The translations under genes were made by a program, and so were the position numbers. Shown piece by piece: positions 1-60,390 of a stretch of DNA of 60,390 nt. The stretch is from an uncultured Clostridia bacterium (GTDB taxonomy: Bacteria > Bacillota > Clostridia > TANB77 > CAG-508): NCBI GenBank assembly GCA_947629625.1, contig CANRES010000003.1, positions 1-60,390 of the forward strand. Reading direction: 5' to 3'. The stretch's first letter is position 1. Each line of letters opens with the position of its first letter. The notes beneath the pieces are model-generated. The model searched no databases. It had not been told where the DNA came from and saw only the letters and a program-made list of their open reading frames with translations.

Positions 1-1089
1 GAATTAACATTAAAAATACAAACACAATTTGGAATATTAGATAATACAGAAGGAAAAGAAAATCAAACAATAACAGGTGGAGAGTCTAAATATAATAATC
101 CAATAATACCAGTGGGATTTAAAACATCAAATGAAGGGGCAAGTTGGAAATCAAGTGACGGAAAAACAGTAGATGGATGGAATAGTGGTCTTGTAATTGA
201 GGATAAAGATGGAAATCAATTTGTGTGGGTACCAACACAAAAATTAGGTGGAGGAAATGGAGATTTAGTAGAGTATACAAAAACATTAGGACCAGCAACT
301 GCTGCTGAAGAATTAACATCGGAAATTTTAAATCAACTAAAAGAAGATTTACCTGCTGGAATAGACGAAGAAAAACAAATAGGATACGGAGGATTTTATA
401 TCGCAAGATATGAAGCAGGAATGCCAGAAAGTATGGTAGATATGGAACAAGATTTGTTAAATTCAACAACAGAACCTGAAAATTCACGAGAAGCAATGGC
501 CAAATTAAGAAATGTAACAGGAGTACCAGTAAGTAAGAAAAATCAGGTGCCATGGAATAATATAGACTATACACAAACAAAAGAAAATGCAGAGAGTATG
601 TATGAAGATAGTAAATATGTAAAAAGTGGATTATTAACAGGAAAAATGTGGGATACAACATTACAATGGTTATTAAAAACAGGAGCAGTAACAGATGATA
701 AAGAATTAAATGAAGATAGTTCAAGTTGGGGAAATTATAGAGCATCAACAATATTAGGGGTAACATCATATTCAAGATATGCTGAATGGAAGACAGGCTT
801 ACATTGGGAAGATAAAATAAGTACAAAGTTAGGTGGAACAGCAGATGAATATGCGTGGTTATTAAAAACAGGAAATACAGAATATACAAAAAGAAACAAT
901 ATATATGATATAGCAGGAAACTTATTTGAGTGGACTTATGAAGAAGACAGCACTCAATCTAACCGTACTATTCGCGGTGGACATTACGGAAATTACAAAC
1001 AATTTATGCTAGCGTCAAATCGAATCCAATTAAGCGATACTCATATAGGTTATGACATCGGCTTCCGTGTTGCACTTTATATTTTATAA
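1..1089 (+). CDS. FGE-sulfatase (SUMF1/DUF323)-domain protein, 5'-partial (frame is open from base 1)
   Basis: Frame 1 has no stop from position 1. C-terminal motifs IAGNLFEWT, RGGHYGN and IGFRVA are typical of the formylglycine-generating-enzyme fold. Confidence 0.6.
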   Translation, partial: ELTLKIQTQFGILDNTEGKENQTITGGESKYNNPIIPVGFKTSNEGASWKSSDGKTVDGWNSGLVIEDKDGNQFVWVPTQKLGGGNGDLVEYTKTLGPATAAEELTSEILNQLKEDLPAGIDEEKQIGYGGFYIARYEAGMPESMVDMEQDLLNSTTEPENSREAMAKLRNVTGVPVSKKNQVPWNNIDYTQTKENAESMYEDSKYVKSGLLTGKMWDTTLQWLLKTGAVTDDKELNEDSSSWGNYRASTILGVTSYSRYAEWKTGLHWEDKISTKLGGTADEYAWLLKTGNTEYTKRNNIYDIAGNLFEWTYEEDSTQSNRTIRGGHYGNYKQFMLASNRIQLSDTHIGYDIGFRVALYIL

Positions 1090-1267
1090 TGGAGTTTTTG
1101 ATTTAAGTATATTACAAGTATAACAAAAATTGAGGAGAATATAAAAAATTTGAGCTTGTCAAGATTAGTGTGTAAATTTTGTGTAATTTAAAAAAACATT
1201 AAATGTTACTTTTTTAAAATTTCTGCATATAATAAATATATATTTATTTATTATAGGAGGAAATTTT

Positions 1268-3115
1268 ATGTGTGGTTATGTTGGTTTTTGTAATATTACA
1301 AGAAACATTTCTAGTGATATACATACTTTGCAAAAAATGACTCAAACTTTGCAAAAGCGTGGACCTGATGAAGAAGATTTTTATATAAATAAACATGCAA
1401 TGTTAGGACATCGTAGATTAATAATAATAGATGCAGAAAATGGAAAACAACCCATGAGTGTTAAATTAGGAGATACAACCTATACAATTGTATATAATGG
1501 GCAATTATACAATGCAAAAGAATTAAGGGAAGAACTTGAACAAGCAGGTTATGATTTTTTCGGTTATTGTGATACAGAAGTTGTTCTAAAAGCATATATA
1601 CATTTTGGAACTGATGTATTAAAAAGATTAAATGGAATATTTAGTTTTGCAATTTGGAATGATGTTAAAAATGAATTAATTTTAGTTAGAGATCATTTTG
1701 GTATAAAACCTTTATTTTATACAATAAATGATAATAGTATTATTTTTGCATCTGAAATAAAAGGAATATTAGCACATCCTAATATTGTTCCAAAAATAAA
1801 TTCACAAGGAATTGCAGAATTATTTGGTTTAGGACCTTGTCATACTCCGGGTATTACTGCATTTAAAGATATTTATGAATTAAAACCTGCTCATTATTTA
1901 ATATATAATAAAAATGGAGTATTTATAGAAGAATATTGGAAATTAAAGAGTAAACCTCATACAGATAGTTTTGGTACTACATGTAATAAAGTACATTTTT
2001 TATTAGAAGATTCAATTCAAAAGCAATTAGTATCTGATGTGCCATTATGTGCTATGCTTTCAGGTGGACTTGATTCTAGTATAATTACTGCTTATGCAAG
2101 TAATTATTATAAACAAAATAATCTTCCACCATTAGAAACCTTTTCAGTAGATTATGTTGATAATGATAAAAACTTTGTAAAAAGTGATTTTCAACCTAAT
2201 TCTGATAACTATTATATAAATATAATGGTAGATAAATTTAAAACAAATCATCATAATATTGTAATAGATACACCTGAACTTGCAGATGCATTAGAAGATG
2301 CAATGATAGCAAGAGATTATCCGGGTATGGCAGATGTTGATTCTTCAATGTTACTATTTTGTAAAAATATAAAAAAAGAAGCAACTGTTTGTTTATCTGG
2401 TGAGTGTTCTGATGAAATCTTTGCAGGTTACCCTTGGTTTTTTAGAGAAGATGCTTTAAATAGTAATACATTTCCTTGGTCTATTGCTATTAAAGAACGA
2501 CAAGATTTATTAAATAAAGATATTGCAAGTAAGGTTAATTTAAAAGAATACATTGATTATAGATACAATGAAAGTTTAAAAAATGTAGAAATATTAGATG
2601 TAGATTCGCCTGAAACTGCCGAAAAAAGAAAAATATCTTATTTAACAACTAGATGGTTTATGCAAACATTATTAGATAGGTCAGATAGAATGGCTATGTA
2701 TAATGGATTAGAACTTCGTGTTCCATTTTGTGATTATAGAATTGTGGAATATTTATGGAATGTACCATGGGATATTAAAGCATTAAATGGTAGAGAAAAG
2801 GGATTATTAAGATATGTTGTTCGTAAAATGTTACCAGAAGAAATTGTAAATAGAAAGAAAAGTCCTTATCCTAAAACACATAATCCAACGTATCTTGATA
2901 AGGTAAAAGCAATGTTACAAGAAATTATGAATAATAAAGATGCACCTATTAATAATCTTTTAGATAGAAATTATATTTTAGATATTTTAAATACTGATGG
3001 TAGAGCATTTACTAGACCTTGGTTTGGTCAATTAATGACAGGACCTCAACTTATGGCATATCTTTGCCAAGTAAATATGTGGCTTGAAAAGTATAAGCCT
3101 GAAATTGAAATCTAA
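1268..3115 (+). CDS. asnB: asparagine synthase (glutamine-hydrolysing)
   Basis: N-terminal MCGYVGF (Cys2 nucleophile), SGGLDSS PP-loop, 615 aa, AGGAGG RBS. Confidence 0.93.
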   Translation: MCGYVGFCNITRNISSDIHTLQKMTQTLQKRGPDEEDFYINKHAMLGHRRLIIIDAENGKQPMSVKLGDTTYTIVYNGQLYNAKELREELEQAGYDFFGYCDTEVVLKAYIHFGTDVLKRLNGIFSFAIWNDVKNELILVRDHFGIKPLFYTINDNSIIFASEIKGILAHPNIVPKINSQGIAELFGLGPCHTPGITAFKDIYELKPAHYLIYNKNGVFIEEYWKLKSKPHTDSFGTTCNKVHFLLEDSIQKQLVSDVPLCAMLSGGLDSSIITAYASNYYKQNNLPPLETFSVDYVDNDKNFVKSDFQPNSDNYYINIMVDKFKTNHHNIVIDTPELADALEDAMIARDYPGMADVDSSMLLFCKNIKKEATVCLSGECSDEIFAGYPWFFREDALNSNTFPWSIAIKERQDLLNKDIASKVNLKEYIDYRYNESLKNVEILDVDSPETAEKRKISYLTTRWFMQTLLDRSDRMAMYNGLELRVPFCDYRIVEYLWNVPWDIKALNGREKGLLRYVVRKMLPEEIVNRKKSPYPKTHNPTYLDKVKAMLQEIMNNKDAPINNLLDRNYILDILNTDGRAFTRPWFGQLMTGPQLMAYLCQVNMWLEKYKPEIEI

Positions 3116-3186
3116 AAATGGGGTTGCAATTCGCCGCACGTTGGGGACGTAAAAAATGTGCATTACTTTTTTTTTATATTGTAAAC

Positions 3187-3215
3187 TTGAAAATTATGTT
3201 AATATATGATATAAT
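3187..3215 (+). promoter_or_regulatory. sigma-A type promoter (TTGAAA-17-TGaTATAAT)
   Basis: -35 TTGAAA at 3187-3192, 17-nt spacer, extended -10 TGATATAAT ending at 3215. Resembles the promoter at 36020-36048. Confidence 0.55.
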
Positions 3216-3327
3216 ATTTAGCATAACAAATGTTAAATTAAAATCCTTTAAAATATTCTAGTAGGTCAGGCTAGAATTTCACATAAAAAAATTACTACTC
3301 TTTATTAAGAGAAAGGATGAGTGCATT

Positions 3328-3792
3328 ATGTTAGTAATAGGAATTGGAATGGTTATTTTAATTTTTATGATTTATGTATCTGTGAAGAACAAACACTATG
3401 ATGACATAATATTAATACTTCTAACTTGTATAGGTTTGACAATACTTATATTATGTATTGTTCCATCTGGTGATTATGGTGAATGGACACAGGAAAGAAC
3501 AATTATTTTAACAGAATTAGAAGAAAATTCTGATGAGGTTAAATATGTAAAAGATTTACCAAATGAAGTTATATTTAACTATGAATCAGAATCAAAAATT
3601 ACTAAAACAGAAAATAGGTTAGTTGAAATAATTGAAACAGATGGTGAAGAAGCATATATGCTTATAGAAACTAGACAAGGAAAAGCACAAATATTATTAA
3701 CCTTTACTCCAAAACCTATGCAAACAAAGTATGTTTTTTATGTACCTAAGGGTACAGTAATTGACAAAAATATTGAAGAATTTGAATTATAA
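3328..3792 (+). CDS. hypothetical 2-TM membrane protein (paralog of 36188-36625)
   Basis: Two N-terminal hydrophobic helices, acidic C-terminal domain ending YVFYVPKGT (compare YEIHVPAGT in the paralog). Confidence 0.6.
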   Translation: MLVIGIGMVILIFMIYVSVKNKHYDDIILILLTCIGLTILILCIVPSGDYGEWTQERTIILTELEENSDEVKYVKDLPNEVIFNYESESKITKTENRLVEIIETDGEEAYMLIETRQGKAQILLTFTPKPMQTKYVFYVPKGTVIDKNIEEFEL

Positions 3793-3808
3793 CTGTTTAA
3801 ATCTGACC

Positions 3809-3855
3809 AAAACCTACTAAAAAAGTGTAAAAACTTTTAGTAGGTTTTTCTTTTA
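3809..3855 (+). terminator. rho-independent terminator
   Basis: 14-bp stem AAAACCTACTAAAA/TTTTAGTAGGTTTT followed by a T-rich tail. Confidence 0.7.
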
Positions 3856-3953
3856 AAAAAAATAAAACTTTTTGTTGAAAAAGTGTTTACATTTGTAAAA
3901 AAATTGTATAAAATATAGAAAACCAAAGAATAAATGAAGGAGGCTTTTTGAAA

Positions 3954-5246
3954 ATGAAAATATTAATGTTAACGTGGGAATATCCACCAAGAATAGTTGG
4001 AGGGATAGCAAGAGTAGTTAACGACTTATCAAAAAGACTTATAAAAGATGGACATGAAGTCACAGTTATAACATATAAAGAAGGAGACGCATTAGAATTT
4101 GAAGACGACAAAGGAGTTAAAGTTTATAGAGTAAATAACTATATGATTAACCCAAACAATTTTATAGACTGGGTAATGCAATTAAACTTTAATATGGTAG
4201 CAAAAGCAAATGAAATAATTGCAAAAGAAGGGCAATTTGATGTTATACATGCACATGATTGGTTAGTTGCTTATGCTGCAAAAACATTAAAAAACTCTTA
4301 TGATATACCAATAGTATCTACAATACACGCAACAGAAAGTGGAAGAAATAGTGGAATACATGACGAAACACAAAGATATATAAATGATACTGAATGGTTA
4401 CTAACTTATGAGTCTAATGAAGTAATAGTAAATAGCAATTTTATGAAATGCGAATTACAAAGATTATTTGGACTACCATTTGAAAAAATAAATGTAGTAC
4501 CAAATGGAATAAACTTAACAAATTTTAGTGGAGTAGAAAAAGATTACGAATTTAGAAGACAATATGCAAGAGATAATGAAAAAATAATTCTATATACAGG
4601 AAGATTAGTTTATGAAAAAGGAATACAACATTTAATATCTGCAATGCCAAAAATTCTATCAGGTTATAATGATTCAAAATTAATTATAGCAGGAAAAGGT
4701 GGAATGTTAGACGAACTAAGAGAACAAGTAAATAGAATGGGAATTTCAAATAAAGTTTATTTTACAGGTTACTTAGACTCTAAAAAATTATTAAAAATGT
4801 ATAAATGTGCAGATATATCAGTATTTCCTAGCACTTATGAACCATTTGGAATAGTTGCATTAGAAGCAATGCTTGCAGGTGTACCAACAGTAGTATCTGA
4901 TGTTGGAGGACTTAACGAAGTTGTTGAACATGGTGTAAATGGAATGAAATGTTATGCAGGTAATGCAAATTCAATAGCAGACTCTGTTTTAACACTATTA
5001 TATGACCATCAATTATGCGATAACATTGTAAAAAATGCTAAGGCAAAAGTTAAAGAAGAATATAACTGGGGTAAAATTGCACAAGACATACATTTTACAT
5101 ACCAAAAAGCAATATGTCAAACAATGGCACAAAGACAGGCAAATCAAATTGCACAAGAAAATGCAAAAAAAGCAAAGAAAGCAAAAAATACAGAAAACGA
5201 ATTATCAAATCTATTATCATTCAAAAAAAGACAAGCTTATGCTTAA
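3954..5246 (+). CDS. GT4-family glycosyltransferase
   Basis: MKILMLTWEYPPRIVGGIA N-terminus, EPFGIVALEAMLAGVP (E-x7-E) motif. ATG at 3954 sits 10 nt after AGGAGG. Confidence 0.85.
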   Translation: MKILMLTWEYPPRIVGGIARVVNDLSKRLIKDGHEVTVITYKEGDALEFEDDKGVKVYRVNNYMINPNNFIDWVMQLNFNMVAKANEIIAKEGQFDVIHAHDWLVAYAAKTLKNSYDIPIVSTIHATESGRNSGIHDETQRYINDTEWLLTYESNEVIVNSNFMKCELQRLFGLPFEKINVVPNGINLTNFSGVEKDYEFRRQYARDNEKIILYTGRLVYEKGIQHLISAMPKILSGYNDSKLIIAGKGGMLDELREQVNRMGISNKVYFTGYLDSKKLLKMYKCADISVFPSTYEPFGIVALEAMLAGVPTVVSDVGGLNEVVEHGVNGMKCYAGNANSIADSVLTLLYDHQLCDNIVKNAKAKVKEEYNWGKIAQDIHFTYQKAICQTMAQRQANQIAQENAKKAKKAKNTENELSNLLSFKKRQAYA

Positions 5247-5279
5247 ATTAATTTATTAACATAAAGGAGTATAAAAAAT

Positions 5280-5615
5280 ATGAACGTATATGATACTGCA
5301 AACAAATTAGCGTATGAAATTAAAAATTCAACAGAATATCTTGAATATAAAAAAATAAAAACAGAAATAGCAAATAATCTTGAATTAAAAGAAAAACTAG
5401 ATAATTTTGAAAAAATGAGATATGAAATTCAAGTACTTTCTATAAATGGTGAAGAACAAGATAATAAAAAAGCAGAAGAAATGCAAAAACTATACTTAGA
5501 ATTAATACAAATAGAACAGGTAAAAAAATATTTTGATTTAGAACTAAAATTTAATGTTCTACTTGCAGATGTTAATAAAATAATTGGTGAAGCTATACAA
5601 GATGTTATAGCCTAA
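5280..5615 (+). CDS. YlbF/YmcA-family regulatory protein
   Basis: 111-aa helical protein with the typical N-terminal pattern (ANKLAYEIKNSTEY..YKK). Confidence 0.6.
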   Translation: MNVYDTANKLAYEIKNSTEYLEYKKIKTEIANNLELKEKLDNFEKMRYEIQVLSINGEEQDNKKAEEMQKLYLELIQIEQVKKYFDLELKFNVLLADVNKIIGEAIQDVIA

Positions 5616-5675
5616 AATTTAATTCGCTTATATTTATAATATAAGCGTTTATTATTCTCGAAAGGAAAATTATAA

Positions 5676-6371
5676 ATGTTAGAATATATAATTATTATTT
5701 GTTTATTAATAGTTGTTTTAGCAATTCTATATTTTATACTTGAAATAAATTTTAAAAAAGTTAAAGAATATGTAGAAAATAAAAAATTAAAAGAAATAGC
5801 AGATAAATTTCCAGATAATATAAATATTTGTAAAACAATTTTGAAGGATTTAAATAATGAAAATGTAAAAATTGAAGAAGATAAAGAAGGAAAAACAAGT
5901 CTATATCTTGTTACATCAAATAAAATAATTATAGCAAGTAACAAAGATATTTTTACAAGAATACAAACAATAGCGCATGAATGTTTACATTCAATACAAA
6001 GTAAAAAAATGTTATTATTCAATTATATATATTCAAACTTGTACATAATATATTTTATATTAATTTCAATATTAACAATATTTAAAATTGTAAATAACTA
6101 TATGTTACAAGTAGAAATTCTAACAATACTTGGGCTTGTATATTTTTTTATAAGAAGTGCATTAGAATATGATGCAATGATAAAAGCAAGATATTTAGCA
6201 AAAGAATATATGGAAAAATGTAATGTATGTACAAAAGAAGAAATTGGAGAAATAATAGATGGATATGATACTATAAATAATATTGGAATTAAAGGTTCAA
6301 ATTTAAGTTTATTATGTAGTGTAATAATAAAAATTATAATTTATTGTGTTATTTGTATTATTATGATATAG
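5676..6371 (+). CDS. membrane protein with HExxH zinc-metallopeptidase motif
   Basis: N-terminal TM, IAHECLHS (HExxH), several C-terminal TM segments. Confidence 0.5.
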   Translation: MLEYIIIICLLIVVLAILYFILEINFKKVKEYVENKKLKEIADKFPDNINICKTILKDLNNENVKIEEDKEGKTSLYLVTSNKIIIASNKDIFTRIQTIAHECLHSIQSKKMLLFNYIYSNLYIIYFILISILTIFKIVNNYMLQVEILTILGLVYFFIRSALEYDAMIKARYLAKEYMEKCNVCTKEEIGEIIDGYDTINNIGIKGSNLSLLCSVIIKIIIYCVICIIMI

Positions 6372-6400
6372 TATGAAAAGTAAAAAATAAGGAGAGATTG

Positions 6401-8083
6401 ATGAACAAAAAGTGGGAATATTATAATGCAGATGAAGAAAAAATTAACGAAATATCTGAAAAATTTAATATAGATAAACTAATTGCTAGAATTTTAGTAA
6501 ATAGAGGCATTACAGAAGATAAAAAAATATCAGTTTTTTTAGAGCCTAACAGAAATAATTTTTATGACCCATATTTATTAAATGATATGGAAATAGCAGT
6601 TAATAGAATATTAAAGGCAATGGAAAATAAAGAAAAAATAATAATATATGGAGATTATGATGTAGATGGAATAACAAGTACAACAGTATTAAAAAAATTC
6701 TTAGAAGAAAGAGGAATGGAAATTGGTTACTATATTCCAAATAGATTAAATGAAGGATATGGTTTAAATAAAGATGCTATTGATAAAATTAGTAATAATG
6801 AATATAATTTATTAATTACAGTAGACTGTGGAATATCTGGAATAGAAGAAGTTGAATACTTAAAAAGTAAGAACATAGAAGTTATAATAACAGACCACCA
6901 TGAACCATTAGAAAAACTACCAAATGCACTAGCAGTTATTGACCCAAAAAGAAAAGATAATAAATATCCATTTAATCAACTAGCAGGTGTAGGTGTTGTA
7001 TTTAAGTTAATACAAGCACTTAGTATAAAATTAAATTTAGAAGAAAAAGAGTATTTAAAATATTTAGATTTAGTATGTGTTGGAACTATTTCTGATATTG
7101 TACCATTAATAGACGAAAATAGAGTTATAGCAAAATTAGGTTTAAAATTAGTTAATGTAACAAAAAATATAGGATTAAAATCTTTATTAAATTCTTCTGG
7201 ATTTAAAAAGATAGATGCAAACACAATTTCCTTTGGAATAGCACCAAGAATTAATGCTTGTGGAAGAATGGGACATGAAGAAGAAGCAATTGAATTATTG
7301 TTATCTAATAATTATGTTAGAGTACAGACACTTACAAATAATTTAAATGAATATAATAAAAAAAGGCAAGATACAGAAAAAAGTATTTTTGAAGAAGCAA
7401 TTGAAAAAATGGATAATGAAGAAAATAATTCTGTAATAGTATTAGGAAGTGAAAATTGGCATCATGGAGTAATTGGAATTGTTGCATCAAAGATTACAGA
7501 ATTATATTATAAACCAACAATATTATTGTGTTTTGAAGATGATATAGCAAAAGGTTCAGGAAGAAGTATACAAGGATTTGATTTACACAATGCATTATGC
7601 TTATGTAGTGATTACTTAGAAAAATATGGCGGACACGAAATGGCAATTGGGCTAAGTTTAAAAAAGGAAAATTTTGAAGGCTTTAAAAATAAAATGCAAG
7701 AAATTGCAAATGAATATAAAGTTAATGAAATTACACCAATAATATATATAGATAGTCAAATTTCTAATAAAAATATTAATATAGAATTTATTAAGCAATT
7801 AAAATTACTAGAACCTTTTGGGGAAGGAAATAAAGTACCATTATTTATATACAAAAATTTAAAAATAGATTCAATAAGAACATTAACAGAAGGTAAACAT
7901 CTAAAATTAACATTAAAAGACGAAAATACAATTATAGATGGTATAGGGTTTAATATGGGAAATATTGCTGACGATTATTTAATTGGAGATAGAATAGATG
8001 TTATTGGATATATTGAAGTAAATACTTTTAATGGTTATGATAATATTCAAATAAATATAAAAGATATAATGAAATCAATATAA
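6401..8083 (+). CDS. recJ: single-stranded-DNA-specific exonuclease RecJ
   Basis: DHH-family motifs GDYDVDGITS and ITDHHEP, plus a DHHA1-like region. Confidence 0.92.
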   Translation: MNKKWEYYNADEEKINEISEKFNIDKLIARILVNRGITEDKKISVFLEPNRNNFYDPYLLNDMEIAVNRILKAMENKEKIIIYGDYDVDGITSTTVLKKFLEERGMEIGYYIPNRLNEGYGLNKDAIDKISNNEYNLLITVDCGISGIEEVEYLKSKNIEVIITDHHEPLEKLPNALAVIDPKRKDNKYPFNQLAGVGVVFKLIQALSIKLNLEEKEYLKYLDLVCVGTISDIVPLIDENRVIAKLGLKLVNVTKNIGLKSLLNSSGFKKIDANTISFGIAPRINACGRMGHEEEAIELLLSNNYVRVQTLTNNLNEYNKKRQDTEKSIFEEAIEKMDNEENNSVIVLGSENWHHGVIGIVASKITELYYKPTILLCFEDDIAKGSGRSIQGFDLHNALCLCSDYLEKYGGHEMAIGLSLKKENFEGFKNKMQEIANEYKVNEITPIIYIDSQISNKNINIEFIKQLKLLEPFGEGNKVPLFIYKNLKIDSIRTLTEGKHLKLTLKDENTIIDGIGFNMGNIADDYLIGDRIDVIGYIEVNTFNGYDNIQINIKDIMKSI

Positions 8084-8108
8084 CTTCATTATTGGAAGGA
8101 GAATGTAA

Positions 8109-10298
8109 ATGTCAGAGGTAAAACAAGTTGAAATTAATGATGTTATTGATATTGTAAAACAAAATAATAAAAATGCTAATGTTGATAAAATCTTGAAGGC
8201 TTATGAATTTGCAAAAAAAATGCACAGTTCACAATTTAGAAAATCTGGTGAGCCTTATATAATTCACCCTGTACAAGTAGCATATATATTAGCAACATTA
8301 GAACTAGACACATCAACTATTTGTGCCGCTTTATTACACGATGTTGTAGAAGATACTGAAATTACAAATAACGATTTAAAAAATACTTTTGGTGAAGAAA
8401 TTGCAGAAATGGTTGAAGGTGTTACAAAACTTAGTAAAATACAATTTTTTTCTTTAAAAGAACAACAAGTTGAAGATTATAGAAAAATGTTTCTTGCAAT
8501 GGGAAAGGACATTAGAGTAATACTTATAAAATTAGCAGATAGATTACACAATATGAGAACATTAAAATATTTAACAAGAGATAGACAAATTGCAATTTCG
8601 CAAGAAACTATGGATTTGTATGCTCCACTTGCAAATAGATTAGGTTTGTATTCTATTAAATGGGAATTAGAAGATTTAGCGTTTAAATATTTATTTCCAG
8701 AAGAATATAGAGAATTAGTAGAGGGAATAGATAAAAAAAGAGAAGAAAGATTATCTTTTATAAAAAAAATAATGGAAGAAATAAGGCAGGAACTAAAAAA
8801 TCAAAATATAGAAGCAGAAATTACAGGACGTGCAAAACATTTATATAGTATATATAGAAAAATGAAAAGAGATAATAAAACATTAGACCAAATATATGAT
8901 TTATTTGCTCTTAGAATTTTAGTAAATTCAGTAAAAGACTGTTATGCGGCATTAGGTGTAGTACATGAATTATATAATCCAATGCCGGGTAGATTTAAAG
9001 ATTATATTTCTGTTCCAAAAACTAATATGTATCAGTCATTACATACAACTTTAATAGGCCCAGAAGGAACACCATTTGAAGTTCAAATAAGAACATGGGA
9101 TATGCATAGAATTGCAGAATTTGGTATTGCGGCACATTGGGCGTATAAAGATGCTAACAAAGATAAAAAAACAACAGTAATAGTAAATGACGATAAATTA
9201 TCTTGGTTAAGAGAAACATTAGAATGGCAAAAAGATATGCAAGACCCAGAAGAATTTTTAAATACATTAAAAACAGAATTATTTGAAGATGAAGTTTATG
9301 TTTTTACTCCAAGAGGAGATATTAAGGTATTGCCAAAAGAAAGTACCCCAATTGACTTTGCATATAATATTCATGCAGAAATTGGAAATAAGATGTCAGG
9401 TTGCAAAATTAATAGTAAAATGATGCCAATTATTACACCATTACAAAATGGAGATATAGTTGAAATTATAACATCAGAACATCAAAAAGGACCTAGTAGA
9501 GATTGGTTAAAATTTGTTAAAAGTTCAAGTGCTAAAAATAAAATTCAACAATGGTTTAAAAGAGAACAAAGAAACGATAACATTATTAGAGGGAAAGAAC
9601 TTATTGAACATGAAATAAAAAGAATAGGAATGAATCAAACAGAACTATTTAAACAAGAATATGTTAATTCTGCTTTAAGTAGATATAAGTATAATAATAT
9701 GGACGATATGTATGCTTCTGTTGGTTTTGGGGCTATTTCTGCAGGTAAAGTTATTGCAAAAATGCTTGAAGAATATAGAAAAGACCACAATGAAGAAAAC
9801 ATAGAAGAAAAAATTGAAGAATTATCTAAACGTAAAAAATCTAATAATGTATCAAGCAATGGAGTTATAGTAAAGGGAATAGATAATTGTTTAGTAAAAT
9901 TATCTAAATGTTGTAATCCTGTTCCGGGAGATACTATTGTTGGTTATATTACAAAAGGTAGAGGAGTTTCAATTCATAGAATAGACTGTGTTAATGCAAA
10001 AGAGCTTTTTAATGAAAAAGGTAGAATGATAGATGTTGAATGGTATAAATCTGGAAAAAGTTCTTATAATGTTGATATTGAAATTTTTGCAAATGATAGA
10101 GATGGCCTTGTTGCTGATTTCTTAAACGTTATTAAAAATAGTAATAATACTCTTATTGCTATTAATGCTAGAACAAATAAAGAAAGAATTGCTATAACAA
10201 ATATTACATTAGAGGTAGAAAACTTAGAAGAATTAAATAATACTTTAAAGCAATTAAGAAAAGTTGATAGTGTTTATGAAGTAAAAAGGAAAAAGTAA
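8109..10298 (+). CDS. relA: bifunctional (p)ppGpp synthetase/hydrolase (RSH)
   Basis: HD motif LLHDVVEDT, synthetase motif RFKDYISVPK..YQSLHT, TGS and ACT-like C-terminus. Confidence 0.95.
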   Translation: MSEVKQVEINDVIDIVKQNNKNANVDKILKAYEFAKKMHSSQFRKSGEPYIIHPVQVAYILATLELDTSTICAALLHDVVEDTEITNNDLKNTFGEEIAEMVEGVTKLSKIQFFSLKEQQVEDYRKMFLAMGKDIRVILIKLADRLHNMRTLKYLTRDRQIAISQETMDLYAPLANRLGLYSIKWELEDLAFKYLFPEEYRELVEGIDKKREERLSFIKKIMEEIRQELKNQNIEAEITGRAKHLYSIYRKMKRDNKTLDQIYDLFALRILVNSVKDCYAALGVVHELYNPMPGRFKDYISVPKTNMYQSLHTTLIGPEGTPFEVQIRTWDMHRIAEFGIAAHWAYKDANKDKKTTVIVNDDKLSWLRETLEWQKDMQDPEEFLNTLKTELFEDEVYVFTPRGDIKVLPKESTPIDFAYNIHAEIGNKMSGCKINSKMMPIITPLQNGDIVEIITSEHQKGPSRDWLKFVKSSSAKNKIQQWFKREQRNDNIIRGKELIEHEIKRIGMNQTELFKQEYVNSALSRYKYNNMDDMYASVGFGAISAGKVIAKMLEEYRKDHNEENIEEKIEELSKRKKSNNVSSNGVIVKGIDNCLVKLSKCCNPVPGDTIVGYITKGRGVSIHRIDCVNAKELFNEKGRMIDVEWYKSGKSSYNVDIEIFANDRDGLVADFLNVIKNSNNTLIAINARTNKERIAITNITLEVENLEELNNTLKQLRKVDSVYEVKRKK

Positions 10299-10312
10299 AG
10301 GAAGTAATTCAA

Positions 10313-10981
10313 ATGATATTAAAAAGATTAAAATTAAATACAAATTTAGGAGAGCCTACAAATTGTTATATTATTGTAGATGAAGAAACAAAAGAAGCAA
10401 TGATTATTGACCCAGGTGCAGAGGCAGATAAAATTATTGATATGATTAATGTTTTAGAGGCAAAGGTTAAATATATTTATTTAACACATTGTCACGGAGA
10501 CCATATTGGCGCTTTAAAAGAGATAAAAGAAAAATTAGGAGGAAAAATATTAATTCATAGAATTGAAAGCAAAAATTTAAATAATCCTGAGGTTACTTTA
10601 AATTATTATATTGGTATGGAAGATATAGAATTAGAAGCGGATTCAAGAGTTGACGATAATGATATAATTCATGTTGGAAATATTGAATTTAAAGTAATTC
10701 ATACACCGGGACATACTAATGGCAGTACATCTTTATATTGTGATGAATATAAAATGTTATTTTCTGGTGATACAATGTTTAGAGGTACTTGGGGAAGAAC
10801 AGATTTACCAACAGGAAGCATGGTGGATATAATGGATTCTATTACAAGAAAATTATTAGTTTTACCACCTGATACAATTTGCTATCCGGGACATCGGAAA
10901 GTCAACTATGTTAAGAGAAGAAGCACCTATTTATTTAGAATTAAAACCAAGAGAAGATTAAAAATAAAAGCATACATTTAA
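10313..10981 (+). CDS. MBL-fold metallo-hydrolase; the 3' end is out of frame because of an extra C at 10895
   Basis: HCHGDHIG (HxHxDH). After PGH the ORF reads RKVNYVKRRS. Dropping C10895 gives GKSTMLREEAPIYLELKPRED with a stop at 10959-10961. Confidence 0.85.
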   Translation: MILKRLKLNTNLGEPTNCYIIVDEETKEAMIIDPGAEADKIIDMINVLEAKVKYIYLTHCHGDHIGALKEIKEKLGGKILIHRIESKNLNNPEVTLNYYIGMEDIELEADSRVDDNDIIHVGNIEFKVIHTPGHTNGSTSLYCDEYKMLFSGDTMFRGTWGRTDLPTGSMVDIMDSITRKLLVLPPDTICYPGHRKVNYVKRRSTYLFRIKTKRRLKIKAYI

Positions 10982-11030
10982 TTCTTCTTTCATATATTTG
11001 TATAGAAATGTATGGACAAAGGAGAAGTAA

Positions 11031-12212
11031 ATGAATGTTACAGTAATAAATATAAAAGATTTATTTAAGTATCTAGTAGTATTAATAACAAGTATAGTAG
11101 TTATAGTTTCCGCTACTAGATTTTTTTATAACAAAAGTATTTCAATAGAAAAGAAGGATATTATAAAAGATAACAATAAAAGTTTTTATCTAACGTGTTT
11201 AAAAACAACAATTCCAATGATAGATTATAAGCAAGAAACAACGTTTGATATTTCAAATAAAGAGAGTGTAAATAAATCAAATATTTTAACAAAATTACTA
11301 GGAATACAATTAGGCTTAATAGATAATATAGAAGCAAAAAATGATAAAATAGCAGAAAATAATAATGAAGAAAACAATGAAAATACGGAAAATACTGAAA
11401 AAAGTGATAATACAGAAGAAAATAATCAAGAAATTGAACTTGCAAAAACAAATTTACAGACTCAAGAAGTTACAGAAAACAATATAGTGCCTAGTTATAC
11501 AAATATTATAGATAATATAGCGTTTAAAAATCAATCTAGTTATGAAATTACAGAAGATTTAGTAAATTCTCCATTTAATCTAAACAATAAAACAGATGTA
11601 ATTATATTCCATACTCATACTTGCGAAAGTTATACACAAACTGAAAATTATTCATATACACCATCAGGAGAATTTAGAACAACAGATTTAGATTGCTCTG
11701 TTGCAAGAGTTGGAGATGAATTAGATAAACAATTAACTGCATATGGTTTCAATGTAATTCACGATACAACTTATCATGATTATCCAGCGTATACGGGTTC
11801 TTATGATAGGTCATTAAATACTGTTAAGTCAATATTAGAAGATAATCCATCAACAGAAATTATTATTGATTTACATAGGGACGCAGTTGGAAGTAGTGCA
11901 GAATATGGTCCTTCTGTTATAATTGGAGATGAAAAGGTTGCTCAAATGATGTTTGTTATTGGAACAGATGGCGGAGGTCTTTATCATCCTAATTGGAGAG
12001 AAAATTTTAAACTTGCAATTTCACTTCAAAGAAAAGCAAATGAATTGTATCCGGGATTATTTAGACCAATTATTTTAAGGGATTCAAGATATAATCATCA
12101 TTTAGCAAATGGTGCATTTATTGTTGAAGTTGGTGCTACTGGAAATACTATGGAGGAATGTTTGGGTAGTATGAAGTATTTGGCTAAGGTAATGAGTGAG
12201 GTAATAAAATAA
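11031..12212 (+). CDS. spoIIP: stage II sporulation protein P
   Basis: IIFHTHTCESY and IIDLHRDA motifs, N-terminal TM, Asn/Glu-rich linker. Confidence 0.88.
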   Translation: MNVTVINIKDLFKYLVVLITSIVVIVSATRFFYNKSISIEKKDIIKDNNKSFYLTCLKTTIPMIDYKQETTFDISNKESVNKSNILTKLLGIQLGLIDNIEAKNDKIAENNNEENNENTENTEKSDNTEENNQEIELAKTNLQTQEVTENNIVPSYTNIIDNIAFKNQSSYEITEDLVNSPFNLNNKTDVIIFHTHTCESYTQTENYSYTPSGEFRTTDLDCSVARVGDELDKQLTAYGFNVIHDTTYHDYPAYTGSYDRSLNTVKSILEDNPSTEIIIDLHRDAVGSSAEYGPSVIIGDEKVAQMMFVIGTDGGGLYHPNWRENFKLAISLQRKANELYPGLFRPIILRDSRYNHHLANGAFIVEVGATGNTMEECLGSMKYLAKVMSEVIK

Positions 12213-12214
12213 TT

Positions 12215-12272
12215 AAAAAGTTGAAATTTTTCAAAAAAATATTAATAAAAAATTGAAAAATTTCAACTTTTT
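12215..12272 (+). terminator. long perfect hairpin / terminator after spoIIP
   Basis: Perfect 20-bp stem AAAAAGTTGAAATTTTTCAA / TTGAAAAATTTCAACTTTTT with an 18-nt loop. Confidence 0.55.
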
Positions 12273-12428
12273 ATTGTTTTAAAAAATTTTATATTGTATT
12301 TTTATTTTTTATATGATAAATTAATTATAAATAAATATGTTATTTTTATTACAATTATGATATACTATTTATATAAATAAAAATATAGATAATTTTAATG
12401 TTGAATAATATTAAGGAGAAATTGAAAA

Positions 12429-12734
12429 ATGGAAGAAAAATTAAAAAATTTACCAAAATCTTATCAAGAAGATATAAAAAAATTAACTAAAATATTAAAA
12501 GAAAATGGAGCAACAGAAGTTTTTATTTTTGGTTCCATTGCTAATGGAAAATTTAATGAGAACTCTGATATAGATATTGCAGTAAAAGGCTTAAATGAAA
12601 AAAATTTTTATAAGGTAGCAAGTATATTAATGTTTGAATTAGAAAATAAATTTGATTTAATAGATTTAGACGATAAAGAAAATCGATTTTCACAAATGTT
12701 ATTAAGAGTTGGAGGGTTATTAAAAGTTGGATAA
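12429..12734 (+). CDS. MNT-type minimal nucleotidyltransferase (pol-beta superfamily)
   Basis: GSIANGKFNENSDIDIAV (GS-x9-DxD) in a 101-aa protein. Confidence 0.8.
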   Translation: MEEKLKNLPKSYQEDIKKLTKILKENGATEVFIFGSIANGKFNENSDIDIAVKGLNEKNFYKVASILMFELENKFDLIDLDDKENRFSQMLLRVGGLLKVG

Positions 12735-12801
12735 TTTAATAAAAGAACAAATAAAATAATGATAGATTATTTATAAATGCAGAATAAAAGGAGCAATTTA
12801 T

Positions 12802-14163
12802 ATGGAGAAAAAAACAAAGAAAAGTATATTTAAAATAATAGTTTATTTATTAAATTTTATAGTAATTGCTATAATGTTAGTAAATATTTTTAATGCTTTT
12901 GTTATAAAGGAATGTGACGATGGTAGGTGGTATGATAAAAATGGTAATCTTTGTCGATATGATAATGAAGGCAATATTTGGAGGTATGATGCTGCTAGTA
13001 ATCTTTGGGAAAATTTAGAACCATTTAATTCAAAATTTACAGTATATGAGGGAAAATCAATAACAGGTTCTCAAATAAGACAATTAGTAAAAGTTGTTAA
13101 TGCAAATAATTTGCAGAATTTAGGAACAGACTTCATTGTTGAAATAACTGGAACAGAAATTTCTGGAAACATTGATAAAGGATATCAATTTAATGGTCGT
13201 AATTCACAAAAATATATAGTAGAAATTGAAAAACAAGATGGGGTAGTTAGTAATATTAATATTTATAATACAAATGATAATCAAAATAATGTTATTACTA
13301 ATAATATAAATGAAAAAAATATTGATAATATCACTAAAAATAAAGTTAGCTATAAAATAGATTCTAAAAGTGGAATAGCTAGTTTAATATCATATTTGCC
13401 AATAATTATTTTATATATTATAGTTATTGCATACAGAAAAATAAATAAAAAAAGAATTTCAAAGAAATATATAGGACAAGAAAATCAATATAGATTAGAT
13501 AAAACAAATAAAATATCATTAGTAGCATTTTTTATTATAGATATTTGTTTAATCATATATATTATATATAATTATATTATTGCTTTGGTTAATGTTTCTA
13601 CGATTTCAGTTGCTAAACCAATAATATACATATACCCAGAAGAAGTAACAGAAGTAACAGTGCAATTAGGTAAAAGTGAAAATTTAACTTGTACATATCC
13701 AATATATAAAGAAAAATGGGAAGTAACAGCAGAGCCAAATGGAACATTAAAAGATAACGAAACAGGAAAAACATATTATGCTTTATATTGGGAAGGAAAA
13801 AATATAAAAAAATATACAGATAAACTAAAAGATGGATTTATAGTAAAAGGAGAAGATACAGTTAAATTTTTAGAAGAAAAACTAGCAATATTAGGATTAA
13901 ATGAAAAAGAATCAGAAGAATTTATAATATACTGGTTACCAAAAATGCAAAATAATAAATATAACTATATAAGATTTCAAACACAAGAAGAAATAAATGA
14001 AAATATGCCATTAGAAATAACACCAAAACCAGAAACAATAATAAGAGTAATGATGGAATGGAAAGGCTTAAATGAATATGAAGATATAGAAGAACAAAAA
14101 TTAGAAAAAGTAGAAAGAAAAGGTTATACAGTAGTAGAATGGGGCGGAACAGAAATAAAATAA
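12802..14163 (+). CDS. hypothetical membrane protein
   Basis: N-terminal TM, W(R)YD repeats, two central TM helices, conserved-looking C-terminal domain. No family recognised. Confidence 0.6.
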   Translation: MEKKTKKSIFKIIVYLLNFIVIAIMLVNIFNAFVIKECDDGRWYDKNGNLCRYDNEGNIWRYDAASNLWENLEPFNSKFTVYEGKSITGSQIRQLVKVVNANNLQNLGTDFIVEITGTEISGNIDKGYQFNGRNSQKYIVEIEKQDGVVSNINIYNTNDNQNNVITNNINEKNIDNITKNKVSYKIDSKSGIASLISYLPIIILYIIVIAYRKINKKRISKKYIGQENQYRLDKTNKISLVAFFIIDICLIIYIIYNYIIALVNVSTISVAKPIIYIYPEEVTEVTVQLGKSENLTCTYPIYKEKWEVTAEPNGTLKDNETGKTYYALYWEGKNIKKYTDKLKDGFIVKGEDTVKFLEEKLAILGLNEKESEEFIIYWLPKMQNNKYNYIRFQTQEEINENMPLEITPKPETIIRVMMEWKGLNEYEDIEEQKLEKVERKGYTVVEWGGTEIK

Positions 14164-14185
14164 TAAAAAATGGAGGAAAAATAAA

Positions 14186-14677
14186 ATGAAGAAAAAAATT
14201 GTTATAATAAATGGAACAGGTGGAGTAGGAAAAGACACATTTATACAACAATGTCAAGAATTTGTAGAAATAAAAAACATTTCATCAGTAGATAAAGTAA
14301 AAGAAGCAGCGAAAATATTAGTAAACTGGAATGGAGAAAAAGACGAAAAAACAAGAAAATTTTTAGCAGACTTAAAAAAATTAAGCATAGATTATAACGA
14401 TGCTCCAATACAATATATAAAAAGCCAAGCAGACGAATTTAATGAAAACGATACACAACAAATAATGTTCATACACATTAGAGAAATAAGTGAAATAGAA
14501 AAAGTAAAAAAACTATTAAATGCAAAAACACTATTAGTAACAAATAACAGAGTAGAAGATATTTTATCAAACGAATCAGATGCAAATGTAAAAAAATATA
14601 ATTATGATTATTACATTGAAAACAATGGAACTATTGAAGAATTAAAAGAATTAGCAAAAAAATTTGTACAAGAATAA
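14186..14677 (+). CDS. P-loop kinase-like protein (dNMP-kinase-like)
   Basis: Walker A INGTGGVGKDT at the N-terminus, 163 aa. Confidence 0.5.
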   Translation: MKKKIVIINGTGGVGKDTFIQQCQEFVEIKNISSVDKVKEAAKILVNWNGEKDEKTRKFLADLKKLSIDYNDAPIQYIKSQADEFNENDTQQIMFIHIREISEIEKVKKLLNAKTLLVTNNRVEDILSNESDANVKKYNYDYYIENNGTIEELKELAKKFVQE

Positions 14678-14682
14678 ATATG

Positions 14683-14732
14683 TACGAGACGACCAACAAG
14701 GAACAAGTCAAATTATATATATTACTTTCAAA
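14683..14732 (+). repeat. half copy of the intergenic repeat family (see 23887-24024)
   Basis: TACGAGACGACCAACAAGGAACAAG matches 23975-23999 at 24/25. A 13-nt spacer is followed by an identical ATTACTTTCAAA. Confidence 0.7.
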
Positions 14733-14772
14733 CATATATATATTATTTTTTTGTAAAAATTTTAAATAAATA

Positions 14773-14801
14773 TTGCATTTTATGGAAAAATGTAGTACAA
14801 T
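14773..14801 (+). promoter_or_regulatory. candidate rpsO promoter
   Basis: TTGCAT-17-TACAAT. The ~95-nt leader contains hairpins (CTTGgcttaCAAG) and may be an S15 autoregulatory leader. Confidence 0.4.
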
Positions 14802-14898
14802 ATTAATGTTAGAAAAAATTACCTTTAACTTGGCTTACAAGAACTAACACCACTTTAAGCTCAGTTTAAGGCATATAAATTTTTAGGAGGTGCATACT

Positions 14899-15162
14899 AT
14901 GACTAAGGAAAAAAAGCAAGAAATTATTTCAACATATAAAAGAGAAGAAAACGACACTGGATCACCAGAAGTACAAATTGCTCTTTTAACAGAAAGAATT
15001 AATGAATTAACAGAACATTTAAAAGTTCATAAAAAAGATAATCATTCTAGACGTGGACTATTAAAAATGGTAGGTAAAAGAAGAAACCTACTTGCTTACC
15101 TTTCAAAAAAGGATGTTCAAAGATACAGAGACATAGTTGAAAAATTAGGTTTAAGAAAATAA
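14899..15162 (+). CDS. rpsO: 30S ribosomal protein S15
   Basis: [32 protein letters not shown] is 8 nt after AGGAGG. Confidence 0.95.
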
Positions 15163-15174
15163 TTTTAATACATA

Positions 15175-15202
15175 GGGCGTTTGACAAATATTACAAACGT
15201 CC
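15175..15202 (+). promoter_or_regulatory. rpsO-pnp intergenic hairpin (processing/attenuation site candidate)
   Basis: 9-bp GC-containing stem GGGCGTTTG/CAAACGTCC with a 10-nt loop and no U-tract. Confidence 0.45.
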
Positions 15203-15229
15203 TAATTGTATATTATGAAGGAGAAAAAT

Positions 15230-17332
15230 ATGTTTAAAACATTTGAAACGGAATTAGCAGGAAGAAAATTAATAATAGAAAATGGAAAAATAGCTGGACT
15301 AGCTAATGGAAGTGTACTTGTAAGATATGGAGATACTGTTGTAATGGTAAATGTAACAGCAGCAAAAGAACCAAAAGAAGGAATAGATTTCTTTCCACTT
15401 TCAGTAGATTATGAAGAAAAACTATATGCAGTTGGTAAAATTCCAGGAAGTTTTCAAAAAAGAGAAGGAAAACCAAGTGATAAAGCAATATTAACATCAA
15501 GAGCAATAGATAGACCATTAAGACCATTATTTCCAAAAGATTTTAGAAATGATGTATGTGTTGTAGCAACAGTATTATCAGTAGAGCCTGATAACTCACC
15601 AGAAGTTGCAGCAATGATAGGAGCAGCAACTGCACTTGAAATATCAGATATACCATTTAAAGGACCAACTGCGGCAGTTGCAGTAGGTTATGTAGATGGA
15701 CAAATTATAATAAATCCAACATTAGAACAAAGAGAAAAAAGCGATTTAACATTAACAGTTGCAGGAACATTAGAAAAAATAACAATGATAGAAGCAGGAG
15801 CAAACGAAATACCTGACGATATAATGTTAGAAGCAATAAAACAAGCACATATTGAAATTAAAAAAATATGTGAATTTATATCAAAAATAAAAGAAGAAAT
15901 TGGAAAAACAAAATTTGAATATAAATCATTTGAAGTAGACCATGAAGTATATGAAGAAATAGAAAATAACTTTAAAGAAAGAATGTATAATGATATACAA
16001 ACAACAGATAAAGACGTTAGAGATGCAAACATAGATAAAATAACAGAAGATGTTATAAATTACTTCACAGAAAAATATGGAGAGGAAGAAACAGAAAACA
16101 AAAAAACAGATATAGTAGATAGCCTTTATAAATTAGAAAAAAAATGCGTTAGAGAAATGATACTTGAAGAACATAAAAGACCAGATGGTAGAAAATTAGA
16201 CGAAATAAGACCATTATCTTGTGAAGTTGCAGTATTACCAAGAGTACATGGAAGCGCATTATTTACAAGAGGTCAAACACAAGTATTATCAGTTGCAACA
16301 TTAGGAATGATTAGTGAAGAACAAATGCTAGATGGTATTGATGAAGAAGAAACAAAAAGATACATGCATCAATACAATTTTCCATCATATAGTGTAGGAG
16401 AGGCAAGACCATCACGTGGACCTGGAAGAAGAGAAATAGGACATGGAGCATTAGCAGAAAAAGCACTTGTACCAGTATTACCAAGTAAAGAAGAATTTCC
16501 TTACGCAATAAGAGTTGTATCAGAAGTATTAAGTTCAAATGGTTCAACATCACAAGCAAGTATTTGTGGAAGTACTTTATCTTTAATGGATGCAGGTGTA
16601 CCAATAAAAAGACCAGTAGCAGGAATTTCAACAGGACTTGTTACAGATGCAGAAGACCCAAACAGATATGTTATGCTAACAGATATACAAGGATTAGAAG
16701 ATTTCTTTGGAGATATGGATTTTAAAGTTGGTGGAACAGAAAAAGGAATAACTGCAATACAAGTAGATATAAAAATAGATGGTTTAACATATGATATAAT
16801 AAAAGAGGCATTTGAAAGAACAAGAATTGCTAGAAAATATATATTAGAAGAAATAATGTTAAAACAAATAGAAAAACCAAGAGAGGAAATATCAAAATAT
16901 GCACCAAGCATAATAAATACAACAATTAAGGTAGACAAAATTAGAGATGTAATTGGACCTGGTGGAAAAATGATAAACAAAATCATTGAAGAAACAGGAG
17001 TAAAAATTGATATCGAAGAAGATGGTAAAGTATTCATTTATTCAACAGATAATGAAAAAGGCGAAAAAGCATTAAAAATGATTAATGATATAGTAAGAGA
17101 AATAGAAGTTGATGGAATTTATGAAGGAACAGTTTCAAGAATAATGCCATTTGGAGCATTTATAGACTTAGGTTCTGGAAAAGAGGGATTACTTCATATT
17201 TCAAAAATATCAAAAAATAGAGTAGAAAAAGTAGAAGACGTATTAAAAATAGGCGATGTTGTAAAGGTTAAAGTATATGAAATAGACGACCAAGGAAGAA
17301 TTAATCTTACTAAAAAGGATATAGAAAAATAA
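15230..17332 (+). CDS. pnp: polyribonucleotide nucleotidyltransferase (PNPase)
   Basis: Two RNase PH-like halves, KH domain, C-terminal S1 domain (GIYEGTVSRIMPFGAFIDL). ATG follows AAGGAG. Confidence 0.95.
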   Translation: MFKTFETELAGRKLIIENGKIAGLANGSVLVRYGDTVVMVNVTAAKEPKEGIDFFPLSVDYEEKLYAVGKIPGSFQKREGKPSDKAILTSRAIDRPLRPLFPKDFRNDVCVVATVLSVEPDNSPEVAAMIGAATALEISDIPFKGPTAAVAVGYVDGQIIINPTLEQREKSDLTLTVAGTLEKITMIEAGANEIPDDIMLEAIKQAHIEIKKICEFISKIKEEIGKTKFEYKSFEVDHEVYEEIENNFKERMYNDIQTTDKDVRDANIDKITEDVINYFTEKYGEEETENKKTDIVDSLYKLEKKCVREMILEEHKRPDGRKLDEIRPLSCEVAVLPRVHGSALFTRGQTQVLSVATLGMISEEQMLDGIDEEETKRYMHQYNFPSYSVGEARPSRGPGRREIGHGALAEKALVPVLPSKEEFPYAIRVVSEVLSSNGSTSQASICGSTLSLMDAGVPIKRPVAGISTGLVTDAEDPNRYVMLTDIQGLEDFFGDMDFKVGGTEKGITAIQVDIKIDGLTYDIIKEAFERTRIARKYILEEIMLKQIEKPREEISKYAPSIINTTIKVDKIRDVIGPGGKMINKIIEETGVKIDIEEDGKVFIYSTDNEKGEKALKMINDIVREIEVDGIYEGTVSRIMPFGAFIDLGSGKEGLLHISKISKNRVEKVEDVLKIGDVVKVKVYEIDDQGRINLTKKDIEK

Positions 17333-17362
17333 ATAATTATTATATAAAATGAGGTAAAAAAA

Positions 17363-18592
17363 ATGATATATTTATATGTACTACAACAAGCATTAATTTG
17401 GATAATAACTATATTTTGGTTATACCAATTAATAATTAGTGTATGTTCATTAATTAATCTAAAAGATAAACCAATGATTGAAGAAAAAAATAATCGATTT
17501 ATGGCAATTATACCTGCACATAATGAAGCATCGGTAATTGAAAACTTGATAATAAGTTTAAAAAATCAAGATTATCCAAAAGAATTATATGATATATATG
17601 TTATTGCGGATAATTGCACAGATGCAACTGCAACAATAGCAAAAGAAGCAGGAGCTATTGTTTATAAAAGATTCGATACTGAAAATAAAACAAAAGGTTA
17701 TGCGTTAAAATGGTTTTTAGACCAAAAAATAAAAGAAGATGCACCTTATGATGCTTTTTGTGTATTTGATGCAGATAACATTGTAGATGTAAACTTCTTA
17801 AAAAATATGAATAAAAAATTATGTCAAGGTGAAACAGTAGTTCAAGGTTATAGAGATATAAAAAATCCAACAGACAGTTGGATAACAGCAGGATATGCAA
17901 TATTTTATTGGATGATGAATAGATTTTATCATTTAGCAAGATATAACATAGGTTTATCTCCATTAATAAATGGAACAGGTTTTATGGTAAAATTTGATGT
18001 TATAAAACCTAATGGTTGGGATACTGCAACACTTACAGAGGATATAGAATTTTCTTTAAAACGTATAATTTCTGGAAATAAATTAGGTTGGGCAAAAGAT
18101 GCAATAGTTTATGACGAACAACCAGTAGGATTTAAACAATCTTGGAAACAAAGGTCTAGATGGACAGTAGGACATATTCAATGTATGCAATTATATACAA
18201 AAGAATTAGCATTAGCAATAAAAAAACATAAAACAATAATGAATTTTGATGGATTTTTATATATAGTTGGTAGTATACCAATGTTAATTATGACAATTGT
18301 TTTGTTATTAGTTAATTCTTTATTGTATCTTGGAAATGGAATGACAAATGTAGAATTATTAATGAGTTATGTTCATTATATAATCCCAACATTTATATTA
18401 CCAATAGGAACAGCATTACTTATAATGATATTGGATAAAAAACCAATAAAACCAATGATAAAAGGTATATTGTGTTATCCATTGTTCTTATTAACATGGT
18501 TATTAATTAACTTTAAATGTTTATTTAAAAGAGATTTATCTTGGGATAAAATTGAACACGTTAGAGATATAAAAATTAATGAAGTAATTTAA
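17363..18592 (+). CDS. membrane GT2-family processive glycosyltransferase
   Basis: AIIPAHNE, DAD (FDADN) and QRSRW motifs plus N- and C-terminal TM helices. Confidence 0.8.
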   Translation: MIYLYVLQQALIWIITIFWLYQLIISVCSLINLKDKPMIEEKNNRFMAIIPAHNEASVIENLIISLKNQDYPKELYDIYVIADNCTDATATIAKEAGAIVYKRFDTENKTKGYALKWFLDQKIKEDAPYDAFCVFDADNIVDVNFLKNMNKKLCQGETVVQGYRDIKNPTDSWITAGYAIFYWMMNRFYHLARYNIGLSPLINGTGFMVKFDVIKPNGWDTATLTEDIEFSLKRIISGNKLGWAKDAIVYDEQPVGFKQSWKQRSRWTVGHIQCMQLYTKELALAIKKHKTIMNFDGFLYIVGSIPMLIMTIVLLLVNSLLYLGNGMTNVELLMSYVHYIIPTFILPIGTALLIMILDKKPIKPMIKGILCYPLFLLTWLLINFKCLFKRDLSWDKIEHVRDIKINEVI

Positions 18593-18675
18593 AATTTTAA
18601 AACATATCAAATGGAGAAGTTTAATATAATCAACTTCTTCATTTGATTATTAATGTAAAAATAAGGAGTAAATGT

Positions 18676-19530
18676 ATGTATTCATTAAGCAAAATGAGAG
18701 TATGTGCATTTGTTGGTCCATCAGGTACAGGAAAAAGTTATAGGGCCCAAATGGTAGCAGGTGCTAATAATATTAATTACATAATAGATGATGGTTTATT
18801 AATAAAAGATAATGAAGTTATAGCAGGAAATTCTGCAAAAAAAGCATCAACAAAAGTTGAAACGGTTAAGCATGCTTTATTTATTAATGAAAAAGAAAAA
18901 GAAGAAATAATAAAAAAAATTAAAGAATATAAACCAGAATCAATTTTAGTTTTAGGTACATCAGATAAAATGGTAGAAAAAATTGCTAAAAACTTAGGAC
19001 TACCTAAAATTTCACAAACAATATACATAAATGATGTAGCAACACAAGAAGAAATGAAAACTGCAAGAAGAATAAGAGTTACAGAAGGAAAACATGTAAT
19101 TCCTGTTCCAACTTTTGAAATTAAAAAAGACTTTTCTGGGTATATATTAGACCCATTACAAATATTTAAATCAAGAGGAATTGGTGGAAAACCATATATT
19201 TCAGAAAAATCTATTATTAGACCTACATTTAGTTATTTAGGAAATTTTACAATTTCAGATACAGTATTTAGACAGATATTAGAATATTTATGTTCTAAAT
19301 CAAATGCAATATATAAAGTAGTAAAAACAAGAATAAATAACTATGGAGAAGGACCAGATATTTATGTTGAAGTTATTATTAACTATGGTTATAATATTAT
19401 AGAAGAATTAAAAATATTTAAAGAAAAATGTATTAAAGAAATAGAAATGCTTACAACAATGAATGTACAAAAAATTGAGATAGTTGCAAAAGGAATAAAG
19501 GCACCAGAAGAAATAGAAAGGTGGAAATAA
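18676..19530 (+). CDS. P-loop NTPase fused to an Asp23/Gls24-like C-terminal domain
   Basis: Walker A GPSGTGKS. The C-terminal ~100 aa has the Asp23-like pattern. ATG at 18676 follows AAGGAG. Confidence 0.55.
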   Translation: MYSLSKMRVCAFVGPSGTGKSYRAQMVAGANNINYIIDDGLLIKDNEVIAGNSAKKASTKVETVKHALFINEKEKEEIIKKIKEYKPESILVLGTSDKMVEKIAKNLGLPKISQTIYINDVATQEEMKTARRIRVTEGKHVIPVPTFEIKKDFSGYILDPLQIFKSRGIGGKPYISEKSIIRPTFSYLGNFTISDTVFRQILEYLCSKSNAIYKVVKTRINNYGEGPDIYVEVIINYGYNIIEELKIFKEKCIKEIEMLTTMNVQKIEIVAKGIKAPEEIERWK

Positions 19531-19532
19531 AT

Positions 19533-20210
19533 ATGTCATTTATAGTTGCAATTGATGGACCAGCAGGAACAGGGAAAGGAACTGTAACTGCAATTATTGC
19601 TAAAAAATTAAATCTAGTAAATATAGATACTGGCGCTACTTACAGATGTGTAACATTAGAAATGCTAGAAAATAATATTGGGTTAGAAGATAGTGAAGAA
19701 ATAAAAAAATTACTTGAAAATATAAAAATTGAATTAAAAAATCAAAATGGAGTTCAAAAAGTATTTTTAAATGATAAAGATGTTACAGACGAAATTCGTT
19801 CAAAACGTGTAACAGAGTTTGTATCACAAGTATCTGGAATAAAGCAAATTAGATTAAAAATGTCAAGTCTTCAAAGAGAAATGGGATTAAAACAAGATTC
19901 AATAATGGAAGGTAGAGATATTGGAACTTATGTATTTCCAGATGCAAATGTAAAAATATATCTTGATGCAGATGTAGAAGAAAGAGCAAAAAGAAGACTT
20001 ATTCAAAATAAAGAAAAAAATATAAATATGTCTTATGAAGAAATTTTAGAAAATATTAAAATGAGAGATGCAAACGATAAAGCAAAAGAAATAGGTGCTT
20101 TAAAAGTTGCAGAAGATGCTATTGTAATAGATACAACACATTTAACTATTGATGAAGTTGTTAATAAAATAATTGATATTATTAACAAAAACAGGAGTAT
20201 GTATGTATAA
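19533..20210 (+). CDS. cmk: cytidylate kinase
   Basis: IAIDGPAGTGKGT P-loop, 225 aa. Confidence 0.93.
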   Translation: MSFIVAIDGPAGTGKGTVTAIIAKKLNLVNIDTGATYRCVTLEMLENNIGLEDSEEIKKLLENIKIELKNQNGVQKVFLNDKDVTDEIRSKRVTEFVSQVSGIKQIRLKMSSLQREMGLKQDSIMEGRDIGTYVFPDANVKIYLDADVEERAKRRLIQNKEKNINMSYEEILENIKMRDANDKAKEIGALKVAEDAIVIDTTHLTIDEVVNKIIDIINKNRSMYV

Positions 20211-20787
20211 ATTTTTAAAAAGAATAATAAATATACTATCTCATTTAATATTTAGAGTAAAAATTTATGGAATGGAAAATATTATAGAAGAAGGACCTGC
20301 AATTATTTGCGGTAATCACATACACGCATTTGATTCTGTAATTCTTGTAGGACGTGTAAAAAGAAAAATAAATTTCATTGCAAAAGCAGAACTATTTAAA
20401 AAAAGTGCTTTTATGAGATTTGTTGAAAAACCTTTTGGATTAATTAGAGTAGATAGAGAAAAAAAACAAGATATTGAAGCATTAAAAAAATCGTTAAATG
20501 TATTAAAAAATGATGAAATATTAGGAATATTTCCAGAAGGAACTAGAAACGGTTTAGCAAAAAACGTAGAAGTAAAAACAGGTGTTGCTTATTTTGCATT
20601 AAAATCAAAAGTACAAGTTATTCCAATTGGAATTAAAGGAAATTTTAAACCTTTTTCTAAAATAGTATATAATATTGGAAAACCATTGAATTTTAACGAA
20701 TATTATAATAAAAAAATAGAAAAAGAAGATTTAGAAAAAGTTACAAATATTATAATGGATAATATAATAAAATTGACAAATGTTTAA
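20203..20787 (+). CDS. plsC: 1-acyl-sn-glycerol-3-phosphate acyltransferase
   Basis: NHIHAFD (NHxxxxD) and FPEGTR motifs. Confidence 0.88.
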   Translation: MYKFLKRIINILSHLIFRVKIYGMENIIEEGPAIICGNHIHAFDSVILVGRVKRKINFIAKAELFKKSAFMRFVEKPFGLIRVDREKKQDIEALKKSLNVLKNDEILGIFPEGTRNGLAKNVEVKTGVAYFALKSKVQVIPIGIKGNFKPFSKIVYNIGKPLNFNEYYNKKIEKEDLEKVTNIIMDNIIKLTNV

Positions 20788-20801
20788 TTTTAATGTATAA
20801 T
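20773..20801 (+). promoter_or_regulatory. consensus sigma-A promoter for typA
   Basis: TTGACA-17-TGtTATAAT, lying inside the end of plsC. Confidence 0.6.
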
Positions 20802-20841
20802 ATATAATTGTTTGTATTAATTATATAAGGAGTAGTAAAAA

Positions 20842-22668
20842 ATGAATAACAAAAAAATAAGAAATATAGCAATAATTGCACATGTTGACCATGGAAAAAC
20901 AACATTAGTAGATGGCCTTTTAAAACAAAGTAATATATTTAGAGATAATGAGCAAGTATCAGAAAGAATAATGGATTCAAATGATTTGGAAAAAGAAAGA
21001 GGAATTACAATACTTTCTAAAAATACATCTGTTATGTATAAAGATTATAAAATAAATATAGTAGATACACCCGGACATGCTGATTTTGGTGGAGAAGTTG
21101 AGAGAGTTTTAAAAACAGTTGATGGTGTTTTACTTTTAGTTGATGCTTTTGAAGGTGCAATGCCTCAAACAAGAGAGGTTTTAAAAAAATCATTAGCATT
21201 AAATTTAAAACCAATAGTTGTTATAAATAAAATAGATAGACCGGGTGCAAATCCTGAAAAAGTTGTTGACGAGGTTATAGAATTATTTATAGAATTAAAT
21301 GCAAGTGATGATCAATTAGATTTCCCTGTTGTTTATGCTTCTGCAAAATTAGGAATTGCAAAAATGAATTTAGAAGATGAGGCAACAGATTTAACTTGTT
21401 TATTTGAAACAATAATAAATACAATTCAACCACCACAATGTGATGAAGATGGACCAATGCAAATGTTAGTTTCAAATATAGATTATGATGATTATATAGG
21501 CAGAATAGCAGTAGGTAGGGTAGAACGTGGTTCTGTAAAATTAGGCATGAATGTTGTAATATGTAAACAAGACGATAAACAAGAAAATGGAAAAATATCA
21601 AAATTATTTACACATCAAGGCTTAAAAAGAGTTGAAGTAGAAGAAGTTAAAGCAGGAGATATAATTGCAATTGCAGGAATAAATGATATTAATATAGGAG
21701 ATACAATTTGTGATCCTTTAAATCCTGAAAAAATTCCATTTGTTGATATAGATGAGCCAACTGTTTCTATGACATTTAGCGTAAATGATGGACCATTTGC
21801 TGGTAGAGAAGGCGAATTTGTAACATCAAGACATTTAAGAGATAGATTATTTAAAGAACTTGAAAGAAATGTTAGTTTAAGAGTTAAAGAAACAGATAGA
21901 GCAGAGGCTTTTGAAGTATCAGGACGTGGAGAATTACATTTATCTGTATTAATAGAAACTATGAGAAGAGAAGGTTTTGAATTATTAGTATCAAGACCAA
22001 AGGTTATTATAAAAGAAATAAATGGTGTAAAATGTGAACCAATTGAAAGATTAGTTGTAAATGTTCCTGACGACTGTATAGGTAATGTAATAGAAAAATT
22101 AGGTAAAAGAAAAGCAGAAATGGTTAATATGGAGCCAGCAGAAGAAGGACATACAAAAGTAGAATTTAAAATACCTGCAAGAGGTTTAATTGGATATAGA
22201 ACAGAATTTTTAACAGATACAAAAGGTAATGGTACAATGAACCATATATTTGATTCTTATGAAGAATATAAAGGGGATATAGTATCTAGAACAAGAGGTA
22301 CAATTGTAGCATTTGAAAATGGAACATCAGTAACTTATGGTTTATATAATGCACAAGATAAAGGAGATTTATTCATTGGTGCAGGAGTAGAAGTTTATGA
22401 AGGAATGATAGTTGGACTAAATTCTAGAAATGAAGATTTATCTATAAATGTATGTAAAGAAAAACATTTAACAAATACAAGAGCCTCAGGTTCAGACGAT
22501 GCTTTAAGACTAGTACCACCAATACAAATGTCATTAGAACAAGCAATAGAATTTATACAAGATGACGAACTTGTTGAAGTTACTCCAAAAAATATTAGAT
22601 TAAGAAAGAAAATATTAGATACAAAAACACGTGAAAGAGAAGCAAGAAGAAATACTTCAATAAATTAA
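20842..22668 (+). CDS. typA: translational GTPase TypA/BipA
   Basis: AHVDHGKTT and [15 protein letters not shown]-motifs, 608 aa. Confidence 0.95.
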
Positions 22669-22678
22669 TGAGGTGTTT

Positions 22679-23272
22679 ATGAATAAAATAGAATTAGAAA
22701 AAATAAAACAAAATGCTTTAAATGAACATATTCCAATTATAATGGACGATACACTTAATGAAATAGATTTAATTTTAAAAAATAAAAAAGTTAATAGAAT
22801 TTTAGAAATTGGAACGGCAGTAGGATATTCTGCAATTTGTTTTACAAAGTATTTAGAAGAAAATGGAATTATTGATACTATTGAAAGAGATTCTTTAAGA
22901 GTAAAGCAAGCATTAGAAAATATTAAATTAGCAGAAGTGGAAGATAAAATACATATTTTTGAAGGAGATGCAGTAGAAATATTACCTACTTTAAATGAAA
23001 AATATGATGTTGTTTTTATAGATGCAGCAAAAGGTAAATATCCATTTTTTCTTCATGAAGCCACAAGATTAATTAAAGAAGATGGAATTATATTAGCAGA
23101 TAATGTTTTATATAAAGGGTATGTAATGAGTGATTATAATAAACATAAACAAAGAACTGCAGTAACTCATTTAAGAGAATACTTAAAAGAAGTAAAAGAA
23201 AATCCAAAATTTGATACACAAATTTTGGATGTAGGAGATGGCTTAGCCGTTAGTAAAATTAAGAATATTTAA
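22679..23272 (+). CDS. trmR: class I SAM-dependent O-methyltransferase (YrrM/TrmR-like)
   Basis: ILEIGTAVGYS SAM motif, FIDAAK. In Bacillus this family precedes U32 peptidase genes. Confidence 0.7.
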   Translation: MNKIELEKIKQNALNEHIPIIMDDTLNEIDLILKNKKVNRILEIGTAVGYSAICFTKYLEENGIIDTIERDSLRVKQALENIKLAEVEDKIHIFEGDAVEILPTLNEKYDVVFIDAAKGKYPFFLHEATRLIKEDGIILADNVLYKGYVMSDYNKHKQRTAVTHLREYLKEVKENPKFDTQILDVGDGLAVSKIKNI

Positions 23273-23806
23273 ATATCTTAAACAAGATAAAACTGTATCA
23301 GATAAAATAGCAATAAATAGTAAATATATTGCTATTTTTCTTATATTTTTAGGTATTTTCTTTAAAATTAATTTTGTTTTGCTTTCTATAAATGGGTGGA
23401 TATGATTTATAAACAATAATCCAAAAATACCCCAAACAAAAGAAAAGAAAATACTTATTCTTCCATTCAAATTTAAAAATTCACCTGTATAATCCCACCA
23501 TCTTTCTGCAAATACTGCATCTAAAATAAAACCTGCAACATATTCAAAAACAGAAAAAACTAATGCACACATAAAAAATAGTTTAAAAGAATTGTTTTTA
23601 TACTGTTTTAAAAATGTAAACATTATTATTCCGCCATATCCATAAATAGGACATAATGGACCATATAAGAATCCTCTTTTGACAAAATGTCCAAATACAT
23701 GATATGCATAAGCAGTTTCTAAAAGCCAACCTATAAAAGCATATATAGTAAAAAATAATATATAATATTCAAATTTTAATACTTTTTTATTAGTCAATTT
23801 TATCAC
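23243..23806 (-). CDS. DUF1113 ('ABC-transporter type IV'-like) membrane protein
   Basis: IGWLLET..GPLCPIYGYG motifs, multi-TM. The 3' end overlaps trmR by 30 nt. Confidence 0.7.
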   Translation of the reverse strand: MIKLTNKKVLKFEYYILFFTIYAFIGWLLETAYAYHVFGHFVKRGFLYGPLCPIYGYGGIIMFTFLKQYKNNSFKLFFMCALVFSVFEYVAGFILDAVFAERWWDYTGEFLNLNGRISIFFSFVWGIFGLLFINHIHPFIESKTKLILKKIPKNIRKIAIYLLFIAILSDTVLSCLRYLNILNFTNG

Positions 23807-23886
23807 CTTTCAAAAAAATATATAAATATAATATCAAATTTTGCAGAAAAAGTAAAGATTTTGTAATTTAAAAAATTTTATTAACT

Positions 23887-24024
23887 TTTGAAAGTAATTA
23901 ATTTAATTTTCGAAGTTACGCGTAGCATAGGAGCGAGTTAGAGAATGTTAGAGCTTTGCTCTATACAGTTCTCTTACGAGACGACTAACAAGGAACAAGA
24001 AAATTCAATTAAATTACTTTCAAA
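23887..24024 (+). repeat. ~138-nt hairpin-forming intergenic element (full copy of the repeat family)
   Basis: ~24-bp AT-rich closing stem (23887-23911 / 23999-24024) around a GC-richer 87-nt core. The core has an inner hairpin at 23941-23973 and the TACGCGTA palindrome. Confidence 0.7.
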
Positions 24025-24045
24025 TACTTAAAATGTTTAAAATAC

Positions 24046-24074
24046 TTGTTTATTAATTAATAAATTGGTATAAT
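24046..24074 (+). promoter_or_regulatory. sigma-A promoter for the U32 peptidase gene
   Basis: TTGTTT-17-TGgTATAAT. Confidence 0.5.
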
Positions 24075-24104
24075 AGTTATAATAAAAATTAGGAGGTAGG
24101 TTTA

Positions 24105-25337
24105 ATGAATAAACCAGAATTACTTGCACCAGCAGGTTCATTTCAAAAAGCAAAAGTTGCTTTTCTTTATGGGGCTGATGCAATATATGTAGGAACTTCT
24201 TCACTTTCTTTAAGAAGTAGAGCAGATATTAATGACGACGATTTAGTAAAAACAATTAAATATGCTCATAATCTTGGAAAAAAAGTGTATGTTACAATAA
24301 ATATATTTGCTTGGGATGAAACTTATGAAGAAATTAGAAAACAAGCACGTATTTTAAATGAATTAAAAGTTGATGGTATAATTGCAGCAGATGGTGGAGT
24401 AATAGAAATTTTAAAAGAAGAAGCACCAGATATTGATATACATATTAGTACACAAGCAAATATTGTAGGGTATCATTCTAGCAATTTTTGGTATAAAAAT
24501 GGAGCAAAAAGAGTTATACTAGCAAGGGAATTAAATAAAAAACAGATTAAAGAAATAATAGATAATACCCCTGTTGGTTTAGAAACTGAAATGTTTGTAC
24601 ATGGTGCAATTTGTTTTGGATATTCAGGAAGATGTTTTTTAAGTGATTTCTTAGCATCTAGAAGTGCAAATTTAGGTGATTGTGCACAAAGTTGCAGATG
24701 GGCATATAATGTATATGTTGAAGAAGCTAATAAGCCGGGAAATTTAATGCCAGTTGAATATGATGATAAAGGAACTTACATATTTTCTTCAAAAGATTTA
24801 TGCCTTATAAAAGAAATTCCTGAAATTATTCAAATGGGTGTTGATAGTTTAAAAATTGAAGGAAGATTAAAAACTGAATACTATTTAGCAACAATTATTA
24901 ACGCGTATAGAAATGCAATAGACGATTATATTAAAGAGCCTGAAAAATATGATTATACAAAATATTTAAAAGAAATAGATAAAACTAAAACAAGAGGACT
25001 TACTACATTTTATTTTAATGATAGAAATAATAAAGATTTTCAAGAATTTGATGGAAAACAATATAATGCAGATTACGAATTTGGTGGGAAAGTAATTCAA
25101 TATAATGATGATAAATCCATTATTGAAATAAAAAATAAATTAAGTGTAGGTGATACATTAGAAATTATTATTCCAGGACAAATTGAAGTTTATAAATTTA
25201 TTATAAGTAATTTGTGGGATATTGAAACAGATGAAGAAATTGAATGTGTAAATCCTGGAAAATTAGGTCAGCAAGTAAAATTAAAACTTCCAATTAAATG
25301 TGAAGAAAATTGGATTTTAAGAAGAAAGAAAAATTAA
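24105..25337 (+). CDS. U32-family peptidase (TrhP/YrrN-YrrO-like)
   Basis: KPELLAPAGS N-terminus, Cys-rich CFGYSGRC..CAQSC segment, 410 aa. Confidence 0.88.
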   Translation: MNKPELLAPAGSFQKAKVAFLYGADAIYVGTSSLSLRSRADINDDDLVKTIKYAHNLGKKVYVTINIFAWDETYEEIRKQARILNELKVDGIIAADGGVIEILKEEAPDIDIHISTQANIVGYHSSNFWYKNGAKRVILARELNKKQIKEIIDNTPVGLETEMFVHGAICFGYSGRCFLSDFLASRSANLGDCAQSCRWAYNVYVEEANKPGNLMPVEYDDKGTYIFSSKDLCLIKEIPEIIQMGVDSLKIEGRLKTEYYLATIINAYRNAIDDYIKEPEKYDYTKYLKEIDKTKTRGLTTFYFNDRNNKDFQEFDGKQYNADYEFGGKVIQYNDDKSIIEIKNKLSVGDTLEIIIPGQIEVYKFIISNLWDIETDEEIECVNPGKLGQQVKLKLPIKCEENWILRRKKN

Positions 25338-25343
25338 AGTAAA

Positions 25344-25383
25344 GTGCGATTTTTGTGAAATTTAAAATATTTACAAAAATCGC
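25344..25383 (+). terminator. rho-independent terminator
   Basis: 12-bp stem TGCGATTTTTGT/ACAAAAATCGCA followed by TTT. Confidence 0.6.
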
Positions 25384-25399
25384 ATTTAAAATTGCAAAT

Positions 25400-25436
25400 A
25401 TTACAAAAATATTACAAATATTATTTTTTTATTACA
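25400..25436 (+). promoter_or_regulatory. ATTACA repeat array upstream of the peptidase operon promoter
   Basis: ATTACA at 25400, 25411 and 25431. The last copy is 19 bp upstream of the -35. Confidence 0.5.
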
Positions 25437-25449
25437 TTAGTTAAAAATA

Positions 25450-25479
25450 TTGACATATAAAGTCTAAAAAAATTATAAT
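25450..25479 (+). promoter_or_regulatory. sigma-A promoter of the DUF4190/peptidase operon
   Basis: TTGACA-18-TATAAT. Confidence 0.55.
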
Positions 25480-25517
25480 ATTTATAGAATTAATCTAAAG
25501 AAGAAGGAGTGTTTTTT

Positions 25518-25793
25518 ATGGACGAAGAAACAAAAGAAGTACAAGAAACAAAAAAAAGTAATAAGATAGGATTTAATATTACATCTATGATTTTAGGAAT
25601 AATTTCTATACTTATAGGATGTTTTATACCAATACTTCCACTAGTAGCATCAATTGTATCAATTATTTTTGGGATAATAGGAATAAAAGATTCTGGAAAA
25701 GGTATGGGAATTGCAGGAATAATTTGCAGTTCAATAGCAATAATAATGAATGCTTGCATATTACCAATTTATTTTTATATGATGTCTATGTAA
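25518..25793 (+). CDS. DUF4190-like small membrane protein
   Basis: Two Gly/Ile-rich TM helices (ILGIISILIG..GIAGIICSSIAIIMN). ATG follows GGAG. Confidence 0.6.
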   Translation: MDEETKEVQETKKSNKIGFNITSMILGIISILIGCFIPILPLVASIVSIIFGIIGIKDSGKGMGIAGIICSSIAIIMNACILPIYFYMMSM

Positions 25794-25808
25794 ATAAAGG
25801 ATAAAAAT

Positions 25809-27872
25809 ATGAAAAAATTAAATAAAATAATGCTAATTTTTCTTATGTTTGGAATAATATTTATGTTTAATGATTCAAAAGCAGTTAATATTAATGAAAA
25901 TTATTCAAATGCTTATGAAAAATGGTTAAATATACCTGATAGTGAAAAGCAAAATTATATTATGCCATCAATTTATACTACAAATTTAGAAGAGATTGAA
26001 TCAATTAATAATATTCAAGCATATGGAAATGATATACAATTACCTAAAAAATACAATTCAACAGAAAACTTAAATATGACTGTTAGAGATCAAGGAATAA
26101 CAAATTCATGTTGGGCTATTACATCAATAGAATTATTTGAAATTGCAAATGCTAAAAAAAATAATTTAAGTACGCCTGTACAATATTCTTCAAGACACTT
26201 GGATTATTCATGCAGTAGATATTTTTTGAACAATATTGAGAATATGCATGGATTTAATAGAAAAGTAGGTAATGGAGCAAATGTTAAAATAGGTATGGCT
26301 TATTTTGCAAGTGGAAAAGGTCCAATATTAGAAACAAGTATGCCTTTTCAAAATAATGTAGATTTAATTGACATTGCTGAAATTCAAAATAAAACAGTGG
26401 AAGCACAATTACGCGATTATATAGAATATCCAAATATATATAAAAGTTATGATGTAAATAATAATGTTACATATTCTAATGGAGAAAATTTAATATATAC
26501 AGAAGAACAAATTAAAAATTTTAGAAATATTGTAAAAAAACAAATAATGAAGACTGGTGCAGTAAGTTCTTTTACTTATGCTCCAAATAATAGAACAGAT
26601 TATAATTATTTTTCAAATGAAAATGGAAAAATATATGGAACATCATATTTCTGTAATAATGATAAACTAGCAGTAAATCATTCTATATGTATCGTCGGTT
26701 GGGATGATACTTATTCAAAAGATAATTTTAAAGAGAGTATAAAACCTGTACATGATGGTGCATATCTTGTATTAAATTCATGGGGAACTACTTGGAATCA
26801 ACTTGATGGATATTATTATATATCTTATGATGATTATTTTATTGAACAAATGCTATTTGGAATACAAAATATATCAGAAAAAAATTATGATAATATATAT
26901 CAATATGATGAATTAGGCAGTGATTTTAATGTAAGTTCAAGTAAAAGCCCAACAAAAATATATGGTGCTAATGTATTTAATAGAAAAACTATGTATAAAG
27001 ATATACTTTCAGATGTTGGTATTTATATTAATGATAACAATACAAGTGTAAAAATTTATTTAGACAATAGTGCAGAACGATTAGATAGTATAGAAGATAT
27101 GGAATATATAGGATGTGCAGATAATTTAACAACAGGTTACCATGTTATAAATATTGAAAAAACTATCTATTTGAACAGTACATTTGCAATTATTGTAGAA
27201 TTTTCGAAAGATGATTTAGCCACCTTACCTGTTGAAGCAAATTTTGCATCATTAGGTAAGGAAAATTTAAAAGTATTTTTCCATACTGCTTCTTCAAACC
27301 CAGGAGAAAGTTATATATCTGAAAATGGAATAGAATGGGAAGATATAACCACAAAATTACCTGATGCGAATATTTGTATAAAAGCTTTTACAAATAATTC
27401 AAGAATAATTGAAGAAGATTTTAGTTATATTAAAAATCCAAATTGGAAAATTATAGTGAAAAATAATATAAAAATGTTAACGGGTATAAATGAGAAAACT
27501 ACAATAAGCGATTTATTAGAAAAAGGAAATTATAAAAATGGATTTACAATAAAAGCATATAAAGATAACATAGAAGTTACAAATGGAGTTGTATCAACAG
27601 GTACAATAATTAAAGCATATTATGATACGGAATTACTTGAAGAATATACAGTTGTCATTTATGGAGATACATCAGGAGATGGAAATATTGCGTCAGTTGA
27701 TGCATTAAGTATAATAAAAAATAAATTAAAAACTGAATTATTTAAAAATATTATTTTTGAACAAGCGGGAAGAGTAACATTAAATACAAGAAATTCAGAT
27801 GATATTCCATCTGCTGTGGATGCTTTGGCTATAATAAAACATAAATTAAAATTAGAAAACATTTCACAGTAG
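25809..27872 (+). CDS. secreted C1-family (papain-fold, Cwp84-like) cysteine peptidase with C-terminal dockerin
   Basis: Signal peptide. Catalytic motifs QGITNSCWAI, NHSICIVGWDD and LNSWG. C-terminus reads YGDTSGDGNIASVDALSIIKNKL...NTRNSDDIPSAVDALAIIKHKL. Confidence 0.85.
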   Translation: MKKLNKIMLIFLMFGIIFMFNDSKAVNINENYSNAYEKWLNIPDSEKQNYIMPSIYTTNLEEIESINNIQAYGNDIQLPKKYNSTENLNMTVRDQGITNSCWAITSIELFEIANAKKNNLSTPVQYSSRHLDYSCSRYFLNNIENMHGFNRKVGNGANVKIGMAYFASGKGPILETSMPFQNNVDLIDIAEIQNKTVEAQLRDYIEYPNIYKSYDVNNNVTYSNGENLIYTEEQIKNFRNIVKKQIMKTGAVSSFTYAPNNRTDYNYFSNENGKIYGTSYFCNNDKLAVNHSICIVGWDDTYSKDNFKESIKPVHDGAYLVLNSWGTTWNQLDGYYYISYDDYFIEQMLFGIQNISEKNYDNIYQYDELGSDFNVSSSKSPTKIYGANVFNRKTMYKDILSDVGIYINDNNTSVKIYLDNSAERLDSIEDMEYIGCADNLTTGYHVINIEKTIYLNSTFAIIVEFSKDDLATLPVEANFASLGKENLKVFFHTASSNPGESYISENGIEWEDITTKLPDANICIKAFTNNSRIIEEDFSYIKNPNWKIIVKNNIKMLTGINEKTTISDLLEKGNYKNGFTIKAYKDNIEVTNGVVSTGTIIKAYYDTELLEEYTVVIYGDTSGDGNIASVDALSIIKNKLKTELFKNIIFEQAGRVTLNTRNSDDIPSAVDALAIIKHKLKLENISQ

Positions 27873-27899
27873 TAATGAAAGGAGAACAAAATTTTTATT

Positions 27900-29975
27900 A
27901 TGAAGATAAAAAAGATTTTACTTATTACTTTTTTCATGTTCTTTTTTATAATATTTTTTAATACTAATGCATATTCATTTAATTTAAATAACTCATTTTC
28001 AAATTTAGGTGAAGAATATTATTCAGAACAATTTAAAAAATGGCTTGCATTACCTGAAGAAGAAAAAAATAATTACATAATGCCTAATGTTTATACTACT
28101 AATTTAAATATAGAAAAAATTGCAGAAACTCAAAAAGATTTTTTTAGTAAAGAAGATATTCAAGCAAATGCTTCAAGTTTACCTGAAAAATATAATATAA
28201 AAGATAGTGTTAACATTAAAGTTAGAAATCAGAAGCAAACAGGATTTTGTTGGGCATTTGCAGCATCAAAAGTTTTCGAAACCACAGAAGCAAAATTAAA
28301 TAAAAAAGATACAATTACAGAATATTCACCAAGACATATGGTTTATGCAACAAGCAGATATTTTAAAGATAATGTAGAAAATCCAACTGGATTTAATTTG
28401 AATGTTGAAGAAGGTGGAAATTACTTTATATCATTAGCATATTATGCAAGTGGAAAAGGACCTATATTAGAAACAGATTTTCCATTTGTAAATTCAATGG
28501 ATAGAATAGATATTTCTCAATTGCAAAATAAACAAACACAATCACAAATAGAAAGTGGAGTATATTTAGGTGGAATATTTAAAAAATATTCATCAAATAG
28601 TATTACATATACAAATGGTGATGAAACAACTTATTCTAATGAAATTATTGAAGAATATAGAAATATTATAAAAACACATATAATGAAATTTGGTGCTCTA
28701 TCTACTATGACATATACTCCTACAAGTGAAGCTGATAATTATTATTCAGATGATTTTAATTCTTTTTATTGTAATAATGAGAATTTAAGTTCAAATCATG
28801 GAGTATGTTTAATAGGTTGGGATGATACATATTCAAAAACAAATTTTAAAGCAGGATGTCAACCATTAAGTGATGGTGCATATATAGCATTAAATTCTTA
28901 TGGAGAAGATTATAATGGTAATGGAGGATATTTTTATATATCTTATGATGATATTTTTGTAGAACAACTTTTATTTGGAATTCAAGATATATCAAAAAAA
29001 GATTATGATCATTTATATCAGTATGATGAATTAGGTTCAAATCCATTGGCAGCTATTTATAATACAATAAATAATAAAGAAATTTATGGTGCAAATTATT
29101 TTAAAAAGGAATCAAATAAAATAGAAAAGTTAAGTGAAGTTGGCTTATTTATTGAAACGTCATGCGATGTTACTATATATTTAAAAAATAATCCTTCTGA
29201 TTTAAATATTAAAGATTTACAACCAATTGCAACTAAAAAAGATTTACCTCATGGATATCATATTGTTAAATTAAACACACCAATAGAGGTTGGAAATAAT
29301 TTTGCTATAATAGTAAAATATTCAAATGATTTTATTGCAACATTACCAATTGAATCTAATTCTTTATATGTATTATATTGGGATACAGCAAAAGCAAATT
29401 CAGGAGAAAGTTTCTTTTCAATTGATGGTGAAAAATGGCAAGATATAACAAGTCAAGCTGGTAAAGAAAATGCTAATATGTGTATAAAAGCATTTACTAT
29501 AGAATCTAATGCAATATCTAATTCAAATTATATACAAAATTCAAATTGGAATATTTTAACCAATAATAATACAAAATTGCTAACAGGAATAGATATTGAT
29601 TCAACAATTAGTCAAGTATTATCTTCTTCAAATTATATAAGTGGATATACTGCAAAAGCATATATAAACGATGTAGAGGTAACAAGTGGAAAAATTACTA
29701 CTGGAACAGTTATAAAAATTTATAATGGTTCAAATATAGTTGATGAATATACTACTGTTATATATGGAGATACAACAGGTGATGGTAGTGTAGTTTCATT
29801 AGATGCATTAGTTATAATAAAAAATAAATTACAGACAGAAAAATTTAAAAATAATATTTTTGAACAAGCAGGAAGAGTAACATTAAATACAAGAAATTCA
29901 AATGGAGTTCCGTCAGCAGTTGATGCTCTTGCTGTTGTAAAATATAAATTAGGATTAGAAAAAATTACGCAATAA
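27900..29975 (+). CDS. secreted C1-family cysteine peptidase with C-terminal dockerin (tandem paralog)
   Basis: QKQTGFCWAFA, NHGVCLIGWDD and LNSYG. Dockerin reads YGDTTGDGSVVSLDALVIIKNKL...NTRNSNGVPSAVDALAVVKYKL. Confidence 0.85.
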   Translation: MKIKKILLITFFMFFFIIFFNTNAYSFNLNNSFSNLGEEYYSEQFKKWLALPEEEKNNYIMPNVYTTNLNIEKIAETQKDFFSKEDIQANASSLPEKYNIKDSVNIKVRNQKQTGFCWAFAASKVFETTEAKLNKKDTITEYSPRHMVYATSRYFKDNVENPTGFNLNVEEGGNYFISLAYYASGKGPILETDFPFVNSMDRIDISQLQNKQTQSQIESGVYLGGIFKKYSSNSITYTNGDETTYSNEIIEEYRNIIKTHIMKFGALSTMTYTPTSEADNYYSDDFNSFYCNNENLSSNHGVCLIGWDDTYSKTNFKAGCQPLSDGAYIALNSYGEDYNGNGGYFYISYDDIFVEQLLFGIQDISKKDYDHLYQYDELGSNPLAAIYNTINNKEIYGANYFKKESNKIEKLSEVGLFIETSCDVTIYLKNNPSDLNIKDLQPIATKKDLPHGYHIVKLNTPIEVGNNFAIIVKYSNDFIATLPIESNSLYVLYWDTAKANSGESFFSIDGEKWQDITSQAGKENANMCIKAFTIESNAISNSNYIQNSNWNILTNNNTKLLTGIDIDSTISQVLSSSNYISGYTAKAYINDVEVTSGKITTGTVIKIYNGSNIVDEYTTVIYGDTTGDGSVVSLDALVIIKNKLQTEKFKNNIFEQAGRVTLNTRNSNGVPSAVDALAVVKYKLGLEKITQ

Positions 29976-29997
29976 TTATTTTTATAACATTGTAAAT

Positions 29998-30036
29998 ATT
30001 ACATTTTTATTACGCAAACATTACAATATTATTACA
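29998..30036 (+). promoter_or_regulatory. four ATTAC(A/G) repeats phased at exactly 11 bp
   Basis: Copies start at 29998, 30009, 30020 and 30031. The last copy is 19 bp upstream of the -35, the same distance as at 25431/25450. Confidence 0.55.
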
Positions 30037-30049
30037 TTTTAAAAAAATA

Positions 30050-30078
30050 TTGATTTATATCAAAAAAAAGAGTATTAT
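30050..30078 (+). promoter_or_regulatory. sigma-A promoter of the cohesin/Big_2 gene
   Basis: TTGATT-17-TATTAT. Confidence 0.5.
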
Positions 30079-30115
30079 ATTAATAGATTTTGTAAAAAAG
30101 AAGGAGAAAAAACTT

Positions 30116-31819
30116 ATGAAAAAGATTATATCTTTAATTTTAGTAATTTCAATACTATTTGGAATGTTACCAATAGTAAAAGCAGCAACTGATACTATAA
30201 CATTAACAGCAAGTTCACAAAATGTAAATGTTGGTGGTACAGTTTCTGTAACATTAAAAGCATCTAAGGTTATACAATCAGCAGATTTTAATTTAAATTA
30301 TCCAAAAGATATTTTAGAATTAAAAGAAGTATCTATTTCAGAAGATAATTATAGTGTAAAAGATACACATGTACAAGTATGTTATGCAAGTAATTCAGGA
30401 ACAGATACATTTACTTTTACATTTAATGTATTAAAAGAAGGAAAAGCAACAATATCAACAACAATAGAAAAATTAAACATTGATACAACTACTGAATTTG
30501 AACATGATGGAGATAAAACAATAGAAATAACAGCAACAGCTGGATCATCAACAGTTGAAGTAACATCAGTAACATTAAACAAAACAGCATTAAATTTAGA
30601 AGTTGGAAAAACAGAAACACTAACAGCAACTGTTGAACCTACAAATGCAACAAATAAAACAGTAACATGGACTAGTGATAATACCGCAGTTGCTACTGTA
30701 CAAAATGGAACAATAACAGCAGTAAAAGAAGGAACTGCAACAATAACAGCAAAAGCAGGCACACAATCAGCAACATGTACAGTAACTGTAACTCCAAAAA
30801 CAACAGATCCTGATTCAAGTGGAGATGATGAGTTAACTTGGACAGATTTCTCAAATACTAAATTCGAAATAAAAAATGAAGGATTATTAAAAGTAAATTA
30901 TTATTTGTTGTTAGGAATAAGCGATGCTAAAACAATACCTGGACATGTTTATTATATGTTCTTTTCAAATTCAGACTCTGAAAGCATAGTAAATGTAGTT
31001 GCTTCATCACTTAGCACTATTACTAAAGTTAGTGGTGACGAAGGATTTAATGATGCTGGATACCAAGTACCTATGGATAAACATGAATTAAGTAATGATT
31101 TATATTTATATATTATTGAATTTCAAAATCCAATTTCAATAGATACTTTATTGTCATCACCATATAAAATTAATACAATAAAATTACCAAAATATCCTCT
31201 AAATCCTTTAGGAGATAGAATTAACGGTCATTTTAGGAATACTTCTACAGATATAGATTTAAATGAATACATGAGTACTGGAAGAAAACTAAACTTAAAA
31301 GTTGGCACAATAAATGATACAAATATATTGAACTCTATAAAAAATGGTGACAGTGATTGTCTATCTAAATTACTTACTTATGCTAAATCAGATAATGGTA
31401 TAATTACAAAATCATATACTAAAGATACAGATACTTCAGCTATTACTGATGACACATCAATTCGTTCTTTATATAATAATTGGACATCTGGCGGTTATTA
31501 TTATGTTTATATGGAATATGATGATGAAAATGGAAAATATAGAACTGTTGAAGATGTAAGTTTATATCAATGTTTACTTTATAACGCAAACGATACATGG
31601 GGATTATATGATTATCTTTCAGATGAGTTTAAATGGAATATAGGAAATGAAGGAAGTGTTCCTGATAAAGACACAACAGTTCCTGATAAAGATGATACAA
31701 CTTCAAATAAACCAATTCCACAAACAGGTGAAACAATGATTATCGTAACATCAATAATAGCAGTATTAGCTATTGCAATTGTATCAATTATAAAATATAG
31801 AAGATATAGAGATATATAG
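30116..31819 (+). CDS. cell-wall-anchored protein: cohesin-like domain + Big_2 Ig-like domain + unknown domain + IPQTG sorting signal
   Basis: Signal peptide MKKIISLILVISILFGMLPIVKA. Cohesin-like segment (SADFNLNYPKDILELKEV). Big_2 (VTSVTLNKTALNLEVGKTETLTATVEPTNATNKTVTWTSDN). IPQTGE + TM + RYRDI at 31715-31816. Confidence 0.7.
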   Translation: MKKIISLILVISILFGMLPIVKAATDTITLTASSQNVNVGGTVSVTLKASKVIQSADFNLNYPKDILELKEVSISEDNYSVKDTHVQVCYASNSGTDTFTFTFNVLKEGKATISTTIEKLNIDTTTEFEHDGDKTIEITATAGSSTVEVTSVTLNKTALNLEVGKTETLTATVEPTNATNKTVTWTSDNTAVATVQNGTITAVKEGTATITAKAGTQSATCTVTVTPKTTDPDSSGDDELTWTDFSNTKFEIKNEGLLKVNYYLLLGISDAKTIPGHVYYMFFSNSDSESIVNVVASSLSTITKVSGDEGFNDAGYQVPMDKHELSNDLYLYIIEFQNPISIDTLLSSPYKINTIKLPKYPLNPLGDRINGHFRNTSTDIDLNEYMSTGRKLNLKVGTINDTNILNSIKNGDSDCLSKLLTYAKSDNGIITKSYTKDTDTSAITDDTSIRSLYNNWTSGGYYYVYMEYDDENGKYRTVEDVSLYQCLLYNANDTWGLYDYLSDEFKWNIGNEGSVPDKDTTVPDKDDTTSNKPIPQTGETMIIVTSIIAVLAIAIVSIIKYRRYRDI

Positions 31820-31906
31820 TTAATCATATTAATAAAAGGGGACAGTAAAAGTAATTTTTACTATCCTTTTATTAATATAATATTTTTAAGGAGCAACTAA
31901 ATTTAT

Positions 31907-33421
31907 ATGATAAAAAATAAAAAAATTATTTTAGCATTAATATTAGTTATATGTTCAATAATATGTAGTCAATTAACAAGTATATTTGCAAATACGAATT
32001 ATATATTAAATAAAGATGATATTTCATACAAAGAAATCGATGATGAAAACATATTAATATCAGGTTTTAAAATTGGTACAACAGTTGCTGATATAAAAAA
32101 TGTAAATTCATTATATGAAAATTATAATATAGAAATATTTGATAATAATAATAACAATATAACTGAACAAAATAATTTAAAAATTGGAACAGGCTATTCA
32201 ATAAAAATTAATAAAGAAGTTAATAGTGAGGAAAATTCTACTCAATCTGAAAATACAATTACAAAAAACTGCAAAGTAGTAATCTATGGTGATGTAACTG
32301 GTGATGGAGATGTTGGTGCAGTAGATGCACTTGCTATAATAAAAAATAAATTAGAAACAACATTGTTTGAAAATGAAATATCAAAAGAAGCAGCAAAAAT
32401 ATTAGAAGAAACTAGAACTACTAACAAAACTCCAGCTTCTGATGATGCTTTGTATGTTATAAAACATAAACTTTACCCTAACGAATATCCAATTGATCAA
32501 AAAATGCCAAAAAAAGAAGATACAACACCAGTTAGCATACATGGAAAATTATCATTAAATGGAACAAATATTGTAGATAAAAATGGAAATAATTTTCAAT
32601 TAAAAGGTGTAAGCACACATGGAATTGCTTGGTTTCCTCAATATATAAATAAAGATGCATTTGAATTTATGAGAGATGAATGGGGAATAAATACAATTAG
32701 ACTTGCAATGTATTCGAATCCAAATGATGGTTATTCAAGAGAATTATGGAATACGGTTAAAAATGGTGTAGATTATGCAACAAATGCAGGAATATATGCA
32801 ATAATTGATTGGCATGTTTTGAATGAACAAAATCCTAATACATATAAAGAAGAAGCAATAGAATTCTTTAAAACAATGGCAGAAAATTATAAAGATAATG
32901 AAAATGTTTTATATGAGATTTGTAACGAACCAAATGGAAATGTAACTTGGTTAGGGGATATAAAACCTTATGCAGAAGAAGTAATTTCAGAAATAAGAAA
33001 AATAGATAATGATGCGATAATAATTTGTGGAACACCAAATTGGTCTCAATATGTTGACGAAGTTTCAAATAGTCCTATTGAAGATTATGATAATATTGTA
33101 TATACTTTACATTTTTATGCTGCAACTCATAAGCAAGATTTAAGAGATAGATTAACAACTGCACTAAATAATGGTTTACCAGTATTTGTTTCAGAATTTG
33201 GAATTTGTGATGCTTCTGGAAATGGTGCATTAGATGAAAATGAAGCAAATATATGGATAGATTTATTAAATGAAAATAATATAAGTTGGATATGCTGGAA
33301 TTTAAGTAATAAAAACGAATCTTCTGCAATACTAAATTCTTCAACAGATAAAACAACTGATTGGCAAGAAGAAGATTTATCTGAAACAGGTAGATGGTTA
33401 ATTGAAGCATTAAAAAAATAA
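31907..33421 (+). CDS. GH5 endoglucanase/glycanase with an N-terminal dockerin module
   Basis: Signal peptide. Dockerin VVIYGDVTGDGDVGAVDALAIIKNKL...TRTTNKTPASDDALYVIKHKL. GH5 motifs ICNEPNG and FVSEFG. Confidence 0.85.
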   Translation: MIKNKKIILALILVICSIICSQLTSIFANTNYILNKDDISYKEIDDENILISGFKIGTTVADIKNVNSLYENYNIEIFDNNNNNITEQNNLKIGTGYSIKINKEVNSEENSTQSENTITKNCKVVIYGDVTGDGDVGAVDALAIIKNKLETTLFENEISKEAAKILEETRTTNKTPASDDALYVIKHKLYPNEYPIDQKMPKKEDTTPVSIHGKLSLNGTNIVDKNGNNFQLKGVSTHGIAWFPQYINKDAFEFMRDEWGINTIRLAMYSNPNDGYSRELWNTVKNGVDYATNAGIYAIIDWHVLNEQNPNTYKEEAIEFFKTMAENYKDNENVLYEICNEPNGNVTWLGDIKPYAEEVISEIRKIDNDAIIICGTPNWSQYVDEVSNSPIEDYDNIVYTLHFYAATHKQDLRDRLTTALNNGLPVFVSEFGICDASGNGALDENEANIWIDLLNENNISWICWNLSNKNESSAILNSSTDKTTDWQEEDLSETGRWLIEALKK

Positions 33422-33455
33422 ATAATGATTAAAAATTGGAAGGAAATTTTATTAT

Positions 33456-33992
33456 ATGAAAAAACATATTTTTATAATTTTAATTATATCAGTATTTTTA
33501 ATTTTACTTAATGTTAATGTATTTGCAAAAACATTAGATATAAGTGTAATACCAAATAAAGAAAAAGTAGAAGTTGATGAAGAAGTAACAATTACAATTG
33601 ATTGGATAGATGGAATGCAGGCAGCAGATTTTTTTCTAAAATATGATAATACTAGATTTGAATTTGTAAGTATGGATATAGAAGATACATTTTACAAAAT
33701 AGACAATTCACAGATAGAAGTTGCTTGGGTTTCAATAGATAATGTAGATAAAACATCTATTCAAGCAACATTTAAAGCCTTAAAATCAGGAAAAGCAGAT
33801 TTTAATGTAGTAATTGATGGTGGTTTTGCTGATGCAGATGTTGTTAGACCAGATGATTATACAATTAATAATTCCTCTGTAAAAGTAAATGGAATATCAT
33901 TTGGAGAAATACTACCAATTATAATAGTTTTGGTTATAATAATTTTAATAATAATTATAGTTAAATTTAAAAAATCACAGGAGAAAAAATAA
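33456..33992 (+). CDS. cohesin-like domain protein with C-terminal TM anchor
   Basis: Signal peptide, GMQAADFFLKYDNTRFEFVS, C-terminal hydrophobic helix + KFKKSQEKK. Confidence 0.65.
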   Translation: MKKHIFIILIISVFLILLNVNVFAKTLDISVIPNKEKVEVDEEVTITIDWIDGMQAADFFLKYDNTRFEFVSMDIEDTFYKIDNSQIEVAWVSIDNVDKTSIQATFKALKSGKADFNVVIDGGFADADVVRPDDYTINNSSVKVNGISFGEILPIIIVLVIIILIIIIVKFKKSQEKK

Positions 33993-34735
33993 TGAGAAAA
34001 ATTGCTATATTATTTATTGCTATAATATTTTGTATATTTATATTGTCTAAACCAATATTAGCATATAACTTAGAATTAATTTTAAGTTCAGATAAAAATA
34101 ATGTTAAAATTGGGGAAGAAATAAATATTACATTAACTTTATCTAAGGGAATGCAAGCAGCAGATTTTACTATTAATTATGACAGTAATTTATTAAAATT
34201 TGAAAGTTCGTCATTAGGAAAAATGTTCTATAATACAAATGAACCGGGAAAAATTTCTTGTTCTTGGTTTGATACAAAAGATACCACAAGTTTTACTTTT
34301 AAATTTATAGCCATATCCTCAGGAACTGCAACTTTTACAACTACAACAGAAAACTTTTATGATGGAACATTAAAATCTGCAAATTCTTATAATGAAGGAA
34401 GTTTAAATGTAGTATTGTTATCTTCAACTGCCAATAATTTAACATTAAATAATAATAGTAATGATAATATCAATAATAATACACAAAATACTAATGTACA
34501 AAACATACAACAAGTAGAAGAATCTAAAAATACACAAGTAATTAATGAAAATAAATCAACAAGCACTAATGTTCAAAATTCAACAACATTAAGTTCAAAT
34601 TATTCTTCCGCTTCTGCAAATACAAATTTACCAAAGACAGGGGATAATAAATTACCATTTATTTTTATACTTTTAACATTAATCACCTTAGCAATAATTT
34701 TTAAAGTAAAATGGAATAAATTAAGAGATATTTAA
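33992..34735 (+). CDS. cohesin-like domain protein with LPKTG sortase signal
   Basis: Signal peptide, GMQAADFTINYDSNLLKFES, Asn-rich linker, LPKTGD (34628-34645) + TM + KLRDI. Confidence 0.7.
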   Translation: MRKIAILFIAIIFCIFILSKPILAYNLELILSSDKNNVKIGEEINITLTLSKGMQAADFTINYDSNLLKFESSSLGKMFYNTNEPGKISCSWFDTKDTTSFTFKFIAISSGTATFTTTTENFYDGTLKSANSYNEGSLNVVLLSSTANNLTLNNNSNDNINNNTQNTNVQNIQQVEESKNTQVINENKSTSTNVQNSTTLSSNYSSASANTNLPKTGDNKLPFIFILLTLITLAIIFKVKWNKLRDI

Positions 34736-34753
34736 TATATTTTAAATATCTCT
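34724..34753 (+). terminator. hairpin overlapping the stop codon of the last cohesin gene
   Basis: 11-bp stem AGAGATATTTA/TAAATATCTCT followed by ATTTTG. Confidence 0.45.
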
Positions 34754-34787
34754 ATTTTGTTGATAATTATATCATATTAACATAAAT

Positions 34788-34816
34788 TTGATTTTACGAA
34801 AATAATGTGATATAAT
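34788..34816 (+). promoter_or_regulatory. near-consensus sigma-A promoter
   Basis: TTGATT-17-TGaTATAAT (-10 at 34811-34816). Confidence 0.6.
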
Positions 34817-34856
34817 TATTATATTAAAAATATTTTTTTGAAAGGAATGAAGCAAC

Positions 34857-35093
34857 ATGGTTATGCAACATGCACCTAGTAGCTTAAACAACTGGCATAA
34901 GACATTCGAGGAGGTGTTCAGATCATTACCAGTTCCATCTGAGAGCGATGCTCTTAGAATTTTAGACGAAATTAGAGATTGCCATAGGGTATCCGATGGT
35001 TGGGTAGAAGTTAATTGCGAAATTAAAAAACTTCCAACTGGTCAATATCAAGCAATTCGGCATCACGCAAAATATGCAAGGTATGCTATCTAA
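34857..35093 (+). CDS. alternative reading of the same unit: 78-aa hypothetical protein
   Basis: Open frame with weak, distant SD-like AAAGGA. Its G/C-ending codons are atypical for this genome. Confidence 0.25.
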   Translation: MVMQHAPSSLNNWHKTFEEVFRSLPVPSESDALRILDEIRDCHRVSDGWVEVNCEIKKLPTGQYQAIRHHAKYARYAI

Positions 35094-35110
35094 GTTCGCA
35101 TAAAAATTAA

Positions 35111-35150
35111 AACACAAGGAAATCTTCATTAACATTTCCTTGTGTTTTTT
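35111..35150. terminator. bidirectional rho-independent terminator
   Basis: 13-bp stem AACACAAGGAAAT/ATTTCCTTGTGTT. T6 on the + side and a T-rich run on the - side (end of sigK). Confidence 0.8.
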
Positions 35151-35200
35151 ATGTATTATTTCACACCCAGATAAATCAGTTAAGCACATAAATTTAACCT

Positions 35201-35905
35201 CTAATAATCTTCTTTAAAAGCCTTTTCTAATTTTCCTATTGCTTTGGTTTCAATTCTTGAAACATAACTACGACTAATTCCCATAATCTTTGAAATTTCA
35301 TTTTGTGTTTTAGGAGCATTGCCATCTAATCCAAATCTCATTTCAATAATAAATTTTTCTCTATCTTTTAAAGTATCAACCATTTTTTCGTATAAACGTT
35401 TAATTTTCATTTTTAAATCTAATTTATCTTCAATACTTTTTTCATCAGTTTCTAAAATTTCTAAAAGTGTAATTTCATTATCATCTTTATCTTTTCCAAT
35501 AGGTTCATTTAAATAAACTTCATTTTTAGTTTTCTTATTTGAACGTAAGAACATTAGAATTTCATTTTCAATACAACGAGCAGCATAAGTTGCAAGTCTT
35601 ATATTTTTCGAACTATTAAAACTATTAATTCCTTTAATTAAACCAATAGTTCCAATAGATATTAAATCATCTTGCTCAATATTTGTAGTGGAATATTTTT
35701 TACTAATATGTGCAACTAACCTTAAATTTCTTTCAATTAGTACATTTCTAGCCTCCTCATCACCAGTACTTAATCTTTCTAAATATATTTTTTCTTCCTC
35801 TGCACTTAATGGCTCTGGAAACAAATTACTACTTTGTATGTATCCAACAACAAAGATTGTAGAACGTAAAAAAGCCAAAAAACTAGATATTGAAAGAACT
35901 AACAT
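35201..35905 (-). CDS. sigK: sporulation sigma factor SigK (pro-sigma, uninterrupted)
   Basis: Pro-sequence then YIQSSNLFPEPLSAEEEKIYLERL..NLRLVAHISKKY. This resembles B. subtilis SigK (YVKNNAFPQPLS) more than SigE. Confidence 0.75.
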   Translation of the reverse strand: MLVLSISSFLAFLRSTIFVVGYIQSSNLFPEPLSAEEEKIYLERLSTGDEEARNVLIERNLRLVAHISKKYSTTNIEQDDLISIGTIGLIKGINSFNSSKNIRLATYAARCIENEILMFLRSNKKTKNEVYLNEPIGKDKDDNEITLLEILETDEKSIEDKLDLKMKIKRLYEKMVDTLKDREKFIIEMRFGLDGNAPKTQNEISKIMGISRSYVSRIETKAIGKLEKAFKEDY

Positions 35906-36019
35906 AAATGTACCTCCATTTTCTTTATATCAAAAGTATATGCTAATTAAAAATAATTGTGCCTGACCTTAATTATTTTTTTTTATTAAAGGTACCTTTT
36001 ACAAAATTGACATAAACTC

Positions 36020-36048
36020 TTGAAAATTACCAAAAAATATGATATTAT
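36020..36048 (+). promoter_or_regulatory. sigma-A promoter (TTGAAA-17-TGaTATTAT)
   Basis: Sequence AAACTCTTGAAAATTA...ATATGATATTAT resembles the promoter at 3187-3215. Confidence 0.5.
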
Positions 36049-36187
36049 ATAAAGCACAATATAGGAAAACCTTATGTTGTTTATTCAGTTTTCACTAAAT
36101 AGTGAAAGGGAAAAATCCCCTTTAAACTTTTTAGTTTATCTTATATAAAATTTACTTCAATAAAAGTCAAAAAGGAGGAAATTACTT

Positions 36188-36625
36188 ATGTTATGGATTT
36201 TATTAGTTGCAGGAGCATTAATAATGTATTTTGGAATGTTGGAAATGTCAGACCGGATAACATTGGCAGGTTCAATTCCTATGGTAATTTTAATAATAGT
36301 TATAGTAAATATACCTAATATTCCTATATGTTACTATGAAGAAGAAAAAATTAGTACCTATGAATTAGTTAATAATTCTATGTTTTACTATTCTGATGAT
36401 AATGGAGGATATAAAGTAGGTGGAATTGACTTAGAAAACACCATTATATATGAAGATGATAACTGTACAACCCCTTATGTTGAAAAATGTGTAAGACGTA
36501 TAAAAGCAACTAAATTTGGTTTTATATTAATGTTTATAACTAATTTTAGTGAAACAAAGAATTATGAAATTCATGTACCTGCCGGAACAATGAAAGAATT
36601 TATTTCAACTGAATCTCAAACATAA
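36188..36625 (+). CDS. hypothetical 2-TM membrane protein (paralog of 3328-3792)
   Basis: Same architecture and C-terminal YEIHVPAGT motif. AAGGAGG RBS. Confidence 0.6.
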   Translation: MLWILLVAGALIMYFGMLEMSDRITLAGSIPMVILIIVIVNIPNIPICYYEEEKISTYELVNNSMFYYSDDNGGYKVGGIDLENTIIYEDDNCTTPYVEKCVRRIKATKFGFILMFITNFSETKNYEIHVPAGTMKEFISTESQT

Positions 36626-36629
36626 GTAT

Positions 36630-36670
36630 AACAGAAACTCATTATATTAATGGGTTTCTGTTACTTTTTT
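36630..36670 (+). terminator. rho-independent terminator
   Basis: 9-bp stem AACAGAAAC/GTTTCTGTT followed by ACTTTTTT. Confidence 0.65.
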
Positions 36671-36741
36671 AAATAAAATATTGTATATAAAAAACATTTT
36701 TGATATAATTAACAAAATTAAATATATGGAGTTGATATTTT

Positions 36742-37801
36742 ATGTTAGATTTAGAAGAAAATAAACGCACACTAATTAATATAGAAAATAGAATAAATAG
36801 TATTGGAGATTCTCTTTGACTTACCTAAAATAAATAATGAATTAAAGCAGTTAGAAGCAAAAACAATGCAAGATGGATTTTGGAATAATCAAAATGAAAG
36901 CAATAAAATACTACAAGAAATAAAACAATTAAAAAATAAGCAAACAAAATATACTAATATAAAAAACAGTTTAGAAAACTTAAAAGAAATTAATGATTTA
37001 TTATTAATAGAAAATGACGAAGTATTAGCATCAGATTTAATAAAAGACACACACGAACTAGAAAAACAATTAACCAAATTTGAAATAGAAACATTATTAT
37101 CTGGAAAATATGATAGAAATAATGCAATAGTAACATTACATCCGGGCGCAGGAGGAACAGAATCACAAGACTGGGCAGAAATGCTATACAGAATGTATTC
37201 AAAATGGGCAAATAGTAATGGATATAGCATAAAGGAATTAGATTATCTTGAAGGGGAAGAGGCAGGTATAAAAAGTGTTACATTTCTTGTTAGTGGAGAA
37301 AACGCTTATGGTTATTTAAAATCTGAAAACGGCGTACATAGATTAGTAAGAATATCACCTTTTGATGCAGGAGGAAGAAGACATACATCATTTGCATCTG
37401 TTGAAGTTTTACCAGAAATAATAGAAAATACTGAAATAAATATAAATCCAGACGATTTAAGAATAGATACATATAGGGCATCAGGAGCAGGAGGGCAACA
37501 TATCAATAAAACAGATTCAGCAGTAAGAATTACACACATCCCAACTAATATTGTTGTAGCATGTCAATCTGAAAGGTCTCAAATACAAAATCGTGAAACT
37601 GCAATGAAAATGTTAATGTCTAAACTTGTTGATTTAAAAGAAAAAGAAGAAAAGAAAAAAATAAATGACTTAAAAGGAGAACAAATGGATATAGCATGGG
37701 GAAGCCAAATTAGGTCTTATGTATTTTGTCCATATACATTAGTAAAAGACCATAGAACAAATTTTGAAGTTGGTAATGTTCAAGCAGTTATGGACCGGTG
37801 A
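36742..37801 (+). CDS. prfB: peptide chain release factor 2 (programmed +1 frameshift at codon 26; C-terminus also disrupted by an extra C)
   Basis: ORF0 is MLDLEENKRTLINIENRINSIGDSL-TGA, continuing in the +1 frame as DLPKINNELK. SPF and GGQ motifs are present. The natural end is probably 37844. Confidence 0.92.
36805..36820 (+). promoter_or_regulatory. RF2 programmed +1 frameshift site
   Basis: Internal SD-like GGAG (36805-36808), then CTT TGA C at 36814-36820. Confidence 0.85.
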
Positions 37802-37941
37802 CTTAAATGGTTTTATGGAGGCTTATTTAAAATTAAGTATTTAAAAATTCACATAATTTTATTTTTCAAAATATAATATTAATATAATAGTGTCTAAATT
37901 TAGATGCTAGTTATTAATCTATTAAAATGAGGTATGAAAAT

Positions 37942-38919
37942 ATGGGAATAATTGTACAAAAATATGGAGGAAATTTAGTTAAAGATAAAGAAAGTTTGCT
38001 AAAAGTGGCAAATAACATTATAAAAACATACAATAATGGAAATCAAGTTGTTGTTGTTGTTTCTGCACAAGGAAATACTACTGATGAATTAACTAATAAG
38101 ATTTATGAAATAACAAGTATACCAAAGAAAAGGGAAGTAGATGTTGTATTATCTTCTGGTGAACAAATTACAATAGGCCTTTTAAGTATAATATTAAATG
38201 ATTTTGGATATCCCGCAATTAGTTATACAGGTTGGCAAGCAGGTATTAAAACTAACAATGATTATACTAATTCTGTTATAGAAAATATTGATACCAACAT
38301 TATTAAAAAGTCTTTAAATGAAAATAAAATTGTTATTGTTGCTGGTTTTCAAGGTATAACAAATGAAAATGATATAACAACATTGGGTAGAGGTGGTTCA
38401 GATACTACTGCTACTTATCTAGCAACATATTTAAATGCAGATTGTTGTGAAATTTTTAAGGATACTCAATATATTTATAGTGCAGATCCAAAAATGGTTA
38501 AAAATGCTATTAAGTTATCTAATATCAGTTATGACCAAATGTTTTTACTATCAGATTCAGGTGCAAAGGTATTGTGCAATAAATGTATAAATTTTGCAAA
38601 AGATCATAAATTAAATTTAATTGTAAAGTCTGTTGAAGATGGCTCAGTTGGTACAATAATTAGTGATAAGAAGTGTGATAATAATTGTAGAATTGTTGGT
38701 ATTACTAAAAAGCAAGTTTCTGATAATATGGAAAAGATATCAATTGTGTTAAATGATGATAAATTTAATATTCAAGAGGCAGAAGATAAAATTATTGATT
38801 TAGTTAAAACAGAAAAGGAATATACAATAGAAAAAAATGAAGCGGTAATATCTATAATAGTAAATAAATTAATTGCAAAAGATTTGTTAATTAAAATACA
38901 TGATTATTTTATTAATTAA
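37942..38919 (+). CDS. aspartate kinase-like amino-acid kinase (short form, single ACT-like tail)
   Basis: IVQKYGG, VVVVSAQGNTTDEL and LGRGGSDTTA motifs. Only 325 aa. Confidence 0.7.
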   Translation: MGIIVQKYGGNLVKDKESLLKVANNIIKTYNNGNQVVVVVSAQGNTTDELTNKIYEITSIPKKREVDVVLSSGEQITIGLLSIILNDFGYPAISYTGWQAGIKTNNDYTNSVIENIDTNIIKKSLNENKIVIVAGFQGITNENDITTLGRGGSDTTATYLATYLNADCCEIFKDTQYIYSADPKMVKNAIKLSNISYDQMFLLSDSGAKVLCNKCINFAKDHKLNLIVKSVEDGSVGTIISDKKCDNNCRIVGITKKQVSDNMEKISIVLNDDKFNIQEAEDKIIDLVKTEKEYTIEKNEAVISIIVNKLIAKDLLIKIHDYFIN

Positions 38920-38929
38920 ATATTTAGTC

Positions 38930-38966
38930 AAAGTGGTTATTATTTAAGCAATAATAGCCACTTTTT
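38930..38966 (+). terminator. rho-independent terminator
   Basis: 15-bp stem AAAGTGGTTATTATT/AATAATAGCCACTTT followed by TTT. Confidence 0.7.
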
Positions 38967-39045
38967 CTATTTAATATAGTTCTAAAATAGCCAAGTTGTG
39001 AATATATATATTTTATGTAAGTTAAATTTAAAAGGGGGAATATAT

Positions 39046-39348
39046 ATGACAGTTGATGAAAGAAGAAATACAATGTCAAATACAAATATTATACAAAATG
39101 TAATTTTAGAAAATAGAGAAAAATTAAATATTTCAGGTGTTTTAGATGTATTAAGTTTTGATGACCAAATTGTAATTGTTGAAACTGAATTAGGATTATT
39201 AACAGTTAAAGGTGAAAATTTAAGAATTAATAAATTAAGTATAGATACATCAGAGGTTATAATTGAAGGAGAAATGAATGCATTAACATATAGTGAAAAA
39301 GATTTAGATAAGAAATCGGGTAGTTTATTAGGTAAATTATTTAAATAA
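39046..39348 (+). CDS. yabP: sporulation protein YabP
   Basis: ILENREKLNISGVLDVLSFDDQIVIVETELGLLTVKGENLRI pattern. Followed by yabQ and divIC as in Bacillus. Confidence 0.85.
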   Translation: MTVDERRNTMSNTNIIQNVILENREKLNISGVLDVLSFDDQIVIVETELGLLTVKGENLRINKLSIDTSEVIIEGEMNALTYSEKDLDKKSGSLLGKLFK

Positions 39349-39366
39349 TTTCAGGTGGGATGATGT

Positions 39367-39849
39367 ATGTCATTTGATTTATCACAAGGATATTTATTTT
39401 TAATATTTATTTTAGTTGGAATAATAATAGGTGTATTATTCGATTTTTTTAGGATTTTAAGAAAAACATTTGAGACATCAGATTTAATTACTTATTTACA
39501 AGATATTTTATTTTGGATATTATCAGGGATAATATTGATTTATTCTATTTTTGTATTTAACAATGGAGAATTAAGGGCATATATATTTTTAAGTATTTTT
39601 ATAGGAATAATAGCTTATATGCTTACTATTAGTAAATATTTTATAAAATTTAATGTAATTATTTTGACTCAAATAAAAAAATTTATAAGTTTTATTATTA
39701 AAATAATTTCTTATCCAATTAAAATCATATTAAAATTTTTTAAAAAGATTATACAAATTATTATTAAGCCATTTTCATTATTAAAAAGTAAAATTATTGA
39801 ATTTTTTAAAAATAATTTATTAAAAAAGCAAAAAAATATTAATTTATAG
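39367..39849 (+). CDS. yabQ: spore cortex biosynthesis protein YabQ
   Basis: Multi-TM protein in the conserved yabP-yabQ-divIC order. Confidence 0.75.
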   Translation: MSFDLSQGYLFLIFILVGIIIGVLFDFFRILRKTFETSDLITYLQDILFWILSGIILIYSIFVFNNGELRAYIFLSIFIGIIAYMLTISKYFIKFNVIILTQIKKFISFIIKIISYPIKIILKFFKKIIQIIIKPFSLLKSKIIEFFKNNLLKKQKNINL

Positions 39850-39929
39850 AAAAAATTAAAGGATTTTGGTATATATTGTAGAAAATATATATTATATAGA
39901 ATATTTTAAAATTAGAATGGGATTTACGT

Positions 39930-40208
39930 ATGAAGGTATCATTTAAAGTTTTAGTTAAAAGATTGATTGTAATTGGTATATTTGTTTATTTTATATCAAT
40001 TTTTGTAAAACAACAATCAACATTAAATAAATATATATCTCAACAAGAAAATTTAAATCAGGAAATAGAAGAAGAATATGAATACAATGCAACATTAATA
40101 TCAACAAAAGATAATATCAATTCTCCTGAATATATTGAAGAAATTGCAAGAGAAAAGTTAGATATGTATTTACCAAATGAGCGTGTATATGTAGATATAG
40201 GAAAATAA
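39930..40208 (+). CDS. divIC: septum formation initiator (DivIC/FtsB family)
   Basis: Single TM + coiled coil + YIEEIAREKLDMYLPNE. Confidence 0.75.
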   Translation: MKVSFKVLVKRLIVIGIFVYFISIFVKQQSTLNKYISQQENLNQEIEEEYEYNATLISTKDNINSPEYIEEIAREKLDMYLPNERVYVDIGK

Positions 40209-40245
40209 AAGCCATAAAATTTTAAAAAGTTTTATGGTTTTTAAT
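40209..40245 (+). terminator. rho-independent terminator
   Basis: Stem CCATAAAA/TTTTATGG followed by a T-run. Confidence 0.55.
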
Positions 40246-40373
40246 ATTTTTTGTAAAAATTTCTTTATTTTTTCCTAAAAATATGTTATTATATAAATAT
40301 AACATTTCTAAAATTTTCCAATATGATGTTAATAAAATTAAAATAATTAATATAGAGGGGGCTTATTATATAT

Positions 40374-41708
40374 ATGGATAACCTAGAAAATTGCACATTA
40401 ATTGAATTAAAAGAATTAGCAAAACAAAACGGATTAAAAAATATATCAAAACTAAAAAAAGAAGAAATAATTGATATGTTAAAAAATATAAATAATTCAG
40501 AAGAATTAGATGAAAAATTAAATGAAGATACAATAAAAAATGAAGTATTATCAGATAATCAAAATGGATATAAAATTACTAATGCTGATGATGAAATAGT
40601 AGAAGGAATATTAGAGGTATTACCTGATGGATATGGTTTTTTAAGAGGAGATAACTATTTACCAAGTCCAAAAGATGTATATATTTCTCCTATACAAATT
40701 AAGAGATTTAAACTTGCTACAGGTGATAAAATAAAAGGTATTTCTAGAATGCCAAAAGAGGGAGAAAAATTCCCTGCTTTAATATTTGTAGGTGAAGTAA
40801 ATGGAGAATCACCTGAAATTGCTGCAAAAAGAAAATCTTTTGATGATTTAACACCAATTCACCCAGAAGAAAGATTACGTTTAGAAACAAATCCTAGTGA
40901 ATTTTCAATGAGAATTATAGATTTAATGTCACCAATAGGAAAAGGGCAAAGGGGAATGATAGTTGCTCCACCAAAAGTTGGTAAAACAACTCTTTTAAAG
41001 AAAATTGCAAATAGTATTACAACAAATAATCCAGAGGTAGAACTTATTGTTCTATTAATCGATGAAAGACCAGAAGAAGTAACAGATATGAAAAGGTCTA
41101 TTAAAGGTGATGTTATATATTCTACATTTGATGAATTACCAGAACATCATATTAAGGTTGCTGAAATGGTTTTAGAAAGAGCAAAAAGATTAACAGAGCA
41201 AAAGAAGGATGTTGTAATTTTATTAGATAGTATTACTAGACTTGCAAGAGCATATAACTTAGTAATTCCATCTTCTGGTAGAACTTTATCTGGTGGGTTA
41301 GACCCTAATGCTTTACATAAACCTAAAAGATTTTTTGGTGCTGCTAGAAATATTGAATTTGGTGGAAGTTTAACAATTCTTGCAACTGCTTTAATTGAAA
41401 CAGGTAGTAAGATGGATGATGTTATTTTTGAGGAGTTTAAAGGTACAGGTAATATGGAAGTTCACTTAGATAGAAAATTGTCTGAAAAGAGAATTTTCCC
41501 TGCAATTGATATTAATAAATCTGGTACAAGACGTGAGGAAAAACTTTTAACTCCAAAAGAATTAGAAACTGTTTTTGCTTTAAGAAAGGCTATGTCAAGT
41601 ATGCCAGTTTCAGAGGTTACTGAACAATTAATAAGTCAAATGGTTGCTACTAAGTCTAATAAAGATTTCTTGGAAAGAATGGAAGTTTTTTTAAAACAAT
41701 TTAAATAA
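40374..41708 (+). CDS. rho: transcription termination factor Rho
   Basis: Rho_N ([13 protein letters not shown]), RNA-binding domain, Walker [12 protein letters not shown]. Confidence 0.95.
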
Positions 41709-41714
41709 AATTAA

Positions 41715-41760
41715 TAAGGAGAATTTATATTTTATATAATTTCTCCTTTATATATTTTTT
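41715..41760 (+). terminator. rho-independent terminator after rho
   Basis: Stem AAGGAGAA..TTCTCCTT extended by an AT stem, followed by a T-run. Confidence 0.65.
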
Positions 41761-41923
41761 ATTGAACATATAGGAGAGTGAGTATTTTGTTAGATATTTC
41801 TTTTTTATAACATTGCACAAAATAAAAGTTTTGCGCAAATAGGAGTAGGAATAAAACCAAATATTCATAAATTACTGCTATATCTTACTATTAGCCACTT
41901 TAATCTAGTTATCTCTTTATATA

Positions 41924-41979
41924 TTAAACAACAAGTTATATTACTTTAATATAAAAATGTCTTATATTTGATTTTAGAG
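41924..41979 (+). repeat. left 16-bp inverted repeat + iteron copy A
   Basis: TTAAACAACAAGTTAT (41924-39) is the exact reverse complement of 42313-42328. Iteron copy A, ATAAAAATGTCTTATATTTGATTTTAGAG, is at 41951-79. Confidence 0.6.
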
Positions 41980-42155
41980 TCTTGTTATTTTAAGCTTATT
42001 ATAATTTTTTCTTAATATTACATGTAATTATATTTTTTATATATTAAATTTTAATTTTTTATATTTGTATTTTAAAAAAATTATTAAAAATCTGTAAATG
42101 TTTATATTTCAATATTTTTCATAATTTTTGAGATATATAACTATATGTCTTTTTT

Positions 42156-42205
42156 ATAAAAATGGCTTAAAATCGATTCTGGCGCGTCGTTTTTTGGGCG
42201 ATTTT
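42156..42205 (+). repeat. iteron copy B (GC-enriched variant)
   Basis: ATAAAAATGGCTTAAAATCGATTCTGGCGCGTCGTTTTTTGGGCGATTTT. Confidence 0.5.
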
Positions 42206-42312
42206 TAAAAATTATTTATAAGACTATATAAACACAAGTAATTTCAACATTTTTATTAAAAATTATTAGTTCATAATATAATTAAGTTTTAATTATAAAA
42301 TTATTTAAACGA

Positions 42313-42360
42313 ATAACTTGTTGTTTAAAATATAAAAATGTCTTAAAATTGATTTTAAGG
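42313..42360 (+). repeat. right 16-bp inverted repeat + iteron copy C with an 8-2-8 palindrome
   Basis: ATAACTTGTTGTTTAA, then ATAAAAATGTCTTAAAATTGATTTTAAGG. Palindrome arms CTTAAAAT/ATTTTAAG lie at 42342-42359. Confidence 0.6.
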
Positions 42361-42667
42361 CTTTATAAAATGAAATTATTTTATAATATTATAATTAGAA
42401 ATTTATTTTTAATATTGTTTAAAATATTTAGCAAAATTAAATTTAAATTTGTAAAAATTTTAATTATAACAAATGTTCGGTTTCAAAATTTAATATTTCT
42501 GCATAGCTTTCTACATCTTCTTTTAGTGCTATCATACTATGAATACTATTTACATAATATTCTTTTTTATTTATTAAATTATACAACATAGTTCCTTCTA
42601 TTACATATATTTTATGTCTATAATCTTATTTCTTGTTTTGCTCCTACAAATTAGTTTATTTAATTAC

Positions 42668-43735
42668 TTATAATTTTTTATCTGATAACAAATTTATTAA
42701 TCTAATATTTTTATATATTTTTTCTCTTCCAATTTTTTCAGATTTTAAAAGTCCAATTTCTTCTAACTGATTTAAGTAAGATGATGCAGTTAATCTTGTA
42801 ACACCACAAGTTTTCTCAATATAAGAAATTTTAGTATAAACTTCATAGAATAAACCTTCCAATAATTCTTTTGAATATATTTTAGGTAGTTTTGCTTTAA
42901 ATTCTTCTTTATATTTTTTAATTTCGTTTTGAATGTTTTCTATTAATTTAATTGTTTCTATAGATGTAATTTCGATGCCTTTTAAAATATATAAAATCCA
43001 ATCTTCAAAATTATTATTGTTTCTAACTTCACTAAATAATCTATAATATTCTTGTTTTGTTTGATTTATATATTTACTTAAATATAAAATAGGACTATCT
43101 ATTAGTTTGTTCAATACTAGATATAAAATATTTAAAATTCTTCCCGTTCTTCCATTTCCATCATAAAAAGGATGTATACTTTCAAACTGATAATGTATTA
43201 AACATACTTTTATTAATGGATCTATATTATCTTTATCATCATTAATGAAATCTTCTAAATTTTTTAAATATTCTATTATTTCTTGTTCATTTTGAGGAGG
43301 AGTATAAATAGTTTCTCCAGTAATTGAATTTTTAAGTTCAGTTCCTGGTAACTTTCTAATTCCATCATTATTGTGTTCAATAATACCTTGTATTCTAATG
43401 ATTGTATTTGTATTAATATAACCATCTTTTTTTATTTGTTCAAATCCACTCCAAATAGCATTTCTATAATCAACAACCTCTTTAGCATTTTCTTCTTTAT
43501 AACCACTTTCTGTAAGAACTTTATAAATGTCATCGTGAGTTGTAACTATGTTTTCAATAGCACTACTATCCTTAGCTTCATTTATAGTTACAGCATTAAT
43601 TAAAATATGCATATTTGGAATAGTATTTGCATATCCTTTTAATTCTGCTAATGCTCTTGAAGAAATGGTTAATTGTTCTAAAATTTTTTTAGTTTTTAAA
43701 TCAACATTTTTATATGGTAACATTTCTAATTTCAT
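42668..43735 (-). CDS. class II Fic-domain protein (AMPylase-type) with C-terminal wHTH-like region
   Basis: Fic motif HPFYDGNGRTGR. N-terminal inhibitory motif SSAIEN ((S/T)xxxE(G/N)). Confidence 0.88.
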   Translation of the reverse strand: MKLEMLPYKNVDLKTKKILEQLTISSRALAELKGYANTIPNMHILINAVTINEAKDSSAIENIVTTHDDIYKVLTESGYKEENAKEVVDYRNAIWSGFEQIKKDGYINTNTIIRIQGIIEHNNDGIRKLPGTELKNSITGETIYTPPQNEQEIIEYLKNLEDFINDDKDNIDPLIKVCLIHYQFESIHPFYDGNGRTGRILNILYLVLNKLIDSPILYLSKYINQTKQEYYRLFSEVRNNNNFEDWILYILKGIEITSIETIKLIENIQNEIKKYKEEFKAKLPKIYSKELLEGLFYEVYTKISYIEKTCGVTRLTASSYLNQLEEIGLLKSEKIGREKIYKNIRLINLLSDKKL

Positions 43736-43755
43736 TTTTTACCTCCGTTATATAT

Positions 43756-43784
43756 AAAATATCATAAATTTTATATATTTTCAA
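43756..43784 (-). promoter_or_regulatory. promoter of fic (TTGAAA-17-TGaTATTTT)
   Basis: Lies in a 32-nt block (43754-43785) that matches 48627-48658 at 30/32. Confidence 0.5.
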
Positions 43785-43933
43785 TAAATATGTATAAAAA
43801 ATCAAAAAAATTATACATATTTTTGAAATATGTATAATTTTTATTTATTTCAGAGATTAAATTTTATCTATATTTGTTTCTCTTTTTTATACTTAAAATA
43901 AGTTATTCATATTTTCTCCTTTGAAAAGTTATA

Positions 43934-45055
43934 TTAATTTTCCGTTATAGTCCAATTTTGTCCATTGTCTACACTTACAAATTTATAGTAATTTCCATCT
44001 GTACTTCCTACTTCTCTTGGAGCAAATAATACTATTGTTAATTTTTCATTAGATAAAATAGGTAAATCTTGAATATAAAATGCAGTATCTTTAATATCTT
44101 CAGGAAAGACAAAATTTGTTGCTTTAAAACTTTCACCACCATCTACTGTAACTAGAAGTGAATTATTTTTTTGACCTAATATAAACATACTATTGTTATT
44201 TATAAATCCTACATTTTCATTAATAAAAGTGATTTGTGCTTCATTGTTTACTAATATATATGCATCTTTACTTTTAATTTGATTTTGCCATGTTTCTCCA
44301 CCATTTGTTGTTTTTTGAATCTCAATTCCCATTTTTCCGCCTAACGAGTTACCAACTGTTCCTACTCTTATAATTGTATAATCGTTTATTATCTTTTCAT
44401 ATATAAGATTTTCTTCTGAAATTTTCTCAAATTTTTCAGTATTTTCAGTATCTTCAAGTCCAGTCATATCATTATAGTTATCATTTGATATTGTATTTTC
44501 TCTATTATATATTTCTTTTTCTGACTTTTCTTGTTCACTTTGTAGAGGATCATATGAACCATTATAGTGTTCCGTAAATTTTACTTCATTTCCCATTATA
44601 AAGAAATTAATATACTTATAATAATCTACTTTTGTATCCAGCCACATAGTGTTTACATTAGCAACATATTTTTTGCCTTCTTTTTCAACTACATGTTCAT
44701 AATTAGGAATTATGTAGTCAGTGTTACTATCTATCATTAATAACATAAATAAAATAATTAATAATACACATGGCCAAAATATAATTCCTGATAAAATGAA
44801 TGGACCAATAATTATACTTGCATATTTAAAAAATTTCTCTTTATATATTTTTATTTTAGAATACAATATCTGTAATAATTTAATAAATATTCCAATTAAA
44901 GATATTGAAATAATTGTTACATATACCCATTTCCTAAATTTTATATGTACTAATTCAAGCAAAAAATGTAAAATAGTAAGCACTATTAGTAAAATAATTG
45001 AATATAAACAGATATGCTTGTTAAATTCTTTTATAGTATTTTTTACTTTTTCCAT
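43934..45055 (-). CDS. membrane protein with C-terminal BNR/Asp-box-like repeats
   Basis: Three to four N-terminal TM helices. Repeats TTNGGETW, TVDGGESF and SVDNGQNW. Confidence 0.6.
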   Translation of the reverse strand: MEKVKNTIKEFNKHICLYSIILLIVLTILHFLLELVHIKFRKWVYVTIISISLIGIFIKLLQILYSKIKIYKEKFFKYASIIIGPFILSGIIFWPCVLLIILFMLLMIDSNTDYIIPNYEHVVEKEGKKYVANVNTMWLDTKVDYYKYINFFIMGNEVKFTEHYNGSYDPLQSEQEKSEKEIYNRENTISNDNYNDMTGLEDTENTEKFEKISEENLIYEKIINDYTIIRVGTVGNSLGGKMGIEIQKTTNGGETWQNQIKSKDAYILVNNEAQITFINENVGFINNNSMFILGQKNNSLLVTVDGGESFKATNFVFPEDIKDTAFYIQDLPILSNEKLTIVLFAPREVGSTDGNYYKFVSVDNGQNWTITEN

Positions 45056-45194
45056 TGTATTCTCCTTAAAATTATTTTTTATCTAGTTTATATTATAAAA
45101 GTTTTATGTAAAATTTGTAATTATAATAATTTGTCTACATTTCTTATAAAAATTACGCTTTCAATTAAATCAATTATTGAATATATTACCATTA

Positions 45195-45404
45195 TTATAC
45201 CAAATTATAAAAATCATATTTTCCCTTTGATAAAAAATAATCTATGCTCTTAATAATTCCTATTACAATAAATATTCCACCTAAAATATAAGATATAATT
45301 TTAATTGCTAAATCAGTTTTCATTATCATAAATATACCAATTATAGCAAACACTATAGATACTAATATATCTATCCAACCTGATTTTTTTAAAAAATTCT
45401 TCAT
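45195..45404 (-). CDS. DUF308 (HdeD-like) small membrane protein
   Basis: MKNFLKKSGWIDILVSIVFAIIGIFMI.. pattern. ATG follows GGAGGA. Confidence 0.6.
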   Translation of the reverse strand: MKNFLKKSGWIDILVSIVFAIIGIFMIMKTDLAIKIISYILGGIFIVIGIIKSIDYFLSKGKYDFYNLV

Positions 45405-45405
45405 T

Positions 45406-46308
45406 TTATTTTCCTCCAAAATCAATATTTATTAATTCATATTTTGTTGTTCCAAGTCCAATTTCTTCTGCATAAGGTAATATATGTCTTCCTAATTGGC
45501 GATCTATTCTTTCTCTTAATAAATGTGCTCCTTTATCATTTGAAGCCCAAATCATATCAATAAATGCTTGATCATTTGCTACTGGATCTAACGATGCTAC
45601 TATTCCTAAATCTGACATAACAGGGTCTGATTGGTGTGCATCACAATCGCAATCAACTGATAAAAAATTCATTACTGTTATATAAACAATTTTTTTATTG
45701 TTTGCTTCAAAATAATCTGAAACTGCTTTTGCTGATTCTGCCATCGCTTCAATAAAATCTTTTTGCTTAGGTAGTTTTTCCCATAATTCATCTGGATTTT
45801 CTGTTGCACCTGCCGTATGAATATATGCTTTACCATTTCTTGAAGCAACACCTATTGATTGATTTTTTAAGTTCGCTCCAAATCCACCCATAGCATGACC
45901 TTTACCATGTGCTAAATTTATCATTGCATCATACCTATCTAAATGTGTTCCAACTAAATCATATTTTAAATGTTTGCCATTATTTACTGGTATTTTCATT
46001 TCTCCATCTGCATCCATAATATCTACATCAGCATAAGATGTAAAACCATGTTTTTCTGCTACTTTAATATGGTCTTCTGCAGTATTTCTTTTACCATCAT
46101 AAGCAGTATTACATTCAATAATAGTTCCATTTAATTTTTTTACTAATGGTCCAATTAAATCTGCTTTTAAATACCCCTTTGCTCCATCTTCTCCAGTTGA
46201 TACTTTTACTCCAATTTTTTCTTTTAAATCAACTCCAAGAGCCTCATATATTTTTATTAAATTTTCAGATGTAATATTTTTTGTATAATAAACTTTTACT
46301 TTTTCCAT
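45406..46308 (-). CDS. DUF362-domain protein
   Basis: VKVSTGE..IIECNTAY..INLAHGKGHAMGGFGANLKN pattern, typical of DUF362. Confidence 0.65.
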   Translation of the reverse strand: MEKVKVYYTKNITSENLIKIYEALGVDLKEKIGVKVSTGEDGAKGYLKADLIGPLVKKLNGTIIECNTAYDGKRNTAEDHIKVAEKHGFTSYADVDIMDADGEMKIPVNNGKHLKYDLVGTHLDRYDAMINLAHGKGHAMGGFGANLKNQSIGVASRNGKAYIHTAGATENPDELWEKLPKQKDFIEAMAESAKAVSDYFEANNKKIVYITVMNFLSVDCDCDAHQSDPVMSDLGIVASLDPVANDQAFIDMIWASNDKGAHLLRERIDRQLGRHILPYAEEIGLGTTKYELINIDFGGK

Positions 46309-46335
46309 AATTTTACTTTCCTTTCTTTATAAATA

Positions 46336-48531
46336 TTATTTTATTTTACCTAAAATTATATGACATGTTCTTTTTATAAAATCCTCATAATTGTTTAAAA
46401 TTACTGAATTTTCAAAATTGTCTTTAATCTTATCTGAATAATTTAATAAATCCTTATCTTTAATTACAGATTTATAGTAATTAGCATAATCTTTATCATT
46501 TATATAATGATAATTAGATTCTTTTTCTTTTAATTTAAGTAATACAAACAATGTTTTATCAGGCGTATGCATAAATGAATCAGGATTATCTGCTGATAAT
46601 TTAATATATTTATTTAAATTATGTTCAGATATTATATCATATCTAGAAAATTCTCCACCTTTTTTATAATATGGAATTTTATCAAATGTAATAAAAATTT
46701 GAAAATAAGGTATATTATTTGCTCTAATATTCGCTGTTTCTCCTAACATATTTTCAAAATAGTTATTACTATTTTGTGAATAATTTCTCATAACAAATTT
46801 TATAGCATATCCTGCAATAGATTTGCCTTTATATTTTACAGTAATATCAATTTTTTTAGGATAATATCTACCATCAATACAAACCTCTTTATCTTCTTTA
46901 TATCCTTGTGCATTAATTATAAAGTCAGAACCCAATTTTTCCTTTAAATCTTCTGCTATACTTCCATGTAATGTTTTTAATTTTGCCGTACTTCTTGAAG
47001 TACCAACTGATAAATATGTATAAAATGAATCTCTTATTACATCTAAAAATTGTTCATTATTCAATATTGTAGCCTCCTTCCCTAATTTATAATCTAAATA
47101 AAATTTTACATCCTTTGATGAAAAAGTATAATAACCTCCACTTTTATATTTACCTAATAAATAAATATAATCTTCAAATTCTTTATCAAATAGTGCTTCT
47201 TTAATTTTCTCTTTTGGAATTTTATCACTTATAATATATAATCCACTATATATACCTTTTCCCTTTTCAACATCAATAATTTTTAAATCATTTAAATCTT
47301 TGATTATAGTATTAATTGAAATTTTATCCTTATAAGTATCATTTATTGCTTGTGTACGACCATAAGCAAACCAACATGAGCTATCTTTATTTTCGGAACT
47401 TCTTTTATCTAAATCTGATTTTTTTGAAATTAAATAATTATATAATTTTTTATCTTTTTTTAACTCTTCTTCTGTTATTAATTTAGATTCCTTATTATAT
47501 GGATAAAATGCTTTTGTCCACTTTCCCCTGGATGCTTTTAGAGCAGGTATAATATAATCTGAATCAAAATCAAAATTGTTAAAAAATATATTATCTGCTA
47601 ATGTTGCATATCCATTTTTTATTGAAATATCAGTTTTTTTCATATTATATATTATTTTTTTCAATAATTCTAATTTTTCTTTTTTAGCAAAATAAAAATT
47701 TTTATTTATATAATAATCAGATATATTAATTGATTCTACAAAATATGGTTTTAAATTTTTTTGATTAAATTCGTAGTAATCAACATGATCAAATTTTTTT
47801 GATTTATTTAGTGTAACTATTGTTGTATATGTAATAGAATAAAAAGGTTGAAAATGTTTTAAATCACATAAACATTCTAGTAATTTGTTATCAATAATGT
47901 AATTTCTCATTATACTTCCTGCAATGCTTGTAAAAAATGATGAAGGTGTAATATAAGTTAATATTCCTGTATCATTTAACATTTTAATTCCAATTTCATA
48001 AAATACTATATATAAGTCAGTCATACCTGCATTACCAAAATCAAAACTTTTTACTGTTGAAGATTCTTCATCTAGATTATGTACTCTTACATAAGGTGGA
48101 TTACCAATAACAAAATCCATCTTTCCATTAAATTTTTTACATTTTAATGCATCTGTATTTATAAAATCCCAATTAACTGTTTCTTTTATTCCATACATTT
48201 TAGCAACTTTATTGCATCTTTTAATGCATGTATCTAATTCTTCTTTTTCTATTTCTATTGCATGAATATAAGTTTCGAGTTCTATTTTTAATTGATTTAA
48301 ATCAGTTGAATTTTTTAAAAAGTCTTTACAATATCTATCGACAATATATATCATAAATTGTCCGTCGCCACAACTATTATCAATTACATTTTTTTTATTT
48401 ATATTTCCTAGCACATACTTTCCTTGATCCAGTATATCTTCCACAAGATAATCTGGTGTAAAAATTTTTCCTTTATGTTTTATTTTTATAAATTCATCAG
48501 TTGTTTTTTTATATGTTTGTGTTTTTTTCAT
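46336..48531 (-). CDS. fused N6-adenine DNA methyltransferase / putative restriction endonuclease (type IIG/IIC-like)
   Basis: Motif [10 protein letters not shown], motif IV GNPPYV, TaqI-C-like target-recognition region. The C-terminal ~230 aa has a PD-(D/E)xK-like KIDITV...YAIKFV. Confidence 0.75.
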
Positions 48532-48628
48532 TATATTCTCCTAATTATTAGTACATTTTTCTATTATATCAGTATTTAAATATAAAATTTTATTAATTCA
48601 ATTTATTATATATAAATTTATATAATAT

Positions 48629-48657
48629 AAAATATCATAAAATTAATATATTTTCAA
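48629..48657 (-). promoter_or_regulatory. promoter of the MTase-nuclease gene (TTGAAA-17-TGaTATTTT)
   Basis: Same 32-nt block as upstream of fic. Confidence 0.5.
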
Positions 48658-48714
48658 TGATTAATTATAAGATTTTAAATTAAATTTATATTTTATTTAT
48701 TAATTATTAATCAT

Positions 48715-48743
48715 TTGACAAAATTTACATATAGTGGTATTAT
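48715..48743 (+). promoter_or_regulatory. sigma-A promoter of capA-like gene
   Basis: TTGACA-17-TGgTATTAT. Confidence 0.55.
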
Positions 48744-48793
48744 GTAGTTATGGTACATTATTATGTAATTTATTAAAAAAGGAGATTGATACC

Positions 48794-49981
48794 ATGAAAA
48801 AAATACGGAAAAACCTTTTTACACCAATTGCATTGACAATATCTGTTATCTTAACTGGGTGTACACCTGTTGTTGAAAGTTACAATGCTAAAGAAAATAA
48901 TAATTCTATCAGCAATGCAATTAATTCACAAATGGAAGTATTACCTATTAAAATAACAGAAAAAACTACTACCATACCATCTGAAATTGAGACATCTATT
49001 GCTACAACAAGTAATGTAACAACTGAAATTTCAACCACTACTTCTATTGAAGAAATAGAAAGTGAAACTCCTAAGCAAATTACCATATCTTTTTTAGGAG
49101 ACTGTACTCTTGCCTCTCAGAAAGGTCAAGAAGAAACTGGAAATATGATTAACTATCTTAACACAAAAGATACTTCATATTTCTTTGAAAAATGTATGGA
49201 CATTATAGACAATGATGATTTTACCATTGCTAATTGTGAAAATACATTTTCGGACATTAACGTTAAAGGCATTTATAAAGATTACTCCCCTGCTTTTTGG
49301 TTTAGAAGTTCTACAAAAAATGCTGCTGTATTTGCTGATAATAGCATTGATGCAGTATCTATTGCAAATAATCACACTGGCGATTATGGAACTGGCGGTT
49401 ATGCTGAAACTAAATCTGCACTTGAAGACGTAAATGTTTTATGGGGAGATGCAGAAAATCCTATAATTCTTGAAAAAGATGGCATTAGCATAGGAATTAT
49501 TTGTTGTAAATTTTGGAGTTCTTATTATGAAGACTCTATTATTCAACAAATACAAGAACTTTCTAAAAAAACTGACCTCCAAATTGTATTTTTCCATGGA
49601 GGCACTGAAAAAGTTCATACCCCAGAAGAATGGAAGGTCTCAGGTTGTAGAAAATTTGTCGATGCTGGAGCTGACCTTGTAATTGGAGGACATCCTCATG
49701 TATTACAACCGTATGAAGAATATAATGGAGTATCAATAATTTATTCCATTGGAAACTTCTGTTATGGTGGTCATCGTTCCCCTGAAAACAGAACGGTAAT
49801 TTACCAACAAACCTTTACTTTTGATGGTTCTAATAACCTTATCCAAAGTGAAGAAAACATCATTCCCTTCTATGTGTATACAGGTCAAACTAATAATTGG
49901 CAACCTGCACCAATAGAAAATGAAGAAGAAAAAGAAAAGGTTCTTGATTTTCTTTATGGGAAAAGTAATAACTTATTTTAA
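48794..49981 (+). CDS. CapA/PgsA-family metallophosphatase lipoprotein
   Basis: Lipobox LTGC. Motifs FLGDC, IANNHTGDYG, FFHGGTE, GGHPHVLQP and YSIGNF. Confidence 0.85.
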   Translation: MKKIRKNLFTPIALTISVILTGCTPVVESYNAKENNNSISNAINSQMEVLPIKITEKTTTIPSEIETSIATTSNVTTEISTTTSIEEIESETPKQITISFLGDCTLASQKGQEETGNMINYLNTKDTSYFFEKCMDIIDNDDFTIANCENTFSDINVKGIYKDYSPAFWFRSSTKNAAVFADNSIDAVSIANNHTGDYGTGGYAETKSALEDVNVLWGDAENPIILEKDGISIGIICCKFWSSYYEDSIIQQIQELSKKTDLQIVFFHGGTEKVHTPEEWKVSGCRKFVDAGADLVIGGHPHVLQPYEEYNGVSIIYSIGNFCYGGHRSPENRTVIYQQTFTFDGSNNLIQSEENIIPFYVYTGQTNNWQPAPIENEEEKEKVLDFLYGKSNNLF

Positions 49982-49985
49982 TTCG

Positions 49986-50019
49986 AAAACTGGCACTATA
50001 TTTTAGTGCCAGTTTTTTT
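49986..50019 (+). terminator. rho-independent terminator
   Basis: 12-bp stem AAAACTGGCACT/AGTGCCAGTTTT followed by T-run. Confidence 0.8.
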
Positions 50020-50121
50020 ATTGTAAAAGAAAAATAGAAAATTTTTCTGTATTTTACAATTTGAGAAAATTGTGTTATAATAATATTACTATAAAATATT
50101 TTCTTTAGGAGGTATACTTTT

Positions 50122-50400
50122 ATGAACAAACAAAAGGTAATAGCAATGGAAATTGAACAACGGACTCTCAATGCAGCACATTATATAGTAGAAAACAATT
50201 CTACTATACGGACAGCCGCTAAAAGTTTAGGGTATTCTAAAACTACAATTCATACTGATTTAACTAAGAATTTACCCTTATACGATAAGAACTTGTTTAA
50301 ACAAGTCCAATTGGTTATTACCAATAATAAGCGGGAACGTGCTATGCGAGGTGGAATGGCATTAAAGAAAAAATACCTTTCGTTAAATCAACAAAAGTAG
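50122..50400 (+). CDS. spoIIID: stage III sporulation protein D
   Basis: HTH pattern YIVENNSTIRTAAKSLGYSKTTIHTDLTKNLP..RGG, matching the SpoIIID layout. Confidence 0.8.
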   Translation: MNKQKVIAMEIEQRTLNAAHYIVENNSTIRTAAKSLGYSKTTIHTDLTKNLPLYDKNLFKQVQLVITNNKRERAMRGGMALKKKYLSLNQQK

Positions 50401-50401
50401 C

Positions 50402-50438
50402 AAAAAAGGTGCTGAAATAGCACCTTTTTTGTTTTTTT
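50402..50438 (+). terminator. rho-independent terminator
   Basis: Stem AAAAAAGGTGC/GCACCTTTTTT followed by T-run. Confidence 0.8.
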
Positions 50439-50521
50439 AAAATAAAAAAATTTTATATACAATTTATTTTATTTTATGATATAATAATTACATAAAAAAT
50501 TTAAATGAAGGAAGTAAAATT

Positions 50522-51490
50522 ATGATAGAAAGAGAACAAAATCCTGAATTTTTGAATGAATTTTTAGATTATACAACAACAATATTAAATAAATCTCCAA
50601 ATACAATAAAAGAATACAATTATGACTTATATAATTTTTTAAAGTTTATAATGATACATTTAAAATTAACACCAGAAAAAGATATTACAAAAATAGACAT
50701 ATCAAATTTTGATATAGAAAATCTTAAAAAAATTAAATTAGCCGATATACATGCCTACTTATATTATTTAAAAAGTACATATAGTAGTAAGGCCGCAACT
50801 CTATCTAGAAAAACCTCAAGTATTAGGGTATTTTTTAAATATTTGAGAAAGTCAAATTTAATAGAAGTTAACCCTGCCCAGGATTTAGAAACACCAAAAT
50901 TAGATAAAAGGTTACCAAAATATTTAACTTTAGATGATAGTAAAAAATTATTAAATGTTGTTAATGAAGAAAAAAGAAATAAAGAAAGAGATTATGCTAT
51001 AATTACAATATTTTTAAATTGTGGAATACGTTTATCAGAACTAGTTGGAATTAATATAAAAAATATAAATTTTAGTGATTGTAAATTAAATGTTATTGGT
51101 AAAGGAAATAAAGAACGTACTATTTACTTAAATAAAGCATGTATGACTGCTATAAATAATTACTTAGAAGTTAGAAAACATGATGGTGTTAAATATGATG
51201 CAAAAGATGCTCTATTTTTAAGTGAACGTGGAGAACGAATTAGTAATAGAACTGTTCAATATATAGTAAAAAGAGAATTACAAAAAGCTGGCTTAGATAT
51301 AAATAAATTTTCTGTACATAAATTAAGACATACTGCTGCCACTTTAATGTATCAATATGGAAATGTAGATATTCGTGCTTTACAAGAACTTTTAGGTCAT
51401 GAAAGCATAGCAACAACTCAAATATATACACATGTTAATAATGAACAAGTTAGAAATGCAGTAGATAGTAACCCACTAGCTAATATTTAA
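50522..51490 (+). CDS. tyrosine recombinase (XerC/XerD family)
   Basis: Catalytic motifs GIRLSEL, HKLRHTAAT and LGHESIATTQIYTH. Confidence 0.85.
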   Translation: MIEREQNPEFLNEFLDYTTTILNKSPNTIKEYNYDLYNFLKFIMIHLKLTPEKDITKIDISNFDIENLKKIKLADIHAYLYYLKSTYSSKAATLSRKTSSIRVFFKYLRKSNLIEVNPAQDLETPKLDKRLPKYLTLDDSKKLLNVVNEEKRNKERDYAIITIFLNCGIRLSELVGINIKNINFSDCKLNVIGKGNKERTIYLNKACMTAINNYLEVRKHDGVKYDAKDALFLSERGERISNRTVQYIVKRELQKAGLDINKFSVHKLRHTAATLMYQYGNVDIRALQELLGHESIATTQIYTHVNNEQVRNAVDSNPLANI

Positions 51491-51582
51491 AGAAGACTTT
51501 TTATGAACTATACCCCAACAAGTAAAGTTCATTACAAGCCTTCTTTTTTATATTTTTATATTATCTTATTTTTCATATTATC

Positions 51583-51888
51583 TTATATTGTTGGTATCAG
51601 TATTTCTTGATTTATATATAGTTTATCATTAGATAATTTATTAGTATTTTTTATATTATTTACTATATATCTAATATCTTTGTTTTGATAGTATTCATTA
51701 TTTGCTTGTTCTTGTTTTGCAATAGACCATAAAGTATCTCCACTTGATACATATTTTGTTTTAAATCTAGTTTCTTTGTGTGAAAATGTTTTGTTACTTA
51801 TTCCTATTAATACACTAAAAATTACTATGAATAATAATATTCCTATACTTTTTACAAATCTTTTTCTATTTATTATTTTAACTTTCAT
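51583..51888 (-). CDS. LysM-domain membrane protein, YneA-like (SOS cell-division inhibitor candidate)
   Basis: ~100 aa, one TM, LysM (YVSSGDTLWSIAK...INQEILIP). LexA box in its promoter. ATG at 51888 follows GGGGG. Confidence 0.65.
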   Translation of the reverse strand: MKVKIINRKRFVKSIGILLFIVIFSVLIGISNKTFSHKETRFKTKYVSSGDTLWSIAKQEQANNEYYQNKDIRYIVNNIKNTNKLSNDKLYINQEILIPTI

Positions 51889-51941
51889 CTCTACAACCCC
51901 CATTTTAAATTTTTAAGAGAATATTTGTTTGGTATGAATAT

Positions 51942-51970
51942 ATTATAAACGAACAAAAGTTTCTTGTCAA
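51942..51970 (-). promoter_or_regulatory. consensus promoter with embedded LexA (Cheo) box
   Basis: Minus strand reads TTGACA-17-TATAAT. The spacer contains GAAACTTTTGTTCG (51950-51963), close to CGAAC-N4-GTTCG. Confidence 0.65.
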
Positions 51971-52049
51971 TACTTTTTTTAAAATTTTTAAATTTTTTTA
52001 TAATTTGCATAAAAAAAAAGCCTCCTACTTCTAGGAAACTTTTTAAAAT

Positions 52050-52295
52050 TTATTTTGAAATTATATTATTTATACAACTAGAACAAATATTTTTGTTTGA
52101 ATAATTTGTTAAATTTTTTGTACTTCCACAAAAAATACAATTTGGTTCACTCTTTCTTAAAATAATTGATGAGCCTTCAACATATATTTCTAATGGATCC
52201 TTTTCTTTAATTTCAAATTTATTTCTCAGTTCAATTGGTAATACAACCCTTCCTAATTCATCTACTTTTCTAATAATTCCTGTTGATTTAAGCAT
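52050..52295 (-). CDS. abrB: AbrB/SpoVT-family transition-state regulator with C-terminal CxxC...CxxC
   Basis: MLKSTGIIRKVDELGRVVLPIELR. C-terminus has CIFCGS....CSSC. Confidence 0.8.
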   Translation of the reverse strand: MLKSTGIIRKVDELGRVVLPIELRNKFEIKEKDPLEIYVEGSSIILRKSEPNCIFCGSTKNLTNYSNKNICSSCINNIISK

Positions 52296-52442
52296 AAAGT
52301 ACCTCCTATAAATATATATTTTTCAACATCCTTTTATTAAAATTTGCTTTTCCAAATTTAGTTAATTTTACTATATAAATTATAAACTGTCAATATTTTT
52401 TAACAATATTTTCCAAAATTTTTATTTTATAGTCAAAAAAAA

Positions 52443-53012
52443 TTATATTTCTTCTGAATGTAACATTATGTCATTTCTCGTTATAATTGTATTTGGATGA
52501 ACTAGTCTTCCCCTTTTTATATTATCTTGTATTGCAATATTTAGGCAATAAATCATTGCTTTATCTAAACTTTTATTTGATATCTCAACTGCCTCTTCAA
52601 TATCTTCAAAATTTCTTGTTTTTTCTGTTTTATCTGCTAAAAATATTATTTTATCTAATTTTGTCATATTTTTACTACCTGTTGTATGTAATTCTATTGC
52701 TTTTTTCATATATTCTGTAAAGCCATATTTTTTGCCACACATATCTGCTCCAATTTTTCCATGCAATAAATATAATTGTTTTTCTTCTATTTCATCTATT
52801 TCTATATTATTTTCTTTTATATATTCTTTTATCTCGTCTTCTTTTAATTCTTTTGCAATATCATGTGTTATTCCAACAAGTTTTGCAATTTCTATATCTT
52901 CACCATGAATTTTTGCAAGCTCTTCTGCTCTTTCCATAACTGCTACTGAGTGATTATATCTTTTTTCTGATAATATTTCTTTTACTTCTTTTTGTATTTG
53001 TTCTAAATTCAT
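52443..53012 (-). CDS. yqeK: HD-domain bis(5'-nucleosyl)-tetraphosphatase YqeK
   Basis: RYNHSVAV..GITHDIAK HD motif, 189 aa. Confidence 0.8.
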   Translation of the reverse strand: MNLEQIQKEVKEILSEKRYNHSVAVMERAEELAKIHGEDIEIAKLVGITHDIAKELKEDEIKEYIKENNIEIDEIEEKQLYLLHGKIGADMCGKKYGFTEYMKKAIELHTTGSKNMTKLDKIIFLADKTEKTRNFEDIEEAVEISNKSLDKAMIYCLNIAIQDNIKRGRLVHPNTIITRNDIMLHSEEI

Positions 53013-53069
53013 TTTTAATTCCTTTCTAAAATTATTTTAGGGCAATTATTATTGCCCTAATTATTAAAA

Positions 53070-54068
53070 TTATATATTATTTTTTGTAAATCTCCAAGCG
53101 TCTTCACACATTTCATCTAATTCTTTTTCTGCAACCCAACCTAATTCTTCTTTTGCTTTTGTAGGGTCTGCAAAACATGTTGCAATATCTCCTGGTCTTC
53201 TATCTGTTATTCTATATTTTACAGTAACACCATTTACCCTTTGAAACGCATCAACAATTTGTAAAACTGAATATCCGTTTCCTGTTCCTAAATTGTATGC
53301 TTCTACTCCTGTCATTTCTCTTGCTTTTTTTAATGCTTTTAAATGACCTTTTGCTAAATCTACAACATGTATATAATCTCTTACACCTGTACCATCTATT
53401 GTGTCATAATCATTTCCAAATACATTTAAACACTCTAATTTTCCAATTGCTACTTGATTTATATATGGCATTAAATTATTTGGAATTCCATTAGGGTCTT
53501 CACCTATTTTTCCGCTTTTATGTGCTCCAATAGGATTAAAGTATCTTAATAAAATTACACTAAATTCTTTATCTGATATATATACGTCTCTTAAAATTTG
53601 TTCTATCATTAATTTTGTACTTCCATAAGGGTTAGTTGTTGATAATGGAAAATCTTCTTTTATTGGAACTGTTTTTGGTGTTCCATATACTGTTGCTGAT
53701 GAGCTAAATACTATTTTTTTGCAATTATATTTTTTCATTATTTCTAATAATATTAATGTACCTGTAATGTTATTATGATAATATTCAATTGGCTTTTGAA
53801 CAGATTCTCCAACTGCTTTTAGACCTGCAAAGTGTATTACTGATTCGATTTTATTTTCTTTAAAAACATTTTCTAATTTTTCTTTATCTAGTAAATCTAC
53901 TTCATAAAATTTAAAATCTTTTCCTGATATTTCTTTAATTTTATCTATCATTTCTGGCTTACTGTTAGAAAAGTTATCTACAATTACTATATCCTCCCCT
54001 GCTTCTAATAATTCAATTACTGTATGGCTACCTATATAGCCTGTACCACCTGTTACTAAAACTGACAT
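53070..54068 (-). CDS. galE: UDP-glucose 4-epimerase
   Basis: VTGGTGYIGSH Rossmann motif, YGSTK (YxxxK). Confidence 0.93.
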   Translation of the reverse strand: MSVLVTGGTGYIGSHTVIELLEAGEDIVIVDNFSNSKPEMIDKIKEISGKDFKFYEVDLLDKEKLENVFKENKIESVIHFAGLKAVGESVQKPIEYYHNNITGTLILLEIMKKYNCKKIVFSSSATVYGTPKTVPIKEDFPLSTTNPYGSTKLMIEQILRDVYISDKEFSVILLRYFNPIGAHKSGKIGEDPNGIPNNLMPYINQVAIGKLECLNVFGNDYDTIDGTGVRDYIHVVDLAKGHLKALKKAREMTGVEAYNLGTGNGYSVLQIVDAFQRVNGVTVKYRITDRRPGDIATCFADPTKAKEELGWVAEKELDEMCEDAWRFTKNNI

Positions 54069-54083
54069 AAAAAACCTCCTATT

Positions 54084-54671
54084 TTATATATTCATATATA
54101 ATTTTTTATATATTTTATAATTATTTAATATTTTTCTTACATAATTATTTGTTTCTTTAAATGGTATATTTTCTGCATCTGAACCATCTTCTTTAATAAT
54201 GCCTTTTTCTATCCAGTTGTTTACATTACCTATTCCAGCATTATATGCAGCCAATGCTAAAATATAATTTTGATTATAATATTCTATTAATTCTGAAAAA
54301 TATTTTATCCCTAATTGAATATTATCTTCTGGATTATATAAAGTTGTATTGCTATTATACTCCAAATTTATATTTTTTGCAACCTGTTGTGCAGTTGAAT
54401 CCATTAACTGCATTAAGCCCATTGCTTTACTAGAAGATATTACATTTTCATTAAAATTGCTTTCTGCTTTAATTAAAGAAAATATTAATAATGGGTCAAC
54501 ATCATATTTTTCAGAATATTTATATACAAATTCTGCATAATCTGTTGGATATATCTTTTTTAAAATTATATTTTCAATATTTAAAATTTTTAAGATTAAT
54601 AATAGTAAGACTACTAATAATATTAATATTAAAAATTTTTTTAACATTTTTAGCAAATTCTTTTCCTCCAA
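54084..54671 (-). CDS. lytic transglycosylase (SLT domain), membrane anchored
   Basis: N-terminal TM. Motifs AESNFN..AMGLMQL and AYNAG. Confidence 0.85.
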   Translation of the reverse strand: MEEKNLLKMLKKFLILILLVVLLLLILKILNIENIILKKIYPTDYAEFVYKYSEKYDVDPLLIFSLIKAESNFNENVISSSKAMGLMQLMDSTAQQVAKNINLEYNSNTTLYNPEDNIQLGIKYFSELIEYYNQNYILALAAYNAGIGNVNNWIEKGIIKEDGSDAENIPFKETNNYVRKILNNYKIYKKLYMNI

Positions 54672-54677
54672 TAAACA

Positions 54678-57384
54678 TTATTTTGCATCATACCAATTCT
54701 TGCCTTCTTCAACTTCAACTTTTAATGGAATATCAAATTTTACTACGTTTTCCATTGTATCTTTTAATAGTTTTTTTACTATATCTTTTTCATCTTCTGT
54801 TGCTTCTATTATAAGTTCATCATGAACTTGTAATACTATTTTAGATTTTAAATTATTTTCTTTTATTTTTTTATATACTTCTATCATAGCCATTTTCATT
54901 ATGTCTGCTGCTGTTCCTTGTATAGGAGTATTCATAGCAGCTCTTACTCCAAATTGTCTTATGATAAAATTTTTAGATTCTATTTCAGGTATATATCTTC
55001 TTCTATTAAATAATGTTTCAACATATCCCTTTTCTTTTGCAATTTTAGGCATTTCTTCCATAAAGTTATGAATACCTTTATATTTATCAAAATATTGGTC
55101 TATATATTGTCTAGCCAATTTTCTTCCTATTCCTAATTGTTCTCCTAAACCATAATCACTTATTCCATAAACAATTCCAAAGTTAACTGCTTTTGCTTGT
55201 GTTCTTTGTTCTTTTGTAACTGTATCCATTGGTATATTAAAAACTTTTGATGCTACTTGAGCATGTATATCCTCATCATTATTAAATGCATCTATCATTG
55301 TTTCATCTTTTGAGATGTGGGCTAATACTCTTAATTCTATTTGAGAATAATCTGCATCTATAAATATACCTTTTTCTGCTTTAAATACTTTTCTTAATTG
55401 TTTTCCTAAATCTAATTTCGTAGGTATGTTTTGTAAGTTTGGCTCTGTACTACTAATTCTACCAGTTGCCGTTACTGTTTGATGGAAATATGAGTGAATT
55501 CTATTTGTTTTTTCATTTATATATGGTAATAAACCTTCAACAAATGTTGAGTTTAATTTTGCAAGTTGTCTAAATTCTAATATTTTTTCAACAATTGGAT
55601 GTTCACTTTTTAATTTTTCTAAAACATCTACATCTGTTGAATAACCATTTTTATTTTTCTTTATTACAGGTAAATTTAATTTTTCAAACAATATTACACC
55701 TAATTGTTTTGGAGAATTTATATTAAATTCTTCTCCACTAATTTCATATATTTCTTGTGTAATTATATTCATTTTATTTAATATTTCTTTACCAAATTCT
55801 ATTAATTCTTGCTTATTAATATACATACCATTCCATTGCATATCTGCTAATACTTCTAATGTAGGCATTTCTATTTTTTCAAATAATTCATATTGATTTG
55901 TTTCTTTTAGTTTTTCTATTGTTGTATAATATAGTTTATCAATGCAATATGCATAAGTACAATATAATTCTTTATTATCATTTTCTTCTATGGCTTCAAA
56001 TAATGTTAGTTGATTATTTTCTTCTGTTTTCTTTCCAGTAATAGTAAGATATTCATCTATATCAAAATCTAAGTATTTTAGGCTTAAATCCTCTATACTA
56101 TATTTTGCATTAATTGAATTTAGAATATAACCTGCTATTTCTACATCAAATTTTAAATTTGTTATATTTATTCCAATTTGTTTTAGTAAAATATAATCAC
56201 CCTTTTGTTTATATCCTATTTTTTCTATATTACTATTTTCAAATATTTCTTTTAATACTGGTAGAAATTCATTATTCATTTTTAAATAATATACTGTATC
56301 TTTTATATAAATACATATATTTGTTATTTCTTGTTTAATAATTAATGTATTATCGTTAGAGTCTTTGGTTTTTAAATAATATATTATTCTATTTTCAGTT
56401 TCTATTTCTTTTTTTATTTTCAATAATTCTTCTAATTTATCAATTTCTACTATATTGTATAATTGAGATAATTTTTTTAATTTTTCTTCTTCTGTATCTT
56501 TTAAATTAAATCTTTCTATATATCTATTAAAATTTAATTTTTTGAATAATTTATATACTTCTTGTTTATTCCATTCTGTTACTTTAAAATCTTCTAATTT
56601 TTCTTCTATTGGTACTTTAACATTTATTGTACCTAATGTTCTAGATAAAAATGCTAAGTCTTTGTTTTCTAAAATTTTATCTTTTAATCTTCCTTTTATA
56701 TCTGTTTTTCCTGCTTCAATTTTTTCATATAAATTTTCTATTGTATTATATTTTTTTATTAAATTTAATGCAGTTTTTTCTCCTATTCCGTGGTATTCCG
56801 GGAATATTATCAGATTTATCTCCCATTAATCCTTTTACTTCAATTAATTCTTTTGGTAATATTCCATATACTTCAAGTACTTTTTCTTTATCAAAATCTT
56901 CTTCCTCTGTTTTACCTGCCTTTGTTCTTGGAATTCTAATAGTTACATTATCTGTTGCTAATTGGAATGTATCTCTATCGCCAGAAAGTATTGTTACTTT
57001 TAAGCCTCTTCTTGCTCCATATCTTGCAAGTGTTCCTAAAATATCATCCGCTTCGTAACCTTCTTTTTCTATAATTTTTATATTCATTGCTTTTAATACT
57101 TCTTTTATAATAGGCATTTGCACTGCAAGTTCATCAGGCATTCCTTTTCTTGTACCTTTATATTCTTTATATAATAGATGTCTTGCAGTTGGGGCTTTCA
57201 TATCAAAGGCTACTACCATATATTCTGGCTTAATATCTTCCATTATTTTAAACATTATTGCAAGAAATCCATATACTGCATTTGTATATGTTCCATCTTT
57301 TGTCATTAGTAAACTATTTCCCATAATGCCATAAAAAGCTCTATTTAAAATACTATTTCCATCAATTAAAACTATTTTTTCCAA
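54678..57384 (-). CDS. polA: DNA polymerase I, reading frame broken by one extra base at 56789
   Basis: 5'-nuclease part at 57384-56746 (GYEADDILGT). Pol part at 56423-54678 (DYSQIELRVLAH, QVHDEL). The 56424-56788 stretch is open in the pol frame and reads GIGEKTALNLIKKY... Confidence 0.9.
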
Positions 57385-57386
57385 AT

Positions 57387-58685
57387 TTATTTCTCCTTTT
57401 TATTTTCATCTATTATATATAAATTATAAATTGCTAAAAACAGACATGTATAAATTATACAATTATTCCTATATGTAAAAAATTTATGTTGTAAATAGTG
57501 TTCCTTCATAACTAAAATCCATAATACTACAACCAATGAAACAAATAAATATAGTAATATTGCTTTATAATTAAATTTTAAATTTTTTAAACTTTTACAT
57601 TTTATTAATTTAATAAAAGTTAAAATAATTGTTGTTATTACAGATATAAATAATGGTATAATAACATATATTACATTTAAAAGATACATTATATCAAAAT
57701 TAAATTTAACACTATCATTATTAGATCTATATAAAAACTGTTTTAGTGAAGTTTTTATTAAATCTCTGTTGTATAATAAATCAACTAATACCCACTTAAT
57801 AGCAAATACTCCAAAATATCCAATTGCCCACATAATACAATATTTAAATAAATTTAATAAAGTTTCTTTTAAATTTATATTTTTTTGAAGCAATACATAT
57901 ACTAACAATGGTATTGATAAAGTTAATATAGGAACACTTAATAAATCAAAAAAACTTGTTAATGCACCAATTATTAGAAAAAACATATATTTATCTTTTA
58001 TGTCTTTTGATAATAAAATTATAGATGAAATAATTGCTATTAAAAATACTGGCGTATTTTGTAATGATATTCCTATATAAAAATAATCACACATTAGTAA
58101 ACCACATAAAAATATAATTGCAATACTTAAATTAGTATTTTTATATAATTTATATAGCAATGCTATTGCTAAAATTGCAAATACACATAAGAAAATATGT
58201 CTTATTTGAGTAATATTAAATAAAATTAACATTGGTCTTAAAAAAATTAAATATCCATGCCAATATCTAGCATATTCAAAACTTTCTATTGTATCATTAT
58301 TTACAGTATCATTTAAATCGCCAACTTGATTTAAAGATTCATATTTTGAAGATGATTTTAGCTCTCCTGCCTCATCTGGATAGATAATTTCTGTTTTACC
58401 TTTTATATAATTTTTTCTAGCCATCATACTTGAATAAAATGGGGTAGAATTATCAATAGAATATGCTGTATTAATCATTAGTGAATCTGTCCAATTATCA
58501 AATTTAGTTGGTCTATTACATATATTAATAAAGTAATTATTTGTTTGTTCATTAAATATTATAGCACTTTCTTTAACTGTTTTTGTCAATGCTTCTTTTG
58601 GTATTAAAGATGTAACAGTTAATAATATGCAAAATAAAATTATTATTATAATAAATGCTGCTATATATTTTAATACATTTTTCAT
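57387..58685 (-). CDS. polytopic membrane protein (unknown family)
   Basis: 432 aa with at least 9 hydrophobic helices. Its stop codon is 2 nt from the polA start. Confidence 0.6.
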   Translation of the reverse strand: MKNVLKYIAAFIIIIILFCILLTVTSLIPKEALTKTVKESAIIFNEQTNNYFINICNRPTKFDNWTDSLMINTAYSIDNSTPFYSSMMARKNYIKGKTEIIYPDEAGELKSSSKYESLNQVGDLNDTVNNDTIESFEYARYWHGYLIFLRPMLILFNITQIRHIFLCVFAILAIALLYKLYKNTNLSIAIIFLCGLLMCDYFYIGISLQNTPVFLIAIISSIILLSKDIKDKYMFFLIIGALTSFFDLLSVPILTLSIPLLVYVLLQKNINLKETLLNLFKYCIMWAIGYFGVFAIKWVLVDLLYNRDLIKTSLKQFLYRSNNDSVKFNFDIMYLLNVIYVIIPLFISVITTIILTFIKLIKCKSLKNLKFNYKAILLYLFVSLVVVLWILVMKEHYLQHKFFTYRNNCIIYTCLFLAIYNLYIIDENKKEK

Positions 58686-58716
58686 AAGTATATACTCCCT
58701 TTTAGATAATTTTAAT

Positions 58717-60156
58717 TTATATTTTATTTATATCAATAAATTTATGTATATTAATTTTATTTAAGACAAACCATAAAATAATCATTACTATAAAGAAAAG
58801 TGGTCCATGTACATATCCTTCACCAAACATAAAAAATACTGTACTTGCTAATTCAGCAGAAATTGTTAAGTTTATGGTTGATTTTATTGTTTTTTTATTT
58901 TGCCACATTATCAATGGCATTAGCCAAATTATATACCATATTTGAAAATTAGTAATTACAAAAAATAATAATATAAGTATCATTGTATAAGATATTCTTA
59001 AATTACCTATTAAACTTACTTTTCTTTTAACTAATTTCATTATTAATTCAGTTAAATAAATTAAGATAAATAAACCAGTAAATATAAATAATACTTTATT
59101 TGCTATTTTAGAATTAAATATTATATAAATAGTTAATAATAAAGATTTTGCATATTTACCTTGTTGTGTTATAATTCCTTGTAAAACTTGTACATCTCTT
59201 GTATATATTAAGTATATTCCAGCAAGTACAATTAAAAATATTAATGCTAATCCTATTGCTTTTAAAATTCTTTTTGGTATTTTTTCATTTCTATAATACC
59301 ATATAACTAAAAAAGGTACAATAAGTATTGCTACATATTTTACTGCTGTTGCTATACTTAATGCTATTATACTTAATACTATGTTCTTCTTTTTTATTGC
59401 CAAATATAGTGCTAATAATATAAAGAAAATTAACAAAATATCATTATGTACATTTGTAATACTTTCAAATAAAACTAATGGGTTTAATGCATATATTAAT
59501 GTTAGCATTTTTTTATTTGTTAATTTTTGTATCAATTTACAATTTAATAAATGTAAGCATATATTAAATATTTTAAATATAAATAATGCTAATGTTAAAT
59601 TTCCAAATGATAAACTTGCTAATGTTTTGCTAACAAATGTCCAAAATGGGCCATATACTATTTTTTGTGTTTCCCATACTTTTGGCATTTTTTCTAAAAT
59701 TTCATCTTCTTGGATATTATTATTTTGTTTTAATTCATATACAGATGTATAATATGGATTTATTCCATATTTTGCTTCACTCCATCCTGTTGCTATATAA
59801 TAAAATATATCAGTACTTGTCATTGGTAAGACTATTGCAAATAATGCTGATATTATTATTATATATCTAATTATTTCTTGTTTATTCTTAAATATTTTTT
59901 TACGTTCTTTTATTATTAAAATATATATAATACAAATTAATGACATTATTCCTAAAAATATAAAAGAATCTATTATTGCATAAGATATTGAAAAGTTATA
60001 GTTCATTATGTTATATCTATAATCTGATACTAAATTTATTAACTTATTTCCTGTTATTAAAAATATTATTGAAGGTATTGCTAATAATATAATTAAAACT
60101 ATAAACATTATTTTTATTGATTGTCCATTTTTTATTTCTATTTGTAGTTTTTTCAT
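58717..60156 (-). CDS. polytopic membrane protein, GT-C-like glycosyltransferase candidate
   Basis: 479 aa, many TM helices, loop with YGINPYY..VYGPFW. AAAGGAG RBS. Confidence 0.55.
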   Translation of the reverse strand: MKKLQIEIKNGQSIKIMFIVLIILLAIPSIIFLITGNKLINLVSDYRYNIMNYNFSISYAIIDSFIFLGIMSLICIIYILIIKERKKIFKNKQEIIRYIIIISALFAIVLPMTSTDIFYYIATGWSEAKYGINPYYTSVYELKQNNNIQEDEILEKMPKVWETQKIVYGPFWTFVSKTLASLSFGNLTLALFIFKIFNICLHLLNCKLIQKLTNKKMLTLIYALNPLVLFESITNVHNDILLIFFILLALYLAIKKKNIVLSIIALSIATAVKYVAILIVPFLVIWYYRNEKIPKRILKAIGLALIFLIVLAGIYLIYTRDVQVLQGIITQQGKYAKSLLLTIYIIFNSKIANKVLFIFTGLFILIYLTELIMKLVKRKVSLIGNLRISYTMILILLFFVITNFQIWYIIWLMPLIMWQNKKTIKSTINLTISAELASTVFFMFGEGYVHGPLFFIVMIILWFVLNKINIHKFIDINKI

Positions 60157-60390
60157 AGGTTACTCCTTTTAATTTTTTAATAAAAATATCATTTGTAAGT
60201 GTCTCATAAACTCTTTTTTTATATAACTCTATTTCTTTTTGAGTATATCCATTTTTTTTCATGTTTTCGTTATGCAGTTTATATCCTATTTTTTATTGTG
60301 TGGTAAATACCTATCTTCCTCTCAACTCCTCGTATCTAACCATTTAAATTCGCGTACCCTGTCGTTCTTCATTAAAACAGTTATAATATC
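60157..60390 (-). other. long upstream region with a GC-enriched segment (leader or element, cut by the window edge)
   Basis: The minus strand at 60290-60370 reads GAAGAACGACAGGGTACGCGAATTTAAATGGTTAGATACGAGGAGTTGAGAGGAAGATAGG, well above local GC. Confidence 0.3.

Follow-up and report, generated by a model that had tools for sequence, protein, structure and literature searches.

The cluster that we examine here, from an uncultured gut Clostridium, lies on the + strand of the window (the whole stretch of DNA analysed, 60,390 nucleotides), at positions 25450-34735, and consists of tightly packed genes behind a perfect consensus promoter, the sole 12/12 match within 25300-35300. In order, the genes encode a small membrane protein (g0), two cysteine proteases (g1 and g2), an anchor protein (g3), a GH5 enzyme (g4), and two further anchor proteins (g5 and g6). 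Intergenic gaps measure 15-140 nt, the only overlap, of 1 nt, is that between the g5 stop codon and the start of g6, and no terminator-like site was found on the + strand inside the cluster. The six large products carry N-terminal Sec-type leaders, as judged by eye. An earlier note on this DNA had counted seven + strand genes, all of which are present, but it left the first, g0, undescribed, and it placed three cargo genes ahead of three anchors, whereas the actual order is protease, protease, anchor, GH5, anchor, anchor. The features are collected in Table 1.

Table 1. Features of the cluster, with positions in the window
Feature	Position	Strand	Basis or remarks
Promoter-like site, TTGACA-18 nt-TATAAT	25450..25479	+	12/12 consensus, ~40 nt upstream of g0
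g0, 91-aa small membrane protein	25518..25793	+	AAGGAG ribosome-binding site, then ATG; weak sub-threshold DUF4190 match
g1, secreted Cwp84-like C1A cysteine protease, 687 aa	25809..27872	+	Pfam; nearest solved structure Cwp84
g1, predicted dockerin	27639..27869	+	Pfam Dockerin_1 sub-threshold; family alignment
g2, paralogous Cwp84-like protease, 691 aa	27900..29975	+	Same architecture as g1; 48% identity to g1
g2, predicted dockerin	29742..29972	+	74% identity to g1 dockerin
g3, long wall anchor	30116..31819	+	Big_2 by Pfam; cohesin by hhalign; IPQTGE ending
g3, cohesin	30185..30538	+	
g3, Big_2	30557..30784	+	
g3, ~270-aa domain	30821..31645	+	
g3, IPQTGE + TM + RYRDI	31715..31816	+	
g4, X-dockerin-GH5 endo-beta-1,4-glucanase, 504 aa	31907..33421	+	Pfam Cellulase; PDB match
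g4, X module	31988..32224	+	
g4, predicted dockerin	32264..32494	+	
g4, GH5 catalytic domain	32573..33316	+	
g5, membrane anchor	33456..33992	+	Leader, cohesin, C-terminal TM helix, basic tail KFKKSQEKK
g5, cohesin	33531..33890	+	
g6, short wall anchor	33992..34735	+	Leader, cohesin, N/S/T/Q-rich disordered spacer, LPKTGD ending
g6, cohesin	34064..34426	+	
g6, LPKTGD + TM + KLRDI	34628..34732	+	

The flanking genes bear out the housekeeping and sporulation setting described previously, with RelA, SpoIIP, PNPase, Cmk, BipA, and U32 upstream and a sigma factor, prfB, YabQ, and Rho downstream. HMMs made from the modules of this cluster were run against the 60 kb window in six-frame translation. 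They retrieved just three dockerins and just three cohesins, every one of them within the cluster, and nothing else in the window scored below E 0.1. Because the hits are limited to the cluster, the joint occurrence of these modules is more than chance. No sortase domain was found among the window's open reading frames of at least 120 aa. The g0 product is 50% identical to an 83-aa open reading frame upstream of the protease in L006; the closest relative alone shares the gene, which is absent from L003 and L087.

Both proteases match Peptidase_C1 (Pfam; E 1e-12 for g1 and 1e-9 for g2) and Lectin_like PF18560 (Pfam; E 2e-24 and 2e-23) above the cut-offs, the combination by which we class them as Cwp84-like C1A enzymes. 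The g1 product is built of a leader, a pro-region, the Peptidase_C1 domain (aa 80-341), the lectin-like domain (aa 363-528), an X module (aa ~535-612), and a predicted dockerin (aa ~611-687). Its nearest solved structure is Cwp84 of Clostridioides difficile (4D59/4CI7, E 1e-19), with which the catalytic Cys and His align: the Cys of NSCW pairs with the residue that is replaced by Ala in the 4D59 crystal form, and NHSICIVGWDD is aligned to NHAVAIVGWDD of 4D59. Q, C, and H are invariant in the protease alignment (A6). Cwp84 is bound to the wall through three CWB2 repeats; at the C-terminus of g1 and g2, no match to CWB2 repeats was found, and the X module and dockerin stand there instead. A protein from a rabbit-gut MAG (P0010) is 66% identical to g1, and L003 and L087 likewise have two proteases in tandem.

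The g4 enzyme carries its dockerin N-terminal to the catalytic domain, behind a leader and an X module that the X-module profile matches at 26 bits (E 1.6e-6). The catalytic domain is assigned by Pfam Cellulase (232.5 bits, E 8.6e-69) and by comparison with the PDB endoglucanase 6GJF (E 2.7e-98), whose catalytic motifs ICNEPNG and VTEWG align with ICNEPNG and VSEFG of g4.

The two papain-fold peptidases (by Pfam) and the GH5 enzyme share a two-segment module, as the earlier note had stated and as can be read in the translations. Its first repeat is canonical in the alignment (A3), D-T-S-G-D-G-N-I-A-S-V-D, loop 1 of g1 being DTSGDGNIASVD. Compared with two tandem ~22-residue EF-hand-like Ca-loop repeats (D-x-[DN]-x-D-G-...-D plus helix), the second repeat deviates: R or K replaces the first Asp, T replaces Asn, and five residues are inserted, while the helix VDALAxxKHKL is kept. 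In g1, loop 2 has R for the first Asp and the same 5-residue insertion (TR..P.AVDAL). The earlier note had proposed a check against Pfam profiles; for Dockerin_1 (PF00404) the three modules score 15.5, 20.7, and 20.2 bits, all below the 22.9 cut-off. A dockerin profile built solely on this clade still matches CelS and other solved dockerins through the first repeat (E 3e-5). In homologous proteases, canonical two-repeat dockerins occupy the C-terminus, and the modules align with these as well. Judged by these alignments, the modules are real but atypical dockerins; given the sub-threshold scores and the degenerate second repeat, they are homologous to dockerins but not canonical type I. Since the second Ca loop is degenerate, dockerin function should not be assumed from canonical dockerins. 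The X-dockerin cassette occurs on differing partners, at the C-terminus of proteases, at the N-terminus of the GH5 enzyme, and in a cohesin-X-dockerin protein in L003.

The g3, g5, and g6 products each have a leader and one cohesin-like segment of ~120 aa with a Q(A/S)ADF motif, in agreement with the earlier description apart from its length of ~130 aa. The clearest case is g6, which passes Pfam Cohesin (PF00963) at 27.6 bits against a cut-off of 24.1. Its AlphaFold2 model, with a pLDDT of ~98 over aa 25-145, has the beta-sandwich (jelly-roll) cohesin fold, and Foldseek matches 1-7 are all solved cohesins (E 1.6e-8 to 7.6e-7, target-normalised TM 0.43-0.65), led by 2JH2 (E 1.6e-8) and followed by 5NRK, 4UMS, and 2XDH. 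With weaker E-values, the same list holds the non-cohesin beta-sandwiches BslA, a reeler domain, and CLIPPER. The g5 segment scores 18.4 bits, below the Pfam threshold, and belongs to the cohesin family A2, where Pfam Cohesin matches 45 of the 66 members at E <= 0.01. The N-terminal segment of g3 has no Pfam Cohesin match and resembles family A2 at 99.4% probability (E 1.9e-21, hhalign); the AlphaFold2 model of g3 is poor outside Big_2 and gives no direct view of a cohesin fold. A search with a profile built on the three cohesins of the window retrieved 497 cluster representatives, multi-cohesin scaffoldin-like proteins among them. The cohesins are thus real, g6 by Pfam and its AlphaFold model and the others tied in by profile comparison, and the cohesin part of the proposed Pfam and fold check came out positive for g6.

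The three anchor proteins end exactly as previously quoted, g3 in IPQTGE...RYRDI, g5 in a TM helix and KFKKSQEKK, and g6 in LPKTGD...KLRDI. The LPXTG_anchor profile TIGR01167 accepts g6 (16.6 bits, cut-off 15.9) and leaves g3 below (14.2 bits), but an LPXTG-like motif, a hydrophobic segment, and a positive tail can be read directly in both; g5 is without a sortase motif. Between cohesin and anchor, g3 has a Big_2 domain (Pfam, E 2.5e-16), a ~270-aa domain with no Pfam or PDB match, and a D/T/K-rich linker. Its start is most likely the ATG at 30116, behind what reads as a GAAGGAG ribosome-binding site, and not the TTG at 30050.

Related MAGs (L003/L004, L006/L007) have the gene set at the same place, flanked by the genes for the U32 peptidase and the sigma factor, and in L088 it is rearranged yet retained. 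The locus in L003 has no GH5 gene and keeps two proteases and all three anchors. Orthologues of g3 (P0121 and P0129) are 76% and 61% identical to it, those of g5 in L007, L003, and L088 are 49-83% identical, and the IPQTGE and LPKTGD endings are conserved in L003, L007, and L088. Across genomes, cohesin identity within a lineage is 70-86% for the g6 type, 49-83% for the g5 type, and 31-83% for the g3 type, as compared to 22-39% between lineages. Relatives come from herbivore and fibre-rich guts, for example as rabbit and Hadza MAGs.

Among 80 species-level loci, a small LPXTG-anchored protein (150-450 aa, limits that the L007 anchors just miss) is adjacent to 19 of 26 dockerin-bearing proteases and to none of the 32 proteases that have an LPXTG anchor of their own (Fisher p = 7e-10, uncorrected for shared ancestry). 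When these small neighbours were tested by Pfam Cohesin, 4 of 10 passed and one was sub-threshold; by hhalign, 10 of 19 reached a cohesin probability of at least 65%. Within the flanks surveyed, what more distant relatives conserve is a protease with a dockerin and, after it, a small LPXTG-anchored protein in which a cohesin can often be recognised. Roughly half of these small neighbours are only weakly cohesin-like, with a group profile at 71% probability and no significant PDB sequence match. Because anchored neighbours accompany dockerin-bearing proteases and are lacking beside self-anchored homologues, cohesin-dockerin pairing most likely takes the place of a direct wall anchor in this protease family, as read from gene neighbourhoods. 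The same alternation, between a dockerin with an anchored cohesin neighbour and a direct LPXTG anchor, independently supports the surface tethering in the earlier proposal of a surface proteolytic complex; "complex" is an overstatement, because mono-cohesin anchors tether single enzymes and assemble no multi-enzyme particle.

Parts of this arrangement have counterparts in known systems. Ruminococcus bromii is likewise a gut Firmicute whose amylosome is not a cellulosome: its sortase-anchored single-cohesin protein Sca2, proposed as a general cell-surface anchoring device, binds peptidase dockerins, and dockerins are found on peptidases including a cysteine protease (PMC4611034). There, however, GH13 amylases are the main cargo and dockerin proteins are scattered over the genome (PMC4611034), whereas here proteases of the Cwp84 type dominate, cargo and three anchors share one compact syntenic cluster, and an X module precedes a dockerin whose second repeat is degenerate. 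The g6 cohesin finds its best structural match in the NagJ/GH84C cohesin of Clostridium perfringens (2JH2, 2OZN), which is also among the best sequence-profile matches. The toxin and glycosidase complexes of that low-GC Clostridium are also non-cellulosomal and use single cohesins, but there the cohesins are part of the enzymes and connect one secreted enzyme to another, whereas here they belong to dedicated anchor proteins with sortase or membrane anchors. Cwp84 (4CI7, 4D59) shares with g1 and g2 the C1A and PF18560 domains, catalytic Cys and His, N-terminal pro-region, and cell-surface location, and differs in that its CWB2 position is filled here by the X-dockerin cassette; another 32 relatives have an LPXTG anchor there.

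Dockerin-bearing peptidases and sortase-anchored scaffoldins also feature in the cellulosome-like Limousia mucinolysome (PMC12997984). In Ruminococcus flavefaciens, whose system likewise has sortase-anchored scaffoldins, RflaF_05439 carries an X-dockerin dyad on a cysteine-peptidase fold, which is NlpC/P60 and not C1A as in g1 and g2 (PMC3573020). Both systems, unlike ours, have multi-cohesin scaffoldins and dozens of CAZymes, with peptidases a minority (PMC12997984, PMC3573020). ClcC/ClcD of Cellulosilyticum lentocellum is similarly much reduced, with adjacent genes that have a single cohesin or a single dockerin each, but it joins cellulases, enhances cellulose hydrolysis, and is without protease cargo or a three-anchor set (PMC13487519).

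One alternative is a minimal cellulosome that would serve the breakdown of plant beta-glucan or cellulose by the tethered GH5 enzyme, with the proteases in secondary tasks such as turnover or defence against host and plant proteins. The closeness of g4 to characterised endo-1,4-beta-glucanases (E 2.7e-98), the herbivore and fibre-rich gut sources of the relatives (rabbit, Hadza MAGs), and the enhancement of C. lentocellum cellulase activity reported for a single cohesin-dockerin pair (PMC13487519) all fit this reading. We nevertheless consider it quite improbable, since the cluster contains a single CAZyme and neither a CBM nor a multi-cohesin scaffoldin, L003 lacks GH5 yet has two proteases and three anchors, and the unit conserved in distant relatives, within the flanks surveyed, is protease plus anchored protein. 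With the window likewise free of a multi-cohesin scaffoldin or CBM and its one dockerin-bearing CAZyme absent from L003, the earlier judgement that this is not a cellulosome holds. The anchoring could also be the same and the substrate different, with the proteases acting on the cell's own envelope, whose surface or S-layer proteins they would mature or shed, much as SlpA of C. difficile is cleaved by Cwp84. In favour are Cwp84 as nearest solved structure, with a lectin-like domain common to both, a protease family that is almost always wall-associated (here by dockerin or LPXTG), and a locus that in several genomes keeps its place among housekeeping genes of the core genome, as a typical accessory nutrient locus does not. 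Such a role appears unlikely, given that no SlpA-like or CWB2 proteins were found in the window, and that co-display of an endoglucanase and duplication of the protease suit nutrient acquisition at least equally.

The modules might, finally, not interact at all, the cohesin folds being generic Ig-like stalks or adhesins, the dockerin-like EF-hand a Ca-dependent stabilising tail, and the genes unpaired neighbours. Sub-threshold Pfam scores for most modules, the degenerate second dockerin repeat, and the presence of BslA, the reeler domain, and CLIPPER among the weaker Foldseek matches are compatible with this. It is hard to credit, however, in view of the strict genomic association of dockerin-bearing proteases with adjacent anchored cohesin-type proteins, none of which lie beside self-anchored homologues, of an X-dockerin cassette that moves among unrelated catalytic domains as a targeting module does, and of best fold and profile matches that are cohesins with proven binding.

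We therefore prefer to view the cluster as a self-contained, operon-like surface-tethering system of cohesin-dockerin pairs, a prediction from sequence that is probably correct. One strong promoter would probably drive all seven genes. The g5 protein would be held in the membrane by its C-terminal TM helix, g6 would be attached by sortase to peptidoglycan via LPKTGD behind a ~65-aa disordered spacer, and g3 would be attached via IPQTGE, presumably also by sortase, behind a long stalk of Big_2 and the ~270-aa domain. The g1 and g2 proteases are probably made as zymogens. The X-module-dockerin cassettes of g1, g2, and g4 would plug non-covalently into the cohesins, particular dockerins perhaps pairing with particular cohesins, and the enzymes would thus remain on the producing cell at different envelope depths. 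With only the first dockerin Ca2+ loop canonical, an asymmetric, single-orientation binding mode is predicted.

The role of the system is most likely digestion of extracellular protein, together with beta-glucan, at the cell surface. The cluster is a protease-centred variant of machinery known from cellulosomes; non-cellulosomal cohesin-dockerin systems were already known, and it is this variant that is new. A broader reading, which we offer tentatively and with considerable doubt, is that in an uncultured clade of low-GC gut Clostridia the cohesin-dockerin pair may be a general core-genome mount for Cwp84-family proteases and not a device for polysaccharide degradation. Evolution would then have repeatedly exchanged the anchor of this protease family among CWB2, LPXTG, and X-dockerin. 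The three cohesin anchors would be ancient and non-redundant and would set cargo at defined depths, at the membrane, in the inner wall, and on an outer stalk, and the one-Ca dockerin might be a new specificity class. If so, an asymmetric one-Ca class of dockerins would escape surveys that rely on Pfam thresholds.

We consider it quite probable that the locus is a surface-tethering system, in which single cohesins fixed to the cell envelope capture enzymes non-covalently through an X-dockerin cassette (an X module followed by a dockerin). The 60,390-bp window is a complete MAG contig of about 25% GC; in a collection of 15 billion proteins, those it encodes are singletons or nearly so. The system occupies a cluster of seven genes on the plus strand, bordered on the left by a U32 peptidase gene and on the right by a divergently oriented sigma-factor gene. 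Intergenic spacing across the cluster is 15-140 nt, g5 and g6 overlap by one base, and no plus-strand terminator-like sites were found inside it; antisense ORFs lying wholly within cluster genes were counted as spurious. The cluster is likely a single transcription unit, judging from its sequence. An earlier note had described three cargo genes followed by three anchors; the parts list was right but the order was not, as the g3 anchor precedes the g4 GH5 enzyme. Origin of the locus from a mobile element or by horizontal transfer was rejected, GC being even at about 0.25 and the syntenic position being fixed in relatives.

Positions of the gene cluster and of other features in the window
Feature	Position	Strand	Detail
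U32 peptidase gene	24105-25337
TTGACA-18-TATAAT site	25450-25479	+	perfect match, from sequence
g0	25518-25793	+	91-aa membrane protein
g1	25809-27872	+	protease; Peptidase_C1 + Lectin_like PF18560
g2	27900-29975	+	protease; Peptidase_C1 + Lectin_like PF18560
g3	start probably 30116, end 31819	+	long anchor
g3 domain of ~270 aa	30821-31645		g3 residues ~236-510
g4	31907-33421	+	GH5 enzyme
g5	33456-33992	+	membrane anchor
g6	33992-34735	+	short wall anchor
78-aa ORF	34857-35093
Sigma-70-family gene	35201-35905	-
prfB (RF2)	36743-37801
Fic protein	42668-43735
Eco57I-type methylase	46336-48531
Tyrosine recombinase	50522-51490
Split DNA polymerase I	54678-57384	-

Several features of the contig lie outside the cluster. 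The cytoplasmic-looking 78-aa ORF between g6 and the sigma-factor gene, at whose position ORFs of similar size are called in the related loci L001 and L006, probably does not belong to the display system. The sigma factor has a hydrophobic N-terminal extension of about 30 residues resembling the pro-sequence of the sporulation factors sigma E/K, and in L003 and L006 its gene keeps its place directly after the locus. The prfB gene carries a programmed +1 frameshift, a classic feature of this gene: a short frame-0 ORF begins at ATG 36743 and ends in CTT TGA C (~36812-36818) just 3' of GGAG, and the main ORF lies in the +1 frame. DNA polymerase I is split into a 212-aa 5'-3' exonuclease ORF and a 581-aa polymerase ORF separated by about 320 nt, the former terminating in ...NIPGIPRNRRKNCIKFNKKI, which resembles a frameshifted GIPGIGEKTA motif; misassembly, a pseudogene or a true division of the gene could each account for this. 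At about 42 kb the cumulative GC skew reaches its maximum and the coding strand changes from plus to minus, as expected at a replication terminus; an inserted island is the alternative, given the nearby Fic, methylase and recombinase genes and stretches of 19-22% GC. ORFs matching no Pfam family occur at 12802-14677 and 57387-60156 (453 and 163 aa on the plus strand, 432 and 479 aa on the minus strand), and the 432-aa product is clearly a polytopic membrane protein.

The enzymes proposed as cargo were secreted papain-fold peptidases and a GH5 glycanase, and both assignments were borne out. The sole solved sequence relative of g1 and g2 is the surface protease Cwp84 of Clostridioides difficile (4D59/4CI7, E ~1e-19); the alignment spans the catalytic and lectin-like domains and superimposes the catalytic Cys and His positions, and the Q, C and H residues are invariant among 19 aligned homologues. 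The GH5 domain of g4 is very near characterised endo-beta-1,4-glucanases (6GJF, E 2.7e-98) and retains both catalytic Glu motifs. Homologues combining the C1 and lectin-like domains at about 30% identity also occur in archaea (Methanosarcina, Methanolobus and other archaeal MAGs; L076-L083, L086), where they carry neither a dockerin nor an LPXTG anchor; the Cwp84-type architecture thus spans two domains of life, bacteria and archaea.

Common to g1, g2 and g4 is a dockerin-like module of about 77 aa with an X module of about 80 aa just N-terminal to it; an X profile built from the proteases matches g4 residues 28-106 (26 bits, E 1.6e-6 against 5,106 ORFs). In the proteases the cassette sits at the C-terminus, in the GH5 enzyme at the N-terminal end, and in this respect it behaves like a portable targeting module. 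The proposal that these modules are dockerins fails at the Pfam cut-off, Dockerin_1 scoring 15.5-20.7 bits against the required 22.9, but homology to dockerins is upheld by alignment. In the window-clade modules the first repeat has the canonical form (YGD-T-S-GDG-N-I-A-S-V-D-ALxIIKNKL). The second carries R/K in place of the first loop Asp and T in place of the Asn, and it has a five-residue insertion with a conserved TR...P; the helix VDALAxxKHKL is kept. More distant protease homologues carry, in the equivalent place at the C-terminus, textbook dockerins with two repeats, and a clade-only profile of nine sequences matches solved dockerins over the first repeat only (e.g., CelS 1DAQ, E 3e-5). 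The canonical first repeat, the degenerate second repeat and this profile match together identify the modules, at the sequence level, as dockerin homologues with one canonical calcium site; on two formal points they differ from the canonical type I dockerin.

On the receiving side, the cohesin assignment passed the Pfam cut-off of 24.1 bits for g6 (27.6 bits), was sub-threshold for g5 and found no match in g3, and further evidence was obtained by other routes. A profile of the three segments gave weak but consistent matches to solved cohesins. For g6, AlphaFold2 gave a model with a pLDDT of ~98 over residues 25-145; beyond these come a disordered spacer rich in N/S/T/Q and then a terminal helix. 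The seven top-ranking Foldseek hits of this model in the PDB are cohesins without exception, the best being that of C. perfringens NagJ/GH84C (2JH2, E 1.6e-8), which confirms the fold for g6. The N-terminal segment of g3 matched, at 99.4% probability, a cohesin family profile from which g3 itself is absent. A word-indexed search with the g6 cohesin returned a single fragment, and an exhaustive profile search of 1.84 billion cluster representatives was used instead; it recovered 497 proteins at E <= 1e-3, mostly single-cohesin proteins of 170-300 aa and some multi-cohesin, scaffoldin-like ones. Among the 66 family members in the alignment, 45 match Pfam Cohesin. Apparent cohesin matches at the C-termini of self-anchored proteases were rejected, the full-length-protein HMM having scored signal peptides and LPXTG tails. 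The HMM was rebuilt from domain columns only; it is clade-specific and misses distant cohesins, which were tested with Pfam and hhalign. Module HMMs applied to a six-frame translation of the whole window found exactly three dockerins and three cohesins.

The three anchors end differently, as had been reported: g3 in IPQTGE, a hydrophobic stretch and RYRDI; g6, which scores above the TIGR01167 cut-off, in LPKTGD, a hydrophobic stretch and KLRDI; and g5 in a plain transmembrane segment with a basic tail. No sortase gene is encoded in the 60,390-bp window. Besides its cohesin segment, g3 carries a Big_2 domain and a region of about 270 aa that matches nothing in Pfam, NCBIfam or, by sequence, the PDB, and on which a poor AlphaFold2 model (mean pLDDT 53.5, three-sequence alignment) was uninformative; full-length searches were swamped by Big_2 proteins, leaving two true orthologues. 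The same region recurs in an IPQTGV-anchored, cohesin-free protein of 550 aa (L064, 8833-10482), encoded beside a self-anchored protease, so it may represent an independent surface module associated with proteases.

Related loci hold the same chromosomal position in a rabbit-gut genome (GCA_947625545.1; L006/L007) and in metagenome contigs L003/L004 and L087; in L088 the gene order is rearranged. Cargo differs among them, with one or two proteases and with GH5 present or replaced by a cohesin-X-dockerin protein, and the three anchor types are retained with their characteristic endings. Cohesin identity between genomes is 70-86% for the g6 type, 49-83% for the g5 type and 31-83% for the g3 type, and just 22-39% between lineages, a pattern that indicates old, non-redundant paralogues.

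When GTDB species were scanned, each represented by a single genome, 80 loci with homologous proteases were recovered. Nearly all come from uncultured gut Clostridia (rabbit, Hadza, chicken 'Candidatus Scatovivens', Clostridium sp. CAG:343), with distant copies in Methanosarcina, and one neighbour rule was applied to all: an adjacent LPXTG-anchored non-protease ORF of 150-450 aa. Such a neighbour was present at 19 of the 26 loci with a dockerin-bearing protease (the L007 anchors fall just outside the size limits), at none of the 32 whose protease has its own LPXTG-type anchor, and at none of the 22 with neither (Fisher p = 7e-10, phylogeny ignored). Pfam Cohesin accepted four of ten anchored neighbours scanned, with one more sub-threshold, and in hhalign 10 of the 19 scored >= 65% probability against the window-type cohesin family. 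The remaining IPYTGV-type neighbours, whose group profile reached 71% probability against that family and had no significant cohesin match in the PDB by sequence, are probable cohesins. Direct sortase anchoring alternates with a dockerin plus an anchored cohesin encoded next door, and of all the evidence gathered here this alternation argues most strongly that the pair serves to keep the protease on the wall. More elaborate loci occur in other gut Clostridia MAGs (L026 4637-12811, L032 341-8292, L065 4952-12924, L036 5237-13890). They encode a dockerin protein of ~1,200-1,300 aa with C1-like segments, a ~300-aa adaptor combining a cohesin with a dockerin, another protease that bears a dockerin, and an LPXTG-anchored cohesin, which suggests two-tier, protease-centred assemblies.

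In the proposed mechanism, the g5 cohesin would be fixed in the membrane and those of g6 (short stalk) and g3 (long stalk) would be sortase-linked, and the three would capture g1, g2 and g4. An asymmetric, single binding mode is predicted because the dockerins have one canonical calcium loop. By conservation pattern, the GH5 dockerin is of a distinct type in the window and L007 and protease-like in L088; the only hint on pairing is that a membrane-anchored cohesin gene lies directly 3' of GH5 in three genomes. The evidence does not support a cellulosome as the term is normally used. The simplest reading of the role is extracellular proteolysis with some beta-glucan hydrolysis for nutrition. 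A serious alternative is that the proteases process the cell's own surface proteins in the manner of Cwp84, for which their homology to that enzyme and the core-genome position of the locus both speak. Cysteine proteases tethered at the surface of gut commensals may also bear on the turnover of host proteins or mucin.

Non-cellulosomal cohesin-dockerin systems are established, for example in C. perfringens (PDB 2JH2, 2OZN). Near precedents include the R. bromii amylosome, in which the sortase-anchored single-cohesin Sca2 binds peptidase dockerins (PMC4611034), the Limousia mucinolysome with 3-6 dockerin-bearing peptidases (PMC12997984), an X-dockerin protein with an NlpC/P60 cysteine-peptidase fold in R. 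flavefaciens (PMC3573020) and a minimal one-pair system in Cellulosilyticum (PMC13487519). A literature search of incomplete coverage found no paper joining Cwp84-type proteases to dockerins and no description of a protease-centred locus with three anchors. The new elements are a cargo of Cwp84 type, anchor-module swapping inside one protease family, the conserved anchor trio, the X-dockerin cassette with a single canonical calcium site, and the fact that most modules are missed at standard Pfam thresholds. All three window dockerins and two of the three cohesins lie below the gathering thresholds, so Pfam-based metagenome surveys, such as the UHGG screen that reported 4,333 MAGs with both cohesins and dockerins (PMC12997984), will under-count such systems. 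The locus also offers a small, defined 3x3 partner set, with an unusual one-calcium dockerin, for work on cohesin-dockerin specificity, and a natural experiment in which one surface protease family shifts its anchoring among CWB2, LPXTG and dockerin. Cohesin-dockerin systems are usually sought as markers of fibre, starch or mucin degradation; in this lineage a Cwp84-type cysteine protease is what has been conserved as cargo, and its probable socket is a single-cohesin anchor of the wall or membrane.
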